From: Candidatus Nanoarchaeia archaeon
Lineage (GTDB): Archaea > Nanobdellota > Nanobdellia > Pacearchaeales > GW2011-AR1
NCBI GenBank assembly: GCA_028711165.1
Contig: JAQTST010000001.1
Location: 300,520-364,519 of the forward strand
Reading direction: 5' to 3'
DNA length: 64,000 nucleotides
Positions 1 through 64,000 of this stretch are shown one piece after another; positions within the stretch are counted from its first letter, which is position 1, and every line of letters begins with the position of its first letter. Under the pieces are notes generated by a model. It ran no database searches. It was not told where the DNA came from and saw only the letters and a list, made by a program, of their open reading frames with translations. The translations under genes and the position numbers were made by a program.

Positions 1-746
1 GAAGTTCCCGGCATTATTTCTTCATTTTCAAGAATTAATTCTAAATTTGTCGGGACTTGTTTTACATGAATGCTGTACTGTGCAGCTCCGTTATTTGTAA
101 TGATTCCTTCGCTGTCTTTTTCATAAGCCTTGATTTCAATAAGATAATCCTGTGCTTTCAAACCTGCGGGCAGAGAGAGGTTCAAACTGAATTTTCCGTC
201 GCTGACTGTTCCTATCTGGGTTGTCTGCAAAGTTGAATTTGAATCGCCTGTTAAAACAGCTGCCTCAATAAATCCGTTAGAAATTTCTCCTGTCTCTTTT
301 GTAACTTTTCCTGTTACCAAAACTCCTTCTCCTGCATCAAATTCTGTTCTTTCCAATGTTCCTGAAACTAATAATTTATCTGAAATTCTGAATGAATTAG
401 TGAGTACATATTCTGAACCAAGAACTGCTTTTATTTTGCATTCACCTTTATTGTTTCCAATTATGCCCCGAATCAGGACGAGGTTTGGGTCGACGAGAGT
501 TATTTCTTCCCCCTGCGATAATTTGACTCCTGTTGTATAGAACCTTATCTCGGTATTGTTGCATATTAAATCCATTGCGAAGATACCTGAGACTTCGTTC
601 ACCACTTTTATCGTTACCGGGACAAAAACGCTGTCTCCTAAATTGTAAGAGGCGGTTAACGGCTCTATGAAAATCATCTCGGCTGAAATGAAAGAAATAA
701 GAGAAATTACCAACGCTAAAAATATTATTACCCCTTTCATTTTCAT
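1..746 (-). CDS. Secreted hypothetical protein, N-terminal part (gene runs off the left edge)
   Basis: Absent from the ORF track because no stop falls in the window. My minus-strand translation from the ATG at 746 (second ATG at 740) reads MKMKGVIIFLALVISLISFISAEMIFIEPLTASYNLGD... and stays open to position 1. The N-terminus looks like a signal peptide. Confidence 0.6.
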   Translation of the reverse strand, partial: MKMKGVIIFLALVISLISFISAEMIFIEPLTASYNLGDSVFVPVTIKVVNEVSGIFAMDLICNNTEIRFYTTGVKLSQGEEITLVDPNLVLIRGIIGNNKGECKIKAVLGSEYVLTNSFRISDKLLVSGTLERTEFDAGEGVLVTGKVTKETGEISNGFIEAAVLTGDSNSTLQTTQIGTVSDGKFSLNLSLPAGLKAQDYLIEIKAYEKDSEGIITNNGAAQYSIHVKQVPTNLELILENEEIMPGT

Positions 747-797
747 ACAAAAATTAGCAGATTATTCTTTATAAATATTGTTCCTTCCTTAGACAAG

Positions 798-805
798 TTT
801 AAAAA
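798..805 (+). promoter_or_regulatory. TATA-like box (TTTAAAAA) 29 nt upstream of the trpS ATG
   Basis: Same box and 29-nt spacing recur at many genes in this window. Confidence 0.5.
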
Positions 806-826
806 TAAATTCTTCTTATTCTATTA

Positions 827-1936
827 ATGAAAGATATTGTTAATCCCTGGGAAGTCAGGGGGGATATTAATTATAATAAATTGATTAAGGAATTTGGGAT
901 TTCTCCGCTGAGACAATTGCCCGATATTTTTGAGAAAAATGTTTTGTTCAGGAGGAAAATTGTCTTTGCTCATCGGGATATTCAGAGAATTCTTGAAGCG
1001 ATAAAGAACAGGAAAAAATTTGCCATGATGACCGGGCTTATGCCGACGGGGAAATTTCATCTTGGACATTTGATTCTTGCACAGCAGATGATTTTTTACC
1101 AGAAACTTGGAGCTAAAATTTATATTGCCGTCGCTGATTTGGAAGCTTACAATGCCAGGGGGCAGAGTTTGGAAGAGAGCAGAAAAATTGCGGTTGAACA
1201 ATATATAACGAATTACATTGCTCTTGGACTTGAACCGAAAAACTGCGAGATTTATTTTCAGAGTGAAAGGAGCAAAGATGCAGAAAAATCAAATGCATAT
1301 TACCGACTGCAAAATCTTCTTGCGAGATACGCGACGTTCAATGAGTTCAAGGCAGTTTACGGAGAAATAAGTCCTGGGAAAATGGTTTCATCTTTGCTTC
1401 AGGCGTCGGATATGATTCACGCGCAGCTGCCAGAGTTCGACGGCAAATGTCCTGTAATTGTTCCTGTTGGAATTGACCAGGACCCGCACATCAGATTAGC
1501 GAGAGACATTTCAAAAAAAATTAAAGATTTTGACTTTATCCAATTGAGTTCGACTTATCATTTATTTATGCCCGGACTTTCGGGGGGCAAAATGAGCTCT
1601 TCTGACGCGAATTCTTTTATTGCACTGACTGATTTACCGAAGGAAGTTGAAACTAAAATCAAGAAATATGCTTTCTCGGGCGGAAGAGATACCTTGGAGG
1701 AACACAGAAAAAAAGGCGGGAATCCTGACGTCGATGTTTCTTTCCAGTATCTGAAATTTTTCTTTGAGCCCGACGATGAAAAGCTGAAAAGGATAGAAGA
1801 AGATTATCGTTCAGGAAAATTATTGACGGGAGAATTGAAAATGATTTTGATTCTGAAAATTAATGAATTTCTAAAGGGACATCAAAAGAAGAGGGAGTTA
1901 GCGAAGAAGTTAGTTGGAAAGTTCATTTCACGATAG
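827..1936 (+). CDS. trpS: Tryptophanyl-tRNA synthetase (archaeal/eukaryotic type)
   Basis: Class I motifs GKFHLGHL (HIGH-like) and KMSSS (KMSKS-like). Full-length 369 aa. Confidence 0.9.
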   Translation: MKDIVNPWEVRGDINYNKLIKEFGISPLRQLPDIFEKNVLFRRKIVFAHRDIQRILEAIKNRKKFAMMTGLMPTGKFHLGHLILAQQMIFYQKLGAKIYIAVADLEAYNARGQSLEESRKIAVEQYITNYIALGLEPKNCEIYFQSERSKDAEKSNAYYRLQNLLARYATFNEFKAVYGEISPGKMVSSLLQASDMIHAQLPEFDGKCPVIVPVGIDQDPHIRLARDISKKIKDFDFIQLSSTYHLFMPGLSGGKMSSSDANSFIALTDLPKEVETKIKKYAFSGGRDTLEEHRKKGGNPDVDVSFQYLKFFFEPDDEKLKRIEEDYRSGKLLTGELKMILILKINEFLKGHQKKRELAKKLVGKFISR

Positions 1937-1972
1937 AATTAATTTTATAAACTTCTGGTATCTACTTTCCTT

Positions 1973-3688
1973 ATGAAGATTTTATTTTTGCACGTGGATT
2001 TTGTCAAGTTCAAGCCGCTGAAAAAAGCGCTGAAAAGCATTGGAGAGTTGTCTGAAAAAGAAAAAGAAGAGAAAACTGTCAAGGAAGCTTTGCTGGTTTT
2101 GACTGCGGTTGAGAAAACTGATTCTGATACTAAAAAAATTGTTGCTAAATTTGTCGAGAATGTCAAGGACGTTGCTAAGCAGGTTAAGGCAGAGAAAATT
2201 GTTTTTTACCCTTACGCTCATTTGTCAAGCAATCTCGCTTCGCCTGAACAAGCGATTGAAGTTATGGACGATGCAGAAAAAGAACTGAAAAAGAATTTCA
2301 GCGTCGTGAGAGCGCCGTTTGGATATTACAAGGAGTTTGAACTTAAAGTCAAGGGACATCCGCTTTCTGAATTAAGCAGAGAAATCAGGATTGACAGCGA
2401 CGGCAAAACAGCAATTGTTGAAGAAAAATATGATTACAAAAGATTGCTGAATGAAATTTCAAAATCAAAACTTGATACTTCAAAATTAAAAGACAACGAC
2501 CACAGAATTATCGGACAGCAGATGGATTTGTTTTCATTTTCTGAGGTTGCACCCGGGATGGTTTTCTGGCACAATAATGGTTTGATAATCAAGAATGAAC
2601 TTATTGATTTCTGGAGGGAAATGCATCGAAAATCTGGCTATCAAGAAATTTCTACGCCGCAAATTATGGACAAGAAACTTTGGCAGATTTCAGGACACTG
2701 GGAAAAATACAAAGATAATAATTTTGTAACTGATTATGAGAAGAGAACTTTTTTGGTTAAGCCGATGAATTGCCCTGGCGGAATGCTGGTTTACAAAAAC
2801 AAACCGAAAAGTTACAAGGAATTGCCGTTGAGAGTTGGCGAAGTCGGAGTTGTTCACCGGGTGGAACTTTCGGGAGTTCTTGCAGGACTTTTCAGAGTTA
2901 TCCAATTCACACAGGATGACGCGCACATTTTCTGCACTGAAGAACAAATTGAAAAAGAAATTTTTGGAGTTATGGAATTGATTAATTTATTTTACAAGAA
3001 ATTCAATCTGGAATTTGACCATGTCGAACTTTCTACCCGTCCTGAAAAAAGAATTGGAAGCGATGCAATGTGGAGCAAGGCAGAAAAACTTTTAGAAGAA
3101 TCATTGAAAAAGAAAAAAATGAAATACAAAATTAATAAGGGTGACGGGGCTTTTTACGGCCCTAAGATTGATTTTCATGTCAAGGATTCTCTAAACAGAA
3201 CTTGGCAGTTGTCGACGATACAGCTTGATTTTTCAATGCCCGAAAGATTTGAACTTGAATACACTGACAAAGACAATTCAAGAAAACGTCCTGTAATGCT
3301 TCACAGAGTTATTTACGGAAGTCTGGAAAGATTCATGGGAATTTTGCTTGAACATACAAACGGAAGATTGCCGACGTGGCTGGCACCTTTCCAAGTTCGT
3401 GTTTTGAGTTTCACTGACAGAAATGTTGATTATGCCAAAAAGATAATTGAGAAAATCGGAAATGAAATTCCTAATGTAAGAATCGACGCTGATTTCAATC
3501 AGTCAACTGTCCAGTCAAAAGTCAAGGACGCTGAAATTATGAGAGTTCCTTATACAATCGTCGTCGGTGACAAGGAAGAAAAGGAAAAAACTTTGGCTGT
3601 TCGAATTAGAGGAAGTAATAAAATCCAGACGATAAAAGCTGATGATTTTATAGAAAAAGTTAAAAAGGAAATTGGAGGTAAATCATAG
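1973..3688 (+). CDS. thrS: Threonyl-tRNA synthetase with archaeal-type N-terminal editing domain
   Basis: Class II core motifs (FRVIQFTQDDAHIF, HRVIYGSLERF), a C-terminal anticodon-binding region, and an N-terminal ~140 aa resembling the archaeal ThrRS editing domain. Confidence 0.9.
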   Translation: MKILFLHVDFVKFKPLKKALKSIGELSEKEKEEKTVKEALLVLTAVEKTDSDTKKIVAKFVENVKDVAKQVKAEKIVFYPYAHLSSNLASPEQAIEVMDDAEKELKKNFSVVRAPFGYYKEFELKVKGHPLSELSREIRIDSDGKTAIVEEKYDYKRLLNEISKSKLDTSKLKDNDHRIIGQQMDLFSFSEVAPGMVFWHNNGLIIKNELIDFWREMHRKSGYQEISTPQIMDKKLWQISGHWEKYKDNNFVTDYEKRTFLVKPMNCPGGMLVYKNKPKSYKELPLRVGEVGVVHRVELSGVLAGLFRVIQFTQDDAHIFCTEEQIEKEIFGVMELINLFYKKFNLEFDHVELSTRPEKRIGSDAMWSKAEKLLEESLKKKKMKYKINKGDGAFYGPKIDFHVKDSLNRTWQLSTIQLDFSMPERFELEYTDKDNSRKRPVMLHRVIYGSLERFMGILLEHTNGRLPTWLAPFQVRVLSFTDRNVDYAKKIIEKIGNEIPNVRIDADFNQSTVQSKVKDAEIMRVPYTIVVGDKEEKEKTLAVRIRGSNKIQTIKADDFIEKVKKEIGGKS

Positions 3689-3732
3689 ATTTACTCTCGA
3701 ACAGAGAGAATCTATTCGACAGAGAGAAAATA

Positions 3733-3969
3733 ATGTTATCTTTAGAAACGCGAATTAACGGAGTTTTGATAAGTCTGGTAAATGTCTGCAACAGAATGGT
3801 TACTGATGGAAAAGGAAATTCTTTTTATGATGTAAAATATTACAACTTTGGGGAAAACCCCTACACTTTTAATTTTGATGTGGTTCATAATCGCGAAGAG
3901 GGGGCAGAAAAACTCCTCCTTAAAATATACCAGCAAGTTGATAAAATAAAAAATAAAATAAAACAATGA
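3733..3969 (+). CDS. Hypothetical protein (78 aa)
   Basis: ORF only. Its stop overlaps the next start (ATGA), suggesting translational coupling. Confidence 0.4.
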   Translation: MLSLETRINGVLISLVNVCNRMVTDGKGNSFYDVKYYNFGENPYTFNFDVVHNREEGAEKLLLKIYQQVDKIKNKIKQ

Positions 3970-4478
3970 ATTCGCAATTTCTGATTGAAAAACTTGAATT
4001 CTCCGACGAATACAAAAAATTCATTGGAGAAAACCCGACGGCATATTTGTGTTCCGGGTTTTTTGATATTGGCACTGAGAAAAATTCTGAGAATAAATAC
4101 CATTTTGATTTTTATGTTCCTGAAACTAAGAAGACTTTTAGTTTTCAGCTGGAAGACGGGAAACTTGTTGAGCTGGAAAGAAATTATGAAGAGAAGATTT
4201 TGGACAAGGTTCTGCTGAACAGGGATTTTGATTTCGACAAGATTAAGGAAAGGATTATGATAGAGATGGAATTGCAGGAGATAAAAAACAAAATTCAGAA
4301 GATGATTTTTTCTCTGCAGAATATCGACGGGAAAGACCTGCTTTTTGGGACTATTTTTTTGTCAGGACTTGGGCTGCTGAAAGTTAATATTGATATTTAT
4401 GACAACAAGATAATTGACTTTGAAAAAAAATCTCTTCTTGATATGATTAAAGTTGTGAAGAAAAATGACAAACCTTAA
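3966..4478 (+). CDS. Hypothetical protein (170 aa)
   Basis: ORF with coding-like composition, overlapping both neighbours. No family recognised. Confidence 0.5.
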   Translation: MNSQFLIEKLEFSDEYKKFIGENPTAYLCSGFFDIGTEKNSENKYHFDFYVPETKKTFSFQLEDGKLVELERNYEEKILDKVLLNRDFDFDKIKERIMIEMELQEIKNKIQKMIFSLQNIDGKDLLFGTIFLSGLGLLKVNIDIYDNKIIDFEKKSLLDMIKVVKKNDKP

Positions 4479-4791
4479 TAGTATAATCTTATTTCCAAAA
4501 TCTCTGGGATTGCTAAACTGCTGTTCTGATAAACATTTTTATGGAGTTCCTGACGCTAAATATATTACATACTTCGGCAATGGCAGAGATAAATCTTTTA
4601 ATCAGCGCGAGGATGATTTTAGGCAAATTCTGAAAAAAGAAGGATTTGATGGAGTTGTCGAATATAAAATTGAAGGAATCTTAGACAATTCTGAATTTTT
4701 ATTCAGCGGAATTCCTGTAAGGAGATTAAAGGATATTGTAGTTTTTCTTCCAAGAAGTGAAATCAAAAAGATTAAACCTTTTCAGCAATGA
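4465..4791 (+). CDS. Hypothetical protein, paralog of 4935..5234
   Basis: Shares NxIILFPxSLxLLNxC...KSFxQxExxFxxILKKxGFDGVxxYxIE...F.GIP with the next ORF. Confidence 0.55.
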   Translation: MTNLNSIILFPKSLGLLNCCSDKHFYGVPDAKYITYFGNGRDKSFNQREDDFRQILKKEGFDGVVEYKIEGILDNSEFLFSGIPVRRLKDIVVFLPRSEIKKIKPFQQ

Positions 4792-4934
4792 AATAGCGCT
4801 CACTTCGTTCGCGGATTTTCTGCACTCAGAACCAAACTCCGTTAAGGTTCTTCGATAATGTAAATTGTTATCGTAGGTAAATTCTAAAAATTCATTACAA
4901 TAATCTTTAAAAATAAAAAATTAATGATGGCATT

Positions 4935-5234
4935 ATGAAAACTTTGAATGATATTATCTTATTCCCACAATCGTTAGAATTGTTAAATGCTTGTTTAGAT
5001 AATTCTTATGGAATTTCTCAAGGGAACGATATTAGATATTCTTGTGATAAAAACAAATCTTTTAGCCAGAATGAGCATGAGTTTAAGAAGATATTAAAAA
5101 AAGCAGGATTCGATGGGGTTATTAGATATTCAATTGAGAAAAAGTTAAATCTACCCGAATATGTGTTTAAAGGAATTCCTATAAATAAGAGAGAATATGT
5201 TGTGATTAAACTCCCAAAAGTTAAAGTTAAATAA
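4935..5234 (+). CDS. Hypothetical protein, paralog of 4465..4791
   Basis: Tandem paralog; conserved blocks as listed for 4465..4791. Confidence 0.55.
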   Translation: MKTLNDIILFPQSLELLNACLDNSYGISQGNDIRYSCDKNKSFSQNEHEFKKILKKAGFDGVIRYSIEKKLNLPEYVFKGIPINKREYVVIKLPKVKVK

Positions 5235-5235
5235 A

Positions 5236-5835
5236 TCAAATCTTCTCAGCAACAAAAATAATCATCTGTTTTGGGTCTTCTTTGAAAATAATTTTGAATC
5301 CTGCTTTTTCAAATAACTTGTAAATCTCTTTGTCGTCGTATAAATAATAATAACGCGCTCCTTTGTCGCGCCAATTTACAAATCGCTCTTTGCTCTTTGC
5401 ATTTCTGAATTTGTTTGACTGTTTGTTCCAGACTCCGACTTCGACTTGAGCGCCTTTTTTCAAAACGCGGAATAATTCTTTTACTGCTTTTTCCCTGTTC
5501 TTTTCCCCCTCGATGCAATGCAATGAGGAAATAAAAATTGCAGCGTCGAAAAAGTTGTCTTCAAAAGGCAGTTTTGTCAAATCAGCGACGACAAATTCAG
5601 CAGAAATCTTTTTCTTCTTTGCTTTTTCTTTCGCGAGTTCAATCATTTTTTCAGAGAAATCGACAAGATACATTTTTCCCTTTGAAATTTTCATTAAGTG
5701 CCTTCCTGCTCCGCTTCCCAAATCTAAAATATTTCCTTTTTTTCCTTTTAGAAATTCCTCGACGTGATGGGCGGGGTGGATTTTAAATTCGCTCCATTCT
5801 TCTGCGATGTTGTTCCAGACTTGGTGCTGATTCAT
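5236..5835 (-). CDS. Class I SAM-dependent methyltransferase
   Basis: Motif I ILDLGSGAGRH, an acidic post-I residue (LVDFS), and a typical ~200 aa Methyltransf_11-like layout. Confidence 0.8.
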   Translation of the reverse strand: MNQHQVWNNIAEEWSEFKIHPAHHVEEFLKGKKGNILDLGSGAGRHLMKISKGKMYLVDFSEKMIELAKEKAKKKKISAEFVVADLTKLPFEDNFFDAAIFISSLHCIEGEKNREKAVKELFRVLKKGAQVEVGVWNKQSNKFRNAKSKERFVNWRDKGARYYYLYDDKEIYKLFEKAGFKIIFKEDPKQMIIFVAEKI

Positions 5836-5906
5836 GGGGGAATAGAGAAATGGGGAATTTTAAAATTATTGATAAGTCTTATTCAACTGCAATTTCGCTC
5901 GTCTAT

Positions 5907-5922
5907 CCCCCCCCCCCCCCCC
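5907..5922. repeat. Homopolymeric C16 tract (G16 on the minus strand)
   Basis: Counted directly: 16 consecutive C. It is intergenic, about 42-57 nt upstream of the methyltransferase TATA-like box and 65 nt downstream of the HEPN-like gene stop. Confidence 0.95.
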
Positions 5923-5986
5923 AAGCCGAAAAAATTGTACTTCCGAAATTTCTTAAATTATCACCTCTTTTTTAGAAAATAAATCC

Positions 5987-6466
5987 TTAGACTTCTGTCT
6001 CTGACTCTAAAATTGACACAGCACCTTCCATTATTATTCCAACTAAATAGTCATAAATTCCCCCGTGTTCTTTGTGTAAATTCTCCCAATTCAATTCTTT
6101 AGTCTTTGGGATATATTTCTTTTCAGTTCCCTTAAGAGCAATATTATGAGCAAAAATATTTCTTATCTTGTAAAACCTATCAACCTTATTGTCAAAATCT
6201 TTCGGGAATTTTATTTTTGGATAATCCCTTTTAATAATCTCTCTTACAATCCTCAATTTAGTAATTATCCCTGCATTTTGGAAAAAATATTTATTAAATA
6301 TTCTAATTTTTTCTTCATCGATATTTTTTTCTGACCAAAATTTTTGTTTAAATCCAAAAAATCTATCTATTATATCTTCTGCAATATTGTCTATGTAAAT
6401 TGTGTTTATAATCACATCTGCTAAAAGTTCTCTTGGAGGTTCATCTGTCATTTTATTCCCCTTCAA
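5987..6466 (-). CDS. HEPN-like domain protein (RNxxxH motif)
   Basis: The C-terminal half carries FYKIRNIFAHN, an Rx4H motif in the helical context typical of HEPN/MtlR-like proteins. It overlaps the 3' end of the upstream gene by 14 nt. Confidence 0.45.
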   Translation of the reverse strand: MKGNKMTDEPPRELLADVIINTIYIDNIAEDIIDRFFGFKQKFWSEKNIDEEKIRIFNKYFFQNAGIITKLRIVREIIKRDYPKIKFPKDFDNKVDRFYKIRNIFAHNIALKGTEKKYIPKTKELNWENLHKEHGGIYDYLVGIIMEGAVSILESETEV

Positions 6467-7745
6467 ACTTCATCAACGTGAAAACTTTTTGATTTGCCTG
6501 TTCTAATTTTTCTCTCCCCTTGAGCTCTGGAAGTTCTATCGGGAAACAGCATTCAACAATTTCCCCTTGAAGTTGTGTGATTAATTTGCAGGAAGCAAGT
6601 GCTGTTCCGCCTGTTGCAATCAGATCGTCTACGAGAAGAATCTTCTGCTTTGGAGAAATTGCATCTTTGTGAATCTCGACGCTGTCAACTCCGTATTCCA
6701 AATTATAAGGTTCTGAAATTGTTTCGGCAGGAAGTTTTCCTGGTTTTCTGATAAGAACTAATCCTGTTCCTAATCTTCCTGCAAGCATTCCAGCGAGGAC
6801 AAATCCCCGTGATTCAATTCCTGCAACAGCGTCGATTGCAAAATCTTTGTATCTGTCATAAAGCATGTCAATTAATTTTCTCAACGCATCTTTGTCTTTC
6901 AACAAAGTTGTAATATCTCTGAACATAATTCCCTGCTTGGGGAAATTTGGAATTGTCCTTATGCTCTCTTTCAATTTTCTTATCTCTTCATCTCTTGAAA
7001 AAGAATTAATTGTTTCGAGCAAAACTTTTTTCACTCTCTCGGTGTTTTCCCTCATCACCATTCTGATAACTTCCCAGCTTGCGGGCTCCTCGTCTTCTTT
7101 CCAGCAGTCATAATCCGTCGACATCGCGATAACTCCGTAAGGAACTTCTGCCTCATTCGCGAGAATTGCTTCAGGTGCAATTGACATATTAATTACATCT
7201 GCACCAAACTGCTGAAACATCTTGCTCTCTGCTTTTGTCGAGAATCTCGGCCCTTCAATTGTAACGACTGTTCCTTTCTCATGATAAGCGTGTCCTAACT
7301 TATGACAGGATTCAATTAATTTTTTTCTTAAAATATTAGAGAAAGGTTCTGGCATCGGCGTGTGAACTGGACCAAATTCAAACTGCTCGAAGAAAGTAAG
7401 TTTTCTCTGCTTTGTGAAATCAATAAACTGGTCGAGAATTACAAAATCTCCGCGCCTGATATCTTCTCTTAGCGAACCGACTGCTGTCGTCGCTATTATG
7501 TATTTGCATCCCTCATTTTTCAGTGCGAAAATATTTGCTCGGTTATTTACCTGCGTCGGTGGAATCTCGTGTTTTACTCCGTGACGGGAAATTATGAAAA
7601 CATCGACGCCATTTATTCTTCCTGTTGTTATCGGAGAAGAAGGTTTTCCGAACGGCGTGTCAACTTCTTTCTGTTTAAAGTTTTCAAGAAGCTCGGGATT
7701 TTCCAGCCCAGAACCTCCAATCACACCTATTTTCAACGCTGCCAT
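6453..7745 (-). CDS. mtnP-apt: Fusion protein: 5'-methylthioadenosine phosphorylase (N-terminal) plus adenine phosphoribosyltransferase (C-terminal)
   Basis: The N-terminal ~260 aa is MTAP/PNP-like (KIGVIGGSGL..., ISRHG, ATTAVGSL). The C-terminal ~170 aa is APRT-like (FRDITTLL, VAGIESRGF, the PRPP loop LLVDDLIATGGT). I chose the ATG at 7745 (MAALKIGVIGGSG), not the track start at 7817, because a TATA-like box lies ~28 nt upstream of it. Confidence 0.8.
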   Translation of the reverse strand: MAALKIGVIGGSGLENPELLENFKQKEVDTPFGKPSSPITTGRINGVDVFIISRHGVKHEIPPTQVNNRANIFALKNEGCKYIIATTAVGSLREDIRRGDFVILDQFIDFTKQRKLTFFEQFEFGPVHTPMPEPFSNILRKKLIESCHKLGHAYHEKGTVVTIEGPRFSTKAESKMFQQFGADVINMSIAPEAILANEAEVPYGVIAMSTDYDCWKEDEEPASWEVIRMVMRENTERVKKVLLETINSFSRDEEIRKLKESIRTIPNFPKQGIMFRDITTLLKDKDALRKLIDMLYDRYKDFAIDAVAGIESRGFVLAGMLAGRLGTGLVLIRKPGKLPAETISEPYNLEYGVDSVEIHKDAISPKQKILLVDDLIATGGTALASCKLITQLQGEIVECCFPIELPELKGREKLEQANQKVFTLMKFEGE

Positions 7746-7835
7746 TTCTAAAAATAACAAAAATAATTTAAAAGTATTATATCGATGCAAAATATATAAT
7801 GAAAAGTTTTTAAACAAGTTTTATTTAGTTAATCT

Positions 7836-8081
7836 ATGGTTGATATAGCATCATTATTGGGCGGGACGATTTTCTTCTGGATAATACTTAGTTTGATTAC
7901 TGGAGGATTATTTATCTTCTTTTTTGTATTCTGGATTTTAATGCTTGTTGATTGCATTCAGAAAAAGTTCAAAGAAGATGTCGAGAAAATTGTCTGGATT
8001 CTTGTGCTAATCTTCACAGGAGTTTTGGGAGCATTAATTTATTATTTCGTTGTGAAGAAAAAAAGCAAGAAGAGAAAATAA
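7836..8081 (+). CDS. Small membrane protein, PLD nuclease N-terminal (PLDc_N)-like
   Basis: Two TM helices with WILMLVDCI...KIVWILVLIF..LGALIYYFV, which resembles the PLDc_N pattern (recalled family). Confidence 0.6.
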   Translation: MVDIASLLGGTIFFWIILSLITGGLFIFFFVFWILMLVDCIQKKFKEDVEKIVWILVLIFTGVLGALIYYFVVKKKSKKRK

Positions 8082-8092
8082 TTCTCGTTTAA

Positions 8093-8100
8093 TTTAAATA
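8093..8100 (+). promoter_or_regulatory. TATA-like box (TTTAAATA) 29 nt upstream of the elp3 ATG
   Basis: Spacing rule shared across the window. Confidence 0.5.
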
Positions 8101-8121
8101 GGGTTTTTTTATTGTTTTCAT

Positions 8122-9477
8122 ATGTTAACTCCAAAGAAAAATGAAGTAAGAAAACCTACGAAGACGATTTCAGGAATCACGCCTGTAGCAGTTATGCTGC
8201 CGCCTCGTGCGTGCGAACATGGAACCTGTCTTTATTGTCCGTCGCTGGATGTTCCCCAAAGCTACACTCCGAAATCTCCTGTTGTTATGAGAGCAAGCGA
8301 AGTTGGATATGATTCTTACAAACAAGTTTTAGCGAGGATAAAAGCATTTGAAGTTATGAACCATCCGACGGAGAAAGTTGAATTAATAATTATGGGCGGG
8401 ACTTTTCTTGAATATCCCAAGAAATTCCAGTATGATTTTGTCAAAAAATGCTATGACGCTTTGAATGGGAAAATTTCCAAGACTTTGAATGAAGCTCAAA
8501 AATTAAACGAAAAAGCAAGGCACAGATGTGTTGCTCTCTGCGTTGAAACCCGTCCAGATGAATGCATTAAATACATTAAGCAAATGCGGGATTTTGGAGT
8601 CACAAGAGTTGAGCTTGGTGTTCAAATGCCCGACGATAAAATTTACAAAATAATAAAACGGGGACATAAAGTTAAAGATGTTGTCGACGCGACGAGAGAA
8701 TTAAAAAATGCAGGATTCAAAGTTGGTTATCATATTATGCCCGGACTTCCTGGAAGCAATCCTAAAAAAGATTTGCAATTATTCAAAAAACTTTTTTCCG
8801 ACGAGAAATTCAAGCCAGACCAGCTGAAAATTTATCCGTGCCAGGTTATCAGAGGAAGCAAACTTGAAGATGAATACTGGAAGAAAAAATACAAACCTTA
8901 CACGAAAGAGCAGACTGAAAAATTGCTGACAGAAATGATGAAAGTTGTTCCGAGATATTGCAGAGTTATGAGGGTGATGAGAGAAATTCCTCCCGATTAT
9001 TTAGTTGCTGGTACGACGAGAATTGATCTAAGAAAAGATGTTGAAGAAAAACTTCGACGGGAAAATAAGAAAATTGTTGAAATAAGATTCAGGGAAATTG
9101 GTTTTGCTGGAAAAGGAACTGATAATAATTTAAAATTAAAAATCACAAAATACAAAGCTTCTGGTAGTGATGAATATTTTTTGGAAATTGTAAATGACGA
9201 TGATATTTTATTTGGATTGCTGAGATTGAGAATTGTTGGAACAAGAGCGTTAGTAAGAGAACTTCATGTTTATGGGCAGAGTTTGAAACTCGGAGATGAA
9301 GGAAAAGTAAGTCAGCACATAGGGTTAGGAAAATGGCTGATGAAAGAAGCAGAGAAAATTGCAGAAAAAAATAAATGCAAAAAGATTTTAGTTATCTCAG
9401 GAATTGGCGTCAGAGAATATTACAGAAAACTTGGCTACGACTTAGAAGACAGTTATATGATTAAAATAATCCGATAG
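8122..9477 (+). CDS. elp3: Elp3-type radical SAM/GNAT tRNA uridine(34) acetyltransferase
   Basis: Radical SAM Cys cluster (CEHGTCLYCP), an Elp3 core, and a C-terminal GNAT region (HIGLGKWLMKEAEKIA). Confidence 0.85.
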   Translation: MLTPKKNEVRKPTKTISGITPVAVMLPPRACEHGTCLYCPSLDVPQSYTPKSPVVMRASEVGYDSYKQVLARIKAFEVMNHPTEKVELIIMGGTFLEYPKKFQYDFVKKCYDALNGKISKTLNEAQKLNEKARHRCVALCVETRPDECIKYIKQMRDFGVTRVELGVQMPDDKIYKIIKRGHKVKDVVDATRELKNAGFKVGYHIMPGLPGSNPKKDLQLFKKLFSDEKFKPDQLKIYPCQVIRGSKLEDEYWKKKYKPYTKEQTEKLLTEMMKVVPRYCRVMRVMREIPPDYLVAGTTRIDLRKDVEEKLRRENKKIVEIRFREIGFAGKGTDNNLKLKITKYKASGSDEYFLEIVNDDDILFGLLRLRIVGTRALVRELHVYGQSLKLGDEGKVSQHIGLGKWLMKEAEKIAEKNKCKKILVISGIGVREYYRKLGYDLEDSYMIKIIR

Positions 9478-9507
9478 TCTTATAAAATATATTTTATTAT
9501 ATCTATT

Positions 9508-9852
9508 ATGAAAAAGAATGGTGATTCTAAAAAAGATGATGACAAAATTTTATTTGCATGGCTGGCGACTTTCTTGTCTCTGGTTGGTTTTGTAATTGCA
9601 ATAATTGCGAGAAGAAAAGATAAGTATGTAATGTATTATGCAAAACAAAGCATTGTTATTTTTATTGCTGGTGCTATCGGTGGAGTTATTGGAAATGTTC
9701 TGAATATAATTCCTCTCATGGGAACACTGGTTAATGCTGCTATTGGAGTATTAATGGTAATTGTCTGGGTAGTCTCGTGGGTTTATGCTCTGAGCGGAAG
9801 AGAAAAAAAGATTTCGATTATTTCTGACTGGGCTAAGAAAATTAGGTTATAA
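9508..9852 (+). CDS. Membrane protein, DUF4870-like
   Basis: 3-4 TM helices with a YAKQS motif; family recalled from memory. Confidence 0.5.
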   Translation: MKKNGDSKKDDDKILFAWLATFLSLVGFVIAIIARRKDKYVMYYAKQSIVIFIAGAIGGVIGNVLNIIPLMGTLVNAAIGVLMVIVWVVSWVYALSGREKKISIISDWAKKIRL

Positions 9853-9853
9853 A

Positions 9854-9992
9854 TGCCCCGTCCGGGATTCGAACCCGGGTTTCAGCCTTTCTTTATTCAT
9901 TTTACTTGAAGTCAAAGTTCTACGAACTTTTCATTCAAACTCGCTACGCTCATTTGAAAGGGCTGTGTCCTTGGCCTCTAGACTAACGGGGC
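9854..9992 (-). tRNA. tRNA-Glu(UUC) with ~65-nt intron at the anticodon loop (37/38)
   Basis: Hand-folded from the reverse complement: acceptor GCCCCGT/ACGGGGC, D stem GTCT/GGAC, anticodon stem CAGCC/GGCTG, loop CTTTCAA, T arm CCGGG-TTCGAAT-CCCGG, discriminator A. The intron sits between the loop and the 3' stem half. Confidence 0.85.
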
Positions 9993-10034
9993 GTAAATAA
10001 AAAAGAGAAAAATAGTTTTTAAAGCTTTATTTGT

Positions 10035-10055
10035 AATTTGAGTCCTGCCTGATAG
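10035..10055 (+). repeat. Degenerate copy of the intergenic repeat core (AATTTGaGTCctGCCTGATAg)
   Basis: 18 of 21 matches to the core found at 11211, 16727, 16785 and 19561. It lies directly upstream of the sigma gene's TATA-like box. Confidence 0.5.
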
Positions 10056-10056
10056 T

Positions 10057-10064
10057 TTTTTAAA
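10057..10064 (+). promoter_or_regulatory. TATA-like box (TTTTTAAA) 27-29 nt upstream of ATG 10086 of the sigma-like gene
   Basis: Archaeal-type promoter geometry in front of a bacterial-type gene. Confidence 0.4.
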
Positions 10065-10076
10065 TCCTATTTTTAT

Positions 10077-10910
10077 GTGTTTTCTATGATAAAAAATAAT
10101 AACCATGAAATACTTTCAATTTATCTTAAAGAGATAGATCGATATAAATTATTAGACAGAGACGAAGAAAAGAGTTATGCAATCAGAGCAAAAAACGGCG
10201 ATAAAGATGCAAGGAAAAAATTAATTGAAAGTAATCTCCGTTTTGTTGTCAGTGTTGCAAAAAAATTTCAGGGGAATGGTTTGCCTTTGGAGGATTTAAT
10301 TTCAGAAGGAAATATTGGACTTATGGATTCTATTAAAAAATATGAACCTGGAAAAGGATATCATTTTGTAACTTATGCTGTCTGGTGGATAAGACAAAAA
10401 ATTCTGAAAGCAATTATAGAACAACCGAAAACCGTGAGAGTTCCTGTTAACAAAAGAGTTTCAATAAAAAAAATAAATAGGACTTATGATGCTCTTGTAA
10501 ATGCTCATAATAAAACACCGACGATGGAAGAAATTGCTGAAGCAGTTGGAATTCCTTACGAGCAGTTCAGAGAGATTGAAGAATTAGACCAAATTAGTTC
10601 TTTAGATGCTTATGAAAAAGAGCCTCCTCTTTCCAGTTTAAACGGCTGTGATTATAAATCTCCCGACGAAGAGGCTACAGATAATGTTCTTGGAGAAGAA
10701 ATTAAATCTGCTTTTGAACATGCTCATTTAAGCGATAAAGAAAAAATAATTTTAGAACAGAGATTTGGACTTAATGGGAAAGGCGAACATGCTCTTGCAG
10801 AGATTGGCTTGAAATTTAATTTAACCAAAGAGAGAATAAGACAAATTGAGAAGAAGGCAATAGACAGATTGAAAGATGATTCTTATATGAATAAATTAGT
10901 TTCTAACTGA
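10077..10910 (+). CDS. Bacterial-type sigma-70 family factor (regions 2, 3 and 4 present)
   Basis: Region 2: LIESNLRFVVSVAKKF...EDLISEGNIGLMDSIKKYEPGKGYHFVTYAVWWIRQKI. A region 3-like segment is present. Region 4.2 HTH: LAEIGLKFNLTKERIRQIEKKAIDRLK. The track start is a GTG at 10077; the ATG at 10086 is the more likely start. Confidence 0.85.
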   Translation: MFSMIKNNNHEILSIYLKEIDRYKLLDRDEEKSYAIRAKNGDKDARKKLIESNLRFVVSVAKKFQGNGLPLEDLISEGNIGLMDSIKKYEPGKGYHFVTYAVWWIRQKILKAIIEQPKTVRVPVNKRVSIKKINRTYDALVNAHNKTPTMEEIAEAVGIPYEQFREIEELDQISSLDAYEKEPPLSSLNGCDYKSPDEEATDNVLGEEIKSAFEHAHLSDKEKIILEQRFGLNGKGEHALAEIGLKFNLTKERIRQIEKKAIDRLKDDSYMNKLVSN

Positions 10911-10956
10911 TTTAATAAGAAATTTTAAATATGCTAATTCAATGATAAATTGATAC

Positions 10957-10970
10957 GAGCCTATAGCTCA
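10957..10970 (+). repeat. 14-nt duplicate of the 5' end of tRNA-Ile (GAGCCTATAGCTCA)
   Basis: Identical to 11048..11061. The sequence after it does not complete a D arm. Confidence 0.8.
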
Positions 10971-11047
10971 CCGGGTTTCTTTAGAAAAGAAACTACGCTG
11001 GTAGAAATGCTTAAAATGCATTCATTCGCTATAGACTTTACAAACAG

Positions 11048-11170
11048 GAGCCTATAGCTCAGCCAGGTTAGAGCACCGCTCTTATAAGAGCTTGTTCCGT
11101 TAGGGACATGTTTTCAAGGTTAACAAACTAAGAAAGGCGGGGGTCCACAGTTCAAATCTGTGTAGGCTCA
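11048..11170 (+). tRNA. tRNA-Ile(UAU) with ~48-nt intron at the anticodon loop
   Basis: Hand-folded: acceptor GAGCCTA/TAGGCTC, D stem GCTC/GAGC, anticodon stem CCGCT/GGCGG (one U-G pair), loop CTTATAA (U33, anticodon TAT, A37), T arm CACAG-TTCAAAT-CTGTG, discriminator A. Confidence 0.8.
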
Positions 11171-11184
11171 TAAAGAAAACCCCT

Positions 11185-11232
11185 GTTTTTCTTTATCAAT
11201 CTATCCTCTGAATTTGGGTCACGCCTGATAAG
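11185..11232 (+). repeat. Intergenic repeat copy (GTTTTTCTTTATCAA...AATTTGGGTCACGCCTGATAAG)
   Basis: About 90% identical over ~48 nt to 19536..19583. It ends 5 nt before the ychF-like TATA box. Confidence 0.85.
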
Positions 11233-11266
11233 AATAATTTAAATAATCTTTTTTTGAATTAATGAT

Positions 11267-12454
11267 ATGTTAATTGGACTTGTGGGAAAACCTTCGGTTG
11301 GGAAAAGCACGTTTTTCAAAGCAGCGACTCTCGCAGAAGTTGAGATTGCTTCTTATCCTTTCACGACGATAAAACCTAATCACGGAATTGGTTACGTCAA
11401 AGTTGACTGCATCGACAAAGAGTTTAAGACACAGTGCAATCCTAATCACGGATTTTGTCTGAATCACAAAAGATTTGTCCCTGTTGATTTGATGGATGTT
11501 GCAGGACTTGTGCCAGGAGCCAGCGAGGGAAAAGGGCTTGGAAATCAGTTTCTTGACGATTTGAGACAGGCAGATGTTTTTATCCAAATTGTAGACTGCT
11601 CAGGAACAACCGACGAGACAGGAAAACCGACAGAAAATTATGATGTGACAAAAGATGTTATTTTCCTTGAGGATGAACTTGACAAATGGTTTCTTGGAAT
11701 CCTGATGAAAGTCTGGAAAAGTTTTGCGAGAAAAATAGAAATGGACGGCGATGATTTTGCAAAGGCAGTTGTTAATCAGTTTTCAGGTTTGAAAGTCAAG
11801 GAAGAGCATGTCAAGAGAGTTTTGTCCAAACTTAATTTTTCTGCTCAGCCAAGCCGATGGAATGACAAACAGCTTTTGGAATTTGCTTCTGAACTTAGAA
11901 AACAAAGCAAGCCGATGATTATTGCTGCTAACAAAATTGATACTCCCGACGGAAAAATGAATTATGAAAAACTGAAAAAGAAATTCCCTGAAAAAATAAT
12001 TATTCCCTGCTCTGCTGATTCTGAACTTGCTTTGAGAGAAGCTGCGAAGGCTGGATTAATTAATTACATTCCAGGAGAAAGAAGTTTTGACATAAAAGGA
12101 AATCTCAATGAGAAACAGAGAAATGCCGTCGATAAAATTAAAAAAAATGTTCTTGACGAATATGAAACAGGAACAGGAATTCAGGAAATTTTGAATTATG
12201 CAGTTTTTGAATTGCTGAAATATCTTGCAATTTTTCCTGCAGGAGCAACCAAGCTCGCTGACAGCAAGGGAAATATTTTGCCCGATTGTTTTTTGCTTCC
12301 TCCGAATTCAACGGCGTTAGATTTTGCTTTTTTCCTTCACACTGATTTTGGGAAAAATTTTAACAGAGGAATCGACGCCAGAACCAAAAAAATTCTCGGA
12401 AGAGATTACAAACTGAAAAACAGAGATGCGCTGGAAATTGTGACCGGGAGATAA
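11267..12454 (+). CDS. Obg/YchF-family GTPase/ATPase (Ygr210-like) with C-terminal TGS domain
   Basis: P-loop GKPSVGKST, G3 DVAGLV, NKID, and a TGS-like C-terminus. TTTAAAT box 29 nt upstream. Confidence 0.8.
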   Translation: MLIGLVGKPSVGKSTFFKAATLAEVEIASYPFTTIKPNHGIGYVKVDCIDKEFKTQCNPNHGFCLNHKRFVPVDLMDVAGLVPGASEGKGLGNQFLDDLRQADVFIQIVDCSGTTDETGKPTENYDVTKDVIFLEDELDKWFLGILMKVWKSFARKIEMDGDDFAKAVVNQFSGLKVKEEHVKRVLSKLNFSAQPSRWNDKQLLEFASELRKQSKPMIIAANKIDTPDGKMNYEKLKKKFPEKIIIPCSADSELALREAAKAGLINYIPGERSFDIKGNLNEKQRNAVDKIKKNVLDEYETGTGIQEILNYAVFELLKYLAIFPAGATKLADSKGNILPDCFLLPPNSTALDFAFFLHTDFGKNFNRGIDARTKKILGRDYKLKNRDALEIVTGR

Positions 12455-12769
12455 TTATCTCTGCTCGCTAACTCTAAATTTCTTTTCTATCTCATTCTCT
12501 ATCTTTGCCATTGCTTTGTGAATTGCTCTTGCGAAATCATAATCCCACGAACTTGAGTTTAACATTTTTCCCGAAAAAATCACTTCTGCATTAAGGCTGT
12601 ATTTTCTGTTTTTACCGTCCTTATCATATTCTTTAATGTGCATTTTTAACCGAAAAGGATTTTTTAACAATCGCTGGATTTTTTCGTAATATTCTTCAAG
12701 GAGCTTATCGGCTATTTTTTTATCTTTTTCTGTCAGAATGTTTGTATTTACAATTTCTACATTTTCCAT
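12455..12769 (-). CDS. Possible ribosome hibernation factor-like protein (YfiA/HPF fold)
   Basis: 104 aa with a beta-alpha-beta-beta-beta-alpha-like pattern and WDYDFARAIHKAMAKIENEIEKK, which resembles the D.Y.AID...KLE.QL.K end of S30AE proteins. Judged by eye only. Confidence 0.3.
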   Translation of the reverse strand: MENVEIVNTNILTEKDKKIADKLLEEYYEKIQRLLKNPFRLKMHIKEYDKDGKNRKYSLNAEVIFSGKMLNSSSWDYDFARAIHKAMAKIENEIEKKFRVSEQR

Positions 12770-13317
12770 TTTTTAATAAAATTTATAAGTTCTTCAAACT
12801 TTTAAAATTTGTGCAGAACAAAAAGAGGATTGTGTTGAAAAAGGGAAGGTATGTGACGACGAAAAAAGGAGATTTTGTCCTCGGACTTTCCAGTAAAATA
12901 ACTAATTATCTAAAACCTTATTGCAGACGAATTCTGGTTGTAGGAAGCATAAGGCGAAAAGAAAAAAATCCCGTCGATATTGATATTGTTTTGATTCCAA
13001 AGGACAGAATAAAACTTGAAAATTTTCTGAGAAAAAAAGGACGATTCATTCAGGGCGGAGAAAAAAAATCGAGATGGAGAATTGAAGGAGTTAATGTTGA
13101 ATTGTATTACACGAATTCCGATGAATGGGGCGCTGCACTGCTTGCTTATTCCAGTGAGTTTGGAGCGGGAATTGGGCTGAGAGTTGTTGCGAAGAAAAAA
13201 GGTTTTAAGTTAAGTCAGCACGGGCTTTTCCGAGGAGCAAAGAGAGTTGCCGGGAAAACTGAAAAGGAAATTTACCATGCTCTTGGACGTCCTTACAAAA
13301 AACCTGAGAACCGATAA
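12742..13317 (+). CDS. Minimal family X (Pol beta-like) nucleotidyltransferase, palm plus thumb only
   Basis: VVGSIRRKEKNPVDIDIVLIP is the GS-motif plus DxD catalytic pair. FKLSQHGLF...TEKEIYHALGRPYKKPENR is a PolX thumb/C-terminal signature. No 8-kDa or fingers domain is present. The true start is probably downstream of 12742, which overlaps the convergent gene. Confidence 0.7.
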   Translation: MYLQFLHFPFFNKIYKFFKLLKFVQNKKRIVLKKGRYVTTKKGDFVLGLSSKITNYLKPYCRRILVVGSIRRKEKNPVDIDIVLIPKDRIKLENFLRKKGRFIQGGEKKSRWRIEGVNVELYYTNSDEWGAALLAYSSEFGAGIGLRVVAKKKGFKLSQHGLFRGAKRVAGKTEKEIYHALGRPYKKPENR

Positions 13318-13319
13318 AC

Positions 13320-13327
13320 TATAAAAA
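13320..13327 (+). promoter_or_regulatory. TATA box (TATAAAAA) 29 nt upstream of pilin-leader paralog A
   Basis: The block TATAAAAACCTGTTC..TTAATAATG is conserved with 19604 and 21037. Confidence 0.6.
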
Positions 13328-13348
13328 CCTGTTCTTATTATCTTAATA

Positions 13349-15418
13349 ATGAATAATAAAAGAGGTTTATCAACGATCATTATGACTTTGATAATAATTC
13401 TCGTCTCACTAGTTGCAGTAGGAATTTTCTGGGTTGTTGTTCAAAATTTGATTAAAGGAAGTTCAGAAAATATTGGATTTGGAAGTTTAACTTTAAACGC
13501 AGAAATTAAAGGAGTTCAGATTGATAATTCGTCGAATAATGTAAGTCTAATTGTCAAGCGAAATACAGGAGAAGGAGACATGACTGGAATCAAATTTATT
13601 TTTTACAGCGACGATAAAAACGAAATCATCGAGCAGGATATTCAACTTGAAGAACTTGAACAAAAAAGTTTCCACTTTCATTTGGCGATGAATGTTTCAC
13701 TTTTAACAAAAATTTCTATTTATCCAATTTTCCTTTCTGGCGGAAAAGAAAACGTTGGAAATATTGCAGATAGCTATGATGTCAAAACAGGGACGAGAAT
13801 TGTGATTCCACCGTCGGGATGTACGCCAACAACAAATCCATGCGGAAGCAGAATCTGCGGAAATATTGCAAACGGAACCTGCGGAAGCATCAGCTGCGGA
13901 ACCTGTTCAGTAGGAACCTGCAACGCAACAGGACAATGTGCAACAAGCTGTGTACCGACGACATGTGAAGCATTAGGACACAATTGCGGAAGCGGTTATG
14001 CTAATGGGACATGTGCAGGAACACTAACCTGTGGAAGTTATGGGGGAGGCTGTCAGTCAGGATACACTTGCGTTGGTGGAACTTGTGTCGAGGAAACCGG
14101 ATACACTTGCGGAAATAATATCGTCGAGCCTGGAGAAGCATGCGATGGGACAAATCTTTCTGGTTACACTTGTGCAACAGTTGCAGCAGGATTTGCTTCG
14201 GGAAGTTTAAGCTGCAATTCAAACTGCAGAAGTTATGTCACAACTTCATGCGTTGCAGGAGACATAATAAACGCTGCTTCATGCTCTCAGGCAAATGTTC
14301 AGTCAGCAATTAATTCTGCCAGCGACGGAGATATTGTTCAAGTTCCTGCAGGAAGCTGTACGTGGAGCAGTACTGTAACTATTAATTCAAAAAATATAAT
14401 ATTGCGCGGGGCGGGAATTGACAAGACAAATATTACTGACGGAACAGGCACGGGCTGGAATGAAAATTTAATCAATGTAAATTGTGTAGAAGGCAAACCT
14501 TTCCGTGTCACTGGATTTAGTTTTCCCTGCGTTGTTGGAGACGGTACTTATAAAATTTATGTCGCTGGAACCTGCAAAAACTGGCGTGTAGACCATTCTA
14601 AATTTGAAGCTACTGGTGCTCCGCCAAAAGCCTCTGCAGTCATACCTGATGGTTATACCTACGGAGTTATAGATCACTGTATATTTAATGATGCAAGAAA
14701 CTGGATGGATGGGGATGGCGGTAATTCGTGGACGAGACCGCTTAATTTAGGAACCTCGGAAGCAGTATATATAGAAGATAATTATTATTATCAAACTGTC
14801 TTTGGAAATGTAGTCGACTCTAGCGACGGAGCATCTTATGTATTCCGTTATAATAGAGTTAATGGAACTGCTGACGGAGGATACATAGAAGCTCATAGTG
14901 GCTGTCCAAACGGACAGAGAGCGACGTTTAAATATGAAATTTATAATAATACTCTTAATCTAAACGATGTATGGGCTCTTGCTGGATTGAGGGGAGGAAC
15001 GGGCGTTGTTTTTGATAATATTTTTACTGGTGTTTCTGTAGGCGTTCCACATATTTCAGTTGACGATGAAAGAACATGCGCCCCTTATAATGGCTGTATT
15101 GGACTTTGGTCTGGGTGGAATTCTACCTGTAATGGAACTTCTCCTTACGATGGCAATACTCCGGGCATGTTTGGTTATGCCTGCAGAGACCAGATTGGAC
15201 GTTCGACAGATTCGGGTATTTTAACACCGCAGTCACTTGAACCATTGTATGAATGGGACAATAAATATAATGGAAATGATGTAGACATTGTGATTAATCC
15301 TGTGGCGTGCGCCCTGACATCTGTTCATATTCAGGAAAACAGAGATTATTACAATGACATGGAGAGACCAAATTATGTTCCTTATGCTTATCCTCATCCT
15401 ATTGCTTTAATTAATTAG
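13349..15418 (+). CDS. Surface protein: class III (archaeal type IV pilin-like) signal peptide, conserved ~150-aa module, Cys-rich repeats, right-handed beta-helix-like domain (paralog A)
   Basis: N-terminus MNNKRG/LSTIIMTLIIILVSLVAVGIFWVVV. Cys-rich CG..CG repeats including CGNNIVEPGEACDG. Then SCSQANVQSAINSASDGDIVQVPAGSCTW followed by a beta-helix-like region. The C-terminus YPHPIALIN is shared with paralog C. Confidence 0.75.
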   Translation: MNNKRGLSTIIMTLIIILVSLVAVGIFWVVVQNLIKGSSENIGFGSLTLNAEIKGVQIDNSSNNVSLIVKRNTGEGDMTGIKFIFYSDDKNEIIEQDIQLEELEQKSFHFHLAMNVSLLTKISIYPIFLSGGKENVGNIADSYDVKTGTRIVIPPSGCTPTTNPCGSRICGNIANGTCGSISCGTCSVGTCNATGQCATSCVPTTCEALGHNCGSGYANGTCAGTLTCGSYGGGCQSGYTCVGGTCVEETGYTCGNNIVEPGEACDGTNLSGYTCATVAAGFASGSLSCNSNCRSYVTTSCVAGDIINAASCSQANVQSAINSASDGDIVQVPAGSCTWSSTVTINSKNIILRGAGIDKTNITDGTGTGWNENLINVNCVEGKPFRVTGFSFPCVVGDGTYKIYVAGTCKNWRVDHSKFEATGAPPKASAVIPDGYTYGVIDHCIFNDARNWMDGDGGNSWTRPLNLGTSEAVYIEDNYYYQTVFGNVVDSSDGASYVFRYNRVNGTADGGYIEAHSGCPNGQRATFKYEIYNNTLNLNDVWALAGLRGGTGVVFDNIFTGVSVGVPHISVDDERTCAPYNGCIGLWSGWNSTCNGTSPYDGNTPGMFGYACRDQIGRSTDSGILTPQSLEPLYEWDNKYNGNDVDIVINPVACALTSVHIQENRDYYNDMERPNYVPYAYPHPIALIN

Positions 15419-15456
15419 ACAGATAATATTTTAAATAATTCTTCTTATGTAAAATT

Positions 15457-15714
15457 ATGATAATAAAAGTTAAAGTGAAACCAAATTCTTCAAAGCAGAG
15501 CGTCGAGAGTTTTGGTGATAACAGATATTTAGTTCATGTCAAATCAGAACCAGAAAATGACAAGGCAAATATTGAAATGATAAAATTGCTCTCGAAAGAG
15601 CTTGGTGTTCCTGAAAAAAGTTTTCACATAAAATTCGGGAGAACCGGACATGAGAAAATGATAATGACAGAACTTCGTTCAGCACAAATAAAAATTCAAG
15701 GAGAATTTTCATAA
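15457..15714 (+). CDS. DUF167 (YggU-like) protein whose last 17 codons lie in a repeat element
   Basis: IKVKVKPNSSKQSVE...DKANIEMIKLLSKELGV...GRTGHEKMI fits the YggU pattern. The tail IMTELRSAQIKIQGEFS is encoded by repeat 15661..15717. Confidence 0.65.
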   Translation: MIIKVKVKPNSSKQSVESFGDNRYLVHVKSEPENDKANIEMIKLLSKELGVPEKSFHIKFGRTGHEKMIMTELRSAQIKIQGEFS

Positions 15715-15717
15715 TGA
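15661..15717 (+). repeat. Leader repeat copy A (ATAATGACAGAAC...CAGCACAAATAAAAATTCAAGGAGAATTTTCATAATGA)
   Basis: Matches 42288..42300 plus 42350..42386 almost exactly (one indel). It supplies the SD (GGAG) and ATG of the next gene. Confidence 0.85.
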
Positions 15718-16115
15718 AATACGAATTTGCCGACGATTTGCAGAAACTTGCCGAAGAAATTTCTCTGATGTTTTTTCCGCATGTTGATTTGTCGAATGTA
15801 AAATGCTACAGAAGCTACGGAACTTCGTCGAGAGGAACAATAGCGAGATGCCACGCTCTGAACAAAATAATGCAGAAAGCAATCGGAATAAAAGCAGTTT
15901 ATGTCCTTGAATTTCTTGTTGAAAGATTTGAAAAGCTCGACGACGAAGAGAAAATCAAAGTTGTAATTCACGAACTGATGCACATTCCAAAAAGTTTTGG
16001 CGGAGGATTTATACACCATGATGTTGTTACAAACAGGAATGTAAATAGATGCTATGCCGAATACAAAAAGAAAAAAGAGGAAAAAGTTGAGAAGCAAAAA
16101 ATTAATTATTGGTGA
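15714..16115 (+). CDS. Predicted zinc metallopeptidase (HExxH; SprT/COG4900-like)
   Basis: HELMHIP motif in a ~130-aa protein of the small archaeal 'predicted metallopeptidase' type. Its start overlaps the upstream stop (TAATG). Confidence 0.6.
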   Translation: MKYEFADDLQKLAEEISLMFFPHVDLSNVKCYRSYGTSSRGTIARCHALNKIMQKAIGIKAVYVLEFLVERFEKLDDEEKIKVVIHELMHIPKSFGGGFIHHDVVTNRNVNRCYAEYKKKKEEKVEKQKINYW

Positions 16116-16431
16116 GGGGGGGAAAAAAATAAAAATCTCTGCCGAAGACTGCAACAATTTTGAAAAGTTTACCGGATTAATGTTTTCCCGACGGGAAAAA
16201 GCAAAAATTTTGCTTTTCAATTTCAAAAGAAAACAAGAAATAGCAATTCATTCTTTTTTTGTGTTCTACAAATTCCTTGCTGTCTGGCTTGACGATAAGA
16301 ATAATGTCATTGACACCAAAATTGTAAAGCCATTTACTTTTTGTGTTTTCCCGTCGAGACCTGCATTTAAATTAGTTGAAATTCCGATAAATCAAAATAA
16401 TAGGAATATAATTTCATTTTTCCGTCGGTGA
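16054..16431 (+). CDS. DUF192 family protein
   Basis: GLMFSRRE...LLFNF...FVFYKFLAVWLDDKNNVID fits the DUF192 (COG1430) pattern. The start is uncertain, because the ATG at 16054 overlaps the upstream gene by 62 nt. Confidence 0.55.
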   Translation: MPNTKRKKRKKLRSKKLIIGEGGKKIKISAEDCNNFEKFTGLMFSRREKAKILLFNFKRKQEIAIHSFFVFYKFLAVWLDDKNNVIDTKIVKPFTFCVFPSRPAFKLVEIPINQNNRNIISFFRR

Positions 16432-16492
16432 GACGAAACATTTAAATATATATTCGACGATATATTTATTAAAATCTGAAAGGAGGTGAAAA

Positions 16493-16648
16493 ATGGGAAA
16501 AATTGTTGTTCACAAAGTAATCAAAAGAAAACCAGGACATCTTTACTATGTTGACGGAGCAGGAAACGTATGTGAAGCTGTAATGGCTAGGGGCGGAAAA
16601 AGAAAAAAAGGCGCAAAGAAAACTACAAAGAAAAAGAAAAGAAGATAA
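16493..16648 (+). CDS. Small basic protein (51 aa), not in the ORF track
   Basis: Strong SD AGGAGGTGA 4 nt upstream. My translation: MGKIVVHKVIKRKPGHLYYVDGAGNVCEAVMARGGKRKKGAKKTTKKKKRR. Confidence 0.55.
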   Translation: MGKIVVHKVIKRKPGHLYYVDGAGNVCEAVMARGGKRKKGAKKTTKKKKRR

Positions 16649-16689
16649 TCATATCAAATTTTTATTTTTTTATTTTAATTAATTTTCAA

Positions 16690-16808
16690 AAGACACCTTA
16701 TCGGTTTCTTTTGTAAGCTTCCCTTTAAATTTGGGTCACGCCTGTGTAAGACACCTAATCGGTTTCTTAACATTCAACTTCCCTTTAAATTTGGGTCACG
16801 CCTGATAA
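16690..16808 (+). repeat. Two tandem 58-nt copies of the intergenic repeat (AAGACACCTnATCGGTTTCTT-n7-9-CTTCCCTTTAAATTTGGGTCACGCCTG)
   Basis: The units start at 16690 and 16748. They are upstream of kae1. Confidence 0.9.
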
Positions 16809-16836
16809 CAAATTCTAATTTTTTTATTTACAATAA

Positions 16837-16844
16837 TTTATAAG
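16837..16844 (+). promoter_or_regulatory. TATA-like box (TTTATAAG) 29 nt upstream of kae1
   Basis: Spacing rule. Confidence 0.45.
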
Positions 16845-16865
16845 TATTTATTTATTGAAAAATGT

Positions 16866-17858
16866 ATGACAATTGTTTTGGGAATAGAATCGACAGCACA
16901 TACTTTTGGAATTGGAATTGTCCGCAATGGAGAAATTTTGTCGAATGTAAAAAAGACTTACACGACGGAAAAAGGCGGGATAATTCCTTCTGAAGCGGGA
17001 AAACATCATCGGGAAAATAAAGAAAAAATTTATTTTGATTCTCTTGCTAATGCAGGAATTAACGAGAAGGACATTGATGCAATTGCTTTTTCCCAGGGGC
17101 CCGGACTTTCTCCCTGCCTGCTCGAAGGAATAAGATTTGCAAAAGAACTTTCTGAAAAATTAAAAAAACCGATTGTTCCTATCAATCATTGTATTGCTCA
17201 CTTGGAGATTGGAAAAATTACCGGAGCAAAAAATCCTGTAATGCTTTACACGTCGGGGGCAAACACTCAGATAATTGCTTACTCGTCGGGAAAATACAGA
17301 ATATTCGGAGAAACTTTGGATTTGGGGGTTGGGAATTTTATTGATACTTTCGCACGGCTGATTGGGGTTGGGTTTCCGGGAGGACCTGCAATTCAAAAAT
17401 TAGCAGAACAAAGTAAAACTTACATTGAACTTCCTTATGTTGTCAAGGGAATGGATATTTCTCTCTCGGGGATTTTAACTAACTTAAAACAGAAATTTGA
17501 ATCTGGAAAATACAAGACAGAAGATTTGTGTTATTCTCTGCAGGAAACTGTTTTCGCGATGCTGGTTGAAACTGCAGAAAGAGCTTTGGCTCATACAGGA
17601 AAAAAAGAATTGCTTCTGGGCGGGGGAGTTGCATGCAATACACGACTACAGGAAATGTGCAGAATAATGTGTTCGGAAAGAGACGCGAAATTATTTGTTC
17701 CTCCTCGTGAAGTTCTCGTCGATAACGGTGCAATGATTGCATATCTTGGAGAAATAATGTCTAGGAGTGGAATAAAAATCTTGGGAAAAGAAATTGAGAA
17801 ATTAGATATAAAACCTCGGCAACGTACAGATGAAGTTGAAGTTGATTGGAAAGATTAA
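16866..17858 (+). CDS. kae1: tRNA N6-adenosine threonylcarbamoyltransferase Kae1
   Basis: GIESTAHTFGIGIV N-terminus, HCIAHLE metal-binding motif, and an ASKHA fold length of 330 aa. No fused Bud32 domain. Confidence 0.9.
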   Translation: MTIVLGIESTAHTFGIGIVRNGEILSNVKKTYTTEKGGIIPSEAGKHHRENKEKIYFDSLANAGINEKDIDAIAFSQGPGLSPCLLEGIRFAKELSEKLKKPIVPINHCIAHLEIGKITGAKNPVMLYTSGANTQIIAYSSGKYRIFGETLDLGVGNFIDTFARLIGVGFPGGPAIQKLAEQSKTYIELPYVVKGMDISLSGILTNLKQKFESGKYKTEDLCYSLQETVFAMLVETAERALAHTGKKELLLGGGVACNTRLQEMCRIMCSERDAKLFVPPREVLVDNGAMIAYLGEIMSRSGIKILGKEIEKLDIKPRQRTDEVEVDWKD

Positions 17859-18199
17859 CCTTTTGTCAATAGAGATTCAATTCCTTGTTTTTTTGCTAAT
17901 TCTAAATCAGGAATTTTTTTTGAGATAAATTCGATTATATCTTCGGGTAGAAAATTTAAGAGGTAAGAACATGTTAAATACTTACATGCACTTTCAAGGC
18001 TGTACCCTTCGCTAGTCTTTTCCACTAGAACCTTCATTTGTGGATGCTGCTCATTAAATTTATTCAATAATTTATACCCTTCTTCATATTCTTCCGACGG
18101 AGCAAAAGTGAAAAAGTTTGATATTGCTTTTACTGAGTAAAAAACCATAGTCTTACTTATCTCATCTTTTAATTCCTGCAGAGATTGTGATTCTTTCAT
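17855..18199 (-). CDS. Hypothetical protein (114 aa)
   Basis: ORF only; overlaps the kae1 stop by 4 nt, convergent. Confidence 0.4.
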   Translation of the reverse strand: MKESQSLQELKDEISKTMVFYSVKAISNFFTFAPSEEYEEGYKLLNKFNEQHPQMKVLVEKTSEGYSLESACKYLTCSYLLNFLPEDIIEFISKKIPDLELAKKQGIESLLTKG

Positions 18200-18280
18200 T
18201 TTTAGAAGATATTTTATTCTCTTATAAATTTTATTATACTCATCAAAATGTTTATAAACCTCTTTTTTCTTCAGTTTTCA

Positions 18281-18379
18281 TCCGATGAACGAATGCGAGG
18301 ACGAAAGATTTCGCGAAGCTAGGGTCAGTGATGAATGAGCGGGGTCTTGAGCTTTTACTTTATTCTCGGAATTATTCAC
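18281..18379 (+). promoter_or_regulatory. Unusually long, GC-enriched candidate 5' leader of rpl7ae with GAUGA motifs (possible K-turn autoregulatory element)
   Basis: The nearest good TATA box (TTTATAAA, 18251..18258) lies ~129 nt upstream of the ATG. The leader contains CCGATGAA and GTGATGA (18328..18334) and local stems (GCGA/TCGC, GAAGCT/AGCTTT). Confidence 0.3.
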
Positions 18380-18682
18380 ATGGCAGACATATACAAAATC
18401 GTTGAAAAAGCAAAGAAAACAGGCAAGATTGAAAAAGGCACAAACGAAGTTACAAAAGCAATCGAGCGGGGAACTGCAAAACTTGTAGTTTATGCTGCTG
18501 ACGTCGAGCCGAAAGAAATCGTCCAGCATTTACCTATTCTATGCAAAGAAAAAAAAGTTCCGTGCCACGAAGTTGACAGCAGACAAAAGTTAGGACTTGC
18601 TGTCGGAATTGCTGTACCTGCATCTTCTGTAGTTGTAATAAATGCCGGAGAAGCCGAATCTGAAATCAAGGCTTTGAAATAA
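18380..18682 (+). CDS. rpl7ae: Ribosomal protein L7Ae
   Basis: [44 protein letters not shown]... is canonical L7Ae. I moved the start from 18335 to the ATG at 18380. Confidence 0.9.
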
Positions 18683-18683
18683 A

Positions 18684-18863
18684 ATGGAAAACAGATATTC
18701 TATAACTTGCAATTATTCTAACAAATGTTCTTTAATCCGTTCTAAAAAAGATTCAGACTTCCGTGAATTAGTCAAGAAAAATTGTTCTGATTCTTCATGT
18801 GAATGTTCAGAGAAAATTTCTATAATTGGCAATAGTATTAAACAAGTAATATACAGGAATTAA
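18684..18863 (+). CDS. Small Cys-containing hypothetical protein (59 aa), not in the ORF track
   Basis: Fills the L7Ae-S28e gap exactly (starts 2 nt after the L7Ae stop and ends 1 nt before the S28e ATG). Translation: [59 protein letters not shown]. Confidence 0.4.
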
Positions 18864-18864
18864 T

Positions 18865-19143
18865 ATGAAACAAAAAGCACAGGATGTACAACAGGCTCCA
18901 AGAAAAGACAGAATTATGGGCGAAGTAGTCTCTGCTGTCGTCGAGGAAATTATTGGAAGAACAGGATTCAGGGGAGAAATCACACAGGTTAAAGTTTTAG
19001 TTCAGGGCGGGAGAGACAAAGGAAGAAGCATGAGAAGAAATGTCAAGGGCCCAATAAGACCTGGAGATATTTTAATGTTAAGAGAAACAGAAATTGAAGC
19101 AAGAAAAATTCGTTCTAAAGTTTCAAAGGGGGCGTATAGTTAA
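18865..19143 (+). CDS. rps28e: Ribosomal protein S28e
   Basis: [18 protein letters not shown]...[24 protein letters not shown] is the S28e signature. Confidence 0.9.
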
Positions 19144-19144
19144 A

Positions 19145-19348
19145 ATGGAATTAGAACAAAGAATACTTGAAGAAGCATTAAAGGGGGTAAATGAGTTAGA
19201 AGAGAATACAGAATCTACTTTTAAAATTGATAATTTAAATAATCATGAAGCGGCTTGTTTGGTTGCTATTTATCTTTCAAATTATGACTGGAAACTAGAG
19301 TATGGGACATTAGTAGTATCTAAATCAAAAATAAATCAAAAAAAATAA
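19145..19348 (+). CDS. Hypothetical small protein (67 aa) between S28e and L24e
   Basis: The ATG at 19145 directly follows the S28e stop, and the ORF ends 1 nt before the L24e ATG. Confidence 0.4.
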   Translation: MELEQRILEEALKGVNELEENTESTFKIDNLNNHEAACLVAIYLSNYDWKLEYGTLVVSKSKINQKK

Positions 19349-19349
19349 A

Positions 19350-19535
19350 ATGCCTAAATGTGTTTATTGCGGAACAGTGTATGAACCTCCAAGAGGACTT
19401 ACTTTTGTAACTAAAGACGGTACTCCAAAATATTTGTGTTCTTCAAAGTGCAGAAAAAATATGTTCATGAAGCGAAGAAAAGTTAATTGGGTTCGAAAGT
19501 CTGAAGAGATGAAATCAAAAATAAAGAGAACCTAA
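19350..19535 (+). CDS. rpl24e: Ribosomal protein L24e
   Basis: MPKCVYCG...YLCSSKCRKN zinc-ribbon L24e pattern. Confidence 0.9.
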   Translation: MPKCVYCGTVYEPPRGLTFVTKDGTPKYLCSSKCRKNMFMKRRKVNWVRKSEEMKSKIKRT

Positions 19536-19583
19536 GTTTCTCTTTATCAAACTCTCCTTTAAATTTGGGTCACGCCTGATAAG
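19536..19583 (+). repeat. Intergenic repeat copy (GTTTCTCTTTATCAA...AATTTGGGTCACGCCTGATAAG)
   Basis: Near-identical to 11185..11232. It ends 20 nt before the TATA box of paralog B. Confidence 0.85.
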
Positions 19584-19603
19584 AAAAATAATTTTCAATA
19601 AAA

Positions 19604-19611
19604 TATAAAAA
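19604..19611 (+). promoter_or_regulatory. TATA box (TATAAAAA) 29 nt upstream of pilin-leader paralog B
   Basis: Promoter block conserved with 13320 and 21037. Confidence 0.6.
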
Positions 19612-19632
19612 CCCATTCTCATTATTTTAATA

Positions 19633-21012
19633 ATGAATAATAAAAAGGGGTTATCGACGATTATCATAACTTTGATTTTAATTCTTGTCTCGCTAGTTGC
19701 AATCGGGATTTTTTGGGTTGTTGTGAATAATTTAATTAAAGGAGGGACAGAAAATATCAGCGGGTTGGGGAGATTCACACTCAGTGCCGAGATTAAAGGT
19801 GTCAGCATCGATAACTCATCAAATGAGATTACCTTGAGTGTAGAAAGAAAAGCTGGAGCTGGAGAGATGGCGGGAATAAAATTTATTTTTTACAGTGATA
19901 CAGATACAGAAATTGTTACTGAAGATATTGAACTCGAAGAATTAGCGCAAAAACAATTTACTTTTCATCTGGTAATGAATGTTAACGATGTAACAACAAT
20001 TTCAATTGCACCAATTTTCAGTTCCGGCGGAGAGGATAGTGTTGGAAATGTTCTTGATACTTATAATCTTGAAGAAGAAGGAGTTACTCCTCCTTGTACG
20101 CCAACAACAAATCCCTGCGGGACTGCTGTCTGTGGAAATGTTGCAAACGGAACCTGTGGAAGCATCAGTTGCGGAACTTGTTCGGGAGGACTAAGTTGTG
20201 TTGCAGGACAATGTGTTGCTGGTTGTACTCCTTCATCATGTGATTCTCTCGGATATAATTGCGGAGGACCTTACACCAATGGAACCTGTCCAGGAACATT
20301 TAGTTGCGGAACTTGTTTAGGAGGACAAACTTGTGTTGGTGGGCATTGTCAGACTAGCAGTTCTGGTTTATATGCATATTATCCGTTTAATGGAAATGCA
20401 AATGATGAAAGTGGTAATGGATACGATGGAATTGTTAATGGGGCTGATTTAACGACAGACAGAGATGGAAGTCCTAATAGCGCTTATTGGTTTAATGGAA
20501 TTACCGGAGGAGATAGCATTCTAGTTGGGACAGGAACAGAATTTTCAAATGTGTGCAATAATGGATGCACTTTTAGCACATGGATAAATGGGAGCGATGT
20601 AATACCTGGTTATATGGGTTCAATTATTAGCAAAAGCCAATGGGGGGTAGATTTTTTTAGTTTAGGTTATGATATTTGGGGCAGAGGAATCTTTACTATC
20701 AGCAGCAATGGAGTACAATCAGATACTACTTATTGTTCAGAATTTCAATCTGGATTTGTATATAATACATGGACTCATATAGCAGCGACATATAATGGAA
20801 GTGCAATAAGAGTATATTTCAATGGGGTGGGGGGAACAATTAAAATTTGTAATTTTACAAGTATCAACCAATCAGCATGGGCTGTTTCACAAAACACTTA
20901 TATTGGAATGGCTAGTGATAGCACCTATAATACAAATGGAACAATAGATGATTTAAGAGTTTATAATCGAACTTTAAGCGAAAGTGAAATATTGGCTTTG
21001 TATAATGAATAA
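19633..21012 (+). CDS. Surface protein: class III signal peptide module, Cys-rich repeats, LamG/concanavalin A-like lectin domain (paralog B)
   Basis: MNNKKG/LSTIIITLILILVSLVAIGIFWVVV. C-terminal LamG_3-like pattern: LYAYYPFNGNANDESGNGYDG...WTHIAATYNG...IDDLRVYNRTLSESEILALYNE. Confidence 0.75.
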   Translation: MNNKKGLSTIIITLILILVSLVAIGIFWVVVNNLIKGGTENISGLGRFTLSAEIKGVSIDNSSNEITLSVERKAGAGEMAGIKFIFYSDTDTEIVTEDIELEELAQKQFTFHLVMNVNDVTTISIAPIFSSGGEDSVGNVLDTYNLEEEGVTPPCTPTTNPCGTAVCGNVANGTCGSISCGTCSGGLSCVAGQCVAGCTPSSCDSLGYNCGGPYTNGTCPGTFSCGTCLGGQTCVGGHCQTSSSGLYAYYPFNGNANDESGNGYDGIVNGADLTTDRDGSPNSAYWFNGITGGDSILVGTGTEFSNVCNNGCTFSTWINGSDVIPGYMGSIISKSQWGVDFFSLGYDIWGRGIFTISSNGVQSDTTYCSEFQSGFVYNTWTHIAATYNGSAIRVYFNGVGGTIKICNFTSINQSAWAVSQNTYIGMASDSTYNTNGTIDDLRVYNRTLSESEILALYNE

Positions 21013-21036
21013 TTCTCTTTTAATAAAATATAAAAT

Positions 21037-21044
21037 TATAAAAA
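21037..21044 (+). promoter_or_regulatory. TATA box (TATAAAAA) 29 nt upstream of pilin-leader paralog C
   Basis: Promoter block conserved with 13320 and 19604. Confidence 0.6.
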
Positions 21045-21065
21045 CCTGTTCCTGTTATTTTAATA

Positions 21066-23444
21066 ATGAATAATAAAAGGGGTTTATCAACGATTATCAT
21101 GACTTTGATAATAATTCTCATTTCACTAGTTGCAGTTGGAATTTTCTGGGTTGTCGTAAACAATTTAATCAAGGGAGGAACAGAGGAGGTTAGTTTCGGG
21201 AGATTAACTTTAAGTGCAGAAATTAAAGGAGTTGATATCGAGAATTCTTCCAACAATGTGAGTTTATTAATCAAAAGAAATGTTGGTGAAGGAGATATTA
21301 CAGGAATGAAGTTTATTTTTTACAGCGACGATAAAAATGAAATCGTCGAGCAGGAAATCCAGCTTGAAGAACTTGAACAAGAAAGTTTTACTTTCCATCT
21401 TACGATGAATGTTTCACTTTTAACAAAAATTTCAATTGCACCAATTTTCAGTTCCAGCGACGGTAAAGAGAGTGTAGGAAATATTGCAGACACGTTTGAT
21501 GTCAAAACCGGGACGAGAATTGTGATTCCACCGTCGGGATGTACGCCCACAACAAATCCATGCGGAAGCAGAATCTGCGGAAATATTGCAAACGGAACCT
21601 GCGGAAGCATCAGCTGCGGAACCTGTTCAGTAGGAACCTGCAACTCAACAGGACAATGTGCAACAAGCTGTGTACCGACGACATGTGAAGCATTAGGACA
21701 CAATTGCGGAAGCGGTTATGCTAACGGGACATGTGCAGGAACTTTAGACTGCGGAACCTGTTCGGGAGGACAAACTTGCGTTGGTGGAACTTGTTCTGGT
21801 GGGGCGGGATATACCTGCGGAAATAATATCGTCGAGCCCGGAGAAGCATGTGACGGAACAAATCTTTCTGGTTACACCTGTGCAACAGTTGCAGCAGGAT
21901 TTGCGTCGGGAAGTTTAAGCTGCAATTCAAACTGCAGAAGTTATGTCACAACCTCATGTGTTGCAGGAAATACTATCAACGCTGCTTCATGTTCTCAGAC
22001 AGATGTTCAGGCAGCAATTAATTCTGCCAGCGACGGAGATATTGTTCAAGTTCCTGCAGGAAGCTGTACTTGGACGAGTCCTGGAGATTACCAGGCAAGA
22101 ATTACAATTACAAAATCTATTCTCTTACGTGGAAACGGTCAGGATTCTACAATAATTAATTCAGATAATGCACGTCTCTTTAGTATCACTGGCAATGGCA
22201 AAAGTTTTAGAATGACTGGAATTGGTTTTACAGGTACTATAGGAAGTACGGGTGTTGCTCTTATTTGGATTAACGGATTTTTTTCTTCATTAAGAGTAGA
22301 TCATTGTAACTTCTTTAATTTGAATGGTAGAGACTTTATGGTCGGTTATTATACCCCCGGAACAACTAATCCTGCAATAACTGGTTTATTCGATCATATT
22401 AATTTTACTAATACTCAGGCTGCTGTTCCATTTATGATGTATTATGGTAGATCTGATTCATGGTTATATCCTGATGATTTGGGAACTAATAATGCTCTTT
22501 TCATCGAGGATAGCAGCTTTAGATGGGATGTTGTGGATGGTTCTAATGATATGGTATCTGATGCAGAACATGGAGCGAAAGTCGTCTTCCGTTATAATAA
22601 TATAACTCACGGTTTTATTGGGTGGCACGATACCGGTTCAACTCCTCAATCAAGAGGAACCAGATTATTCCAATTATATAATAATAATTTCTTTTGCCCC
22701 GCAGGAGTTTCAGACTGCGGTTGGCGAGCTATGTTGCTTAGGGGAGGAACTGGTGTTATTTATAATAATGTAATCCCAATTTATCCCACAGGTTATGAAT
22801 TTCCTTCAGCTACACAAATTTTCCGTAGTACTCAGTTAGGAGGCAGACCTTGGAGAAATTATTGTGATGGAACTACTGAGAGAGTATGCAGTGACTTTAT
22901 GTCTCATTGCAATGGCGGAGATTATAGATCTTGCGAGGGAGATTATATGTGTGCCGGCGTAGGAGACGGAACTTGTTCTATTGATCAATGTACACAGGAT
23001 AGCCAATGCGGAAGTGGAAATACTTGTCTTGCAAAATTCGACGGGCAACTTGATTCATTCGGATGGCCTTGCAGAGATCAAATTGGGAGAGGGCAAGATG
23101 ATTCTATTACTCATGTTCAGGCAAGTTCACCTGTTTACTGGTGGAATAATAAAAAACAATCTGACAATAGCCAGTTAGCACTTTATGTTGCAGTCAGAGG
23201 TGCTACTCCCGAAGATACAGATTATATCAAACCTAACAGAGATTATTATACTTACACTTCTGGTTTCACAGGAGCAACAGGCATGGGAATGGGTTTGAGA
23301 AGTGCTCGCCCTGCAACCTGCACTACTGGCGTCGGATATTTTGCAACTGATGAAAATACTTTATACACCTGCACGTCGACAAATACATGGAATCTGCATT
23401 ATGCTCCTTTTCCATATCCTCATCCAATTAGTTTAATTAATTAG
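21066..23444 (+). CDS. Surface protein: class III signal peptide module, Cys-rich repeats, divergent beta-helix-like domain, Cys-rich insert (paralog C)
   Basis: The first ~335 aa are near-identical to paralog A at DNA level. It then diverges and re-converges at the C-terminus (YPHPISLIN). Confidence 0.75.
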   Translation: MNNKRGLSTIIMTLIIILISLVAVGIFWVVVNNLIKGGTEEVSFGRLTLSAEIKGVDIENSSNNVSLLIKRNVGEGDITGMKFIFYSDDKNEIVEQEIQLEELEQESFTFHLTMNVSLLTKISIAPIFSSSDGKESVGNIADTFDVKTGTRIVIPPSGCTPTTNPCGSRICGNIANGTCGSISCGTCSVGTCNSTGQCATSCVPTTCEALGHNCGSGYANGTCAGTLDCGTCSGGQTCVGGTCSGGAGYTCGNNIVEPGEACDGTNLSGYTCATVAAGFASGSLSCNSNCRSYVTTSCVAGNTINAASCSQTDVQAAINSASDGDIVQVPAGSCTWTSPGDYQARITITKSILLRGNGQDSTIINSDNARLFSITGNGKSFRMTGIGFTGTIGSTGVALIWINGFFSSLRVDHCNFFNLNGRDFMVGYYTPGTTNPAITGLFDHINFTNTQAAVPFMMYYGRSDSWLYPDDLGTNNALFIEDSSFRWDVVDGSNDMVSDAEHGAKVVFRYNNITHGFIGWHDTGSTPQSRGTRLFQLYNNNFFCPAGVSDCGWRAMLLRGGTGVIYNNVIPIYPTGYEFPSATQIFRSTQLGGRPWRNYCDGTTERVCSDFMSHCNGGDYRSCEGDYMCAGVGDGTCSIDQCTQDSQCGSGNTCLAKFDGQLDSFGWPCRDQIGRGQDDSITHVQASSPVYWWNNKKQSDNSQLALYVAVRGATPEDTDYIKPNRDYYTYTSGFTGATGMGMGLRSARPATCTTGVGYFATDENTLYTCTSTNTWNLHYAPFPYPHPISLIN

Positions 23445-23513
23445 ATAATTTTCCTCGACAAAAAACATTTAAATAGTTACACTACCAACATTCTTTTAAT
23501 TTAGAGAGGTTGA

Positions 23514-26500
23514 ATGGTTTACAAGAGGTACATAAAAAAAGGGGGGAAAGTTTACGGTCCGTATTCTTATTCAAATCACAAGGAAAATGGAAAAGTTGTA
23601 ACAGAATATCTTGGCAAGGAGAGTAGTGTAAAAGAAAAAAAATTAAATTCCTCGTCGGTGATTTTTATTCCAATTCTCTTTCTATTAATTTTTGCTTTTA
23701 TGTTTTTTTATTTCAAGCCTACAATCTTTAGCTCTATCACGGGAAATGATATTCTCGACGGAAAAATAAGTTCCAGCTTCGAATTCGGTGACACTAAATA
23801 TGTAGAACTTCTTGTAAAAACTTCTGATAATGTTCCATCAAAAGCAGATAAAAAAGATTGGACTTCTGAGATGATTAAAACAGAACGGGCTTATTCCGGA
23901 AAACAAGGTTACATTGTAACTGCGAAACCAGAAGGCTGGCATTGGGGAGATTTGGAAAGAGATCCAAAAAGATATATGATTATAAAAATTCCAATATCTG
24001 AATTTAATGAATCCTGGTTTGAACCTGAGTATAATTATTCTGCTCCAATATACGCTCCTAATGATAAAGAAAAAATTATTGGATATGAAATTTTGACCGA
24101 GAGAAAATATAAAATTTCTGTTGAAGATGTTTTGACAAATCAGGAATTAAATGACCTGAAGAAAATTCCTTACAATGACAAAGAAGTAAGACCTGCAATT
24201 GAAAAGACAATAGAAGATATTTCTAATTTTATTATTTACAACGACTGGGAAAACCGTTCTGAAGATTTGAAACTTCACGGAAGCTCCGGAGTATTCAGCA
24301 TATGCGACGGAATAAATAATGCAACTCCCTGCAGTTATACTTCTCTTGCAGCATGGGAAACAGCAGAAGACGGAGATATCACTGCAACAGGGCCATGTAT
24401 TGCAAACATAACAGGGATATGGACTGTTAATGATACAACTCCATTAGCAATTGCTGGCTGGACAACTAATACAAGTTCTTATGTGAAAATTGTTACAGAA
24501 CCTCTTGCAAGACACGGGGGAAAATGGAATTGGACTGCATACAGACTTGTTACAGCAAATTCTGCAGGAATAACTTTCACAACAGTTAATAATGCATTTG
24601 TCGAGGGAATTCAAATTTATAACACTGGATATAATGGTGATAATCAGGGAGGAATTTTATTTAGAGACTCTACAGGATTCATGAATATCAGTGTTTCTCA
24701 TAATATAGTCAGAGGTACTCCAGGATCAGCCCAGCAATATAATGATGGGATACAGGCATACACAACTATCGCAGGTTCAAAAGTAAGCGTGTGGAATAAT
24801 ATAATTTATAATTATCAGGGAGGAACTGATGGTGGAAATTGTATAGCCAACTGGGATTCAACATCGACTTTTTATGCATATTCAAACACTGTTGTAAACT
24901 GCAGTAATGGTATTTCTAATAAAGGCGGGGCTATTCTTGCAAAAAATAATTTAGCAGAAGCCGGAACTTGTTACCTGGGAACATTTACTGCTGAATCAGA
25001 TTATAACGCATGTAATGGGACAGACACAACAGGAACAGGAACTCACAATCCGACAAGTATAAATTTTGTTTTTGCTGACAAAGCAAATGCCGATTTTCAT
25101 TTATCTGCAAGCGACACTGCAGTAATAAATAATGGAACTGATTTAAGTGCCGACGGCAATATTTCTTTTTCTGATGATATTGATTATGATTTGAGAACAG
25201 GAACATGGGATATTGGTGCTGATGAATATATTCCTATAAGAAGAATAAATCAAAATGGCAGTGTTGGTACGAATCCAGTTCATGAACTTTTGGTAAGTCT
25301 TTCTGGTTGTACTGCCGGAGATGTTATTATCGTCGGAGTTGGCCGCTGGGCAGAAACTATTGGTACCGCCCCTGCAACTGATCAATTTGTAGGAACTAAT
25401 ACGGGTTCTATTAGCTTAGCTGTCAATGATACTGGACAAAATAGTTATTCTGCACTGCTTTGGACTACTGTTGCTGCAGATGGTAATGTTATTATAAACT
25501 GGACTCTTCCCGGGACTGAAACCGCATATTTAGTTATCGGTATCGCAGAATATTCCGGAATGAATAACACTAATCCGGTTAACTCAACAAATCATACCAG
25601 CGGTGTAAGTACTAATGGTTTCACTGGAGAAGTTAATGTCGGAGAAGGGGAGTTATTAGTCGCTTTTATTGCAGGAGATTTATTTGCTCAAACAAGACCT
25701 GCTGGTTATGATTCAATTTATAATCAACCTTCTGCAAATAATAATTTACCTGCTGATATGTGTGACTATCTGCCTTCTGCTGGAGCCTATAATACTACAT
25801 GGACAAATGGTAATGATGACTGGACTGCTGTTGGAGCTGCATTTCAATCTATTGCTGAAATTGCTGCAGACAACCCTCCTGTTTCAATATTAAGTGCTCC
25901 ACCAAATAATAATATCAGTGATTTGGGAATTGTAACATTTCAATGTAATGCTACCGACGACTTTAATCTTGAGAATGTAACTCTCTACATCTGGAATTCT
26001 TCTAAAGGAATAATTCATACCAATTCTACTAATTGGAATGGAACAACTAATTCGACGACATTTACTTATAACTTTACATTTTACAATTCAACAGAATGGA
26101 ACTGTTTAGTTTATGATAATGCAAGCCAAGGTGCTTTTGCTTCAGCAAACAGGAGTTTGATTATTTCTTCTATTGATACTATTTATCCTGTCTTCTTTTC
26201 TTATTATGATAATAACGCCACATTAATTGATACTGGGACAGGATTATTTAACGTAAGCGTTAATAACACCAATGGAACTGTGTGGCTTGAAATTAATAAG
26301 GTTAATACTACTGCTTATAATGTAACTGCTAATGTTTACAATACCACCTACACATTTGCAACCGGAGGAAATTATGATTACAGATGGCACGCTTACGGAA
26401 ATGGAACAAATAATAATTATAATAGCAGTGAATGGAAAAGTTATACTGTTAATACAACTGTGCTCTCAGATACAACTCCACCAAATATTAATTTCTCTGC

Positions 26501-29500
26501 TCCAACTCCAGCGAATGCAAGCACCCAATCTGCTAATGCAATTTTTGTAAATGTCTCTGTGACTGACACAAGCAATGTTTCTGCATTTATTGATTTCAAC
26601 AGAAGTTTAGTTGCTTGGTATGGTTTTGATTCTTACAATGCGACAGGAATCTTTGATAATTCAAGCTACGAAAATTTTGGAGTAGTTACTGGTGCTACTT
26701 ATACCTCTTCTGGAGCGAGGGGGGGAGCGTTTAGTTTTAATGGAGTTGACGGTCAGAATTCTATACTTACTTCTAATAATATTAATCTTACATCTAATTT
26801 TACAATTTCTGTATGGGCAAAGAGATATGCTGGAAATATATTGTATCAAACTGCAGGATCGGGAATACTTTGGACTTATAATGGGGGAGCCTTTTATGAT
26901 GATGTTTCTAACTGGCAGTCTGGGACAGCTTTAGCTTCTGGTGTTTGGTATCATCTTGTCTTGGTAGGAAATGGAACAAATATTAAAATGTATCAAAATG
27001 GTGTTCTTGATGCAACTATAATACAAAATAATATCGGATATAATAGTCAACCAATTTATATTGGTTCACATCCCTGGTCAAATACTTTTAATGGTTCTCT
27101 TGATGAATTAATGATTTTCAACAGAATATTCTCTCTTGAGGAAATCAATGCAAGTTATAATGCAGGAGTTTACAAATTATACCGCAACTTTACTGATTTG
27201 TCGAATGCAACTTACAATTTTACTGCTTACGCCATTGACCTTGCGGGAAATATAAATAAAACAGGACAAAGAGAAGTTACAATAAATACCAGTTATAGTG
27301 CTCCTACAGGAGATACAACTCCCCCAATAATTAATTTCTCTGCTCCAACTCCAGCGAATGCAAGCACTCAATCAGCAAATGCAATTTATGTGAATGTCTC
27401 TGTGAGTGACGCAAATAACGTTTCTGCATTTATTGATTTCAACAGGAGTCTTGCTGAATGGTATAATCTGAATGACAGAAATTCAACAGCTGTTTTTGAT
27501 AATTCCAGTTATGAAAAGTTTGGAATAATTAGCGGGGCAGTTTATACTTCTTCAGGAGCAAGAGGAGGAGCTTTTACATTCGACGGAGTTGATGATTATA
27601 TCAATGTTCAGAATGGGAGTTATTATTATGATGTCTGTAAGAATGGTTGTACTGTCAGTGCCTGGGTTAACGCAGAACCTACTTCTGAAAATGATGAAAT
27701 GTATGTTTTTAGCAGGTATTATTGGGACAATGCTGTCATGACTCTTTCTTATGACAAATTTAAACAGATTTCTTTTGGAATCGATGATGATTTAACAATC
27801 GGTGGGGCTTGTACTGCATCGTCGGGAGTTCTTCTCACTTTTAATGCCTGGCAACATCTTGTAGGAATTTATAATGGTTCAGATACTTTAATTTATCTAA
27901 ATGGATTACTTCTTGATACCACTTCCTGTGGATTTAGTTCTCTTAACGAAGCAGCATGGCGTGCAACAGGAAAGTTCAACATTGGGAATAATGGGGATGG
28001 GGGTAATACTGTGAATGGAACAATAGATGAAGTAATGATTTTCAACAGAGTTTTATCCTCGGAAGAAATTAATGCCTCTTATAACGCAGGAGTTTACAAA
28101 TTATACCGCAACTTTACTGATTTAAGCAACGGAAATCATACTTTCCGAGCCTGGGCAATCGATGCTTCAGGAAATATAAATAAAACTGATTTAAGATTAG
28201 TTAATATAACGACGTTAGAAGCTCCTGCAGGAGATACAACTCCGCCAGATATTAATTTCACGTATCCAACTCCGGCGAATGCAAGCACTCAATCAGCGAA
28301 TGCAATTTATGTGAATGTTTCTGTAAGCGATGCGAACAATGTTTCTGCATTTATTGATTTCAACAGAACTCTACGATTATGGTTTAATTTTGAATCATGG
28401 GATGGCGGTGCTACTGTTGTTGATAATTCAACTTATGGAGAAGATGGAACAGTTACCGGCGGAACAATTGATGGCAATGGAATAAGGGGACATGCAATTA
28501 ATTTTTCAGGAGGAGATTCTGACGGAATTGATGTTACTTCAATAGATGTTAATCCTTACAGAAATTTTACTGTTTCTTTTTGGGTTAAGAAAGTGTATGA
28601 TAGTGCTGCTTCTAATTTAGAATTAATAGACAAGAGAGATAATCCTAGAACATTTCATCTTTATGCTTCTACCGGAGATGCAGTAGTTTTTCAAGTGTAT
28701 AATACCAGTGAAGAGATTCAAGGAGATATTGGAACAGGAGATAATAGTCTTCAGGATAAAAATTGGCATCATGTTGTTGCCGGCTATAATGGTACTACTT
28801 TTATTTATCTTGATGGTGTTTTTAAACAGGCAGGGGTTATCACCGGAGAAATAAATACTGGTTCGGGGAATATGCAGATAGGTAAAAATTTCATTAATGG
28901 AGCTGAATTTAATGGTTCTATCGACGAGGTAATGATTTTCTCCAGAGCATTAACCTCCGAAGAAATTAGTGCAACTTACAATGCGGGAGTTTACAATTTA
29001 TACCGCAACTTTACTGATTTGATAAACGGAAATTATACTTACCGAGCCTGGGCAATCGACGCTTCAGGAAATATAAATAAGACAGAACCAAGAACAGTAA
29101 ATGTTAGCGTTGCAGGAGATACAACTCCGCCGACGATTTCAGTGATTTATCCTAATGACGGAACTAACTCATCAAACAAATTGATTAATGTTAATTATAC
29201 TGCAAAGGATGAAACTGCAATAAGTGCGTGCTGGTATTCAAATGATACTTTCACTTACAATTATTCTCTTGCAGACTGCGGGACAAACATAACAGGAGTT
29301 ACCTGGGCAGAGGGAATTCATAATGTGACAATTTGGGTAAATGATACTGCGGGGAATAATAATTCTGCTTCTGTCAGATTCACAATTGATTCAATAGCTC
29401 CTTCAATTTCAATTCTTTATCCAGCTAACAATTCAAATCATTCAAACAATCTTATCGACGTTAATTACACCTTTTCAGATTTGAATGCTCAATCCTGCTG

Positions 29501-32500
29501 GTACTCAAATGATACTTTTACTTACAACTATACATTAACTGACTGCGGAACAAATATCACCGACGTAACTTGGGCAGAAGGTATTCACAATGTAACTGTC
29601 TGGGGAAATGATTCTTTTAACAATGTAAATTTTTCAAATGTAATTTTTACAATTGATACAATCAAACCAGGCATCTCAATCCTAACACCAACCAGCGGAA
29701 CTAACTCATCAAATAATTTGCTAGATGTAAATTACACAACTTCTGATATTAACATTCAATCATGCTGGTATTCAAATGATACTTTTACTTACAACTACAC
29801 ATTAACCAATTGTGGAACTAATATCACTGATGTAATCTGGAGCGAGGGGATACACAACGTTACCGTCTGGGGAAATGACTCTTTTAATAATGAAAATTTC
29901 TCAAATGTAATCTTCACCATTGATTCAATAAAACCAGGCATTTCAATCCTAACACCAACCACTGGAACAAATTCATCAAATAATTTGCTAGATGTAAACT
30001 ACTCAGCATCGGATATTAACATTCAATCCTGCTGGTATTCTAACGACACTTTCACTTACAATTATACATTAACTGACTGCGGAACAAATATTACAGATGT
30101 AACTTGGGCAGATGGAATTCACAACGTTACAGTCTGGGGAAATGATTCTTTTAACAATGTAAATTTTTCAAATGTAATTTTCACAATTGATGCAACTGCC
30201 CCAAATTTAACTTTTTTTAGCCAACTACCCCCAGATATTTCGACTTCAAACTTATTCGGTGAAATGTTAGAAATTAATTATACTATAAATGATGTTACAA
30301 GTTCTTTAAACACCTCGACGATAAAATTGTATTATAAGTCAAATTCTACAACCAGCGACGTAAATTATTATCAGAATGGAACTGCTTATTCTGGCTTTTT
30401 TTCGAAAGATTACGATTCTAATTATTCAGAATATTTTAAATTTTCAGCTGATGATAATAAAATTTACATTGGAACTTACAACCTTGATGAATCATATATA
30501 GAGACTGCTCCGAAAACAGCTTATGACCTTGACCTTGTTGCGGAATATGTCAAGATTCAATTAATCAATGTTACTAATCAATACCCCTATAATATTTTTG
30601 AAATTTATGCACAAAATCAGACAGCGACTTCAAACACCTTAAGAATTTATTATTGTAATTCTTCTTATACTACTGGCAATCCTGTCGGGAATGCCGGATG
30701 TACTGATTTTTATAACCTTGGGGCAGCTTCTCCATTCAATCACACTCACAGCGAGAACTCAAAACATCATGCAATTCCTTTAGCTATTAATGTAACCAGC
30801 GGAATGGTTGGGAATGTTTATGTTACAAATACTTCTTATTTCTTATTGAGGGGAAGGACAGGAGTTAATGCGTGGAATGTTTATTATACGACGACTCCTT
30901 CAAGAGCTGCAGCAATGCAGACTTCAACAAATAATGGTGTAGCATGGACTGAAGTTTCAGGAACTGTCGACGCTCATTTACATCAATATAATGGAACAGC
31001 ATCTTTCTGGTACTATGTTTGTGCAAATGATACTTTAGGAAATCAAAATTGCTCTTCTGTGAGACAGGATTTATTTAACTTGTCCGGATTGCCTCCTTCT
31101 GCTCCAAATATTTACAGCCCGTCACAGGCGACATACGCTGGAACAATCAATATAAATTATACTGCTTCATTATCTCTTAACAGTTATCCTATTGTAATTT
31201 ATAACATTTCTTTAGCAAATGTATCAGATGAAAGTTTTATTTCTGCAATAAAAACAAATAATTCGGCTAACCTGAGTTATGCCTGGGACAGCACAGGAAT
31301 CGTCGAGGGGCAGTACATAATAAGAGTTGAAGCATGTGATAATCAGAATCAATGTTCTTTTGGTTATTCTGAAAATTTTTCAATTGATAATGCAAAACCA
31401 GGCATTTCAATACTCTCTCCTGTTGAAGGAACTAATACTACAAATAACCAGATAGACATTAATTACACAGCGTCGGATATCAACCTTCAATCCTGCTGGT
31501 ATTCTAACGACACTTTCACTTACAATTATTCTCTTGCAAATTGTGGAACAAATATCACTGACGTAACTTGGGCAGAAGGAATTCACAATGTAACTGTCTG
31601 GGCAAATGATACTGTAAATAATCAAAACTGGACTTCTGTTAGATTTACAATTGATTCAATAAAACCAGGCATTTCAATCTTAACACCAACCACTGGAACA
31701 AACTCATCAAATAATTTGTTAGATGTAAATTACACCTTTTCAGATTTGAATGCTCAATCCTGCTGGTACTCAAATGACACCTTTACTTACAACTATACAT
31801 TAACTGACTGCGGAACTAATATCACCGACGTAACTTGGAGTGATGGAATTCACAATGTAACTGTCTGGGGAAATGATTCTTTCAATAATGAAAATTTTTC
31901 AAATGTAATCTTCACCATTGATACAATACCGCCTTATTTTACAAATCTTGCAACTCAAGAGATATATTCTACACAAAAATTAGAATATGATATAAATGCT
32001 AAAGATGATGGCATTGGATTGCAATCTTTTGCACTTTATAATTGGACTGCTAATTTTAGCATAGTTGCAACTACTGGAGTTTTGACAAATGCTTCTCCTT
32101 TGGCTAGCGGGAATTATTATCTTAATCTTTCTGTAAATGATACTTTGGGGAATACAAATTATTCTATATTGCTGATTAATGTAACTTCAGATACAATTCC
32201 GCCAAATGTAGAAATTATCTCTCCGACAGCGACGACATATACTACTTCAGCTATCTCTTTTGAATCAAGGACGAATGAAAATTCTTCCTGTAATTACAGT
32301 TTAGATGCTGGTATAACTAATTTAAGTTTGACGCCAAATTCAACACAGACAGGACATACCTCGTCGGCAACACTTTCAAATGCTGATTATGTTTCTTATT
32401 TTTACTGTTCAGATTCTGCAGGAAATCAAAATAATTCTGAGAATATCAATTTCACTGTAAACGTTGCTGCAGTAGTTCCTCCTGTTGTTGAGGAAAAAGG

Positions 32501-33290
32501 GGGAGGGGGCGGCGGAGCAATAACAAAAGCACCTGCTGCTCAATTTACCGTCAATGTAGAAAGCATTGAGAGGACTCTTATAATAAATGATATGGAATTC
32601 GGGCAGGTATGGGTTAATAATAATGGAAATTCCCGTCAGACTTTTAATATAAAAGTTGAAGTATTGAATTCATCCATTATACCTGAAGAGTATTCTATAA
32701 GCATTGCTCCGAAGAGCTCGGACAAATTTGATTTCAAAATAAATTCTCCAAGCGTCGCAGGAATCTATACTGGAAAAATAATTATCTCCAGCGGATATCA
32801 GCAGAAAGAGGTTCTTGTTACTCTGAACATCAAAACAGAAAAAAGTCTTTATGATGTAACAATCACAATTCCAAAATCAATGAAAACTATTGAACCTTCT
32901 GAAACTTTATCGTCGCAGATAGACCTTCTTCAGATGGGGAGAAAAGAAAAGATGGATGTTACTGTAACTTACATTATCAAAGATTTTAACGGGAAAATTT
33001 ATCTTTCTGAAACAGAAACTATCGCAGTTGAAAATCAGAAAACTCTTGAAAAAGATTTTAATACAGAAGAATTCCCCGAAGGAGATTATGTCTTGGGAGT
33101 TGAATTAATTTATCCCGACGGAATTGCTGTTGCAAGTTCTCATTTTAAAGTCATGGGAAAAATTCCTTCCCCAATTGACTTTCCGACGATTATCGTTGCC
33201 TGTCTGACTGCCTTAATTTTAGCAGGAATTTATTTTGTGATAAGAAGATATAAGAAAACAATTAAACTCGCGAGGAAAAGGAAGAAATAA
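23514..33290 (+). CDS. Giant (3258 aa) membrane-anchored surface protein: N-terminal TM, beta-helix-like region, 3 LamG modules, 6 near-identical ~89-aa Ig-like repeats, C-terminal two-domain module plus TM anchor
   Basis: One uninterrupted ORF with an SD (GAGAGG) upstream. N-terminal TM VIFIPILFLLIFAFMFFYF and C-terminal TM IIVACLTALILAGIYFVI followed by a basic tail. N-x-S/T sequons are very dense (8 per 89-aa repeat, by my count). Confidence 0.85.
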   Translation: MVYKRYIKKGGKVYGPYSYSNHKENGKVVTEYLGKESSVKEKKLNSSSVIFIPILFLLIFAFMFFYFKPTIFSSITGNDILDGKISSSFEFGDTKYVELLVKTSDNVPSKADKKDWTSEMIKTERAYSGKQGYIVTAKPEGWHWGDLERDPKRYMIIKIPISEFNESWFEPEYNYSAPIYAPNDKEKIIGYEILTERKYKISVEDVLTNQELNDLKKIPYNDKEVRPAIEKTIEDISNFIIYNDWENRSEDLKLHGSSGVFSICDGINNATPCSYTSLAAWETAEDGDITATGPCIANITGIWTVNDTTPLAIAGWTTNTSSYVKIVTEPLARHGGKWNWTAYRLVTANSAGITFTTVNNAFVEGIQIYNTGYNGDNQGGILFRDSTGFMNISVSHNIVRGTPGSAQQYNDGIQAYTTIAGSKVSVWNNIIYNYQGGTDGGNCIANWDSTSTFYAYSNTVVNCSNGISNKGGAILAKNNLAEAGTCYLGTFTAESDYNACNGTDTTGTGTHNPTSINFVFADKANADFHLSASDTAVINNGTDLSADGNISFSDDIDYDLRTGTWDIGADEYIPIRRINQNGSVGTNPVHELLVSLSGCTAGDVIIVGVGRWAETIGTAPATDQFVGTNTGSISLAVNDTGQNSYSALLWTTVAADGNVIINWTLPGTETAYLVIGIAEYSGMNNTNPVNSTNHTSGVSTNGFTGEVNVGEGELLVAFIAGDLFAQTRPAGYDSIYNQPSANNNLPADMCDYLPSAGAYNTTWTNGNDDWTAVGAAFQSIAEIAADNPPVSILSAPPNNNISDLGIVTFQCNATDDFNLENVTLYIWNSSKGIIHTNSTNWNGTTNSTTFTYNFTFYNSTEWNCLVYDNASQGAFASANRSLIISSIDTIYPVFFSYYDNNATLIDTGTGLFNVSVNNTNGTVWLEINKVNTTAYNVTANVYNTTYTFATGGNYDYRWHAYGNGTNNNYNSSEWKSYTVNTTVLSDTTPPNINFSAPTPANASTQSANAIFVNVSVTDTSNVSAFIDFNRSLVAWYGFDSYNATGIFDNSSYENFGVVTGATYTSSGARGGAFSFNGVDGQNSILTSNNINLTSNFTISVWAKRYAGNILYQTAGSGILWTYNGGAFYDDVSNWQSGTALASGVWYHLVLVGNGTNIKMYQNGVLDATIIQNNIGYNSQPIYIGSHPWSNTFNGSLDELMIFNRIFSLEEINASYNAGVYKLYRNFTDLSNATYNFTAYAIDLAGNINKTGQREVTINTSYSAPTGDTTPPIINFSAPTPANASTQSANAIYVNVSVSDANNVSAFIDFNRSLAEWYNLNDRNSTAVFDNSSYEKFGIISGAVYTSSGARGGAFTFDGVDDYINVQNGSYYYDVCKNGCTVSAWVNAEPTSENDEMYVFSRYYWDNAVMTLSYDKFKQISFGIDDDLTIGGACTASSGVLLTFNAWQHLVGIYNGSDTLIYLNGLLLDTTSCGFSSLNEAAWRATGKFNIGNNGDGGNTVNGTIDEVMIFNRVLSSEEINASYNAGVYKLYRNFTDLSNGNHTFRAWAIDASGNINKTDLRLVNITTLEAPAGDTTPPDINFTYPTPANASTQSANAIYVNVSVSDANNVSAFIDFNRTLRLWFNFESWDGGATVVDNSTYGEDGTVTGGTIDGNGIRGHAINFSGGDSDGIDVTSIDVNPYRNFTVSFWVKKVYDSAASNLELIDKRDNPRTFHLYASTGDAVVFQVYNTSEEIQGDIGTGDNSLQDKNWHHVVAGYNGTTFIYLDGVFKQAGVITGEINTGSGNMQIGKNFINGAEFNGSIDEVMIFSRALTSEEISATYNAGVYNLYRNFTDLINGNYTYRAWAIDASGNINKTEPRTVNVSVAGDTTPPTISVIYPNDGTNSSNKLINVNYTAKDETAISACWYSNDTFTYNYSLADCGTNITGVTWAEGIHNVTIWVNDTAGNNNSASVRFTIDSIAPSISILYPANNSNHSNNLIDVNYTFSDLNAQSCWYSNDTFTYNYTLTDCGTNITDVTWAEGIHNVTVWGNDSFNNVNFSNVIFTIDTIKPGISILTPTSGTNSSNNLLDVNYTTSDINIQSCWYSNDTFTYNYTLTNCGTNITDVIWSEGIHNVTVWGNDSFNNENFSNVIFTIDSIKPGISILTPTTGTNSSNNLLDVNYSASDINIQSCWYSNDTFTYNYTLTDCGTNITDVTWADGIHNVTVWGNDSFNNVNFSNVIFTIDATAPNLTFFSQLPPDISTSNLFGEMLEINYTINDVTSSLNTSTIKLYYKSNSTTSDVNYYQNGTAYSGFFSKDYDSNYSEYFKFSADDNKIYIGTYNLDESYIETAPKTAYDLDLVAEYVKIQLINVTNQYPYNIFEIYAQNQTATSNTLRIYYCNSSYTTGNPVGNAGCTDFYNLGAASPFNHTHSENSKHHAIPLAINVTSGMVGNVYVTNTSYFLLRGRTGVNAWNVYYTTTPSRAAAMQTSTNNGVAWTEVSGTVDAHLHQYNGTASFWYYVCANDTLGNQNCSSVRQDLFNLSGLPPSAPNIYSPSQATYAGTININYTASLSLNSYPIVIYNISLANVSDESFISAIKTNNSANLSYAWDSTGIVEGQYIIRVEACDNQNQCSFGYSENFSIDNAKPGISILSPVEGTNTTNNQIDINYTASDINLQSCWYSNDTFTYNYSLANCGTNITDVTWAEGIHNVTVWANDTVNNQNWTSVRFTIDSIKPGISILTPTTGTNSSNNLLDVNYTFSDLNAQSCWYSNDTFTYNYTLTDCGTNITDVTWSDGIHNVTVWGNDSFNNENFSNVIFTIDTIPPYFTNLATQEIYSTQKLEYDINAKDDGIGLQSFALYNWTANFSIVATTGVLTNASPLASGNYYLNLSVNDTLGNTNYSILLINVTSDTIPPNVEIISPTATTYTTSAISFESRTNENSSCNYSLDAGITNLSLTPNSTQTGHTSSATLSNADYVSYFYCSDSAGNQNNSENINFTVNVAAVVPPVVEEKGGGGGGAITKAPAAQFTVNVESIERTLIINDMEFGQVWVNNNGNSRQTFNIKVEVLNSSIIPEEYSISIAPKSSDKFDFKINSPSVAGIYTGKIIISSGYQQKEVLVTLNIKTEKSLYDVTITIPKSMKTIEPSETLSSQIDLLQMGRKEKMDVTVTYIIKDFNGKIYLSETETIAVENQKTLEKDFNTEEFPEGDYVLGVELIYPDGIAVASSHFKVMGKIPSPIDFPTIIVACLTALILAGIYFVIRRYKKTIKLARKRKK
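26469..29117 (+). repeat. Three tandem ~281-307-aa modules (DTTPPxINF..PTPANASTQSANAI.VNVSV..., then a LamG domain, then YRNFTDL...AIDxxGNINKT)
   Basis: In-frame module starts at 26469, 27312 and 28233; the next DTTPP is at 29118. Long identical DNA stretches occur at the module boundaries. Confidence 0.85.
29136..30206 (+). repeat. Four tandem 267-270-nt coding repeats (ISIL.P..GTNSSNNLLDVNYT.SD.N.QSCWYSNDTFTYNYTLTDCGTNITDVTW..GIHNVTVWGNDSFNN.NFSNVIFTID)
   Basis: Unit starts at 29136, 29406, 29673 and 29940, all in frame. Confidence 0.9.
31404..31937 (+). repeat. Two further copies of the same 267-nt coding repeat
   Basis: Unit starts at 31404 and 31671. Unit 6 is nearly identical at DNA level to unit 2 (29406..29672). 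Confidence 0.9.
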
Positions 33291-33314
33291 AAACCTTTTT
33301 TCACTAATATAAAA

Positions 33315-34496
33315 ATGCAAAAGAAGAGGTGGTTGATAATTTGCGCAGTTATAGTTCTGCTTTCAGCAGCCGGCTTTTTTGTATACTCGCAATTTTTGAC
33401 AGAAAAAGATTTTACGAAAACCAGTCTTATAAAAGTAAACATTCCCACCGACGGAGAATATGAGATAAGCGTAAAAATTACAAACCCCGAGCAGACTGAG
33501 CAGTTAATAAATTTTTCAATTAACAATTTTAATAATATTGCAACTTTCTCTGATTCTGAATTCTATTTACAGCCAGGAGAAAGCCAGAATCTAATTATTT
33601 CTTTCAAAGATAACATTCACACCCCAGAAGTTTATGTCGGGAAACTGATTATCCGGGACTCTGTTTCAAAAGAAGAAATACCTGTTATCCTCGGTGTTGA
33701 AGATTCAAATTCTGCATTTGCAATTATTCCTTCTGTCCTCCCCAAATATGATTCTGTTTATCCCGGTGATAAATTTGGAATTGATTTAAAGGTTTTTGAT
33801 TTGAAAAACTCAAATGTTCCGACGGTAAAAGCAAATTATGAAATAAAAAATTTAGACGGCGAAACAATTTTAAACGGAGAAACTGAAATTGCCGTCGATG
33901 ATGGCGGTAAAACTGAGATTATAAACATTCCAAAAGACTGGGGGACAGGAGATTATGTCTTCGTTATAACTATAAATTATAAAGATACGATAAGTTTTTC
34001 GAGTTATCTTTTTTCTATTTCCAGTTTATACAAGAAAAATTTTCTTTCTGAAATGAATTTTATTTTAATGCTTGTTATTTTATTCGTTGTAATTATCATC
34101 GGGCTTGTAATATATTTTATCACTGCAAGAGATTCTCTTTTTATCCGACTCCGACGACAACAATCTCAGGAGATAAGAAGAAATCTCAAATGCATTGCTT
34201 ATTCAAGAAGAGCTATCAGAAAATCCAGAGAGAAACCTGCAAAGAAAAAAGAGAAAATCAGAAGATTAAACAGAGTAAAGAAAAAAATTATCAGGAGAAT
34301 AAGAGAAAAACAAAGAAGACAGAAAAGAGAAATTTCCCGACTTAGAAAAATAAAAGCAAAACGAAATACTTTAGACAGGAAACTCCAAGGCTGGAAAAAA
34401 CAGGGATATAAAATGTACGAAGCTAAAGAGGAATTACACGGCACAAACATCCAGAAACAGCTTGGAGACTGGAAAAAACAAGGTTACAAGATTTAA
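33315..34496 (+). CDS. Membrane protein paralogous to the C-terminal module of the giant protein, with a long Lys/Arg-rich cytoplasmic tail
   Basis: N-terminal TM/signal, two beta-sandwich-like domains collinear with giant-protein residues ~2990-3200 (e.g. GDYVFVITINY vs GDYVLGVELIY), TM FILMLVILFVVIIIGLVIYFI, and a basic tail with two WKKQGYK motifs. Confidence 0.65.
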   Translation: MQKKRWLIICAVIVLLSAAGFFVYSQFLTEKDFTKTSLIKVNIPTDGEYEISVKITNPEQTEQLINFSINNFNNIATFSDSEFYLQPGESQNLIISFKDNIHTPEVYVGKLIIRDSVSKEEIPVILGVEDSNSAFAIIPSVLPKYDSVYPGDKFGIDLKVFDLKNSNVPTVKANYEIKNLDGETILNGETEIAVDDGGKTEIINIPKDWGTGDYVFVITINYKDTISFSSYLFSISSLYKKNFLSEMNFILMLVILFVVIIIGLVIYFITARDSLFIRLRRQQSQEIRRNLKCIAYSRRAIRKSREKPAKKKEKIRRLNRVKKKIIRRIREKQRRQKREISRLRKIKAKRNTLDRKLQGWKKQGYKMYEAKEELHGTNIQKQLGDWKKQGYKI

Positions 34497-34538
34497 TGAA
34501 AATATTTAAAAGTATATATTCTTATATATATTATAGAA

Positions 34539-34587
34539 ATGACTGAAACAAGTTCAGTACAAATAAAAAGAGGACTTTTATATAATG
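34539..34587 (+). repeat. Leader repeat copy D (diverged): ATGACTGAAACAAGTTCAGTACAAATAAAAAGAGGACTTTTATATAATG
   Basis: Aligns with copy A (ATGACAGAAC-TTCGTTCAGCACAAATAAAAATTCAAGGAGAATTTTCATAATG). It ends in the SD (GAGG) and ATG of the Lys/Arg-rich protein gene. Confidence 0.55.
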
Positions 34588-35610
34588 GTGAAAAAAAGGA
34601 TTTCTAGAAAGAGAAGAACTAGCCAAAGAGCCAGTGCTCTGCCGTCGACTAAAAAAGAATTTGAAACTTTTGCATTTGGCGTCGAGAGATTGAAAGAACT
34701 TAAACGGGAATTGAACTCTTTAAACACAAAAGGATTCTCTCAGGAAGCACAGGAAATAAGAGCAAAATTAAAAATTGTTTCAGAAGTTCCAAACATTGAA
34801 AGACTGCTCAAAAGATTAAAATTGAAAATAAAAGGGAAACACCCTTCTCCTAAAGAAAAAAGAAAAGATAAAATACAAAGTAAAGTAAAAAATAAAGTAA
34901 AAAGTAAAATACCTGATAAAATACAAAGTAGAATCAAGAATAGAACCGAAGAGATTCACGACGATATTGAAGATATAAAAGAAGACCTTGAACAAAACCT
35001 TCCAAGTATAAAATCTGAAATTAAAAAACTTGGGAAGAAAGTTGAAAATATGGGGGGCCAAAATTTATCTTTCAAAGTGACTCCTGTCGGTGTAAGAATA
35101 AACACAAGAAAAAAGAGAAAGAATAAAGTCAAAAGAAAAAAAGCAAAAACGCCTAAGATAAAAAAAAGAAGGATAAGACACAGAAAAAGAAAAGTAAGGC
35201 AAAAGAAAGTGAAAGTCAAAAAGGAAGTAAAGAAGAAAAGAAGAAGCAGGAAAAATAAAGTCAGAAGAAAAAAAGCAAAAATCACAAAATCAAAACCTGC
35301 TAAGAAAGTGAAATCTCCTGAAACAAAAAAAAGGAAAAAGAGGAAAGTAAGAAAACATAAAAGAAAAATTTCACGAGTAAAATCAAAGCCAAAGAGGCGA
35401 GTCCGAAAACACAGAAAAACTTCTAAACCTGATAAAGAACAGGAAATCAAAAGTAAAATTCTAAGAATGCTGGCGAGTAAGAAAGGATTGCATCTGAAAG
35501 AAATTAAAAAAAGACTGAAGAAAATGGGAATTAGAAAAAGTAAAAGAGCGATACTCAAGTACATAAAGAGCATGGAAAAAGAAGGAAAAATAAAGGAAAG
35601 GAAATATTAA
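34585..35610 (+). CDS. Extremely Lys/Arg-rich protein with C-terminal winged-helix-like domain (possible nucleic-acid/chromatin-binding protein)
   Basis: 341 aa with long KKRKKRKVRKHKRK-type tracts. The C-terminus ILRMLASKKGLHLKEIKKRLKKMGIRKSKRAILKYIKSMEKEGKI resembles a wHTH. Confidence 0.55.
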   Translation: MVKKRISRKRRTSQRASALPSTKKEFETFAFGVERLKELKRELNSLNTKGFSQEAQEIRAKLKIVSEVPNIERLLKRLKLKIKGKHPSPKEKRKDKIQSKVKNKVKSKIPDKIQSRIKNRTEEIHDDIEDIKEDLEQNLPSIKSEIKKLGKKVENMGGQNLSFKVTPVGVRINTRKKRKNKVKRKKAKTPKIKKRRIRHRKRKVRQKKVKVKKEVKKKRRSRKNKVRRKKAKITKSKPAKKVKSPETKKRKKRKVRKHKRKISRVKSKPKRRVRKHRKTSKPDKEQEIKSKILRMLASKKGLHLKEIKKRLKKMGIRKSKRAILKYIKSMEKEGKIKERKY

Positions 35611-35622
35611 CCTTCAATAAAC

Positions 35623-35630
35623 TTAAAAAC
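35623..35630 (+). promoter_or_regulatory. TATA-like box (TTAAAAAC) 29 nt upstream of pilin-leader paralog D
   Basis: Same spacing as paralogs A-C. Confidence 0.45.
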
Positions 35631-35651
35631 TATTTTCTCTTAATTTTATCA

Positions 35652-38600
35652 ATGAACAAGAGGGGTAAAAGAAAAAATAAAATTTCTAGGAAGGGTTTAT
35701 CGACGATTATCATGACTATGATAATTATTTTTGTTTCTCTCGTCGCTGTTGGAATTTTCTGGGCTGTCATCAATAATCTGCTGAAAGGAGGTTCTGAAAA
35801 TATCGGACTTGGAAAAATAACTTTCAGTGCAGAAATAAGCCAGGTTCACGTCGATAATTCTTCAAATAATGTCAGTTTCAAAATCACCAGAAAAGTCGGG
35901 ACAGGAGATATTGTCGGAATGAAATTTATTTTTGAAAATTCAGCAGGACAGGAAATAGCAACAGAACTTTTTGAATTGTCTGAATTAGCGTCGAGGAAGT
36001 TTCTAATTCATCTGACAATGGATGTTTCATCAATAACAAAAATTTCTGTTGTGCCTTTGTTTAAATCTTCAAAAGCAGAATACACCGTCGGAAATGTTGT
36101 TGCAATCTATAATTTGAAAGGAACAGAATCAGCAACTTACATTTGCGGAAACGGAATTTCAGAGCCAGGAGAATTCTGCGACTCGCCTGACCTCGACGGA
36201 GCAACATGCCAGAGTTTGGGTTTCATGTCGGGAACCTTAGACTGTTCAGCATCCTGCTCTTACAACACTTCACAATGTGTTTCAGTACCTTCATCCTGTG
36301 ATTTATGTTCAGATTGTGAAGAAGGTGTTCTTGATACTTGTTCTTATTCAGAATGTCATAGCTGCAATGGAACATGTTATTACAGAGGAGATATTTGGTT
36401 TGCTGAAGATTGTGTTTCTGTAACTGAAGCTTGCTCATCTTTAGTAACTCAATGTCTGGAATATTCAACTTACGAATGCAACAACGACCCTTGCAACTTA
36501 AATTGTGAATTAAACGGAACAGTCTGCATCGAATCAATTCCTGAAGCTCCTCCTGTAAACATAACTCCAATTTTATGGTACAAGTTCGACGGTAATTTAG
36601 CTGATAGCTCAGGAATTTCTCCTGCTCTCGACGGAAGCTGGGTTGGCAGTGCAGGAACTTTCGTTGCTGGTGTCGACGGACAAGCGGTTAATTTGGCAGG
36701 AACTGACGGAATCTCTTCTTCAGATAACAGCCGGCTTAATTCTATGGATAAATTAACTGTTTCGGTTTATGCAAAAAAGAATGATGCGGCTCAGGGAGGT
36801 TATTTAATTTTCAAACATATAGAATATACTTTAATTATCGGAGTGAATTCAGTTTATGGGAGTGTCTATACCTCTGCTGGTCCGGTTGAAAGGGCTTTTT
36901 CTGCAACAGCAAATATTAACGATACTAATTGGCACCAATATACATTAACTTATGATGGAGTACGAGTAAAGCTTTTCGTCGACGGCGCAGAATTAACTTC
37001 TGTACTCGCTGGCGGTAGTGTTTATACTGGCTCTGGACTTGGACTTTATGTCGGAAAAGATCCTTGGGGTGCTACATTCAACGGACAAATCGATGACGTT
37101 AGAATTTACAATGATTCAGTAACTCCGCCCGAATGTTCTCCCGGAAGCACTAAACTTTGTGATAAACAACTTGGAGTTTGTGCCGGAAGCACGCAGACTT
37201 GCAATTCCGGACAGCATTGGCCTGGCTGTACAACATCAACTTATTTTGCTTATGATTCTCATTATTTAGCAATTGAAGGACCTCTTGGAAATCCAAGCTG
37301 CAGCGACGGATATGATAATGACTGCGACGGAAATACCGACGGAACTGATACTGGCTGCATGAATCTTTACACACTTAATACGAGGACAGGAGAAGATGCT
37401 TTATTTGATGCTGTTAAAGTTATGAATTATTACGGGGCAGGATTTGCTAACTGGAGTTACATTTACGACTGGAACTTTGGTGATGGAATTTATAACGATC
37501 CTACTTCAATATTAGATGATGGTGGAATTGCTATGCTCCATAACTATCCTGCTGAGGGAAGCAGAGAAGCTACTTTAACCGTTCACAAAGCTGATTTAGT
37601 TTATTACGAATGGGGGCCTGATTTAGTTGGCTATGGCGATTTAGTCGGGGAATATCCTATAATTGTAAACACCGTCGGAGAATATTCAACTGCATTTGAA
37701 TTGTGGCACGCTCCTTATCACGCGAGAACCGGACAGTGGATTTATGCAAGACTTGACAATGACCCTGCTGTTGATTATGATAATGATGTTACCTTAGATA
37801 TTAGTTCTTATCCTGCTTACAGAATGACTGCTGTTCTTACAAGAGACAGCGGCGGGTATACTGAAACTTTATTTAACGCTGACAGAAGTTTGAATACTGA
37901 AGAAAGATTTTTATTAAATAATTCTAAATTGTCGTCGGGAAATTACACTTTATCTGTCAAGATTTTAAGTTCTCTTGGCGGAAGTGTTGTTCAGCAAATT
38001 GATGAGCATTTTGAAAAACCTTACAACGGAATTCCGACAGTCGGCATTGACGAGAATAATAATTTCAGACTTAACGGAGAATTATATTTTCCTGTGACTC
38101 CTTTTGGTTTGGATTATGATTATGTTCCTGAATGGGCAAATAAATACATTAACACCCTTGAAGTTCAGGGATGGGATGCTGAATTTTTTACTCCCCAGAC
38201 TTTTGCTGAACATCTTGATATAGCCAGTGCAAATAATCTCAAATCAATCGGGCCTGAATTATGGTGGGGAAATAATTACGACGGAAAACAGAGAATGCAC
38301 TTCGAGAGAAATTCAAATATCTCACGAGTTATTGAATATATTCAGTATAATAAAAATCACCCTGCTTTATTCGGCTGGTTATGGGACGATGAACCAAACA
38401 TGGGCGGGCAGACGGGTTTTATAGTTCCAGAAGCATTAGCAACCTGGTCGTATTTAACTTTCAAGTATGACCCTCAGCATCCTGTATTTATGCAATTGCT
38501 TGGTGCAGATTATCTTCCTTATTATTGGGATATGGATTACAGATTGGGTTTTGATTATATGTATAACTCAGAATATTTTGGAAAGAAAACTTCTCTTGCA

Positions 38601-39335
38601 GATGCCGTTGGTTTTGACATCTATCCTATTGAATATCAGTATGAACTTAATTTAGTTAATCCTACCCGCGGTCCTATTGACATGTGGCTTACTGCTATCG
38701 AAAATTTAAACACGGCAAATTATGGTTTGTCTCCTTTAGCTGTATTTATTGAGACACAGGATTTAAGAGCAGAAGATTTGACTAATCCTCCCGGCTGTAC
38801 TCCTTACGACCATGCTACTAATACCACCGGAACCTGTTATGCTCAGATTATGAATTGGCCATGGACAAAAGGACCAAGTCCTGAAGAAGTATTAATGGAA
38901 AGCTGGGCAGCAGTTATTCACGGAGTTAAACATATCAGCTGGTTCCATTATCACACACCTACACCTCCTGAAAATTTTGCAGCAATGGCAAAATTCTACA
39001 GCCATATTACTCAGCTGACAAAAATAGTTCTTGCTCCAAATACTACAAGAACTTTGACAGACAATTCAAATGTAAGAGGAAACAGGGTTGATACAATGAT
39101 AAAAGAAAATAGTTCAGACATTTACATTTTTGCAGTCAGAGTTACAGAACCAGATACTGAATGGGATGAAACTTTTGAACCAGTTTCTGTTTCAACAACT
39201 TTTAATGTTGGCGGGACTACTTCAGGAACAATTAGTGTATTCAATGAAAGCAGAACTTTGACATTATCCGGCGGGCAATTTACAGATACATTTAACAGAT
39301 ACGCATATCACATTTATAGAATCCCCAAGAGTTAA
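35652..39335 (+). CDS. Surface protein: class III signal peptide module, Cys-rich repeats, LamG domain, Cys-rich region, PKD-like domain, C-terminal glycoside hydrolase-like (clan GH-A-like) region (paralog D)
   Basis: RKG/LSTIIMTMIIIFVSLVAVGIFWAVI. CGNGISEPGEFCD repeat. LamG pattern (ILWYKFDGNLADSSG...IDDVRIYND). PKD signature YDWNFGDGIYND. C-terminal region with HPALFGWLWDDEPN, reminiscent of the NEP acid/base motif of TIM-barrel glycosidases. Confidence 0.7.
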   Translation: MNKRGKRKNKISRKGLSTIIMTMIIIFVSLVAVGIFWAVINNLLKGGSENIGLGKITFSAEISQVHVDNSSNNVSFKITRKVGTGDIVGMKFIFENSAGQEIATELFELSELASRKFLIHLTMDVSSITKISVVPLFKSSKAEYTVGNVVAIYNLKGTESATYICGNGISEPGEFCDSPDLDGATCQSLGFMSGTLDCSASCSYNTSQCVSVPSSCDLCSDCEEGVLDTCSYSECHSCNGTCYYRGDIWFAEDCVSVTEACSSLVTQCLEYSTYECNNDPCNLNCELNGTVCIESIPEAPPVNITPILWYKFDGNLADSSGISPALDGSWVGSAGTFVAGVDGQAVNLAGTDGISSSDNSRLNSMDKLTVSVYAKKNDAAQGGYLIFKHIEYTLIIGVNSVYGSVYTSAGPVERAFSATANINDTNWHQYTLTYDGVRVKLFVDGAELTSVLAGGSVYTGSGLGLYVGKDPWGATFNGQIDDVRIYNDSVTPPECSPGSTKLCDKQLGVCAGSTQTCNSGQHWPGCTTSTYFAYDSHYLAIEGPLGNPSCSDGYDNDCDGNTDGTDTGCMNLYTLNTRTGEDALFDAVKVMNYYGAGFANWSYIYDWNFGDGIYNDPTSILDDGGIAMLHNYPAEGSREATLTVHKADLVYYEWGPDLVGYGDLVGEYPIIVNTVGEYSTAFELWHAPYHARTGQWIYARLDNDPAVDYDNDVTLDISSYPAYRMTAVLTRDSGGYTETLFNADRSLNTEERFLLNNSKLSSGNYTLSVKILSSLGGSVVQQIDEHFEKPYNGIPTVGIDENNNFRLNGELYFPVTPFGLDYDYVPEWANKYINTLEVQGWDAEFFTPQTFAEHLDIASANNLKSIGPELWWGNNYDGKQRMHFERNSNISRVIEYIQYNKNHPALFGWLWDDEPNMGGQTGFIVPEALATWSYLTFKYDPQHPVFMQLLGADYLPYYWDMDYRLGFDYMYNSEYFGKKTSLADAVGFDIYPIEYQYELNLVNPTRGPIDMWLTAIENLNTANYGLSPLAVFIETQDLRAEDLTNPPGCTPYDHATNTTGTCYAQIMNWPWTKGPSPEEVLMESWAAVIHGVKHISWFHYHTPTPPENFAAMAKFYSHITQLTKIVLAPNTTRTLTDNSNVRGNRVDTMIKENSSDIYIFAVRVTEPDTEWDETFEPVSVSTTFNVGGTTSGTISVFNESRTLTLSGGQFTDTFNRYAYHIYRIPKS

Positions 39336-39416
39336 TTCACCGTCGACAAAACGTATTTTTTGTGCAGAAAGGTTTATAAATAATCTCTAGCTTTTTCTTA
39401 TGTAGATTCTAATAAA

Positions 39417-41303
39417 ATGACAGAAAAATATACCGCGGAATCAATCAAAGTGCTCGAAGGTTTGGAAGGAGTCAGGAAAAGGCCTGCGATGTACATTGGT
39501 AGCACAGGGAAAGACGGACTGCATCATTTAGTTTACGAAACTGTCGATAATTCTGTTGACGAGGCTCTGGCAGGGTTTTGCAAGAATATTTTTGTTTCTT
39601 TAAATGAAGATGGTTCTGCCACTATTGAAGATGACGGGAGAGGAATTCCTGTCGAAACGCATCCAATTTACAAAGTTCCTGCTGTCCAGATTGCACTTAC
39701 AAAACTTCACGCGGGAGGAAAATTTGACAAAAAATCTTACATGATTTCAGGAGGACTTCACGGCGTCGGAGTTTCTTGTGTAAATGCTCTTTCAAAGAAA
39801 TTAATTGTTGAAGTCAAGAGAGACGGGAATATTTACAGACAGGAATATTCAAGAGGAGACCCTAAAACAAAACTTGAAACTGTCGGAAAATGTCCTGTAA
39901 GTGAAACCGGGACAAAAATTACTTTCTGGCCTGATGAAGAGATTTTCTCGACGGTAGATTTTGATTACAAAGTTCTTGAAACAAGATTCAGAGAAATTGC
40001 TTTCCTTAATTCTGGCTTGAGAATAGTTCTCTATGAAAGAGAAAAACATAAGCAGGAAGAATTTTTTTCTACTGGTGGTTTGATGGAATTTGTCAAGTGG
40101 ATGAACAAGTCGAAGGAAGTTCTGCACAAGCCTGTTTATTTCAAGAGAGAAATGGACCACACTGTTATAGAAGTTTCAATACAATACAACTCGGGTTATC
40201 AGGAAAATATTTTTGGGTTTGTAAATACAATCAATACTGTCGAGGGCGGAACTCATGTTTTTGGTTTCAAGACAGCTTTGACCAGGGTTATTAATGATTA
40301 TGCGAAGAGGAAGGGAATTATCAAAACTGAAAACTTTTCCGGGGAAGATGTCAGGGAAGGTTTGACTGCAATTATCAGCATTAAAATTCCTGACCCGCAG
40401 TTTGAAGGGCAGACAAAAACTAAACTTGGAAACTCTGAAATTAAGGGATGGGTTGACTCTATTGTTACTTCTGCTTTGGCTGAATTTTTTGAGGAGAACC
40501 CTGCTGTTGCGAAGAAAATTGTTTCCAAGGCTGAAGCTGCGTCGAAAGCTAGAATGGCTGCTAAAAGGGCAAAAGAACTTGTCAGAAGAAAAAATGTTTT
40601 TTCACTTGGAGGGCTTCCTGGGAAATTAGCAGACTGCTCAAGCAAAAAATCTGATGATACAGAATTATATATTGTCGAGGGAGAATCTGCTGGAGGTTCT
40701 GCAAAGATGGCGAGAGACAAGGAGACTCAGGCAATACTTCCGCTGAGGGGAAAAATTCTGAATGTTGAAAAATCAAATCCTATCAAGAGTTTGTCGAGCG
40801 AGGAAATTGCTAATTTGATTACTGCAATTGGGACAGGAGTCGGCGACCAGTTTGACCCTGAGAAATTAAGATACAAGAAAATAATTATCATGAGTGATGC
40901 AGATGTCGACGGTGAACACATCAAAACTCTTTTGCTTACTTTATTTTTCAGATTTATGCCGAAGCTGATTGAGAGCGGGAACATTTATGCGGCTCTTCCT
41001 CCGTTATTTAGGATTAGAAAGAATAAAGATTATTATGTTTACTCTGAAGAGGAATTGAAAAAAACTCTTGAGAAACTTGATAGCAAGGAAGGAAATGTCA
41101 CACGTTTCAAAGGTTTGGGGGAAATGAGTGCTACCCAGCTTTGGGAAACAACTATGAATCCAAAGACAAGAAAAATTAAAAAGATATTTGTCGACGACGC
41201 TGTTGAAGCTGACGCGACGTTTTCAATGCTGATGGGCGACGATGTTCAGGCAAGAAAGGAATTCATCCAAGAAAATGCGCACGAAGCAAATTTAGATATT
41301 TAA
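39417..41303 (+). CDS. gyrB: DNA gyrase subunit B
   Basis: GHKL ATPase motifs (YETVDNSVDEALAG, GLHGVG), Toprim EGESAGGSAK, PLRGKILNVEK. 628 aa. Confidence 0.92.
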   Translation: MTEKYTAESIKVLEGLEGVRKRPAMYIGSTGKDGLHHLVYETVDNSVDEALAGFCKNIFVSLNEDGSATIEDDGRGIPVETHPIYKVPAVQIALTKLHAGGKFDKKSYMISGGLHGVGVSCVNALSKKLIVEVKRDGNIYRQEYSRGDPKTKLETVGKCPVSETGTKITFWPDEEIFSTVDFDYKVLETRFREIAFLNSGLRIVLYEREKHKQEEFFSTGGLMEFVKWMNKSKEVLHKPVYFKREMDHTVIEVSIQYNSGYQENIFGFVNTINTVEGGTHVFGFKTALTRVINDYAKRKGIIKTENFSGEDVREGLTAIISIKIPDPQFEGQTKTKLGNSEIKGWVDSIVTSALAEFFEENPAVAKKIVSKAEAASKARMAAKRAKELVRRKNVFSLGGLPGKLADCSSKKSDDTELYIVEGESAGGSAKMARDKETQAILPLRGKILNVEKSNPIKSLSSEEIANLITAIGTGVGDQFDPEKLRYKKIIIMSDADVDGEHIKTLLLTLFFRFMPKLIESGNIYAALPPLFRIRKNKDYYVYSEEELKKTLEKLDSKEGNVTRFKGLGEMSATQLWETTMNPKTRKIKKIFVDDAVEADATFSMLMGDDVQARKEFIQENAHEANLDI

Positions 41304-41304
41304 A

Positions 41305-41679
41305 ATGACAGAAGAACAAACTTTACCACAAATACCTACGGGAAAACCTAAAAAATTAATCAAGGTTATCGGAATTATTTTAGCTGTTACTTTAGCTACT
41401 GCACTTCTGATGATGGTTATCGGGAATCAAATGAATGCTAATGTGATAAAAGAAAGACAAGAATCCGAGAGATATAATGAATGGCTTGCTGAGAATTGTG
41501 AGTGTCTGGAGAAAGAGAGATATTTTTGCAAGGAAGGATTTGAAATGAGAGGAACTATATGTGCGAATGAAGCAAAAAAAAGTATTACTCAAAGGTTTAT
41601 CGGATGCTCTAAGTATGATTGTTTGGGAGAAATTAAAATTTGGAATAATGAGACAGAAAAATGGGAGGTTTTATCATGA
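41305..41679 (+). CDS. Single-pass membrane protein with extracellular Cys-rich domain
   Basis: TM IGIILAVTLATALLMMVI, then a domain with 7 Cys. Starts 2 nt after the gyrB stop. Confidence 0.5.
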   Translation: MTEEQTLPQIPTGKPKKLIKVIGIILAVTLATALLMMVIGNQMNANVIKERQESERYNEWLAENCECLEKERYFCKEGFEMRGTICANEAKKSITQRFIGCSKYDCLGEIKIWNNETEKWEVLS

Positions 41680-41963
41680 GGAAACCAAAACAAGGGGAAG
41701 TATATGAACATTTCAAGGGAAAGGATAGATTTTATGAGATTATAACTGTCGTGGGTGAAATTGTTTGGTATAAAAGTTTATATGAAGATAAAGAAAGAAA
41801 AATATCTGTCGGAGAAGTTTTTAAACGCCCGTTGGACGAGTTTTGCGGATATAAGGAATTTGATGAAAACTATACAAACTACGACGGGAAAGAATTCCAA
41901 AAAGGAGAAAAAGTAAAAAGATTTGTCTTAATTAAAAATTTGGAGAATAAAATAAATGGGTAA
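41661..41963 (+). CDS. DUF1653-like protein
   Basis: GEVYEHFKGKDRFYEI...VWYKSLYE...FKRPLDEF fits the DUF1653 pattern (recalled). The likely start is the ATG at 41676. Confidence 0.5.
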   Translation: MGGFIMRKPKQGEVYEHFKGKDRFYEIITVVGEIVWYKSLYEDKERKISVGEVFKRPLDEFCGYKEFDENYTNYDGKEFQKGEKVKRFVLIKNLENKING

Positions 41964-42291
41964 ATTAGAAACACCAGATTGGATTAAGGAAGGATTTGAT
42001 TCTAAGGCAGATTATGAAAAGGCTCACGGAAGTTCTAAAAAGAAAAAGGTTAGTGAGGAAAAAACTTTCAAAGTCAGAAAATGTCCTGAATGCGGAAGTT
42101 ATAATGTTAATGTTGTCCTGAGCGAACAGGAAGGCAGTGACGACGAGGAAGATTTGGAAAGTTCAAAAAAAGTAGTTGGTGAATGGGAATGCAAGAAGTG
42201 CAAATGGACAGGAAGAGATGTTGAAGAAGATGAATTGACTGAAGATGAATTCATGAAATATCTCGACGAGAAAGGAGAAGAGGTAGCATAA
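41956..42291 (+). CDS. Zinc-ribbon protein with acidic tail
   Basis: CPECGS...CKKCKW, two CxxC pairs. Confidence 0.5.
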   Translation: MGKLETPDWIKEGFDSKADYEKAHGSSKKKKVSEEKTFKVRKCPECGSYNVNVVLSEQEGSDDEEDLESSKKVVGEWECKKCKWTGRDVEEDELTEDEFMKYLDEKGEEVA

Positions 42292-42386
42292 TGACAGAAC
42301 AGAAGTTCACTTCAGACAGGAAGTCAGCCGTTCCGCACAGAAATGCGGACAGCACAAATAAAAATTCAGGAGAATTTTCATAATGA
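42288..42386 (+). repeat. Leader repeat copy B (long form) inserted between the zinc-ribbon ORF stop and the gyrA start
   Basis: The 13-nt direct repeat CATAATGACAGAA occurs at 42287..42299 and 42379..42391. The right arm CAGCACAAATAAAAATTCAGGAGAATTTTCATAATGA equals copy A. An internal hairpin CCGCA-CAGAAA-TGCGG is present. Confidence 0.85.
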
Positions 42387-44914
42387 CAGAAGATGAATTT
42401 ACCGACGAGGAGAAAGAAATAGAAGAAGAAATCGAAGATGAAGAAGAATTGGAAGAAAAGGAAACTAAAAAGAAACCTGTTGAAATTGTTATCGAGGATC
42501 CAAAGAGAGTAATTCCTACTGAAGTGTCTGAGGAAATGAAGAAGGCATATCTTGATTATGCGATGTCTGTTATTGTTTCGCGTGCGATTCCTGCAATTGA
42601 GGACGGAATGAAACCTGTTCAGAGAAGAATTTTATATTCAATGCATTTGATGGGACTGAAACCAGGGAGCCAGACTAAGAAATCAGCGAGGGTTGTCGGA
42701 GATGTTATTGGTAAATTCCATCCTCACGGTGATACTGCTGTTTACGACGCTATGGTAAGAATGGCACAGGATTTTTCATTGCGTTATCCTCTTGTTTTCG
42801 GGCAGGGAAATTTTGGTAGCATCGACGGAGATCCGCCAGCTGCTTATCGTTATACTGAAGCAAGACTGCAACATATTGCAATGGAATTACTTGAAGACAT
42901 TGACAAGGAAACTGTTAAGTTCACACCTAATTTTGATAATTCTCTGAAAGAACCTGACTTGCTTCCGGGAAAACTTCCGTCGCTGATGCTTAACGGTGCA
43001 ACAGGAATTGCCGTCGGTATGGCTACAAATATTCCTCCGCACAATCTCAGAGAAGTCTGTGATGCTATTGTTGCTTATGTTAAAAATGAGAATATAACTA
43101 TTGAAGAACTTTGCAATATTGTTACAGGGCCTGACTTTCCGACGGGCGGAAGTGTTTCGGGTGACATGCTTGAATTGTATAAGACAGGAAGAGGAAGATT
43201 AATTGTCAGGGGAAAAGTTTCTGTCGAGCATTTGAAAAACAAGGAAGCGATTGTCATAACTGAAATTCCTTACATGCTTAACAAGACTTCACTCGTCGAG
43301 CAGATTGCTGAATTAGTTCAAAATAAAAAACTGAAAGATCTTTCTGACTTGAGAGATGAAAGTTCGAAAGGGAAAATTAGAATTGTTCTTGAAATGCGAA
43401 AAGGTGCGAGCGCTGATTTTGTCATAAATTCTCTTTACAAATACACGAGACTGCAGGACAGCTTCAACGTGAATTTCCTTGCTCTCGTCGGCGGACAGCC
43501 AAGAATTTTGAATTTGAGAAATGTTCTTGAAGAATATGTAAAATACAGAAAAGCAATAATTACCAACAGAACAAAGTTTGAATTGAAGAAATCAAAAGAC
43601 AGACTTGAAATTGTCGACGGTTTGATAATTGCTCTGAAGAATATCGACGCTGTTATTGATTTAATCAAGAAGTCCAAGGGAACAACAGAAGCTCTCGAAG
43701 GTTTGATGAAGAAATTTAATCTCAGCAAAAAACAGGCTCAGGCAGTTTTGGAAACAAAGCTTCAGCAGTTGACTTCTCTTGAACAGGAAAAATTGAAGAA
43801 AGAACAGAAAGAATTAGTTGAGAGGATTGCAGAACTTGAAAAGATACTTTCTGATGTTAAGGAAGTTTTGAAAATAATTGTCAAAGAAGTTAATGGACTG
43901 AAAGAGAAATACGGCGATACAAGGAATACAAATGTTCTTAAGAGAATTACTGAAATTTCCGAGAGAGATTTGGTTCAGGAAAAAGAAGTTGTTGTTACAA
44001 TCACTGACAAGGGCTACTGCAAGAGAATGGATGCCAAGACTTACAAGGAACAGAAGAGGGGAGGCAAGGGAGTTATTGGAAGCAATTTAGCGACAGGAGA
44101 TTTTGTCAAGCAGATGATTGTCTGTTCAACTCATGATTATCTTATGTTTTTCACGACGAGGGGGAGAGTTTTGTGGCTGAAGACTTATGATATTCCTGAA
44201 GCAGAAAGATACAGCAAGGGAAAAGCTGTGATTAATCTTCTTGGGCTTAAAGATGAAAATGTTACAAATGTAATTTCTGTCAAGAGTTTTGATGACGATT
44301 TGTTCATGGCGACTAAGAAAGGAGTTGTCAAGAAAATTTCATTATCTGAATTTTCAAAACCAAGGGCTTCCGGGATTCACGCTATAAATCTTCCTTCTGA
44401 TAATTCTGATTCATTAATCGGAGTTGACGTTCTGAAAAAAGGACAGGAAGTTTCTCTTGCGACGAAAAAAGGAAAAGCAATAAGATTCAACAGCAATGAT
44501 GTCAGAGAAACAGGAAGAGCAAGTTATGGCGTTACAGGAATAAAGCTCGACGCTGATGATGAAGTTGTCAGTTCAGGAATTCTTAACACCGAGGCAATTT
44601 TGACTATTTCGAAAAACGGTTTTGGAAAGAGAACTGCTGTCAAGGATTACAGAAAAACAGCAAGGGCAGGAAAAGGAGTAATTAATTTGAAAGTCAGCGA
44701 GAAGACAGGAGATGTTGTTTCTACAATTTCTGTCGACGATAAAGACAGCATAATTATAACAACAGCGAAGGGAATGGTTATCAGAACTTCTCTGGAACAT
44801 ATCAGAGTTATGGGAAGAGCTGCGCAGGGAGTCAGAATTGTAAAACTTCACGAGGGAGATTATGTTACTGACATGATAAAAGTCAAAGAAGGAATTGGAG
44901 AGGAAGGGGAATAA
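42383..44914 (+). CDS. gyrA: DNA gyrase subunit A (with ~45-aa acidic N-terminal extension)
   Basis: [18 protein letters not shown], active-site region [10 protein letters not shown], and C-terminal beta-pinwheel repeats. 843 aa. Confidence 0.92.
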
Positions 44915-45676
44915 TTATTTCCACCCCTCGCAGATATTTCTATATTCACACCAATCGCATAATCTTGTCTTATTTGCAGGAAAATCTTTTGTCTGTTCTA
45001 TTTCGTTAATTAATTCTATGACATTTTTTCTTAGTAGTTCTAATTTTTCATTTGTGCTGTTTATGCAGATTTTCATATCGTGGGCGAGGAAATGCCAAAC
45101 CATGCAGACGTTTTTGTCTTTTCCGTATCTTTCTTTTATTGCGATGGAATAGAGTGCGAGCTGTCTGCTATTTTCGATTTTGTCCCTCGACAAAACACTT
45201 GCGCTTGTTTTATAATCGTGAATTTCTATTTCGTTTTTTTCTAAATTGTGAACTAGTCTGTCTATATAACCAATTATTTTTTTATCTCCTGTTCCGTCTA
45301 AATCAATTTCAATTTTCTGTTCTGTTGCGATTGTGTTGTCTGTGAACGGCTGATGTTTCAGATAATAATTAATCAGAAATTCCACGCCCCTCTGGAAATA
45401 ATCTTCTGCTTTCATTTCTTTCCTGACAATCAGGAAATCATCGATGAAATTTTGTATCCATTTTTCTGTATAGCAGTCTATTACTTCTGTTATTGTCGGA
45501 ATTGTTTTTTCCATAACTTTTTTGTAAAGCCATTCAAGAGCTTCGTGAACTGTGCTTCCGAGATAAGCTTCAATGCTTTTTGGGATATCAGGAACTATTT
45601 TGTCAATGTACCGATATTTGAATTTTAACCTGCAATTTTCAAAAGTTTCAAGTTTCGAATGAGAATAATTCACCAT
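44915..45676 (-). CDS. PD-(D/E)XK nuclease, Cas4/RecB-like, with Cys cluster
   Basis: SHSKLETFENCRLKFKYRYI N-terminus, GYIDRL...EIHDYKTS (D...ExK core), and C-terminal CDWCEYRNIC. The four Cys fit an Fe-S cluster as in Cas4/AddB. Confidence 0.7.
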   Translation of the reverse strand: MVNYSHSKLETFENCRLKFKYRYIDKIVPDIPKSIEAYLGSTVHEALEWLYKKVMEKTIPTITEVIDCYTEKWIQNFIDDFLIVRKEMKAEDYFQRGVEFLINYYLKHQPFTDNTIATEQKIEIDLDGTGDKKIIGYIDRLVHNLEKNEIEIHDYKTSASVLSRDKIENSRQLALYSIAIKERYGKDKNVCMVWHFLAHDMKICINSTNEKLELLRKNVIELINEIEQTKDFPANKTRLCDWCEYRNICEGWK

Positions 45677-45708
45677 TAATTTTTAGAGAGATAGATAATT
45701 ATAAACAT

Positions 45709-46683
45709 TTAGGCAGTCATAAGTGCTATTGGTTCATACAAATCGCTTTTTTCACACGAGTAAGTATCACGCATTATTCTACTGACAACTTTGCTGTTTT
45801 TCAAACCATATTTTTTTGCGATGTGTGAATAAGGAATTTCTTTATCCCCGGTTAATTCTCTTTTAATCTGCTCAATTAAATTTGAATTCTTTAAATCGCG
45901 ATATGTAAGCAGATTATTTTCCTGCTTGTAATTTAAAATCTCTTTAATATTTTCTTTTTTTACTTCTCTTGTCCAATACTTTATCTTGTTTTTTGAAATC
46001 CTGCTGGCTTCTGAAAGTTCTTCTATTTTACTTTTCTTTGGGGCTTGGCTGAGAATTTTTTCTTTCAAGAAATAACTTCTGAGAAAATCGTCGTAGAATA
46101 AAACTGCTACGACTTCATTAGTTTTGCCCTCGAGATTTTTATTTTTACGGCATATTTCTCCTGCAATTTTGAATACTTTATTTTTTACATCCACTATCTC
46201 GCTTAATCTCTTTCCTGAAAAATCTTCCTGTCTGCTTATGTATTCGAGCAATGAACCTTCTGGCAAATATATCTGGCTGATTTTAATTCCATCCACTTCT
46301 GTTTCATCTCCTATTTTCGTGTTGTAAATATTTCCTTCATCGAAATCTTTTCTGTTTTCTAAATTTTCTCTCAGAACAGAATCTGATTTGATTATTTTTC
46401 TTGTCTTGGCTGCAGTATTTTTTCCAGAGAAAAAGTCCTGGGTTAATTTCCAGAGTCTAGACGGTAAATTATTCATTCCCACATTTTTGAATTCTTCAAT
46501 TGAATGGTAGAAGACAGGTTCTTTTGGCTTTTCTTTTACTTTCAGAGAAGACATAGCCTTTACTCCTATATCAACCAGATTCATTTTTTTACCTAGAGGA
46601 ATCAAAGTTCCGTTGTAGGAAGTAATGTAATCTATTTCTTTTCCTAAAATCTTTTGCAGGTTCTCATCATATATTGACATCAT
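45709..46683 (-). CDS. Hypothetical protein with two C-terminal HTH-like segments
   Basis: IEELSEASRISKNKIKYW and YSHIAKKYGLKNSKVVSRIMRD look like HTH motifs. The N-terminal ~220 aa is unrecognised. Confidence 0.4.
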   Translation of the reverse strand: MMSIYDENLQKILGKEIDYITSYNGTLIPLGKKMNLVDIGVKAMSSLKVKEKPKEPVFYHSIEEFKNVGMNNLPSRLWKLTQDFFSGKNTAAKTRKIIKSDSVLRENLENRKDFDEGNIYNTKIGDETEVDGIKISQIYLPEGSLLEYISRQEDFSGKRLSEIVDVKNKVFKIAGEICRKNKNLEGKTNEVVAVLFYDDFLRSYFLKEKILSQAPKKSKIEELSEASRISKNKIKYWTREVKKENIKEILNYKQENNLLTYRDLKNSNLIEQIKRELTGDKEIPYSHIAKKYGLKNSKVVSRIMRDTYSCEKSDLYEPIALMTA

Positions 46684-46710
46684 ATTCCTAGAAAAAATTG
46701 ATATATAAAA

Positions 46711-47529
46711 TTAATTATTCTGGATAAACTCACATTCGCTCGTCTCAGAATTCCACTTTTCAAATCCTTTGCTAATACAGCAATTATCATTTTCGCCGGG
46801 GGTTACTGTCCCGCAACTTGCTCCGACAATTCCTTCACTTTCATCATCTTTTGCCAGGAATGCCCACCAAGAATTTTTTATCTGAACTAATCTTCCTGTT
46901 TCAGGGTTAAGTTCTGCTTCTACGGAAACTTTGACTGGAAATACTGAAAATAACTTTGCCCCTTTTTCTCCCCTGTATCTGTAAATGTTATCCTCGCCAA
47001 AAGTTATACTTTCATTTTCAAGTTGCTTTTGGAGTCTTTCTCTTATTTTTTCTTTTATCTGGTCTGGAAGAAGTCTGACTCTTACAGTCTCATTATTTTT
47101 GTTGACTGCGTAGATTTTTCCGTCGGATTTGTATAATGTTACACTTGTCGAAGCATTTATTCCTTTTACCTGAATAATAATATTTCCTGATTTTCCTGCA
47201 GTAATTGTCATTTCTCTTGTGCCGTCTTCAAGAATACATTTTGTTGCACTTCCTGTACAAGTGCAATTGTTTGGACATTCTGCTGCTGAAGCAGCCGCAG
47301 CTTTTATTCTATTTCGATATTTGAATATTTTTCTGATTTGCTCATCAGTTAAATTCCCGCCTGCTCTTTCTCTAATTTTATTTTGGACTGTTGTTTCGTC
47401 GTCGGCAGCCTGTATTTGATTTGTATCATTATCATTTAATTTTTCTATTGTTTTGCTTGTCATTGCTCCTGCAGAAATTAAGCTAATCAAGAATAAAGTT
47501 ATTACTGCAAATGTCACCAATTTTTTCAT
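46711..47529 (-). CDS. Secreted Cys-containing protein
   Basis: Signal/TM MKKLVTFAVITLFLISLISAGA; a central ...NSWWAFLAKDD motif; C-terminal Cys pairs. Confidence 0.55.
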   Translation of the reverse strand: MKKLVTFAVITLFLISLISAGAMTSKTIEKLNDNDTNQIQAADDETTVQNKIRERAGGNLTDEQIRKIFKYRNRIKAAAASAAECPNNCTCTGSATKCILEDGTREMTITAGKSGNIIIQVKGINASTSVTLYKSDGKIYAVNKNNETVRVRLLPDQIKEKIRERLQKQLENESITFGEDNIYRYRGEKGAKLFSVFPVKVSVEAELNPETGRLVQIKNSWWAFLAKDDESEGIVGASCGTVTPGENDNCCISKGFEKWNSETSECEFIQNN

Positions 47530-47570
47530 GTATATTTATGTCAATCAAAATTTATAAACCTAATGAAATG

Positions 47571-48767
47571 TTATACAATTTCCCCAAACCCGATTAATCT
47601 CCAGTGTCCGCCGATATTTCTTGCAATTCCGACGTTGTCGCCTTTCATTGAAACTATTGGAATATTAAGGAAAAGTTCTGCCTCGTTTTTGTTTATCTTT
47701 TCGATTGTCCCGACGGTAATTGTTGTGTTGGCACTCAGCATCAGCATTTCTTTTGTTTTTAATGGCACGACTTCTTTGTGCTCTGAAATTCCCAGAATTT
47801 CTTCGAATAATTGTGTCTTGATTTTTATCTTGTAGCTAATCTCGGGAAGTTTTCCTTTTAATCCAGCGACGCATCCTGACAGAGAATCTGCTTTTGTAAG
47901 GAAAGGGTCTAATTCAGTTTCAATTGATATGCTTGCTCCCGGGATAACTTCATTAACAGACTGGTTCCCTCTGTGAAGCGAGAGAATTTTTGTTGTAAGA
48001 GTCTGATAAGTTTGCTGGTTTGCTTTTTTTATGCTTAATCCTGGTTTTATTTCAATTTCATCACCGACGGCTAATGTTCCTTTTTTCAGGATTCCTCCGA
48101 GGACACCGCCATGCAATTTTTCTGCGGGCAATCCGGGGCGATTAATATCAAAACTTCTTGCAATCAAAAAAATCGGTTCTGAAGAAGCATCTCTTTTTGG
48201 AATTTCAATTTTTGCAATTTCTTCAATTAATCTGTCGAGATTAATTTCCTGCTGAGCAGAAACAGGAATTATCGGGGAATTTTCTGCGATGGTTCCTTTG
48301 ACGAAATTTTTTATGTCGTTGTAATTTTTCAGCGCCTGCTCTTTTGTAGCCAAATCTATTTTATTCTGGACGATGATTATATTTTTTATTTTTTTTGCCT
48401 GAAGCGCGATGAAGTGCTCTCTTGTCTGCGGTTTTATTCCTTCGTTTGCAGCGATTACTAAAATTGCAGCGTCGATAATTGCGGCTCCCGAAAGCATTGT
48501 TGCCATGAGCATTTCGTGTCCCGGCGCGTCGATAAAACTTACATATCTGACAGGAGTTCGTTTTCCTTTGTTGTTGTAATTATTTCCTTCTTTAGAAATT
48601 ATCATGTCGGCGTAGCCGAGTTTTATTGTGATTCCTCTTTTCAATTCTTCTGAGTGCGTGTCTGGGAATTTTCCAGTCAGCTTTGCTAACAAGGTTGTTT
48701 TTCCGTGGTCAATATGTCCGACAACTCCGACGTTAAGTTCTGGAATTTGAGTTTCTTCTTTTGTCAT
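47571..48767 (-). CDS. eif2g: Translation initiation factor aIF2 gamma subunit
   Basis: VGVVGHIDHGKTTL, DAPGHE, QNKID and three-domain length. I set the start to M8 (48767) because a TATA-like box lies 29 nt upstream; the track start is 48788. Confidence 0.9.
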   Translation of the reverse strand: MTKEETQIPELNVGVVGHIDHGKTTLLAKLTGKFPDTHSEELKRGITIKLGYADMIISKEGNNYNNKGKRTPVRYVSFIDAPGHEMLMATMLSGAAIIDAAILVIAANEGIKPQTREHFIALQAKKIKNIIIVQNKIDLATKEQALKNYNDIKNFVKGTIAENSPIIPVSAQQEINLDRLIEEIAKIEIPKRDASSEPIFLIARSFDINRPGLPAEKLHGGVLGGILKKGTLAVGDEIEIKPGLSIKKANQQTYQTLTTKILSLHRGNQSVNEVIPGASISIETELDPFLTKADSLSGCVAGLKGKLPEISYKIKIKTQLFEEILGISEHKEVVPLKTKEMLMLSANTTITVGTIEKINKNEAELFLNIPIVSMKGDNVGIARNIGGHWRLIGFGEIV

Positions 48768-48827
48768 TAAAATTTGAGAAGAAATCAATTAAAAAAGGTT
48801 TGGGTAAGAAATAATTATCCAGCTCAA

Positions 48828-48888
48828 AAGACACCTTCTCGGTTTCTTTTGTAAACTTCCCCTTGTAATACTGCTCACGGCTGATTAG
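48828..48888 (+). repeat. Diverged full-length copy of the intergenic repeat, overlapping the last codons of rps6e
   Basis: AAGACACCTTCTCGGTTTCTTTTGTAAACTTCCCCTTGTAATACTGCTCACGGCTGATTAG aligns with 16690..16746. The reverse complement of the core encodes the S6e C-terminus ...APNQP*. Confidence 0.65.
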
Positions 48889-49330
48889 GCGCTTCTGCTT
48901 TTTTCTCTTTTGGCTGGTTTTGGTCGGGGAAAACTTCTGAAAGTTTTTTTCCGCCTTCTTTTAGAATCTTTAAATTAATCTGAACTATTGCCGGAGAAAT
49001 TACTTTTCCCCTAACTGTCTTTCTTAATCTAAGTCCTTTTGGGGTGAAGTTTGAAACTTTCTTTTTTCCTTCTCTTCTTGGGCGTCTGTGCATTCCTTTT
49101 CCGTAGCTTAATAACAATTTTTTTAATCCTGTTCCTTCGACATTTTCCATTGATGTGAAACCTGATGTGTCGCTTGCGCCTGTGATTTCAAATTCGTATC
49201 CGCTTAAATCTGTTGATATGTCTTTGCCTTCTAATTTGTCGTGAAGCTCTTTCCCCATAAGCTCTTCGCTTTCAAGCTCCAAGTGGTAAGTCTTTCCGTT
49301 TTTCTCTGCGATGTTTATCTTGAATACCAT
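48875..49330 (-). CDS. rps6e: Ribosomal protein S6e
   Basis: MVFKINIAEKNGKTYHLE...GFTSMENVEG...RLRKTVRG is the S6e pattern. TTTAAAAA box 29 nt upstream. Confidence 0.9.
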   Translation of the reverse strand: MVFKINIAEKNGKTYHLELESEELMGKELHDKLEGKDISTDLSGYEFEITGASDTSGFTSMENVEGTGLKKLLLSYGKGMHRRPRREGKKKVSNFTPKGLRLRKTVRGKVISPAIVQINLKILKEGGKKLSEVFPDQNQPKEKKAEAPNQP

Positions 49331-49447
49331 AAGAATTAGTTGGAAAAGTGGTTTTTAAAGATTTTGGGGTGGGGGGAATTGGGAAAGATTTCAAGCATTA
49401 TAATGCTTTTAAATAAAGTTTATAAATCAAAAAATTATGAATATTAT

Positions 49448-49690
49448 ATGAATCAAGAAGAAATTATTCTTCAAAAATTTGATACTTTTGAGAATGGTTC
49501 TAAATTTATTTCAGAAAATTTTCAGAACTTACAAAAAAATTATGGAGATAAATTTATAGCAGTTAAAGAAGATAAAATTTTATTTAATTCAGATTCTTTT
49601 GAAACCTTATTAGAAAAATTAAAAAAATTTCAATTAAATGATATAATTATTCAATTTATTCCTGTAAAAGGAGAAATTATTTTATATTAA
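49448..49690 (+). CDS. Small protein (80 aa), DUF5678-like, upstream partner of the aspartic protease
   Basis: NYGDKFIAVKEDKILFNSDSFETLLEKLKK pattern. I moved the start to the ATG at 49448 because TTTATAAA lies exactly 29 nt upstream. Confidence 0.45.
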   Translation: MNQEEIILQKFDTFENGSKFISENFQNLQKNYGDKFIAVKEDKILFNSDSFETLLEKLKKFQLNDIIIQFIPVKGEIILY

Positions 49691-49705
49691 TAAATTATTA
49701 TTACT

Positions 49706-50167
49706 ATGATTTTTAATCTTGAATTAATTAAGACAAAAGATGCAGAAAGAGTCATATTTAATATTTTTTCTATGTATCCCCGATGTATTGGTGGTATATT
49801 TACTATTTTAGATACTGGAAGTCCCAGAACAATTATATCTGCTGCTGATGCTTTTAGATTAAAAATACCTGTAAATGGTTTAGAAGATTCTCGACCTGCT
49901 TGTGGTTTTGGTAGAGGGGGAATACCTTGTAAAATTTTACATAATTTTAAATTTAATATTAAATCTCCCGATAACAAAACTAGACTTGTAGAAATGCCCG
50001 TTCATGTTGTAGATATAACTGCTCTTAAAAAAATGAATAAAGATTTAATAGATAATGCCTTTAAAGTACCTTCAGTAATTGGTATAGATTTTTTGCGAAG
50101 TCAAAAACTTAAAATGATTGTTGATTTTGAAAATGATTCTTCCTCTTATCTTGAAGAATTGAAATAA
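49706..50167 (+). CDS. Retropepsin-like (clan AA) aspartic protease
   Basis: Catalytic ILDTGSPRTII (D-T-G-S) and the downstream VIGIDFL motif. The ~150-aa single-lobe size implies a homodimer. Confidence 0.7.
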   Translation: MIFNLELIKTKDAERVIFNIFSMYPRCIGGIFTILDTGSPRTIISAADAFRLKIPVNGLEDSRPACGFGRGGIPCKILHNFKFNIKSPDNKTRLVEMPVHVVDITALKKMNKDLIDNAFKVPSVIGIDFLRSQKLKMIVDFENDSSSYLEELK

Positions 50168-50176
50168 ATAAAAAAT

Positions 50177-51931
50177 TTATTTTCCCCACTCTTCATTCCC
50201 TTTCTTCTTCCGTTTTATCTCGGCGATTTCGCTCAGAATTTTCATTTCTGCTGAAGATAAAAGTTCTTTATTTTTCTTGAAAGCTCTGAACTGCTTTTCC
50301 CCGATGTTAGAATAAAGGAATTGCCTGTCTTTGAGTTCTCTTTCAAAATTAACTCCTGGAATTGAGATTGCAACTTCCATTCCTTCGAAAGCTTCCTTTA
50401 CAGATTTTTTATCTGCTTCAATATTTTTTATTCTTCCGACATCTTCATTTTCCTCACTCATGAAATTTGTCGTCGGTGTCAGTTTCCCTGCTTCAACTTT
50501 CACGCCAAAAATTGCGGGCTTTGTATTCCTGAAAACATACTGCGGAAGAATTCTTAATTTGCACAAAGTAGCAAGCTCCATAAGTTTTGCTTTTTCTATG
50601 TCGTTCTTTTTCTGCATTCTGAATTCCACGAGATTGTCAATTAACTTGTAAATAACTTCGTCTGTCAAAACTTTTATTCCTGAATTTGCAAAAAGCTCTT
50701 TCGCGTCCTCGCTGATTTGCACATTGAATCCGAGAACAATTGCGTCGAGCTCGTCAATTTCAAGGTTTGCTTTTGCATTTGAGAAATCGTTTTTATTTAT
50801 GTTTCCGATTCCAGCTTTAAGGACAGGAACATTTGCCTGCTTCAGCAAAACCAGCAGCGCTTCCAAACTTCCAAGAGAATCTGCTTTTGCAATAATTCCT
50901 TTTTTGTCTGTTTTTATATTTTCTGTAATTTCTCTCTTGAAAATTTCTTTTACTTTTTCTTCGTTGTTTGAGTAAGCAAGGAAAGGCATTCCCGGGAGAA
51001 CGTCAATTTTTTCGCTGAACTGCATTCTCAACCCTGTCGCCGCGTGAACTTTTTCTTTCATCTTGAATCTGATACTTAACGGCTCGATTTCTTCGATAAC
51101 ACGGACTCTTGTGATTATGGGATTTCCTTCAATATTTGCAACTGCAACTTCGTCATTTTTTGTGAGTTCTCCGTCGTAAAGAACTGCTTCTGCATAATCA
51201 TTTGACTTGTCTTTTTTCACTTCGAGAATAACTCCTTTTGCTTCTCTACCAAGCTTTAATTTTTCTGTCAAGTATTTTTGTGAAAGTCCGCAGAGCATCA
51301 TCATCAGCTCGCTCATTCCTTCGCCTGTTCTTGCTGAACAAGGAACCAGTGCAATTTTTTTTGTGAAGTCAGTTATGTTGTAAAATAAATCTGCTTCAAA
51401 TCCGTGAGAACTCAAAGCACCAGCGATTGTCATATATCTCTCGTCGAAAATTGGCTTTACATTTATTGGCTGGGTTTCAATATTTCTTTGTAAACTTATT
51501 TTATCATCTTTATTAGTTCTCCATCCTGAAATGTTGTCAATTTTATTCAGTGCAATTATGAAAGGAGTTTTGTTGTGCTTCAAAATCTGGATTACTTCTG
51601 CTGTCTGCGGTTTTATTCCTTCATTAATGTCAATCACGAGAATTGCCAAATCAGCCAAACTTCCTCCACGTTTTCTTAAATTTGTAAACGCTGCGTGTCC
51701 TGGCGTGTCGATAAATAAGAAACCAGGAATTTCTAATTTGACTCCTGATTTTGTTATCAGCGGGAAAGTTTTTTCAATTTGGCTTTTTGGATAAAGTGTG
51801 AAAGAAATTTTTTGAGTTATTCCTCCTGCTTCCATTTCCTGAAGAGAGGACTTCCTAAAAAAATCCAAAATACTGGTTTTCCCGTGGTCAACGTGCCCGC
51901 AGATTGTTACGATTGGCTGTCTGATTGTCAT
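50177..51931 (-). CDS. infB: Translation initiation factor aIF5B (IF2-like GTPase)
   Basis: ICGHVDHGKTS, DTPGH, NKID and four-domain length. I set the start at MTIRQPIV (51931) to avoid a 92-nt overlap with the upstream gene. Confidence 0.9.
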   Translation of the reverse strand: MTIRQPIVTICGHVDHGKTSILDFFRKSSLQEMEAGGITQKISFTLYPKSQIEKTFPLITKSGVKLEIPGFLFIDTPGHAAFTNLRKRGGSLADLAILVIDINEGIKPQTAEVIQILKHNKTPFIIALNKIDNISGWRTNKDDKISLQRNIETQPINVKPIFDERYMTIAGALSSHGFEADLFYNITDFTKKIALVPCSARTGEGMSELMMMLCGLSQKYLTEKLKLGREAKGVILEVKKDKSNDYAEAVLYDGELTKNDEVAVANIEGNPIITRVRVIEEIEPLSIRFKMKEKVHAATGLRMQFSEKIDVLPGMPFLAYSNNEEKVKEIFKREITENIKTDKKGIIAKADSLGSLEALLVLLKQANVPVLKAGIGNINKNDFSNAKANLEIDELDAIVLGFNVQISEDAKELFANSGIKVLTDEVIYKLIDNLVEFRMQKKNDIEKAKLMELATLCKLRILPQYVFRNTKPAIFGVKVEAGKLTPTTNFMSEENEDVGRIKNIEADKKSVKEAFEGMEVAISIPGVNFERELKDRQFLYSNIGEKQFRAFKKNKELLSSAEMKILSEIAEIKRKKKGNEEWGK

Positions 51932-51971
51932 GCAAATAATAGATAGAATTAAGTTAAAAGGCTTTTGATGG

Positions 51972-53285
51972 CTATCTTCCCAACCCCATTGATGCCTTGC
52001 AGGTTTTTTCATACAAGCCTCTGAAAATATTGTCGGGGTCTGTTCTTTTTTTGATTTCTTCATAATTCTCTTTGTTCCAAAAAGTCCAGAATTCCTCTTC
52101 AGAATAAAAATTGTTTGATATAAGAGTTTTCAGTGCTCCAAGTTTTATCAACTGCTCTTCAAGAATCCTGTAATAATTTTTGCCGTCTTTTTTCTTCATG
52201 CCATAAATTGCAATGTCCAAGAATAATTCATCTTTTGTGCTGTTGAGGAAAGACGACGATATCCATTCATAATCGCGCATTTTTCTGTAAGGCACACACC
52301 ATAGTGGAAAATGATTAAAATCTTCCTGGTACCACTCCATAAATTTTGTTATTCTTGAGAATGGGATAAACAAATCTATTGTAATCGGAATTTTGTTGTC
52401 GGGAATTATCTGGTGGAATTTTTCTGCTACCTGGAGCGTCCTCGTGGAACTCATGAATTTTCCCAATAGCAATCTGCCGATAAAAGATTTTGGATGCGCG
52501 CTCGTCAGCCCTTTGTCATATCTGAAAAAATAATCAACTGTCTTAAGGTAATCTTCTTTTCTGTTTTTCGTGCTGACAAAATAAATTTTTGTCCAGTCGT
52601 AACTGCTTGTATACGGGGCTGATGAAACAAAATTTCCGACGCTGAGAACATATTCTGTTGGTGAATGAATTATACCATCTATGAAATCAACATCTTTATT
52701 TTCAAAATGTTTCCATATTGCATTTTTGTAATCTTCAAGATTGCTGTATTTTTCATAAGTCATTTTCACGAATTTTTCTGCGGGAATTAATTTGAATTTT
52801 AATCTCGAAATTATCCCGAGAGTCCCGAATGTTCCGTGCAGCATTTGGAATAGGAGATTGTCCTTTTCAGGAGAGCAAATAATCACATCACCTTTTGCAG
52901 TTATCACTTCATATTCGATGCAGCTATCATGGAACCCGCCGTACTTGTAAGACATTGATTCTATCGAACATCCTGCAACTGCGCCGCCGATGGTTATTGT
53001 TTTGTGCTCTGGGACGGTCATGGGGACGAGATTATGTTTGAGTGCTGCGCTGACGAGCTCGATGAATGTCACTCCCGGCTCTGCGATGCAGATTTTTTCT
53101 TCGGGGTTTATGCTGATTATTTCATTTAAGTCGCTGATATCTATCTTCCTGTCTGAATATTTTTTATTCTGCGGTTTTGGAACCTGATGAGAAACAGATT
53201 TCTTTTTTAGGGAAACAGGTTCTGTGCTTTTGTACTCTTTTAACTCGCCAGCAATTCTCGCAACTTTTTCTTCATGCGTCGGCAT
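51972..53285 (-). CDS. FAD-binding oxidoreductase (FAD_binding_4; DHCR24/DWF1-like)
   Basis: ICIAEPGVT...TIGGAVAGCSIESMSYKYGGFHD...LFQMLHGTFGTLGII matches the PCMH-type FAD-binding fold of DHCR24-like enzymes. Confidence 0.65.
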   Translation of the reverse strand: MPTHEEKVARIAGELKEYKSTEPVSLKKKSVSHQVPKPQNKKYSDRKIDISDLNEIISINPEEKICIAEPGVTFIELVSAALKHNLVPMTVPEHKTITIGGAVAGCSIESMSYKYGGFHDSCIEYEVITAKGDVIICSPEKDNLLFQMLHGTFGTLGIISRLKFKLIPAEKFVKMTYEKYSNLEDYKNAIWKHFENKDVDFIDGIIHSPTEYVLSVGNFVSSAPYTSSYDWTKIYFVSTKNRKEDYLKTVDYFFRYDKGLTSAHPKSFIGRLLLGKFMSSTRTLQVAEKFHQIIPDNKIPITIDLFIPFSRITKFMEWYQEDFNHFPLWCVPYRKMRDYEWISSSFLNSTKDELFLDIAIYGMKKKDGKNYYRILEEQLIKLGALKTLISNNFYSEEEFWTFWNKENYEEIKKRTDPDNIFRGLYEKTCKASMGLGR

Positions 53286-53470
53286 TTAATTATTAGAAAG
53301 ATTTCTTTTAAAAGTTCTTCGATACTATCTGAATATTTTTGAAAAATTAACAAGATAAAGAGGACGTCCAAAGTCAGTAAAGTAGATCCGAAGATTACTT
53401 TAGGCTGATTCTTCCGCCCCTTTTTCTTTAATATTAGAGAATTTTAAATTATTTAAACTTTTCCAATAAC

Positions 53471-53478
53471 TATAAAAA
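53471..53478 (+). promoter_or_regulatory. TATA box (TATAAAAA) 29 nt upstream of the Dph2 fragment
   Basis: Intact promoter geometry in front of a truncated gene. Confidence 0.5.
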
Positions 53479-53499
53479 ACAAAAATTTCTTAATTTACT

Positions 53500-53841
53500 A
53501 TGAAAAATAAAACAATCAGCGAACTTTTGGAAAAATATGATTTGGAACTTGACAGGATTATTTCTGAGATTAAAAAAAGCAAGGCTAAATTAGTTTTGCT
53601 GCAATTTCCTGACGGGCTGAAACAATATGCACTCGCTGCAGTTGATTACCTTCAAGCGAGAATAAATTCTCCCATTCATTCGTCTAAACGCCGAATGAAA
53701 GAAAAAACAAATACAAAATTTTTAATTTGGTTTGGAAGCTGCTACGGGGCATGTGACGTTCCGACGGGATTGGAGAAACTGAAACCGAAAATTGATTTAA
53801 CAATTCAGTTTGGACACAATGAAATGATGCCGAATTTTTAA
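53500..53841 (+). pseudogene. dph2: N-terminal fragment (113 aa) of diphthamide synthase Dph2 (truncated or split gene)
   Basis: KAKLVLLQFPDGLKQYA...CYGACDVP...IDLTIQFGHN matches the first ~90 residues of archaeal Dph2 (~330-340 aa), including only the first of its three Fe-S Cys ligands. The next ~290 nt has no continuing ORF in any frame. Confidence 0.65.
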
Positions 53842-54132
53842 TATAGTTATTTCTTATGAGTGATAATAATTATTTATATATTGCATTATATATGTTAAAA
53901 TGCTGATTAGGATATATCAGTTGTCCTGAAAAGGATGCTATTATAACAGCCTCTGTCAGGTGTTCAGCTATTAATATGAAGACTGGACTATAACTCTTCA
54001 TACGGAATCTGCACTTGTTAAGCGTAGTTTATAGAGCGAAGAAGATAACCTTTAAAACAAATTGATAGGTTAAGATTGATTCATTGTGTTTAAGGCACTT
54101 TCTTCACTGAGTCCATATATCAGCATATTCAA

Positions 54133-54303
54133 ATGAAAAAAAGAGTCGTAAGGAAAAAAGTAAAGAGAGCAGCTCCTAAAAGAGCAAAAACTCGAAAGGT
54201 GAAAAGAACAACGAGAGTTTCCAAAAAGAAAACTCCGAGAAGAAAAAGCAAAGGTTCTAAGGAATCAAAAGTTAGAAAGTTAAGAAGACTTAGAAAAAAA
54301 TGA
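54133..54303 (+). CDS. Possible small, highly basic protein (56 aa), not in the ORF track
   Basis: My translation: MKKRVVRKKVKRAAPKRAKTRKVKRTTRVSKKKTPRRKSKGSKESKVRKLRRLRKK. No family recognised, and it could be a low-complexity artefact. Confidence 0.3.
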   Translation: MKKRVVRKKVKRAAPKRAKTRKVKRTTRVSKKKTPRRKSKGSKESKVRKLRRLRKK

Positions 54304-54909
54304 CTAATTTAAATCTTTGAGTTCTAAATATAAATTAGATAATGTTTTTGTATCTGCGCCAATTTTATCGATGTGTTCAATTGCTTTTTCTATCTGATTC
54401 AATTCTTCTTTCGGATTGATAATTGCGAAATCTTCTCTTTTTCTTAATTGTTTATTGTTCTTGATTCCAATAATCAATTCTCCGACGCAACCATTTGAAT
54501 ACTGGTAATTATCATTAAAGCAGATTATATTGCTGAATTTTTTTATGACTTTTTCCCACAGCGACATGTAGTGCTCCTGAGTCCAGCCTTTTGCGAAAAA
54601 TTCTCCCGGTGCTATAATATATTTGTAATTTTTATCCAATAACTCAAACTTAAATTCAAGTCCGTCTGAAATATTTTCGTCCATTATTTCTCTTTTGAAC
54701 ACCTCTTTGTCCAGCTCCTTTAATTCAGCCACAGATTTTACTTTATATTTTTCAAATATTTTATACATCCTGTATCCTGTTGTAATTGGGGAACTTGCGT
54801 AGATTACATCCTTGCATTTGTTATCAAGAACTGCTCCGAGCATTGTCAGATTAGAATTAATTTCGTCAAATATCCTGTCATTAAGTTTCACTAACTCTTC
54901 TATACCCAT
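54304..54909 (-). CDS. Hypothetical protein, possibly nucleoside 2-deoxyribosyltransferase-like/DUF4406-like
   Basis: VIYASSPITTG near the N-terminus and YSNGCVGELIIG later resemble the Rossmann-like pattern of that superfamily. Weak, judged by eye. Confidence 0.3.
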   Translation of the reverse strand: MGIEELVKLNDRIFDEINSNLTMLGAVLDNKCKDVIYASSPITTGYRMYKIFEKYKVKSVAELKELDKEVFKREIMDENISDGLEFKFELLDKNYKYIIAPGEFFAKGWTQEHYMSLWEKVIKKFSNIICFNDNYQYSNGCVGELIIGIKNNKQLRKREDFAIINPKEELNQIEKAIEHIDKIGADTKTLSNLYLELKDLN

Positions 54910-54948
54910 ATATCTATTTTAGAAAAAGAGTTTAAAAGAATTTATGTC

Positions 54949-55653
54949 CTAAATCCAATTCATCAGCATTGCAACTCCTACGGAGAGAAGCAAGATTCCT
55001 GCGATTAGGTGGATGAGTTTTATGTTCTTATTTCTCCAGTTGGAAATTCCTTCAGTGGTTGTGAATCCTTTGTAAATTACTAACGTGATTATAATTAATG
55101 GCAACACTGCGATGAAATTGAAGTACGCCAGCCAGGGCAGGGCTCTGATTATTCCCAATTCTGAAATTGACTGCACAGCGACGAGAAGAGGCGCCATTGT
55201 GCACGGGCCGAGGAAAAGCGTGATGATAAATCCTGTGAAAAATGCGCCGACAGGCGAAGTTATTTTTTCGATAATTCTTTTTGCTTTTGTCATCATCCAG
55301 ATTGGCGTTTCTGTCGCGAAACTTCCTTTTTTGTAAAAGAAAAAATTCTTAATCTGCAAACCACCGACGAGCATCGCCACGACGGCAAAAACATATTTTA
55401 TGTAAACTGAACTTTGCTTTAGCAGTTCAGCAAATGTCTGGAATAACTGAAGTAAAACTATTCCGTAAAATAAATATCCGAGAAAAACTGCAGTGATAAA
55501 AGCAAATCCTGCGAACAGGACTCTTTTTTTCTTCTCTGAATTTTGAGTCAGAATTGTAATAAGAACGAGAACGAGCATCGCAATCTGACAGGGATTTATA
55601 GCATTAACAAGTGCGAGAGAAGTAATTTTTCCGATAGTGAAAATGTCCGCCAT
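54949..55653 (-). CDS. DsbD/CcdA-family thiol-disulfide transporter membrane protein
   Basis: About 6 TM helices. An NPCQ motif in TM1 and a second Cys motif (LGPCTMAPL) fit the CcdA/DsbD_2 pattern. Confidence 0.7.
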   Translation of the reverse strand: MADIFTIGKITSLALVNAINPCQIAMLVLVLITILTQNSEKKKRVLFAGFAFITAVFLGYLFYGIVLLQLFQTFAELLKQSSVYIKYVFAVVAMLVGGLQIKNFFFYKKGSFATETPIWMMTKAKRIIEKITSPVGAFFTGFIITLFLGPCTMAPLLVAVQSISELGIIRALPWLAYFNFIAVLPLIIITLVIYKGFTTTEGISNWRNKNIKLIHLIAGILLLSVGVAMLMNWI

Positions 55654-55678
55654 AAAAAATAATTGTTTTTTCTGTTTA

Positions 55679-56050
55679 TTAATCTTGGTAGCCGGTTAAT
55701 TCTTTTAGTTCTTCAATTGTTTTTACTCCGACGTATTTTTCTCCGTTAATAACCCATGTTGGTGTTGCTTCTATTCCAGCGTCGATAAACTTTTGCCTGT
55801 TTTCTTCTTTAATTCCGTCGAGAATGTTGAGATACCTTACATTAATTCCGAATAAATCTTCCTGCTCTTCACAATGCACGCATCCTGTCTGGACATATAA
55901 AACAGAATGTTCGCCTATCCATTTTGCAACTTTTTCCGACGGAGTGTCCTGAATTGTTCCTCCGGTGAAATTTTTCATCACGATTATTCCGCCTGCTAAA
56001 AGCAAGATAATGACAATAACACTTAATGTTGCTAATTTGTTTTTTTCCAT
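55679..56050 (-). CDS. Membrane-anchored thioredoxin-fold protein (CxxC)
   Basis: N-terminal TM, then TGCVHCEEQ (CxxC) and ...TPTWVINGEKYVG, typical of a Trx/Grx fold. Confidence 0.7.
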   Translation of the reverse strand: MEKNKLATLSVIVIILLLAGGIIVMKNFTGGTIQDTPSEKVAKWIGEHSVLYVQTGCVHCEEQEDLFGINVRYLNILDGIKEENRQKFIDAGIEATPTWVINGEKYVGVKTIEELKELTGYQD

Positions 56051-56089
56051 AATTAATAGAATAAGAAATGGGTTTTAAACTTTGCGAAG

Positions 56090-56392
56090 TTAATAATCAG
56101 GAATATCTTCATCAAATTTTTTTTGTCCTTTTGGGGCTGGTGAGCTTCCTGAATCTCCTGATGCTTTCAAGTCGTTTTGAGCGATTGAATTTATCATGCT
56201 TTTGAACTCGGCGAATTTTTCTGCAGGGATTCTCAGTCCTTTTTTTGTTGGGCCAGTGTATTTGTCGCTGGTTGTGAATTCTCTTATGTCAACGCCGACT
56301 TTTCCGTTGTATTCTCTTATTCCAACAACAATGTCTGTCGATGTTCCCTGATATTCCCCTTTGTTTATTTTTCCTATATCTTTGTCAGTCAT
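56090..56392 (-). CDS. PC4/YdbC-like ssDNA-binding protein
   Basis: VGVDIREF...YTGPTKKGLRIPAEKF matches the PC4 core pattern. Confidence 0.55.
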   Translation of the reverse strand: MTDKDIGKINKGEYQGTSTDIVVGIREYNGKVGVDIREFTTSDKYTGPTKKGLRIPAEKFAEFKSMINSIAQNDLKASGDSGSSPAPKGQKKFDEDIPDY

Positions 56393-56507
56393 ACTAGATT
56401 TTAGAAATGTCTGTTTAAATATTTTTATATATTCTGTATATTTTATGATAAATCTCTATATTCTGAAGTATAATTAAGGTTAAAAACAGAGATGCTATTT
56501 ATTCCAT

Positions 56508-56651
56508 ATGATTGATGATTGTCCGAAGTGCCACGGAACAGGGATTGTTAAAGAAAAAGACGGCTCTGTCCACACCTGCTGGGACTGCCTGCAACGCGGG
56601 AAATTTGATGTTCATTCAGAAAACGTTCCTGATTCTAAGATAAGGGTTTAA
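56508..56651 (+). CDS. Small zinc-finger protein (47 aa; CxxCxGxG...CxxC), not in the ORF track
   Basis: My translation: MIDDCPKCHGTGIVKEKDGSVHTCWDCLQRGKFDVHSENVPDSKIRV, with a DnaJ-type CxxCxGxG motif. Confidence 0.45.
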   Translation: MIDDCPKCHGTGIVKEKDGSVHTCWDCLQRGKFDVHSENVPDSKIRV

Positions 56652-57271
56652 AATAATTTATCTACATAACTTCTGATCTGTTGTTGCATCTCTTCTGTTC
56701 CATTTGATATATAATTTATGACTATACAATTTTGGTTCGAGTGTGCTATTTCCAGATATCCGTGTCTTACTCTTTTATGATACTCTAATCCTTTATTTGA
56801 AAATCTATTGTCTTTCACTAATTCTTTTTCTAATCCTTTTTCTAATCCTTTTTCTGGGACTATATCTATAATAAACGCGATATCAGGTTCAATTCCTCTC
56901 ATTGCAATTTTATTAATGAACCTAATCCACCTTAAATCTACTTCTCCGCCATATCCTTAGTAGGCTTCTGTTGAATATCCTGAACGGTCTGAAATTACAT
57001 TTATTTCTTCTTTTAATTTTGGAATCAATATTTTGTCAAAAAATTCTGCTCTCGCAAATTCAAATCCGAACAATTCTCCTATTGGTGAGATATCTTCTGA
57101 ATTATGTTTCAAAATTTTTCTCATTTCTTCTGCAGATTTAACTCCTCCGGGTTCTCTTCCCAGATAACAGGGAATATTTTTTTCCTTAAGATAATTAAAT
57201 AACAATTCTGCCTGGGTTGTTTTTCCGCAACCTTCACCACCTTCGATAACGATATATTTTCCTGCTCCCAT
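56648..57271 (-). pseudogene. tmk: Thymidylate kinase interrupted by a single in-frame TAA
   Basis: The N-terminal ORF (P-loop IEGGEGCGKTT, ...DRSGYSTEAY*) and the C-terminal ORF (...PDIAFIIDI...) are in the same frame. The stop at 56957..56959 sits where the conserved Gln of the AYQG motif is expected (CAA to TAA). A 12-nt tandem repeat (EKGL EKGL EKEL) lies in the lid region at 56824..56858. Confidence 0.75.
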
Positions 57272-57340
57272 TCATCCCCTACACGAAATAATTTTTTAAG
57301 CAAGTAGATAATTGAAAATATATTTTAGAGAAGTAGATTA

Positions 57341-57348
57341 TTTAAAAA
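57341..57348 (+). promoter_or_regulatory. TATA-like box (TTTAAAAA) 29 nt upstream of thyX
   Basis: Spacing rule. Confidence 0.5.
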
Positions 57349-57369
57349 ATAAAATTACTAATATACAAA

Positions 57370-58221
57370 ATGGAAACAAAAAGATTGGTGGTTCCTGTTG
57401 CAGAGGAAATTCTCGGAAGGGAATATTCTGTTCTGAATAAGGGGTTTATTCGGCTGGTTGATTATATGGGTGGGGATGAATCAATTGTACAAGCTGCGAG
57501 AGTTGCTTACGGGAAAGGAACTAAAAAGGTAAGTGAAGGCAGAGGGCTCATCAGAAATCTAATGAGAAATGAACACACCAGTCCGTTTGAAATGGTTGAG
57601 TTCAAGTGGCACTGCAAGATGCCGATTTTTGTTGCGCGACAATGGATAAGACACAGAACAGCGAATGTAAATGAATACAGCATGAGATATTCGCAGCCGA
57701 GAGATGAATTTTATATTCCTGCACTTGAGAGAGTTAAGTTTCAAAGTTCTTCAAATAAACAGGGAAGCGGAGAAGAGGTTCCGAAGGATTTAGCGCTTGA
57801 GTTTGTGGATTGGGTTATTAATACCGACGATGATTCTATGAAAAAATACAAAAAATTTTCTGATGAGAATATTGCGAGAGAACTTGTTAGAATTGGTTTG
57901 CCTTTGAACACTTATACTGAATGGTACTGGAAATGTGATTTGCATAACACTCTGCATTTTTTGAAATTGAGAATGGCGCCGGAGGCGCAGTATGAAATCA
58001 GAGAATATGCGAATGCTATGGCTGGAATTATCAAACAAATTGTCCCTTTGACTTACGAAGCATTTGACGATTATGTTCTTGGAGGAGTCAGATTAAGCAA
58101 ACAGGAAATTGAAACGATGAAAAAATATGGAATGAAAATTTCTGCAAACGAATTAGAAGAGAGTAATCTTAGTGGGGGAGAACAAAAAGAATTTTTAGAG
58201 AAGTTAAAGAAATTTGAATAA
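57370..58221 (+). CDS. thyX: FAD-dependent thymidylate synthase ThyX
   Basis: ThyX motif region WIRHRTANVNEYSMRYS; 283 aa. Confidence 0.85.
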   Translation: METKRLVVPVAEEILGREYSVLNKGFIRLVDYMGGDESIVQAARVAYGKGTKKVSEGRGLIRNLMRNEHTSPFEMVEFKWHCKMPIFVARQWIRHRTANVNEYSMRYSQPRDEFYIPALERVKFQSSSNKQGSGEEVPKDLALEFVDWVINTDDDSMKKYKKFSDENIARELVRIGLPLNTYTEWYWKCDLHNTLHFLKLRMAPEAQYEIREYANAMAGIIKQIVPLTYEAFDDYVLGGVRLSKQEIETMKKYGMKISANELEESNLSGGEQKEFLEKLKKFE

Positions 58222-58223
58222 AA

Positions 58224-58532
58224 TTAATCTTTCATTTCAATCTTGATATTAACATTTTTGGGAATGTAAGTTTTCATAATGCTGTGCAGAACTTTTTCGT
58301 TTGCAGGCAAGTCGATTAGTCTTTTGTGAATTCTCATTTCAAATCTGTCGAATGTTGCTGTTCCGTTTCCGCAAGGCGATTTTCTTGTTGTAACTTTCAA
58401 TCTTTTTGTAGGCAATGGGACAGGACCTGAGATAGGAACTCCTGATTTTTTAGCGATATCCTTGATAGATTCGCAAATAGCGTTGAGCATTTCTATGTCT
58501 GTGCTGTTTAGTTTTATTCTTACTTTACTCAT
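58224..58532 (-). CDS. rps10: Ribosomal protein S10
   Basis: KVRIKLNSTD...GPVPLPTKRLKVTTRKSPCGNGTATFDRFEMRIHKRLIDL is canonical S10. Confidence 0.9.
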   Translation of the reverse strand: MSKVRIKLNSTDIEMLNAICESIKDIAKKSGVPISGPVPLPTKRLKVTTRKSPCGNGTATFDRFEMRIHKRLIDLPANEKVLHSIMKTYIPKNVNIKIEMKD

Positions 58533-58576
58533 AAGATAGAAATTAAAAAGCAGTTTAAAAATCTTTTGTGGGAAAA

Positions 58577-58584
58577 TTTAAATA
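58577..58584 (+). promoter_or_regulatory. TATA-like box (TTTAAATA) 29 nt upstream of serS
   Basis: Spacing rule. Confidence 0.5.
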
Positions 58585-58605
58585 GAACTTCCCCATATTC
58601 TTCCT

Positions 58606-59895
58606 ATGATTGACATCAAACTTATTCGGGAAAATCCTGAACTTGTAAAAGAGAACATCAAGAAAAAATTTCAGAACGACAAACTTGCTCTCGTTGATAA
58701 AATTATAAAACTCGATGAGGAATGGAGAAAACTGAAATACAAAGAAGACGGGCTGAGAAGTGAGAGGAACAAAATTTCCAAAGAAATCAGCGAGGCGAAA
58801 AAGGTGAAAAAGAGCGTTGCTGCACTGCTGAAAAAAGCCAGAGAAATTCCTGACGAAATTGAAAAGCTCGACGAGAAAAAGGGAAAACTCGAAGAGCAGA
58901 TTAAAGAACTGATGATGGTTATTCCGAATATAATCGACAAATCTGTTCCGATTGGAAAAGACGATTCCCAGAATGTTGAACTGAAAAAATTCGGCAAACC
59001 GGAAGTGCCTTCTTATGAAATTCTGCATCACGCAAAACTTGCTGAAAAAAATGAATGGGCTGATTTTGATTCTGCCAGAGAAACTTCGGGAAACGGGTTT
59101 TATTACCTGACAGGAGATTTGGCTTTGCTTCACTCTGCCCTTTTGGCTTTTGCTAGAGACTACATGGTGAGCCAGGGATTTAGTTATGTAATTCCTCCGT
59201 TCATGATTAGAAGAAAAGTTGTCGAGGGAGTTATGTCATTCAAAGAAATGGACGCGATGATGTACAAGATTGACGGCGAGGATTTGTATCTAATTGGAAC
59301 TTCTGAACACTCAATGATTGGAAGATTTATTGACAAGACTATTTCAGGAAAGAAAATTCCGCTTTTACTGACGAGCTATTCTTCATGTTTCAGGAAAGAA
59401 GTCGGAAGCCACGGGATTGACGAGAAAGGACTTTACAGAGTTCACCAGTTTGAAAAACAGGAAATGATTGTAATCTGCGAGCCGGAAGATTCTTACAAGT
59501 GGTATGATAAGATGTGGAAATACAGCGTTGAAATTTTTGAAAAACTGAATATTCCTGTGAGAACTTTGGAATGCTGTTCAGGAGATTTAGCTGACCTGAA
59601 AGCAAAATCTGTCGACGTTGAAGCCTGGAGTCCGAGGCAGAAAAAATATTTTGAAGTTGGAAGCTGTTCTAATCTGACAGATGCACAGGCACGGAGACTT
59701 AATATCAGAATTGAAGGCAGGGGGAAAATTTATTTCGCGCACACTTTGAACAACACTGTTCTTGCTTCACCAAGGGCATTAATTGCTTTTCTTGAAAACA
59801 ATCAGCAGAAAGACGGGAGCATAAAAATACCGACGGTGTTACAGAGTTACATGGGCGGGAAAAAATTTATCGGAAAAAATGAAAAAAATAAATAA
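58606..59895 (+). CDS. serS: Seryl-tRNA synthetase
   Basis: N-terminal coiled-coil arm and class II motifs (FRKEVGSHG, GSCSNLTDAQARRLNIR). 429 aa. Confidence 0.9.
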   Translation: MIDIKLIRENPELVKENIKKKFQNDKLALVDKIIKLDEEWRKLKYKEDGLRSERNKISKEISEAKKVKKSVAALLKKAREIPDEIEKLDEKKGKLEEQIKELMMVIPNIIDKSVPIGKDDSQNVELKKFGKPEVPSYEILHHAKLAEKNEWADFDSARETSGNGFYYLTGDLALLHSALLAFARDYMVSQGFSYVIPPFMIRRKVVEGVMSFKEMDAMMYKIDGEDLYLIGTSEHSMIGRFIDKTISGKKIPLLLTSYSSCFRKEVGSHGIDEKGLYRVHQFEKQEMIVICEPEDSYKWYDKMWKYSVEIFEKLNIPVRTLECCSGDLADLKAKSVDVEAWSPRQKKYFEVGSCSNLTDAQARRLNIRIEGRGKIYFAHTLNNTVLASPRALIAFLENNQQKDGSIKIPTVLQSYMGGKKFIGKNEKNK

Positions 59896-60130
59896 AAGAA
59901 AAAACAAGTTTGACAGATTTTTTTTACTGAACTGGAAAAAAATATTTCTTGGAATGATAATCTGGGTTGGTGCAGTCGTTCTCCATAATCTGACTTATGC
60001 TTTTATTATCGGAGTCCTGAAGATAAATATCGTTGATGAACCTTTTTTCTTCGTAATTGCAGTTATTTTTATTCCGTTATATTTTTTGATTTCTATTATT
60101 TATACTCTTATTCAGAAATTAAGAAAATAA
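59879..60130 (+). CDS. Small membrane protein (83 aa, 2 TM)
   Basis: Basic N-terminus and two hydrophobic helices. Overlaps the serS end by 17 nt. Confidence 0.45.
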   Translation: MKKINKRKNKFDRFFLLNWKKIFLGMIIWVGAVVLHNLTYAFIIGVLKINIVDEPFFFVIAVIFIPLYFLISIIYTLIQKLRK

Positions 60131-60202
60131 TTCTGAGAAAAGATTATAAAGCAAAGTTTATTATATAAAATATATTTCACAGAGGTATAAGGAGGTGATA
60201 AA

Positions 60203-60475
60203 ATGCACGCTGTAATAAAAAAATATAACAAACCAGCATTAGCAATTGCAGTTTTCGTTTCAGTGCTTCACGCACTTTGGTTAATCCTCGTTGCTTCTGG
60301 TTTTGCACAGGTTTTGATGGACTGGATATATTCTTTGCATATGTTAAGTAATCCTTTCATTGTAATGAGTTTTGATATGGTTAATGCAATCATATTATTA
60401 ATCGTACCTGCTCTAATGTCTTATATTGCTGTTTTACTTTTCGGACTTGTCTGGAAAATGATGGTAAAGAAATAA
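60203..60475 (+). CDS. Small membrane protein (90 aa, 3 TM)
   Basis: Strong SD AAGGAGGTGA upstream and three hydrophobic segments. Confidence 0.55.
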   Translation: MHAVIKKYNKPALAIAVFVSVLHALWLILVASGFAQVLMDWIYSLHMLSNPFIVMSFDMVNAIILLIVPALMSYIAVLLFGLVWKMMVKK

Positions 60476-60500
60476 TAAGACAATTTTTATTTTTATTTTT

Positions 60501-61472
60501 TTAATTTTCATACAAAGTTCCTGCACATTCGTAATCTGTTATCTCTTCCGGAGTTAACTGGTAATTTGTTTTTTCTCCAATCAGATAATCTTCTAAATCA
60601 TAAAGAGAAGAAAATTTGCAGTTTCCATTTTTTCCTATGACTTCTGGCTGTTCAGGGGCAACCATGCTTATTATTTCTTTGTAGAGCGGGCATTTCTCAT
60701 CTTTCCATCCTCTTATTTTATAATAAAATGTTACGGACAACTCGGAATCTGTGCTGTTAACAAATTTTCCTGCTCTTGTCAAATTTGCTATTTCACAATT
60801 TTTAGCGGCATTTATCAAACAATCAATATCCCCGCAGACAATTGCTGAGTTCAAAACACAACTTCCGGGACAGCAATTTCCGTCTAATGTACTTATTGTA
60901 GTTTCATTGCAAGTCTGTGTTGTGCTGCATAAGATTCCTGAAATTTCAGAGCAAGTCTGGCATCTTTGAATTTCTGATGGTTTATTTTTTTCTGTACTGC
61001 AATGATTTTTGTCTGTGCATATCCTGGTTTGATTTCCTGCTGAACAAGCACCCCAATTATCACATTCCCAATTTTCATTGCAGATTATTCTTTTAATATG
61101 CAAATCTGCTTTTCCATTTGCTATGCTGTTTAATGTTATGTTAATATCTTTTACTCCGTTATCATCCAAATCAAAAGAAACACTTTTATTTACATAAATA
61201 ATTGTAAAAATCCCAACTTCGCTGCTTTGAATTGTAACTCTAACAGAATCTTCAGAAGTGGAATTCAGCACTATCGATGAATCATCATTGTTCAGAAGAA
61301 ATCTAAAAAATTTATTCTGCTCCAAAACAAGAGAAGTTTCATTTGGGAGTTCAGTTATGTTTTGAGATTGATTTATTATTTCAGAAGAGGGAGAAATTTT
61401 AAGAGAGAAAAAAAGAATAATTCCTGTAACTACAATTAATGCAGCTCCGATTATTATCGCCTTCTGCTTCAT
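60501..61472 (-). CDS. Secreted/anchored Cys-rich protein
   Basis: N-terminal TM AIIIGAALIVVTGIILFF. CNENWECDNWGACSAGNQTRICTDKNHC motif plus further Cys clusters. Confidence 0.6.
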   Translation of the reverse strand: MKQKAIIIGAALIVVTGIILFFSLKISPSSEIINQSQNITELPNETSLVLEQNKFFRFLLNNDDSSIVLNSTSEDSVRVTIQSSEVGIFTIIYVNKSVSFDLDDNGVKDINITLNSIANGKADLHIKRIICNENWECDNWGACSAGNQTRICTDKNHCSTEKNKPSEIQRCQTCSEISGILCSTTQTCNETTISTLDGNCCPGSCVLNSAIVCGDIDCLINAAKNCEIANLTRAGKFVNSTDSELSVTFYYKIRGWKDEKCPLYKEIISMVAPEQPEVIGKNGNCKFSSLYDLEDYLIGEKTNYQLTPEEITDYECAGTLYEN

Positions 61473-62332
61473 TTAATCCTTCCTTCCTGCCAGTCTTTCA
61501 GAATCAGTCTTGCAGTTTTGTCCTCGTCAACTTCGTTTCTTTTTTTCAGGAATCCTTTTTGCCTTCCGAGTTTTTCCATTAAGACTTCGGCATCTCCGTT
61601 GGCAGATATGCTGTAAAACTTTTCGAGAACAGAAGAATAATCTCTCATAATATTTGTCACAGCGACGGCAGGGTCTTTAACCTGACTGTATGATCTCGCC
61701 CCGACTTTTGTGTTTCTCGCCATTGCTTCGATGTTCGACGTTGAATATTGCTTTGCAGGAATAACTCCGGGGCTGTCGAGGAGAACTATATTTGATGTCA
61801 GGTTTACTTTCTGAATTCCGTGGGTAAATCCTGCATCTGAACCGACGCCGGCAGCAGGTTTTCCGACGAGAAGATTGATTACAGAACTTTTCCCTGTGTT
61901 TGGAAATCCTATAATTCCGACGGTGATTTTGTTTAGAAATTTATCGACGGGGCGTTTGACAGTGTAGGAAGTTATTTTTATTTTGTTCCTTAATTCTTTC
62001 CCGCCTTTTCTTGTTATGCACGAGACAAAAACTTTTGGTGTCAGCGAGCTGATTTCCTCTTCTTTTATTTTTTTTATATCAATCAAATCTGACTTGTTGA
62101 AAACGTAAATTATTTTTTTGTCCTGTTTTTTGATTTCTTTTTCCAGTTCAGGATTTCTTGTCTCCTGTATGAACCTCGCGTCGAGAACTTCGAGAATAAT
62201 GTCAGACATTCTGATAATAGTTTCTGCAAGCTCAGGATATTTTGCTTTATCTGTTCCTGAAAATCTCGGGCGTTTCATTATCATAGAAGATTTGTGCTTT
62301 GTTCCCTTTGAAAATCGCAATGGTGTTCTCAT
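61469..62332 (-). CDS. Circularly permuted GTPase (YlqF/YawG family, ribosome biogenesis type)
   Basis: G4 NKSDL precedes G1 GFPNTGKSSVIN and G3 DSPG, the permuted motif order typical of this family. Confidence 0.75.
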   Translation of the reverse strand: MRTPLRFSKGTKHKSSMIMKRPRFSGTDKAKYPELAETIIRMSDIILEVLDARFIQETRNPELEKEIKKQDKKIIYVFNKSDLIDIKKIKEEEISSLTPKVFVSCITRKGGKELRNKIKITSYTVKRPVDKFLNKITVGIIGFPNTGKSSVINLLVGKPAAGVGSDAGFTHGIQKVNLTSNIVLLDSPGVIPAKQYSTSNIEAMARNTKVGARSYSQVKDPAVAVTNIMRDYSSVLEKFYSISANGDAEVLMEKLGRQKGFLKKRNEVDEDKTARLILKDWQEGRIK

Positions 62333-62368
62333 GACAGAAATAGGGAAGAGGAGTTTATAAAATTAAAA

Positions 62369-63256
62369 TTAAGCTGCAGCAGGACTTATTTCATTGGTTC
62401 CTTCACTGCTGCCGATACTGCCGTCATTTATTCCCGGCTCTCCAGAATCAACAGTTCCGGGTTCAATAGTATTTCCTGGAGAATTTCCGCCCGCTACTGT
62501 CCCAGGAGCATATCCTCCATTTCCCTCGCTGGCAACTTCATTATCCTGAGTCCCGTCTCCTGCAACATAAGTTTTAACTTCTGGTTTTAATCCATTATCT
62601 CCCTGAGCAACTTCTGTCTCAACAACTTTAGCCAATCCGCCCTCGACGACAACTCCTGCTTCTCCGCCTGCAGTTGTCCCTTCAGCATAAGTATGTTCAA
62701 CAACCCAATTCGAAATTTCATTATCAATTACATCTATTCTATTTTCAATTATTACTACTCTGTCTTGTCCAACACTCCCATTCACGACAACTTCATTAGA
62801 AAGATTTTGCTCTTCTTTGCCTTCCATTTCTATCACCCATTCTGCAGTCAGCCCTGTTTTTTCTTCTTCCAAGGAATAAACTTCAAAATCCTCTGAGAGA
62901 TTTTCTTCCTGTTTTATTTCATTTAAAATTTCAGAGGAACTCTCTTTTACTTCATCGGCAGTCTCTAAGGAAACTTTTTCCTGAATGAGCTGGAGTTTTC
63001 CCCAGGCTTTTTCAAGATTTATTTCTGCTTCCTTATCATTGTTATTTTTTGTATTTACAATTGCAGAGTTCACTTCTTTCTCCCGAATTTCTAAAGACAG
63101 CGTAACTTTATTATCTGTTCCGAAAGTAAAAAACATTACAACATCGTCGATAAATCTGTCAAAACCAGAATAAGTTGCAGCCTGTTCCTGAGCCAAGACA
63201 AAAGGGGAAATTAATAATATTCCGAATAGAAATAAAACTGCCACACTCTTTTTCAT
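62369..63256 (-). CDS. Secreted protein with Gly/Glu-rich C-terminal region
   Basis: Signal peptide MKKSVAVLFLFGILLISPFVLAQE, a helical N-terminal domain and a low-complexity C-terminus. Confidence 0.55.
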   Translation of the reverse strand: MKKSVAVLFLFGILLISPFVLAQEQAATYSGFDRFIDDVVMFFTFGTDNKVTLSLEIREKEVNSAIVNTKNNNDKEAEINLEKAWGKLQLIQEKVSLETADEVKESSSEILNEIKQEENLSEDFEVYSLEEEKTGLTAEWVIEMEGKEEQNLSNEVVVNGSVGQDRVVIIENRIDVIDNEISNWVVEHTYAEGTTAGGEAGVVVEGGLAKVVETEVAQGDNGLKPEVKTYVAGDGTQDNEVASEGNGGYAPGTVAGGNSPGNTIEPGTVDSGEPGINDGSIGSSEGTNEISPAAA

Positions 63257-63337
63257 AATTGAAATAAGGGGAAAGAGGATTTAAATGTTTTGGGAAACGC
63301 CCACACTGAAATAGTAAGAATATATAAGGGGTGGAAA

Positions 63338-63493
63338 ATGGTATTTTTAATGGTTAAACCTCAACTGCAAAAACAGCGATTAGAAAAAAATTGTTTTGGG
63401 ACAAAAGAATGGTCCAAAAATTCAGGTATTTGTAAAGGATGCGAACAGAAAATTGATTGCGGTAAAATGAAAATAGTAAATAATAATCCTTAG
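63338..63493 (+). CDS. Possible small Cys-containing protein (51 aa)
   Basis: SD-like AAGGGGTGG before the ATG at 63338. Contains C..(13)..CKGC..(4)..C. Weak. Confidence 0.25.
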   Translation: MVFLMVKPQLQKQRLEKNCFGTKEWSKNSGICKGCEQKIDCGKMKIVNNNP

Positions 63494-63547
63494 ATCTGTT
63501 AAGAATTCTTGAAAAATAATATTCCACTTCATTTGATAGAAAAAGAA

Positions 63548-63619
63548 CGCCCACGCCGAGAGTCGAACTCGGGTTATATCCGTGACAGGGATATGTCATA
63601 GCCGTTAGACCACGTAGGC
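63548..63619 (-). tRNA. tRNA-Asp(GUC), no intron
   Basis: Hand-folded from the reverse complement: acceptor GCCTACG/CGTGGGC (one U-G pair), anticodon stem TATCC/GGATA, loop CTGTCAC, T arm CCGAG-TTCGACT-CTCGG, discriminator G. Confidence 0.8.
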
Positions 63620-63683
63620 ATATTATCTAATGAAACAAAGAGAAAAGTTATTTTTAAAGATTACTGATGAGATTTTCAGTTTA

Positions 63684-64000
63684 TTATCCTAATTCCCATG
63701 TGATTGTGTACAAGCCAGAATTATCTTTCTGGAAATCGGTGATTGCCTTTGCTGCTTTTTGAATGTCTAAATCTTTTGTAAACTCTGCTATGATTCTCTG
63801 TTCTTCGACTTCAAATTCTTTTGGAGCTCCGTTGGAAACTGCAGGATACATTCCCTTAATTTTTGAGATTGATGCGAAATCTAAAATTGCTGTCTTTTGG
63901 TACTGGTCATATTTGCTGACGTCGGTGTCTGTTCTTGCAGAGATTGAACCTTTCAGAGGATTGAATGCATCCTGTCCTTCTTTAGAGCCGATAACCTCAA
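63684..64000 (-). CDS. Hypothetical protein, C-terminal part (gene runs off the right edge)
   Basis: Absent from the ORF track. My minus-strand translation is open from the window edge: ...EVIGSKEGQDAFNPLKGSISARTDTDVSKYDQYQ...FQKDNSGLYTITWELG*, with the stop at 63684..63686. Confidence 0.5.
   Translation of the reverse strand, partial: EVIGSKEGQDAFNPLKGSISARTDTDVSKYDQYQKTAILDFASISKIKGMYPAVSNGAPKEFEVEEQRIIAEFTKDLDIQKAAKAITDFQKDNSGLYTITWELG

What the first reader, a model, noticed from the sequence alone, without database searches (positions are those of the whole stretch)
23514..33290. 3258-aa giant surface protein with near-identical internal DNA repeats and extreme N-glycosylation sequon density
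A single ORF encodes the following, in order:
- an N-terminal TM helix
- a beta-helix-like region
- three ~281-307-aa LamG modules (26469..29117)
- six ~89-aa Ig-like repeats in two blocks (29136..30206 and 31404..31937), interrupted by a ~400-aa unique insert
- two further beta-sandwich-like domains
- a Gly6 linker
- a two-domain module and a C-terminal TM anchor

The repeats are close to identical at the nucleotide level; for example, unit 2 resembles unit 6. This implies recent expansion or concerted evolution and gives scope for length variation. Each 89-aa repeat holds 8 N-x-S/T sequons and a conserved Cys pair, which suggests a heavily glycosylated, disulfide-stabilised stalk presenting lectin domains. 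Such a protein is a plausible host-attachment adhesin.
Basis: partly seen in the sequence, partly recalled or inferred. Interest (0 to 1): 0.6.

Follow-up and report, generated by a model that had tools for sequence, protein, structure and literature searches.

The report
Giant sugar-coated archaeal surface protein
This is a real 3,258-residue, membrane-anchored, probably heavily glycosylated surface protein of a tiny symbiont-type (DPANN) archaeon. It is an ordinary member of a known class of likely attachment proteins, and its internal repeats are old and diverged, not near-identical as first reported.

Summary
The ORF 23514..33290 (+) is intact and encodes 3,258 aa. An identical copy lies in a second public assembly.
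- a basic N-terminal motif plus a TM helix
- a conserved alpha/beta domain and a right-handed beta-helix
- three LamG modules
- six 89-aa Big_13-type Ig units in two blocks
- a Gly6 linker, a tandem beta-sandwich module, a TM helix and a K/R tail

Sequon density is real. The ectodomain has 173 sequons against 74±7 after shuffling, and the density is the highest in the genome. An AglB (STT3 with WWDYG) is present.

The headline claim fails. The Ig units are only 66-84% identical in DNA (dS 0.67-2.5, dN/dS 0.06-0.21). They are at least as old as the split from a congener whose GyrB is 93% identical. There is therefore no sign of recent expansion or concerted evolution, and little risk of assembly collapse.

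The "unique" insert is a conserved, undescribed module shared with at least 9 other giant proteins.

The gene sits in a fixed slot upstream of gyrB. Most congeners carry a ~350-450-aa anchor protein there, and only one has a differently built 4,319-aa giant.

Verdict: a new member of the known DPANN giant LamG/Ig surface-glycoprotein class. Adhesion is plausible but untested.

The parts
23460..23509 (+). Putative archaeal promoter and ribosome-binding site: A-rich BRE-like run 23460-23465, TATA-like TTTAAATA 23468-23475, GAGAGG 23504-23509 four nt before the ATG
   Evidence: Read directly from the sequence. This is inference by eye; no tool models archaeal promoters, and the sigma-70 scan is not relevant.
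23514..23657 (+). N-terminal basic cytoplasmic motif, aa 1-48 (MVYKRYIKKGGKVYGPYSYSNHKENGKVVTEYLGK...); no Pfam or NCBIfam family
   Evidence: It has 11 K+R against 4 D+E. There is no family hit at E<=1. It is 70% identical in the positional orthologue. It occurs in 24 of 41 related genomes, 1-3 copies each, on ORFs of 373-4,319 aa.
23658..23717 (+). TM helix 1 (aa 49-68), a probable signal anchor
   Evidence: Kyte-Doolittle 19-residue window maximum of 2.84.
23718..24299 (+). Membrane-proximal conserved alpha/beta domain 'A' (aa 69-262); charged, sequon-poor, undescribed
   Evidence: 1.5 sequons per 100 aa; 13% K+R and 18% D+E. AF2 pLDDT is about 80-95 from aa 87. It is conserved together with the beta-helix at the N-terminus of 500-1,150-aa proteins at 43-48% identity. 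It is 33% identical to the start of P0003.
24300..25238 (+). Right-handed parallel beta-helix (aa 263-575), ending in the ...DFHL...WDIGADEY cap motif
   Evidence: 3,610 library hits. The ~280-aa module is repeated up to 19 times in proteins of up to 7,731 aa. 4 of 16 aligned homologues hit PF13229 Beta_helix, best E 9e-18. The AF2 strand ladder has pLDDT 80-94. Foldseek top hits are GH136, PL6, Pel9A, pectin methylesterase and tailspikes, with probability 0.9-0.99 and best E 1.6e-3.
25239..25868 (+). Domain 'C' (aa 576-785), fold unknown
   Evidence: No Pfam or PDB match. Its AF2 confidence is below 50, and only one listed library protein (P0132) covers it.
25869..26468 (+). Two Ig-like domains (aa 786-985), the most sequon-dense part (10.5 per 100 aa)
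   Evidence: Weak Big_7 match, E 0.0019. Shared with 20 of the 50 related giants. Sequon counts.
26469..29129 (+). Three LamG (Laminin_G_3, ConA-like) modules: aa 986-1266, 1267-1573 and 1574-1872. Each appears nested inside an Ig-like unit.
   Evidence: PF13385, E 9.5e-54, 3 stretches. 45-48% identity to each other. DNA repeat families D3 and D4 are 73-84% identical. The C-terminal flanks align with the Ig-unit F-G strands in families D5 and D6.
29136..30206 (+). Ig-like (Big_13) units 1-4, 89 aa each
   Evidence: TRF finds period 267, 3.6 copies, 77% matches. PF19077, E 4e-12. Pairwise DNA identity is 66-84% and protein identity 65-89%. dS is 0.67-2.5.
30207..31400 (+). Conserved ~400-aa all-beta module (YYCNSSY...NHTHS...VDAHLHQY...WYYVCANDT) ending in a diverged Ig unit; no described family
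   Evidence: 30-51% identity over its full length to 9 other giants. No Pfam or PDB match. The AF2 core, aa 2324-2494, has pLDDT 74-94. The last 140 aa match the Ig units at 31-34% identity.
31404..31937 (+). Ig-like (Big_13) units 5-6
31938..32483 (+). Two further Ig-like beta-sandwich domains (aa 2809-2990)
   Evidence: Big_13, E 2.5e-5, 2 stretches; weak Cadherin and Big_3 matches. Shared with 38 of the 50 related giants.
32499..32516 (+). Gly6 linker (aa 2996-3001)
   Evidence: A poly-Gly run of at least 5 is present in 35 of 51 family members.
32541..33179 (+). Conserved membrane-proximal stalk: tandem beta-sandwich module (aa 3010-3222); sequon-free and charged
   Evidence: AF2 pLDDT 88-97, two beta-sandwiches. 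Foldseek: RbmA (TM 0.52), WxLIP, ASH/PapD-like pairs, E 2e-10 to 1e-8. 0.5 sequons per 100 aa. Found in 29 of 41 related genomes, mostly in free-standing 350-420-aa proteins.
33180..33287 (+). TM helix 2 (aa 3223-3243) and K/R cytoplasmic tail RRYKKTIKLARKRKK
   Evidence: Hydropathy maximum 2.63; the tail is 67% K+R. Modelled as one long helix.
33315..34496 (+). Partner gene 25 nt downstream: 393 aa with an N-terminal TM, a paralogue of the stalk module, a TM helix and a ~110-aa basic tail with two WKKQGYK motifs
   Evidence: BLASTP to the giant's C-terminal module: 24% identity over 195 aa, E 1e-11. It holds the same position in L003, G018, G024, G003 and G006.

Best explanation
The gene encodes a cell-surface fibre of a small-genome DPANN (Pacearchaeota-like) archaeon.

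Shown here:
- The frame is intact.
- The N-terminus is basic and is followed by a TM helix.
- The ectodomain is about 3,150 aa. It holds a conserved alpha/beta domain, a right-handed beta-helix, three LamG jelly-rolls and at least 12 Ig-like sandwiches.
- A poly-Gly hinge follows, then a tandem beta-sandwich stalk, a second TM helix and a K/R tail.
- N-x-S/T sequons are 2.3-fold over-represented. They are confined to the distal ectodomain; the two membrane-proximal modules are almost sequon-free.
- The genome encodes an AglB oligosaccharyltransferase.

Inferred:
- Both termini are cytoplasmic by the positive-inside rule. The protein is therefore held in the membrane at both ends, or at the C-terminus only if the N-terminal anchor is cleaved.
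- AglB coats the distal part with N-glycans.
- The Ig units act as spacers. The LamG and beta-helix modules bind glycans on another cell, most likely the host or partner on which such archaea depend.
- The stalk probably pairs with the paralogous partner protein encoded 25 nt downstream.

Evolution: the gene occupies a fixed slot upstream of gyrB. Its anchor ends are conserved, but the ectodomain differs radically between close relatives. This points to module exchange or insertion under diversifying pressure. It does not point to repeat slippage.
For: - ORF and domains.
- Topology signals.
- Beta-helix.
- Stalk module plus TM.
- Sequon excess (z = 14, reverse-motif control 88 against 173, top of the proteome).
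- AglB: a 924-aa protein with STT3 plus the STT3/PglB core and WWDYG at residue 625.
- Neighbouring genes carry class III (pilin-type) leaders and LamG domains. A prepilin peptidase is present.
- An identical 13.8-kb locus lies in a second assembly, GCA_028714745.1.
- Syntenic locus in GCA_027364705.1: GyrB and GyrA are 93% identical. By contrast the giant is 33-47% identical at its ends, is rearranged inside, and lacks aa 263-768.
- In the 11 relatives examined, the protein carrying the stalk module is only 246-456 aa; gyrB lies downstream in the six loci where it could be seen.
- 50 related giants come from Pacearchaeota or Woesearchaeota where named.
- Published view that LamG or giant surface proteins of DPANN mediate host interaction: PMC5498576, PMC7443923, PMC10266531.
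Against:
- The host is unknown.
- Beta-helix structural neighbours are mostly carbohydrate-active enzymes, so an enzymatic role is not excluded.
- Foldseek E-values for the beta-helix are weak (at best 1.6e-3).
- Double anchoring rests only on hydropathy and charge. The N-terminal anchor could be cleaved.
- Pairing with the partner is inferred from paralogy and adjacency only.
Confidence: 0.68

Rival explanations
1. It is a surface-tethered glycan-processing enzyme, or enzyme plus carbohydrate-binding array. The beta-helix would cleave host or environmental polysaccharide. The LamG and Ig modules would act as CBM-like binders and spacers, feeding a metabolically poor cell.
For: All confident structural neighbours of aa 263-575 are carbohydrate-active beta-helix enzymes or phage tailspike depolymerases.
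Against: There is no sequence match to any CAZyme family or PDB enzyme. No catalytic residues could be mapped. The same ~280-aa beta-helix module is reiterated up to 19 times in other giants, which fits a structural or binding repeat better than an active site. The positional orthologue lacks it altogether.
Confidence: 0.15
2. It is a structural envelope component, such as an S-layer or S-layer-tethering glycoprotein, and not an adhesin.
For: It shares N-glycosylation sequons, a C-terminal TM anchor and Ig-like domains with archaeal S-layer glycoproteins. It is the largest gene in the genome at 1.5% of its length.
Against: Most congeners carry only a 350-450-aa protein in the same slot, so the giant ectodomain is dispensable within the genus. 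Its composition differs wholesale from a relative with 93%-identical GyrB. There is no PGF-CTERM-type sorting signal at the C-terminus (sequence).
Confidence: 0.12
3. The long ORF is an assembly artefact caused by collapsed or expanded repeats.
For: The gene contains internal repeats, and no reads could be examined.
Against: The repeats are only 66-84% identical, with exact runs of at most 50 nt, so ordinary short reads place them uniquely. The frame is open over 9.8 kb. A second public assembly with a different contig (447 kb against 623 kb) carries the identical 13,777 nt.
Confidence: 0.03

Closest known systems
Unnamed class of giant LamG / Ig-like / beta-helix surface proteins of DPANN archaea (Woesearchaeota, Pacearchaeota, Micrarchaeota, Nanohaloarchaeota; e.g. 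PMC5498576, PMC7443923)
   Same: Tiny genome; LamG (PF13385) and Ig-like modules; membrane anchor; linkage to pilin-like genes; presumed role in contact with host glycans. The 50 database relatives of 1.9-5.5 kaa share modules at 26-52% identity and have a similar sequon density (median 5.7 per 100 aa).
   Different: No full-length orthologue exists; best coverage is 44%. This member combines the YGPY-type N-terminal anchor, a beta-helix head absent from the 50 relatives found first, and the tandem-sandwich stalk.
SPEARE giant proteins of Nanohaloarchaeota (Hamm et al. 2019; re-analysed in PMC10266531)
   Same: Giant, membrane-anchored, Ig-rich extracellular proteins of DPANN archaea, thought to mediate host attachment.
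   Different: SPEARE proteins are 6-9 kaa and continue after the TM helix into a cytoplasmic VirB4/HerA-like ATPase. Here the cytoplasmic tail is 15 residues and no ATPase domain is present.
Bacterial fibrillar adhesins (stalk of tandem Ig-like repeats, adhesive domains and a cell anchor), including RTX/Bap-type giant adhesins
   Same: Same design logic: anchor, repetitive Ig-like stalk, and distal lectin or beta-helix binding modules.
   Different: Many bacterial giants carry near-identical DNA repeats that expand and contract; here the units are at dS 0.67-2.5. The anchoring differs (TM helices, not sortase, T1SS or outer membrane). The N-glycan coat is made through AglB.
Archaeal S-layer glycoproteins (e.g. 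Haloferax volcanii)
   Same: AglB-dependent N-glycosylation of an Ig-rich, C-terminally anchored surface protein.
   Different: About 4 times larger, variable within a genus, no PGF-CTERM signal, and a second N-terminal anchor.
WxL-interacting protein (WxLIP) and Vibrio RbmA tandem Ig/FnIII pairs
   Same: Closest solved folds to the C-terminal stalk module.
   Different: Fold resemblance only (12-14% identity). There is no evidence of shared ancestry or of a WxL-type partner.

Membership tests
DPANN giant LamG/Ig surface glycoproteins (unnamed class) | Encoded in a small DPANN-type archaeal genome | tested here: met
   The genome is 637 kb and 88.6% complete. The window contains an archaeal Kae1 gene. 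Named relatives are Candidatus Pacearchaeota or Woesearchaeota.
DPANN giant LamG/Ig surface glycoproteins (unnamed class) | LamG / ConA-like lectin domains plus tandem Ig-like domains in one extracellular polypeptide | tested here: met
   PF13385 three times, E 9.5e-54; PF19077, E 4e-12.
DPANN giant LamG/Ig surface glycoproteins (unnamed class) | Membrane anchor with a cytoplasmic basic tail | tested here: met
   Hydropathy and charge; AF2 models a long helix.
DPANN giant LamG/Ig surface glycoproteins (unnamed class) | Actual surface exposure, N-glycosylation and host binding | not testable with these tools
   Only sequon statistics and the presence of AglB are available.
SPEARE proteins | Cytoplasmic VirB4/HerA-type ATPase domain C-terminal to the TM helix | tested here: not met
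   The C-terminal tail is 15 aa. There is no ATPase family in the Pfam or NCBIfam scans.
Repeat-expansion adhesins with near-identical tandem DNA repeats (RTX/Bap type) | Tandem units more than ~95% identical in DNA, allowing slippage or recombination | tested here: not met
   DNA identity is 66-84%, the longest exact run is 50 nt, and dS is 0.67-2.5.
Right-handed parallel beta-helix (pectin-lyase-like fold), aa 263-575 | Beta-helix fold | tested here: met
   Homologues hit PF13229. The AF2 strand ladder has pLDDT 80-94. The first eight Foldseek hits are all beta-helices, though E is at best 1.6e-3.
Right-handed parallel beta-helix (pectin-lyase-like fold), aa 263-575 | Catalytic residues of a lyase, hydrolase or esterase family | tested here: inconclusive
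   No sequence-level match to any CAZyme or PDB chain. Residues could not be mapped.
Archaeal S-layer glycoprotein with PGF-CTERM/archaeosortase anchoring | PGF-CTERM tripartite signal at the C-terminus | tested here: not met
   The C-terminus reads ...SPIDFPTIIVACLTALILAGIYFVIRRYKKTIKLARKRKK, with no PGF motif.
AglB-dependent N-glycoproteins | Genome encodes AglB with the WWDYG catalytic motif | tested here: met
   G000 C3:2027-4801, 924 aa: PF02516 (E 6.7e-12) plus PF21436, with WWDYG at residue 625.

The most novel reading that the evidence does not exclude
The slot upstream of gyrB may hold an undescribed 'anchor cassette' system of this archaeal family. In its basic form it would be a pair of paralogous single-pass proteins, each with a tandem beta-sandwich stalk. 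In some lineages the first gene has been inflated from about 370 aa to 3,000-4,300 aa. This happened by insertion of shuffled glycan-binding modules between a conserved cytoplasmic YGPY motif plus TM anchor and the stalk. The result would be a doubly anchored giant loop, whose specificity is swapped by recombination at the conserved ends and not by repeat slippage or a retroelement.
Probability: 0.25. Interest if true: 0.55.

Novelty: new member of a known kind. Interest (0 to 1): 0.3.

Why it matters
Giant glycosylated LamG/Ig proteins are the leading candidates for how host-dependent DPANN archaea recognise and hold their partners, yet none from Pacearchaeota has been studied experimentally. 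This locus gives a clean natural comparison. It lies in a conserved genomic frame (GyrB 93% identical), in which the occupant ranges from a ~370-aa anchor protein to 3-4-kaa giants with different module sets. That defines which parts are the constant anchor or stalk and which are the variable, presumably specificity-determining head. It also shows that variation here is modular, not repeat-driven. As a single gene, however, it is an ordinary representative of a class seen in many such genomes.

Tried and rejected
- Sequence searches of the N-terminal 731 aa, the insert and the C-terminal module against PDB chains, singly and as profiles, gave nothing significant.
- Pfam on isolated segments gave nothing for aa 1-800 or for the insert, even at E<=1.
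- NCBIfam gave only sub-threshold TafC and OmpL47 fragments that overlap the LamG modules.
- A diversity-generating retroelement as the source of variation is rejected: the genome has no reverse transcriptase.
- SPEARE membership is rejected: there is no cytoplasmic ATPase.
- The second STT3 hit (C3:8423-10240) is a PMT_2-type GT-C glycosyltransferase without WWDYG. It is not a second AglB.
- The AF2 model of aa 2225-3258 is uninformative for Ig units 5-6 and the two following sandwiches. Their pLDDT is below 40 because no alignment rows covered them.
- The fold of the insert could not be searched separately.
- A resemblance of the N-terminal motif to bacterial KxYKxGKxW, YSIRK or ESPR extended signal peptides is only recalled from memory. 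The NCBIfam scan did not detect it.
Full report
OBSERVATION

The window contains one uninterrupted ORF at 23514..33290 (+) of 3,258 codons. It is the largest gene of a 637-kb, five-contig, 88.6%-complete genome and takes 1.5% of its length. GC content across the gene (0.34-0.37) matches the rest of the window. An A-rich/TTTAAATA element lies about 40 nt upstream of the ATG, and GAGAGG lies 4 nt upstream (read by eye). The next gene starts 25 nt after the stop.

The exact protein is also encoded in a second public assembly. GCA_028714745.1, contig JAQTLT010000001.1 (447 kb), carries the identical 13,777 nt of gene plus flanks.

ANATOMY

Only two hydrophobic segments exist, aa 49-68 and 3223-3243. 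The first follows a 48-aa K/R-rich N-terminus. The second precedes the tail RRYKKTIKLARKRKK. By the positive-inside rule both ends are cytoplasmic, which is an inference.

Between the two TM segments, in order:

1. aa 69-262: a charged, sequon-poor alpha/beta domain.
2. aa 263-575: a right-handed beta-helix.
   - The 731-aa N-terminal piece has 3,610 relatives in the 1.8-billion-protein library.
   - The ~280-aa helix module occurs up to 19 times per protein.
   - The domain-plus-helix unit heads 500-1,150-aa proteins at 43-48% identity.
   - 4 of 16 aligned relatives hit PF13229.
   - The AF2 model has pLDDT 80-95 over aa 87-574.
   - Its Foldseek neighbours are GH136 lacto-N-biosidases, a PL6 lyase, Pel9A, pectin methylesterases and phage tailspikes (probability 0.9-0.99, E at best 1.6e-3).
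3. aa 576-785: fold unknown.
4. aa 786-985: two Ig-like domains.
5. aa 986-1872: three LamG modules (PF13385, E 9.5e-54; 45-48% identical to each other).
6. Four 89-aa Big_13 units.
7. A ~400-aa module.
8. Two more Big_13 units.
9. Two further Ig-like sandwiches.
10. Gly6 at aa 2996-3001.
11. aa 3010-3222: a tandem beta-sandwich module, modelled at pLDDT 88-97 and followed by one long helix. Its nearest solved folds are generic tandem Ig/FnIII pairs (RbmA with TM 0.52, WxLIP, ASH/PapD-like).

THE REPEATS ARE NOT NEAR-IDENTICAL

- Properly registered, the six 267-nt units are 66-84% identical in DNA and 65-89% in protein. Units 2 and 6 are 82% identical in DNA and 87% in protein.
- They differ at 18-32 synonymous codons out of 89. 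The longest exact shared run is 50 nt.
- Nei-Gojobori estimates give dS of 0.67-2.5 and dN/dS of 0.06-0.21.
- For scale, gyrB compared between this genome and its closest available congener has dS of 0.91.
- The duplications are therefore at least as old as that speciation, and the units are kept by purifying selection on the protein.
- There is no evidence for recent expansion, concerted evolution or slippage-prone DNA. By the same token, there is little scope for assembly collapse.

THE 'UNIQUE INSERT' IS A CONSERVED MODULE

It aligns over its whole length at 30-51% identity with segments of nine other giant proteins. It shares the motifs YYCNSSY, NHTHS, VDAHLHQY and WYYVCANDT with those proteins. 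Its last ~140 aa are a diverged Ig unit. It has no Pfam or PDB relative.

GLYCOSYLATION

- The ectodomain has 173 N-x-S/T sequons. Shuffled sequence gives 74±7 (z = 14), and the reverse control motif occurs 88 times.
- 46% of all Asn residues lie in sequons.
- Density is 5.3 per 100 aa against a proteome median of 0.46, the highest in the genome. It is typical of the family, whose median is 5.7.
- Sequons are concentrated in the distal ectodomain (3-10.5 per 100 aa).
- They are nearly absent from the two membrane-proximal modules: 1.5 per 100 aa for aa 69-262 and 0.5 for aa 3021-3222.
- The genome encodes a 924-aa AglB with the STT3 and STT3/PglB-core domains and WWDYG at residue 625.
- The second STT3-like hit is a PMT_2 GT-C enzyme.

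CONTEXT AND RELATIVES

Local context:
- Genes 19633, 21066 and 35652 start with MNxK(K/R)GLSTII..., the archaeal class III (pilin-type) leader. Two of them carry LamG domains.
- A prepilin peptidase is present elsewhere in the genome.
- The gene directly downstream (33315..34496, 393 aa) is a paralogue of the giant's stalk module plus TM, with E 1e-11.

Database relatives:
- A database search found 50 giants of 1.9-5.5 kaa, labelled Pacearchaeota or Woesearchaeota where named. They share modules at 26-52% identity over only 6-44% of the query. This is a mosaic family with no full-length orthologue.

The closest congener:
- In GCA_027364705.1 the locus is syntenic: pilin-like gene, giant, partner, K-rich protein, gyrB, gyrA.
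- GyrB and GyrA are 93% identical between the two genomes.
- By contrast the 4,319-aa giant there is 33% identical over aa 1-262 and 46% identical in the stalk. It is rearranged in between and lacks aa 263-768.
- The partner is 40% identical and the K-rich protein 48%.

Wider relatives:
- In the 11 further relatives examined, the protein carrying the stalk module is only 246-456 aa. gyrB lies downstream in the six loci where it could be seen.
- In four of the 11 loci it is followed by the partner, and in two of them also by the K-rich gene.
- One genome has a split version: a 1,215-aa ectodomain ORF overlapping a 372-aa anchor ORF.
- The stalk module occurs in 29 of 41 related genomes.
- The N-terminal YGPY motif plus TM occurs in 24 of 41, on ORFs of 373-4,319 aa.
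- The number of CWYS-type Ig units is 6 here, 7 in the positional orthologue, and 0-19 across the family.
- The genome has no reverse transcriptase, so a DGR does not drive the variation.

INTERPRETATION

The best-supported reading is a membrane-anchored, AglB-glycosylated modular surface fibre. Ig units act as spacers. LamG and beta-helix modules act as glycan binders. A conserved, unglycosylated tandem-sandwich stalk probably pairs with the adjacent paralogue.

The fibre most likely serves attachment to another cell. This matches the published view of LamG or giant surface proteins in DPANN archaea (PMC5498576, PMC7443923, PMC10266531). That function is inferred, not shown.

Rivals are a tethered glycan-degrading enzyme (the beta-helix neighbours are CAZymes), an envelope or S-layer component, and an assembly artefact.

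It is not a SPEARE protein, because it has no cytoplasmic ATPase. It is not a slippage-type repeat adhesin.

Earlier AI notes from this scan describe the same class in at least 46 genomes, as well as the 4,319-aa orthologous locus. I used them as leads and re-derived the synteny, the partner paralogy and the topology independently.

VERDICT

This is a new member of a known kind, of modest interest. The most useful additions are two: the demonstration that the repeats are ancient, and the picture of a conserved genomic slot whose occupant ranges from a small anchor protein to differently built giants.

Noticed in passing
window 33315-34496; P0023 C-terminal tail: The partner protein's basic cytoplasmic tail carries two WKKQGYK motifs. 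The same W-K-K-x-G-Y-D/K motif is repeated in the cytoplasmic tail of an unrelated 5,484-aa giant (P0023: KWTKGGYDTG, EEWKKKGYDVDS, KKWKEGGYDVDS). This suggests a shared, undescribed cytoplasmic docking motif.
   Followed up: no
G000 C3:533-1858 and C3:2027-4801 (outside the window): A 441-aa paralogue of the giant's C-terminal stalk module (30% identity over 108 aa, E 5e-6) lies directly upstream of the AglB oligosaccharyltransferase gene.
   Followed up: partly
P0013, P0019, P0022, P0026, P0028 (relatives): Several related giant surface proteins are interrupted by intein-like inserts (CYD.ETEI...; PF14890 in the precomputed hits for three of them: P0013, P0022 and P0026). Inteins in extracellular adhesin-like genes are unusual. 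The window's gene has none.
   Followed up: no
window 26469-29129: Each LamG module seems to be a ConA-like jelly-roll inserted into an Ig-like unit. The segment after each LamG (e.g. 28131-28196, ...HTFRAWAIDASGNINKT) aligns in DNA repeat families D5 and D6 with the last strands of the 89-aa Ig units. The segment before each LamG resembles their first strands.
   Followed up: partly
L010 (G013:C1) 1749-5396 and 5389-6507: In one congener the slot holds a 1,215-aa sequon-rich Ig-containing ORF that overlaps by 8 nt a 372-aa ORF with the stalk module. This is either a split version of the giant-plus-anchor fusion or a frameshifted one.
   Followed up: partly
window 34585-35610: The 341-aa Lys/Arg-rich protein after the partner gene keeps its position relative to the anchor pair in three relatives. 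It is 48% identical in L003, and partial matches of 35% and 51% occur in G018 and G024. It therefore appears to belong to the locus and is not there by chance.
   Followed up: partly
P0007, P0016, P0004, P0002 (relatives): Some family members carry cytoplasmic tails of several hundred residues after the C-terminal TM helix. These hold many K/R-rich repeats containing FFHD.FGMFKT. The window's protein has only a 15-aa tail.
   Followed up: no
window 23721-25238 (aa 70-575): The alpha/beta domain plus beta-helix unit has 3,610 relatives and no Pfam model for its first domain. Invariant residues in the 16-sequence alignment include E148, D150, R197, E211 and the H255-G-S-x-G-x-F261 motif (numbering of the full protein). 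These could mark a binding or catalytic site.
   Followed up: partly
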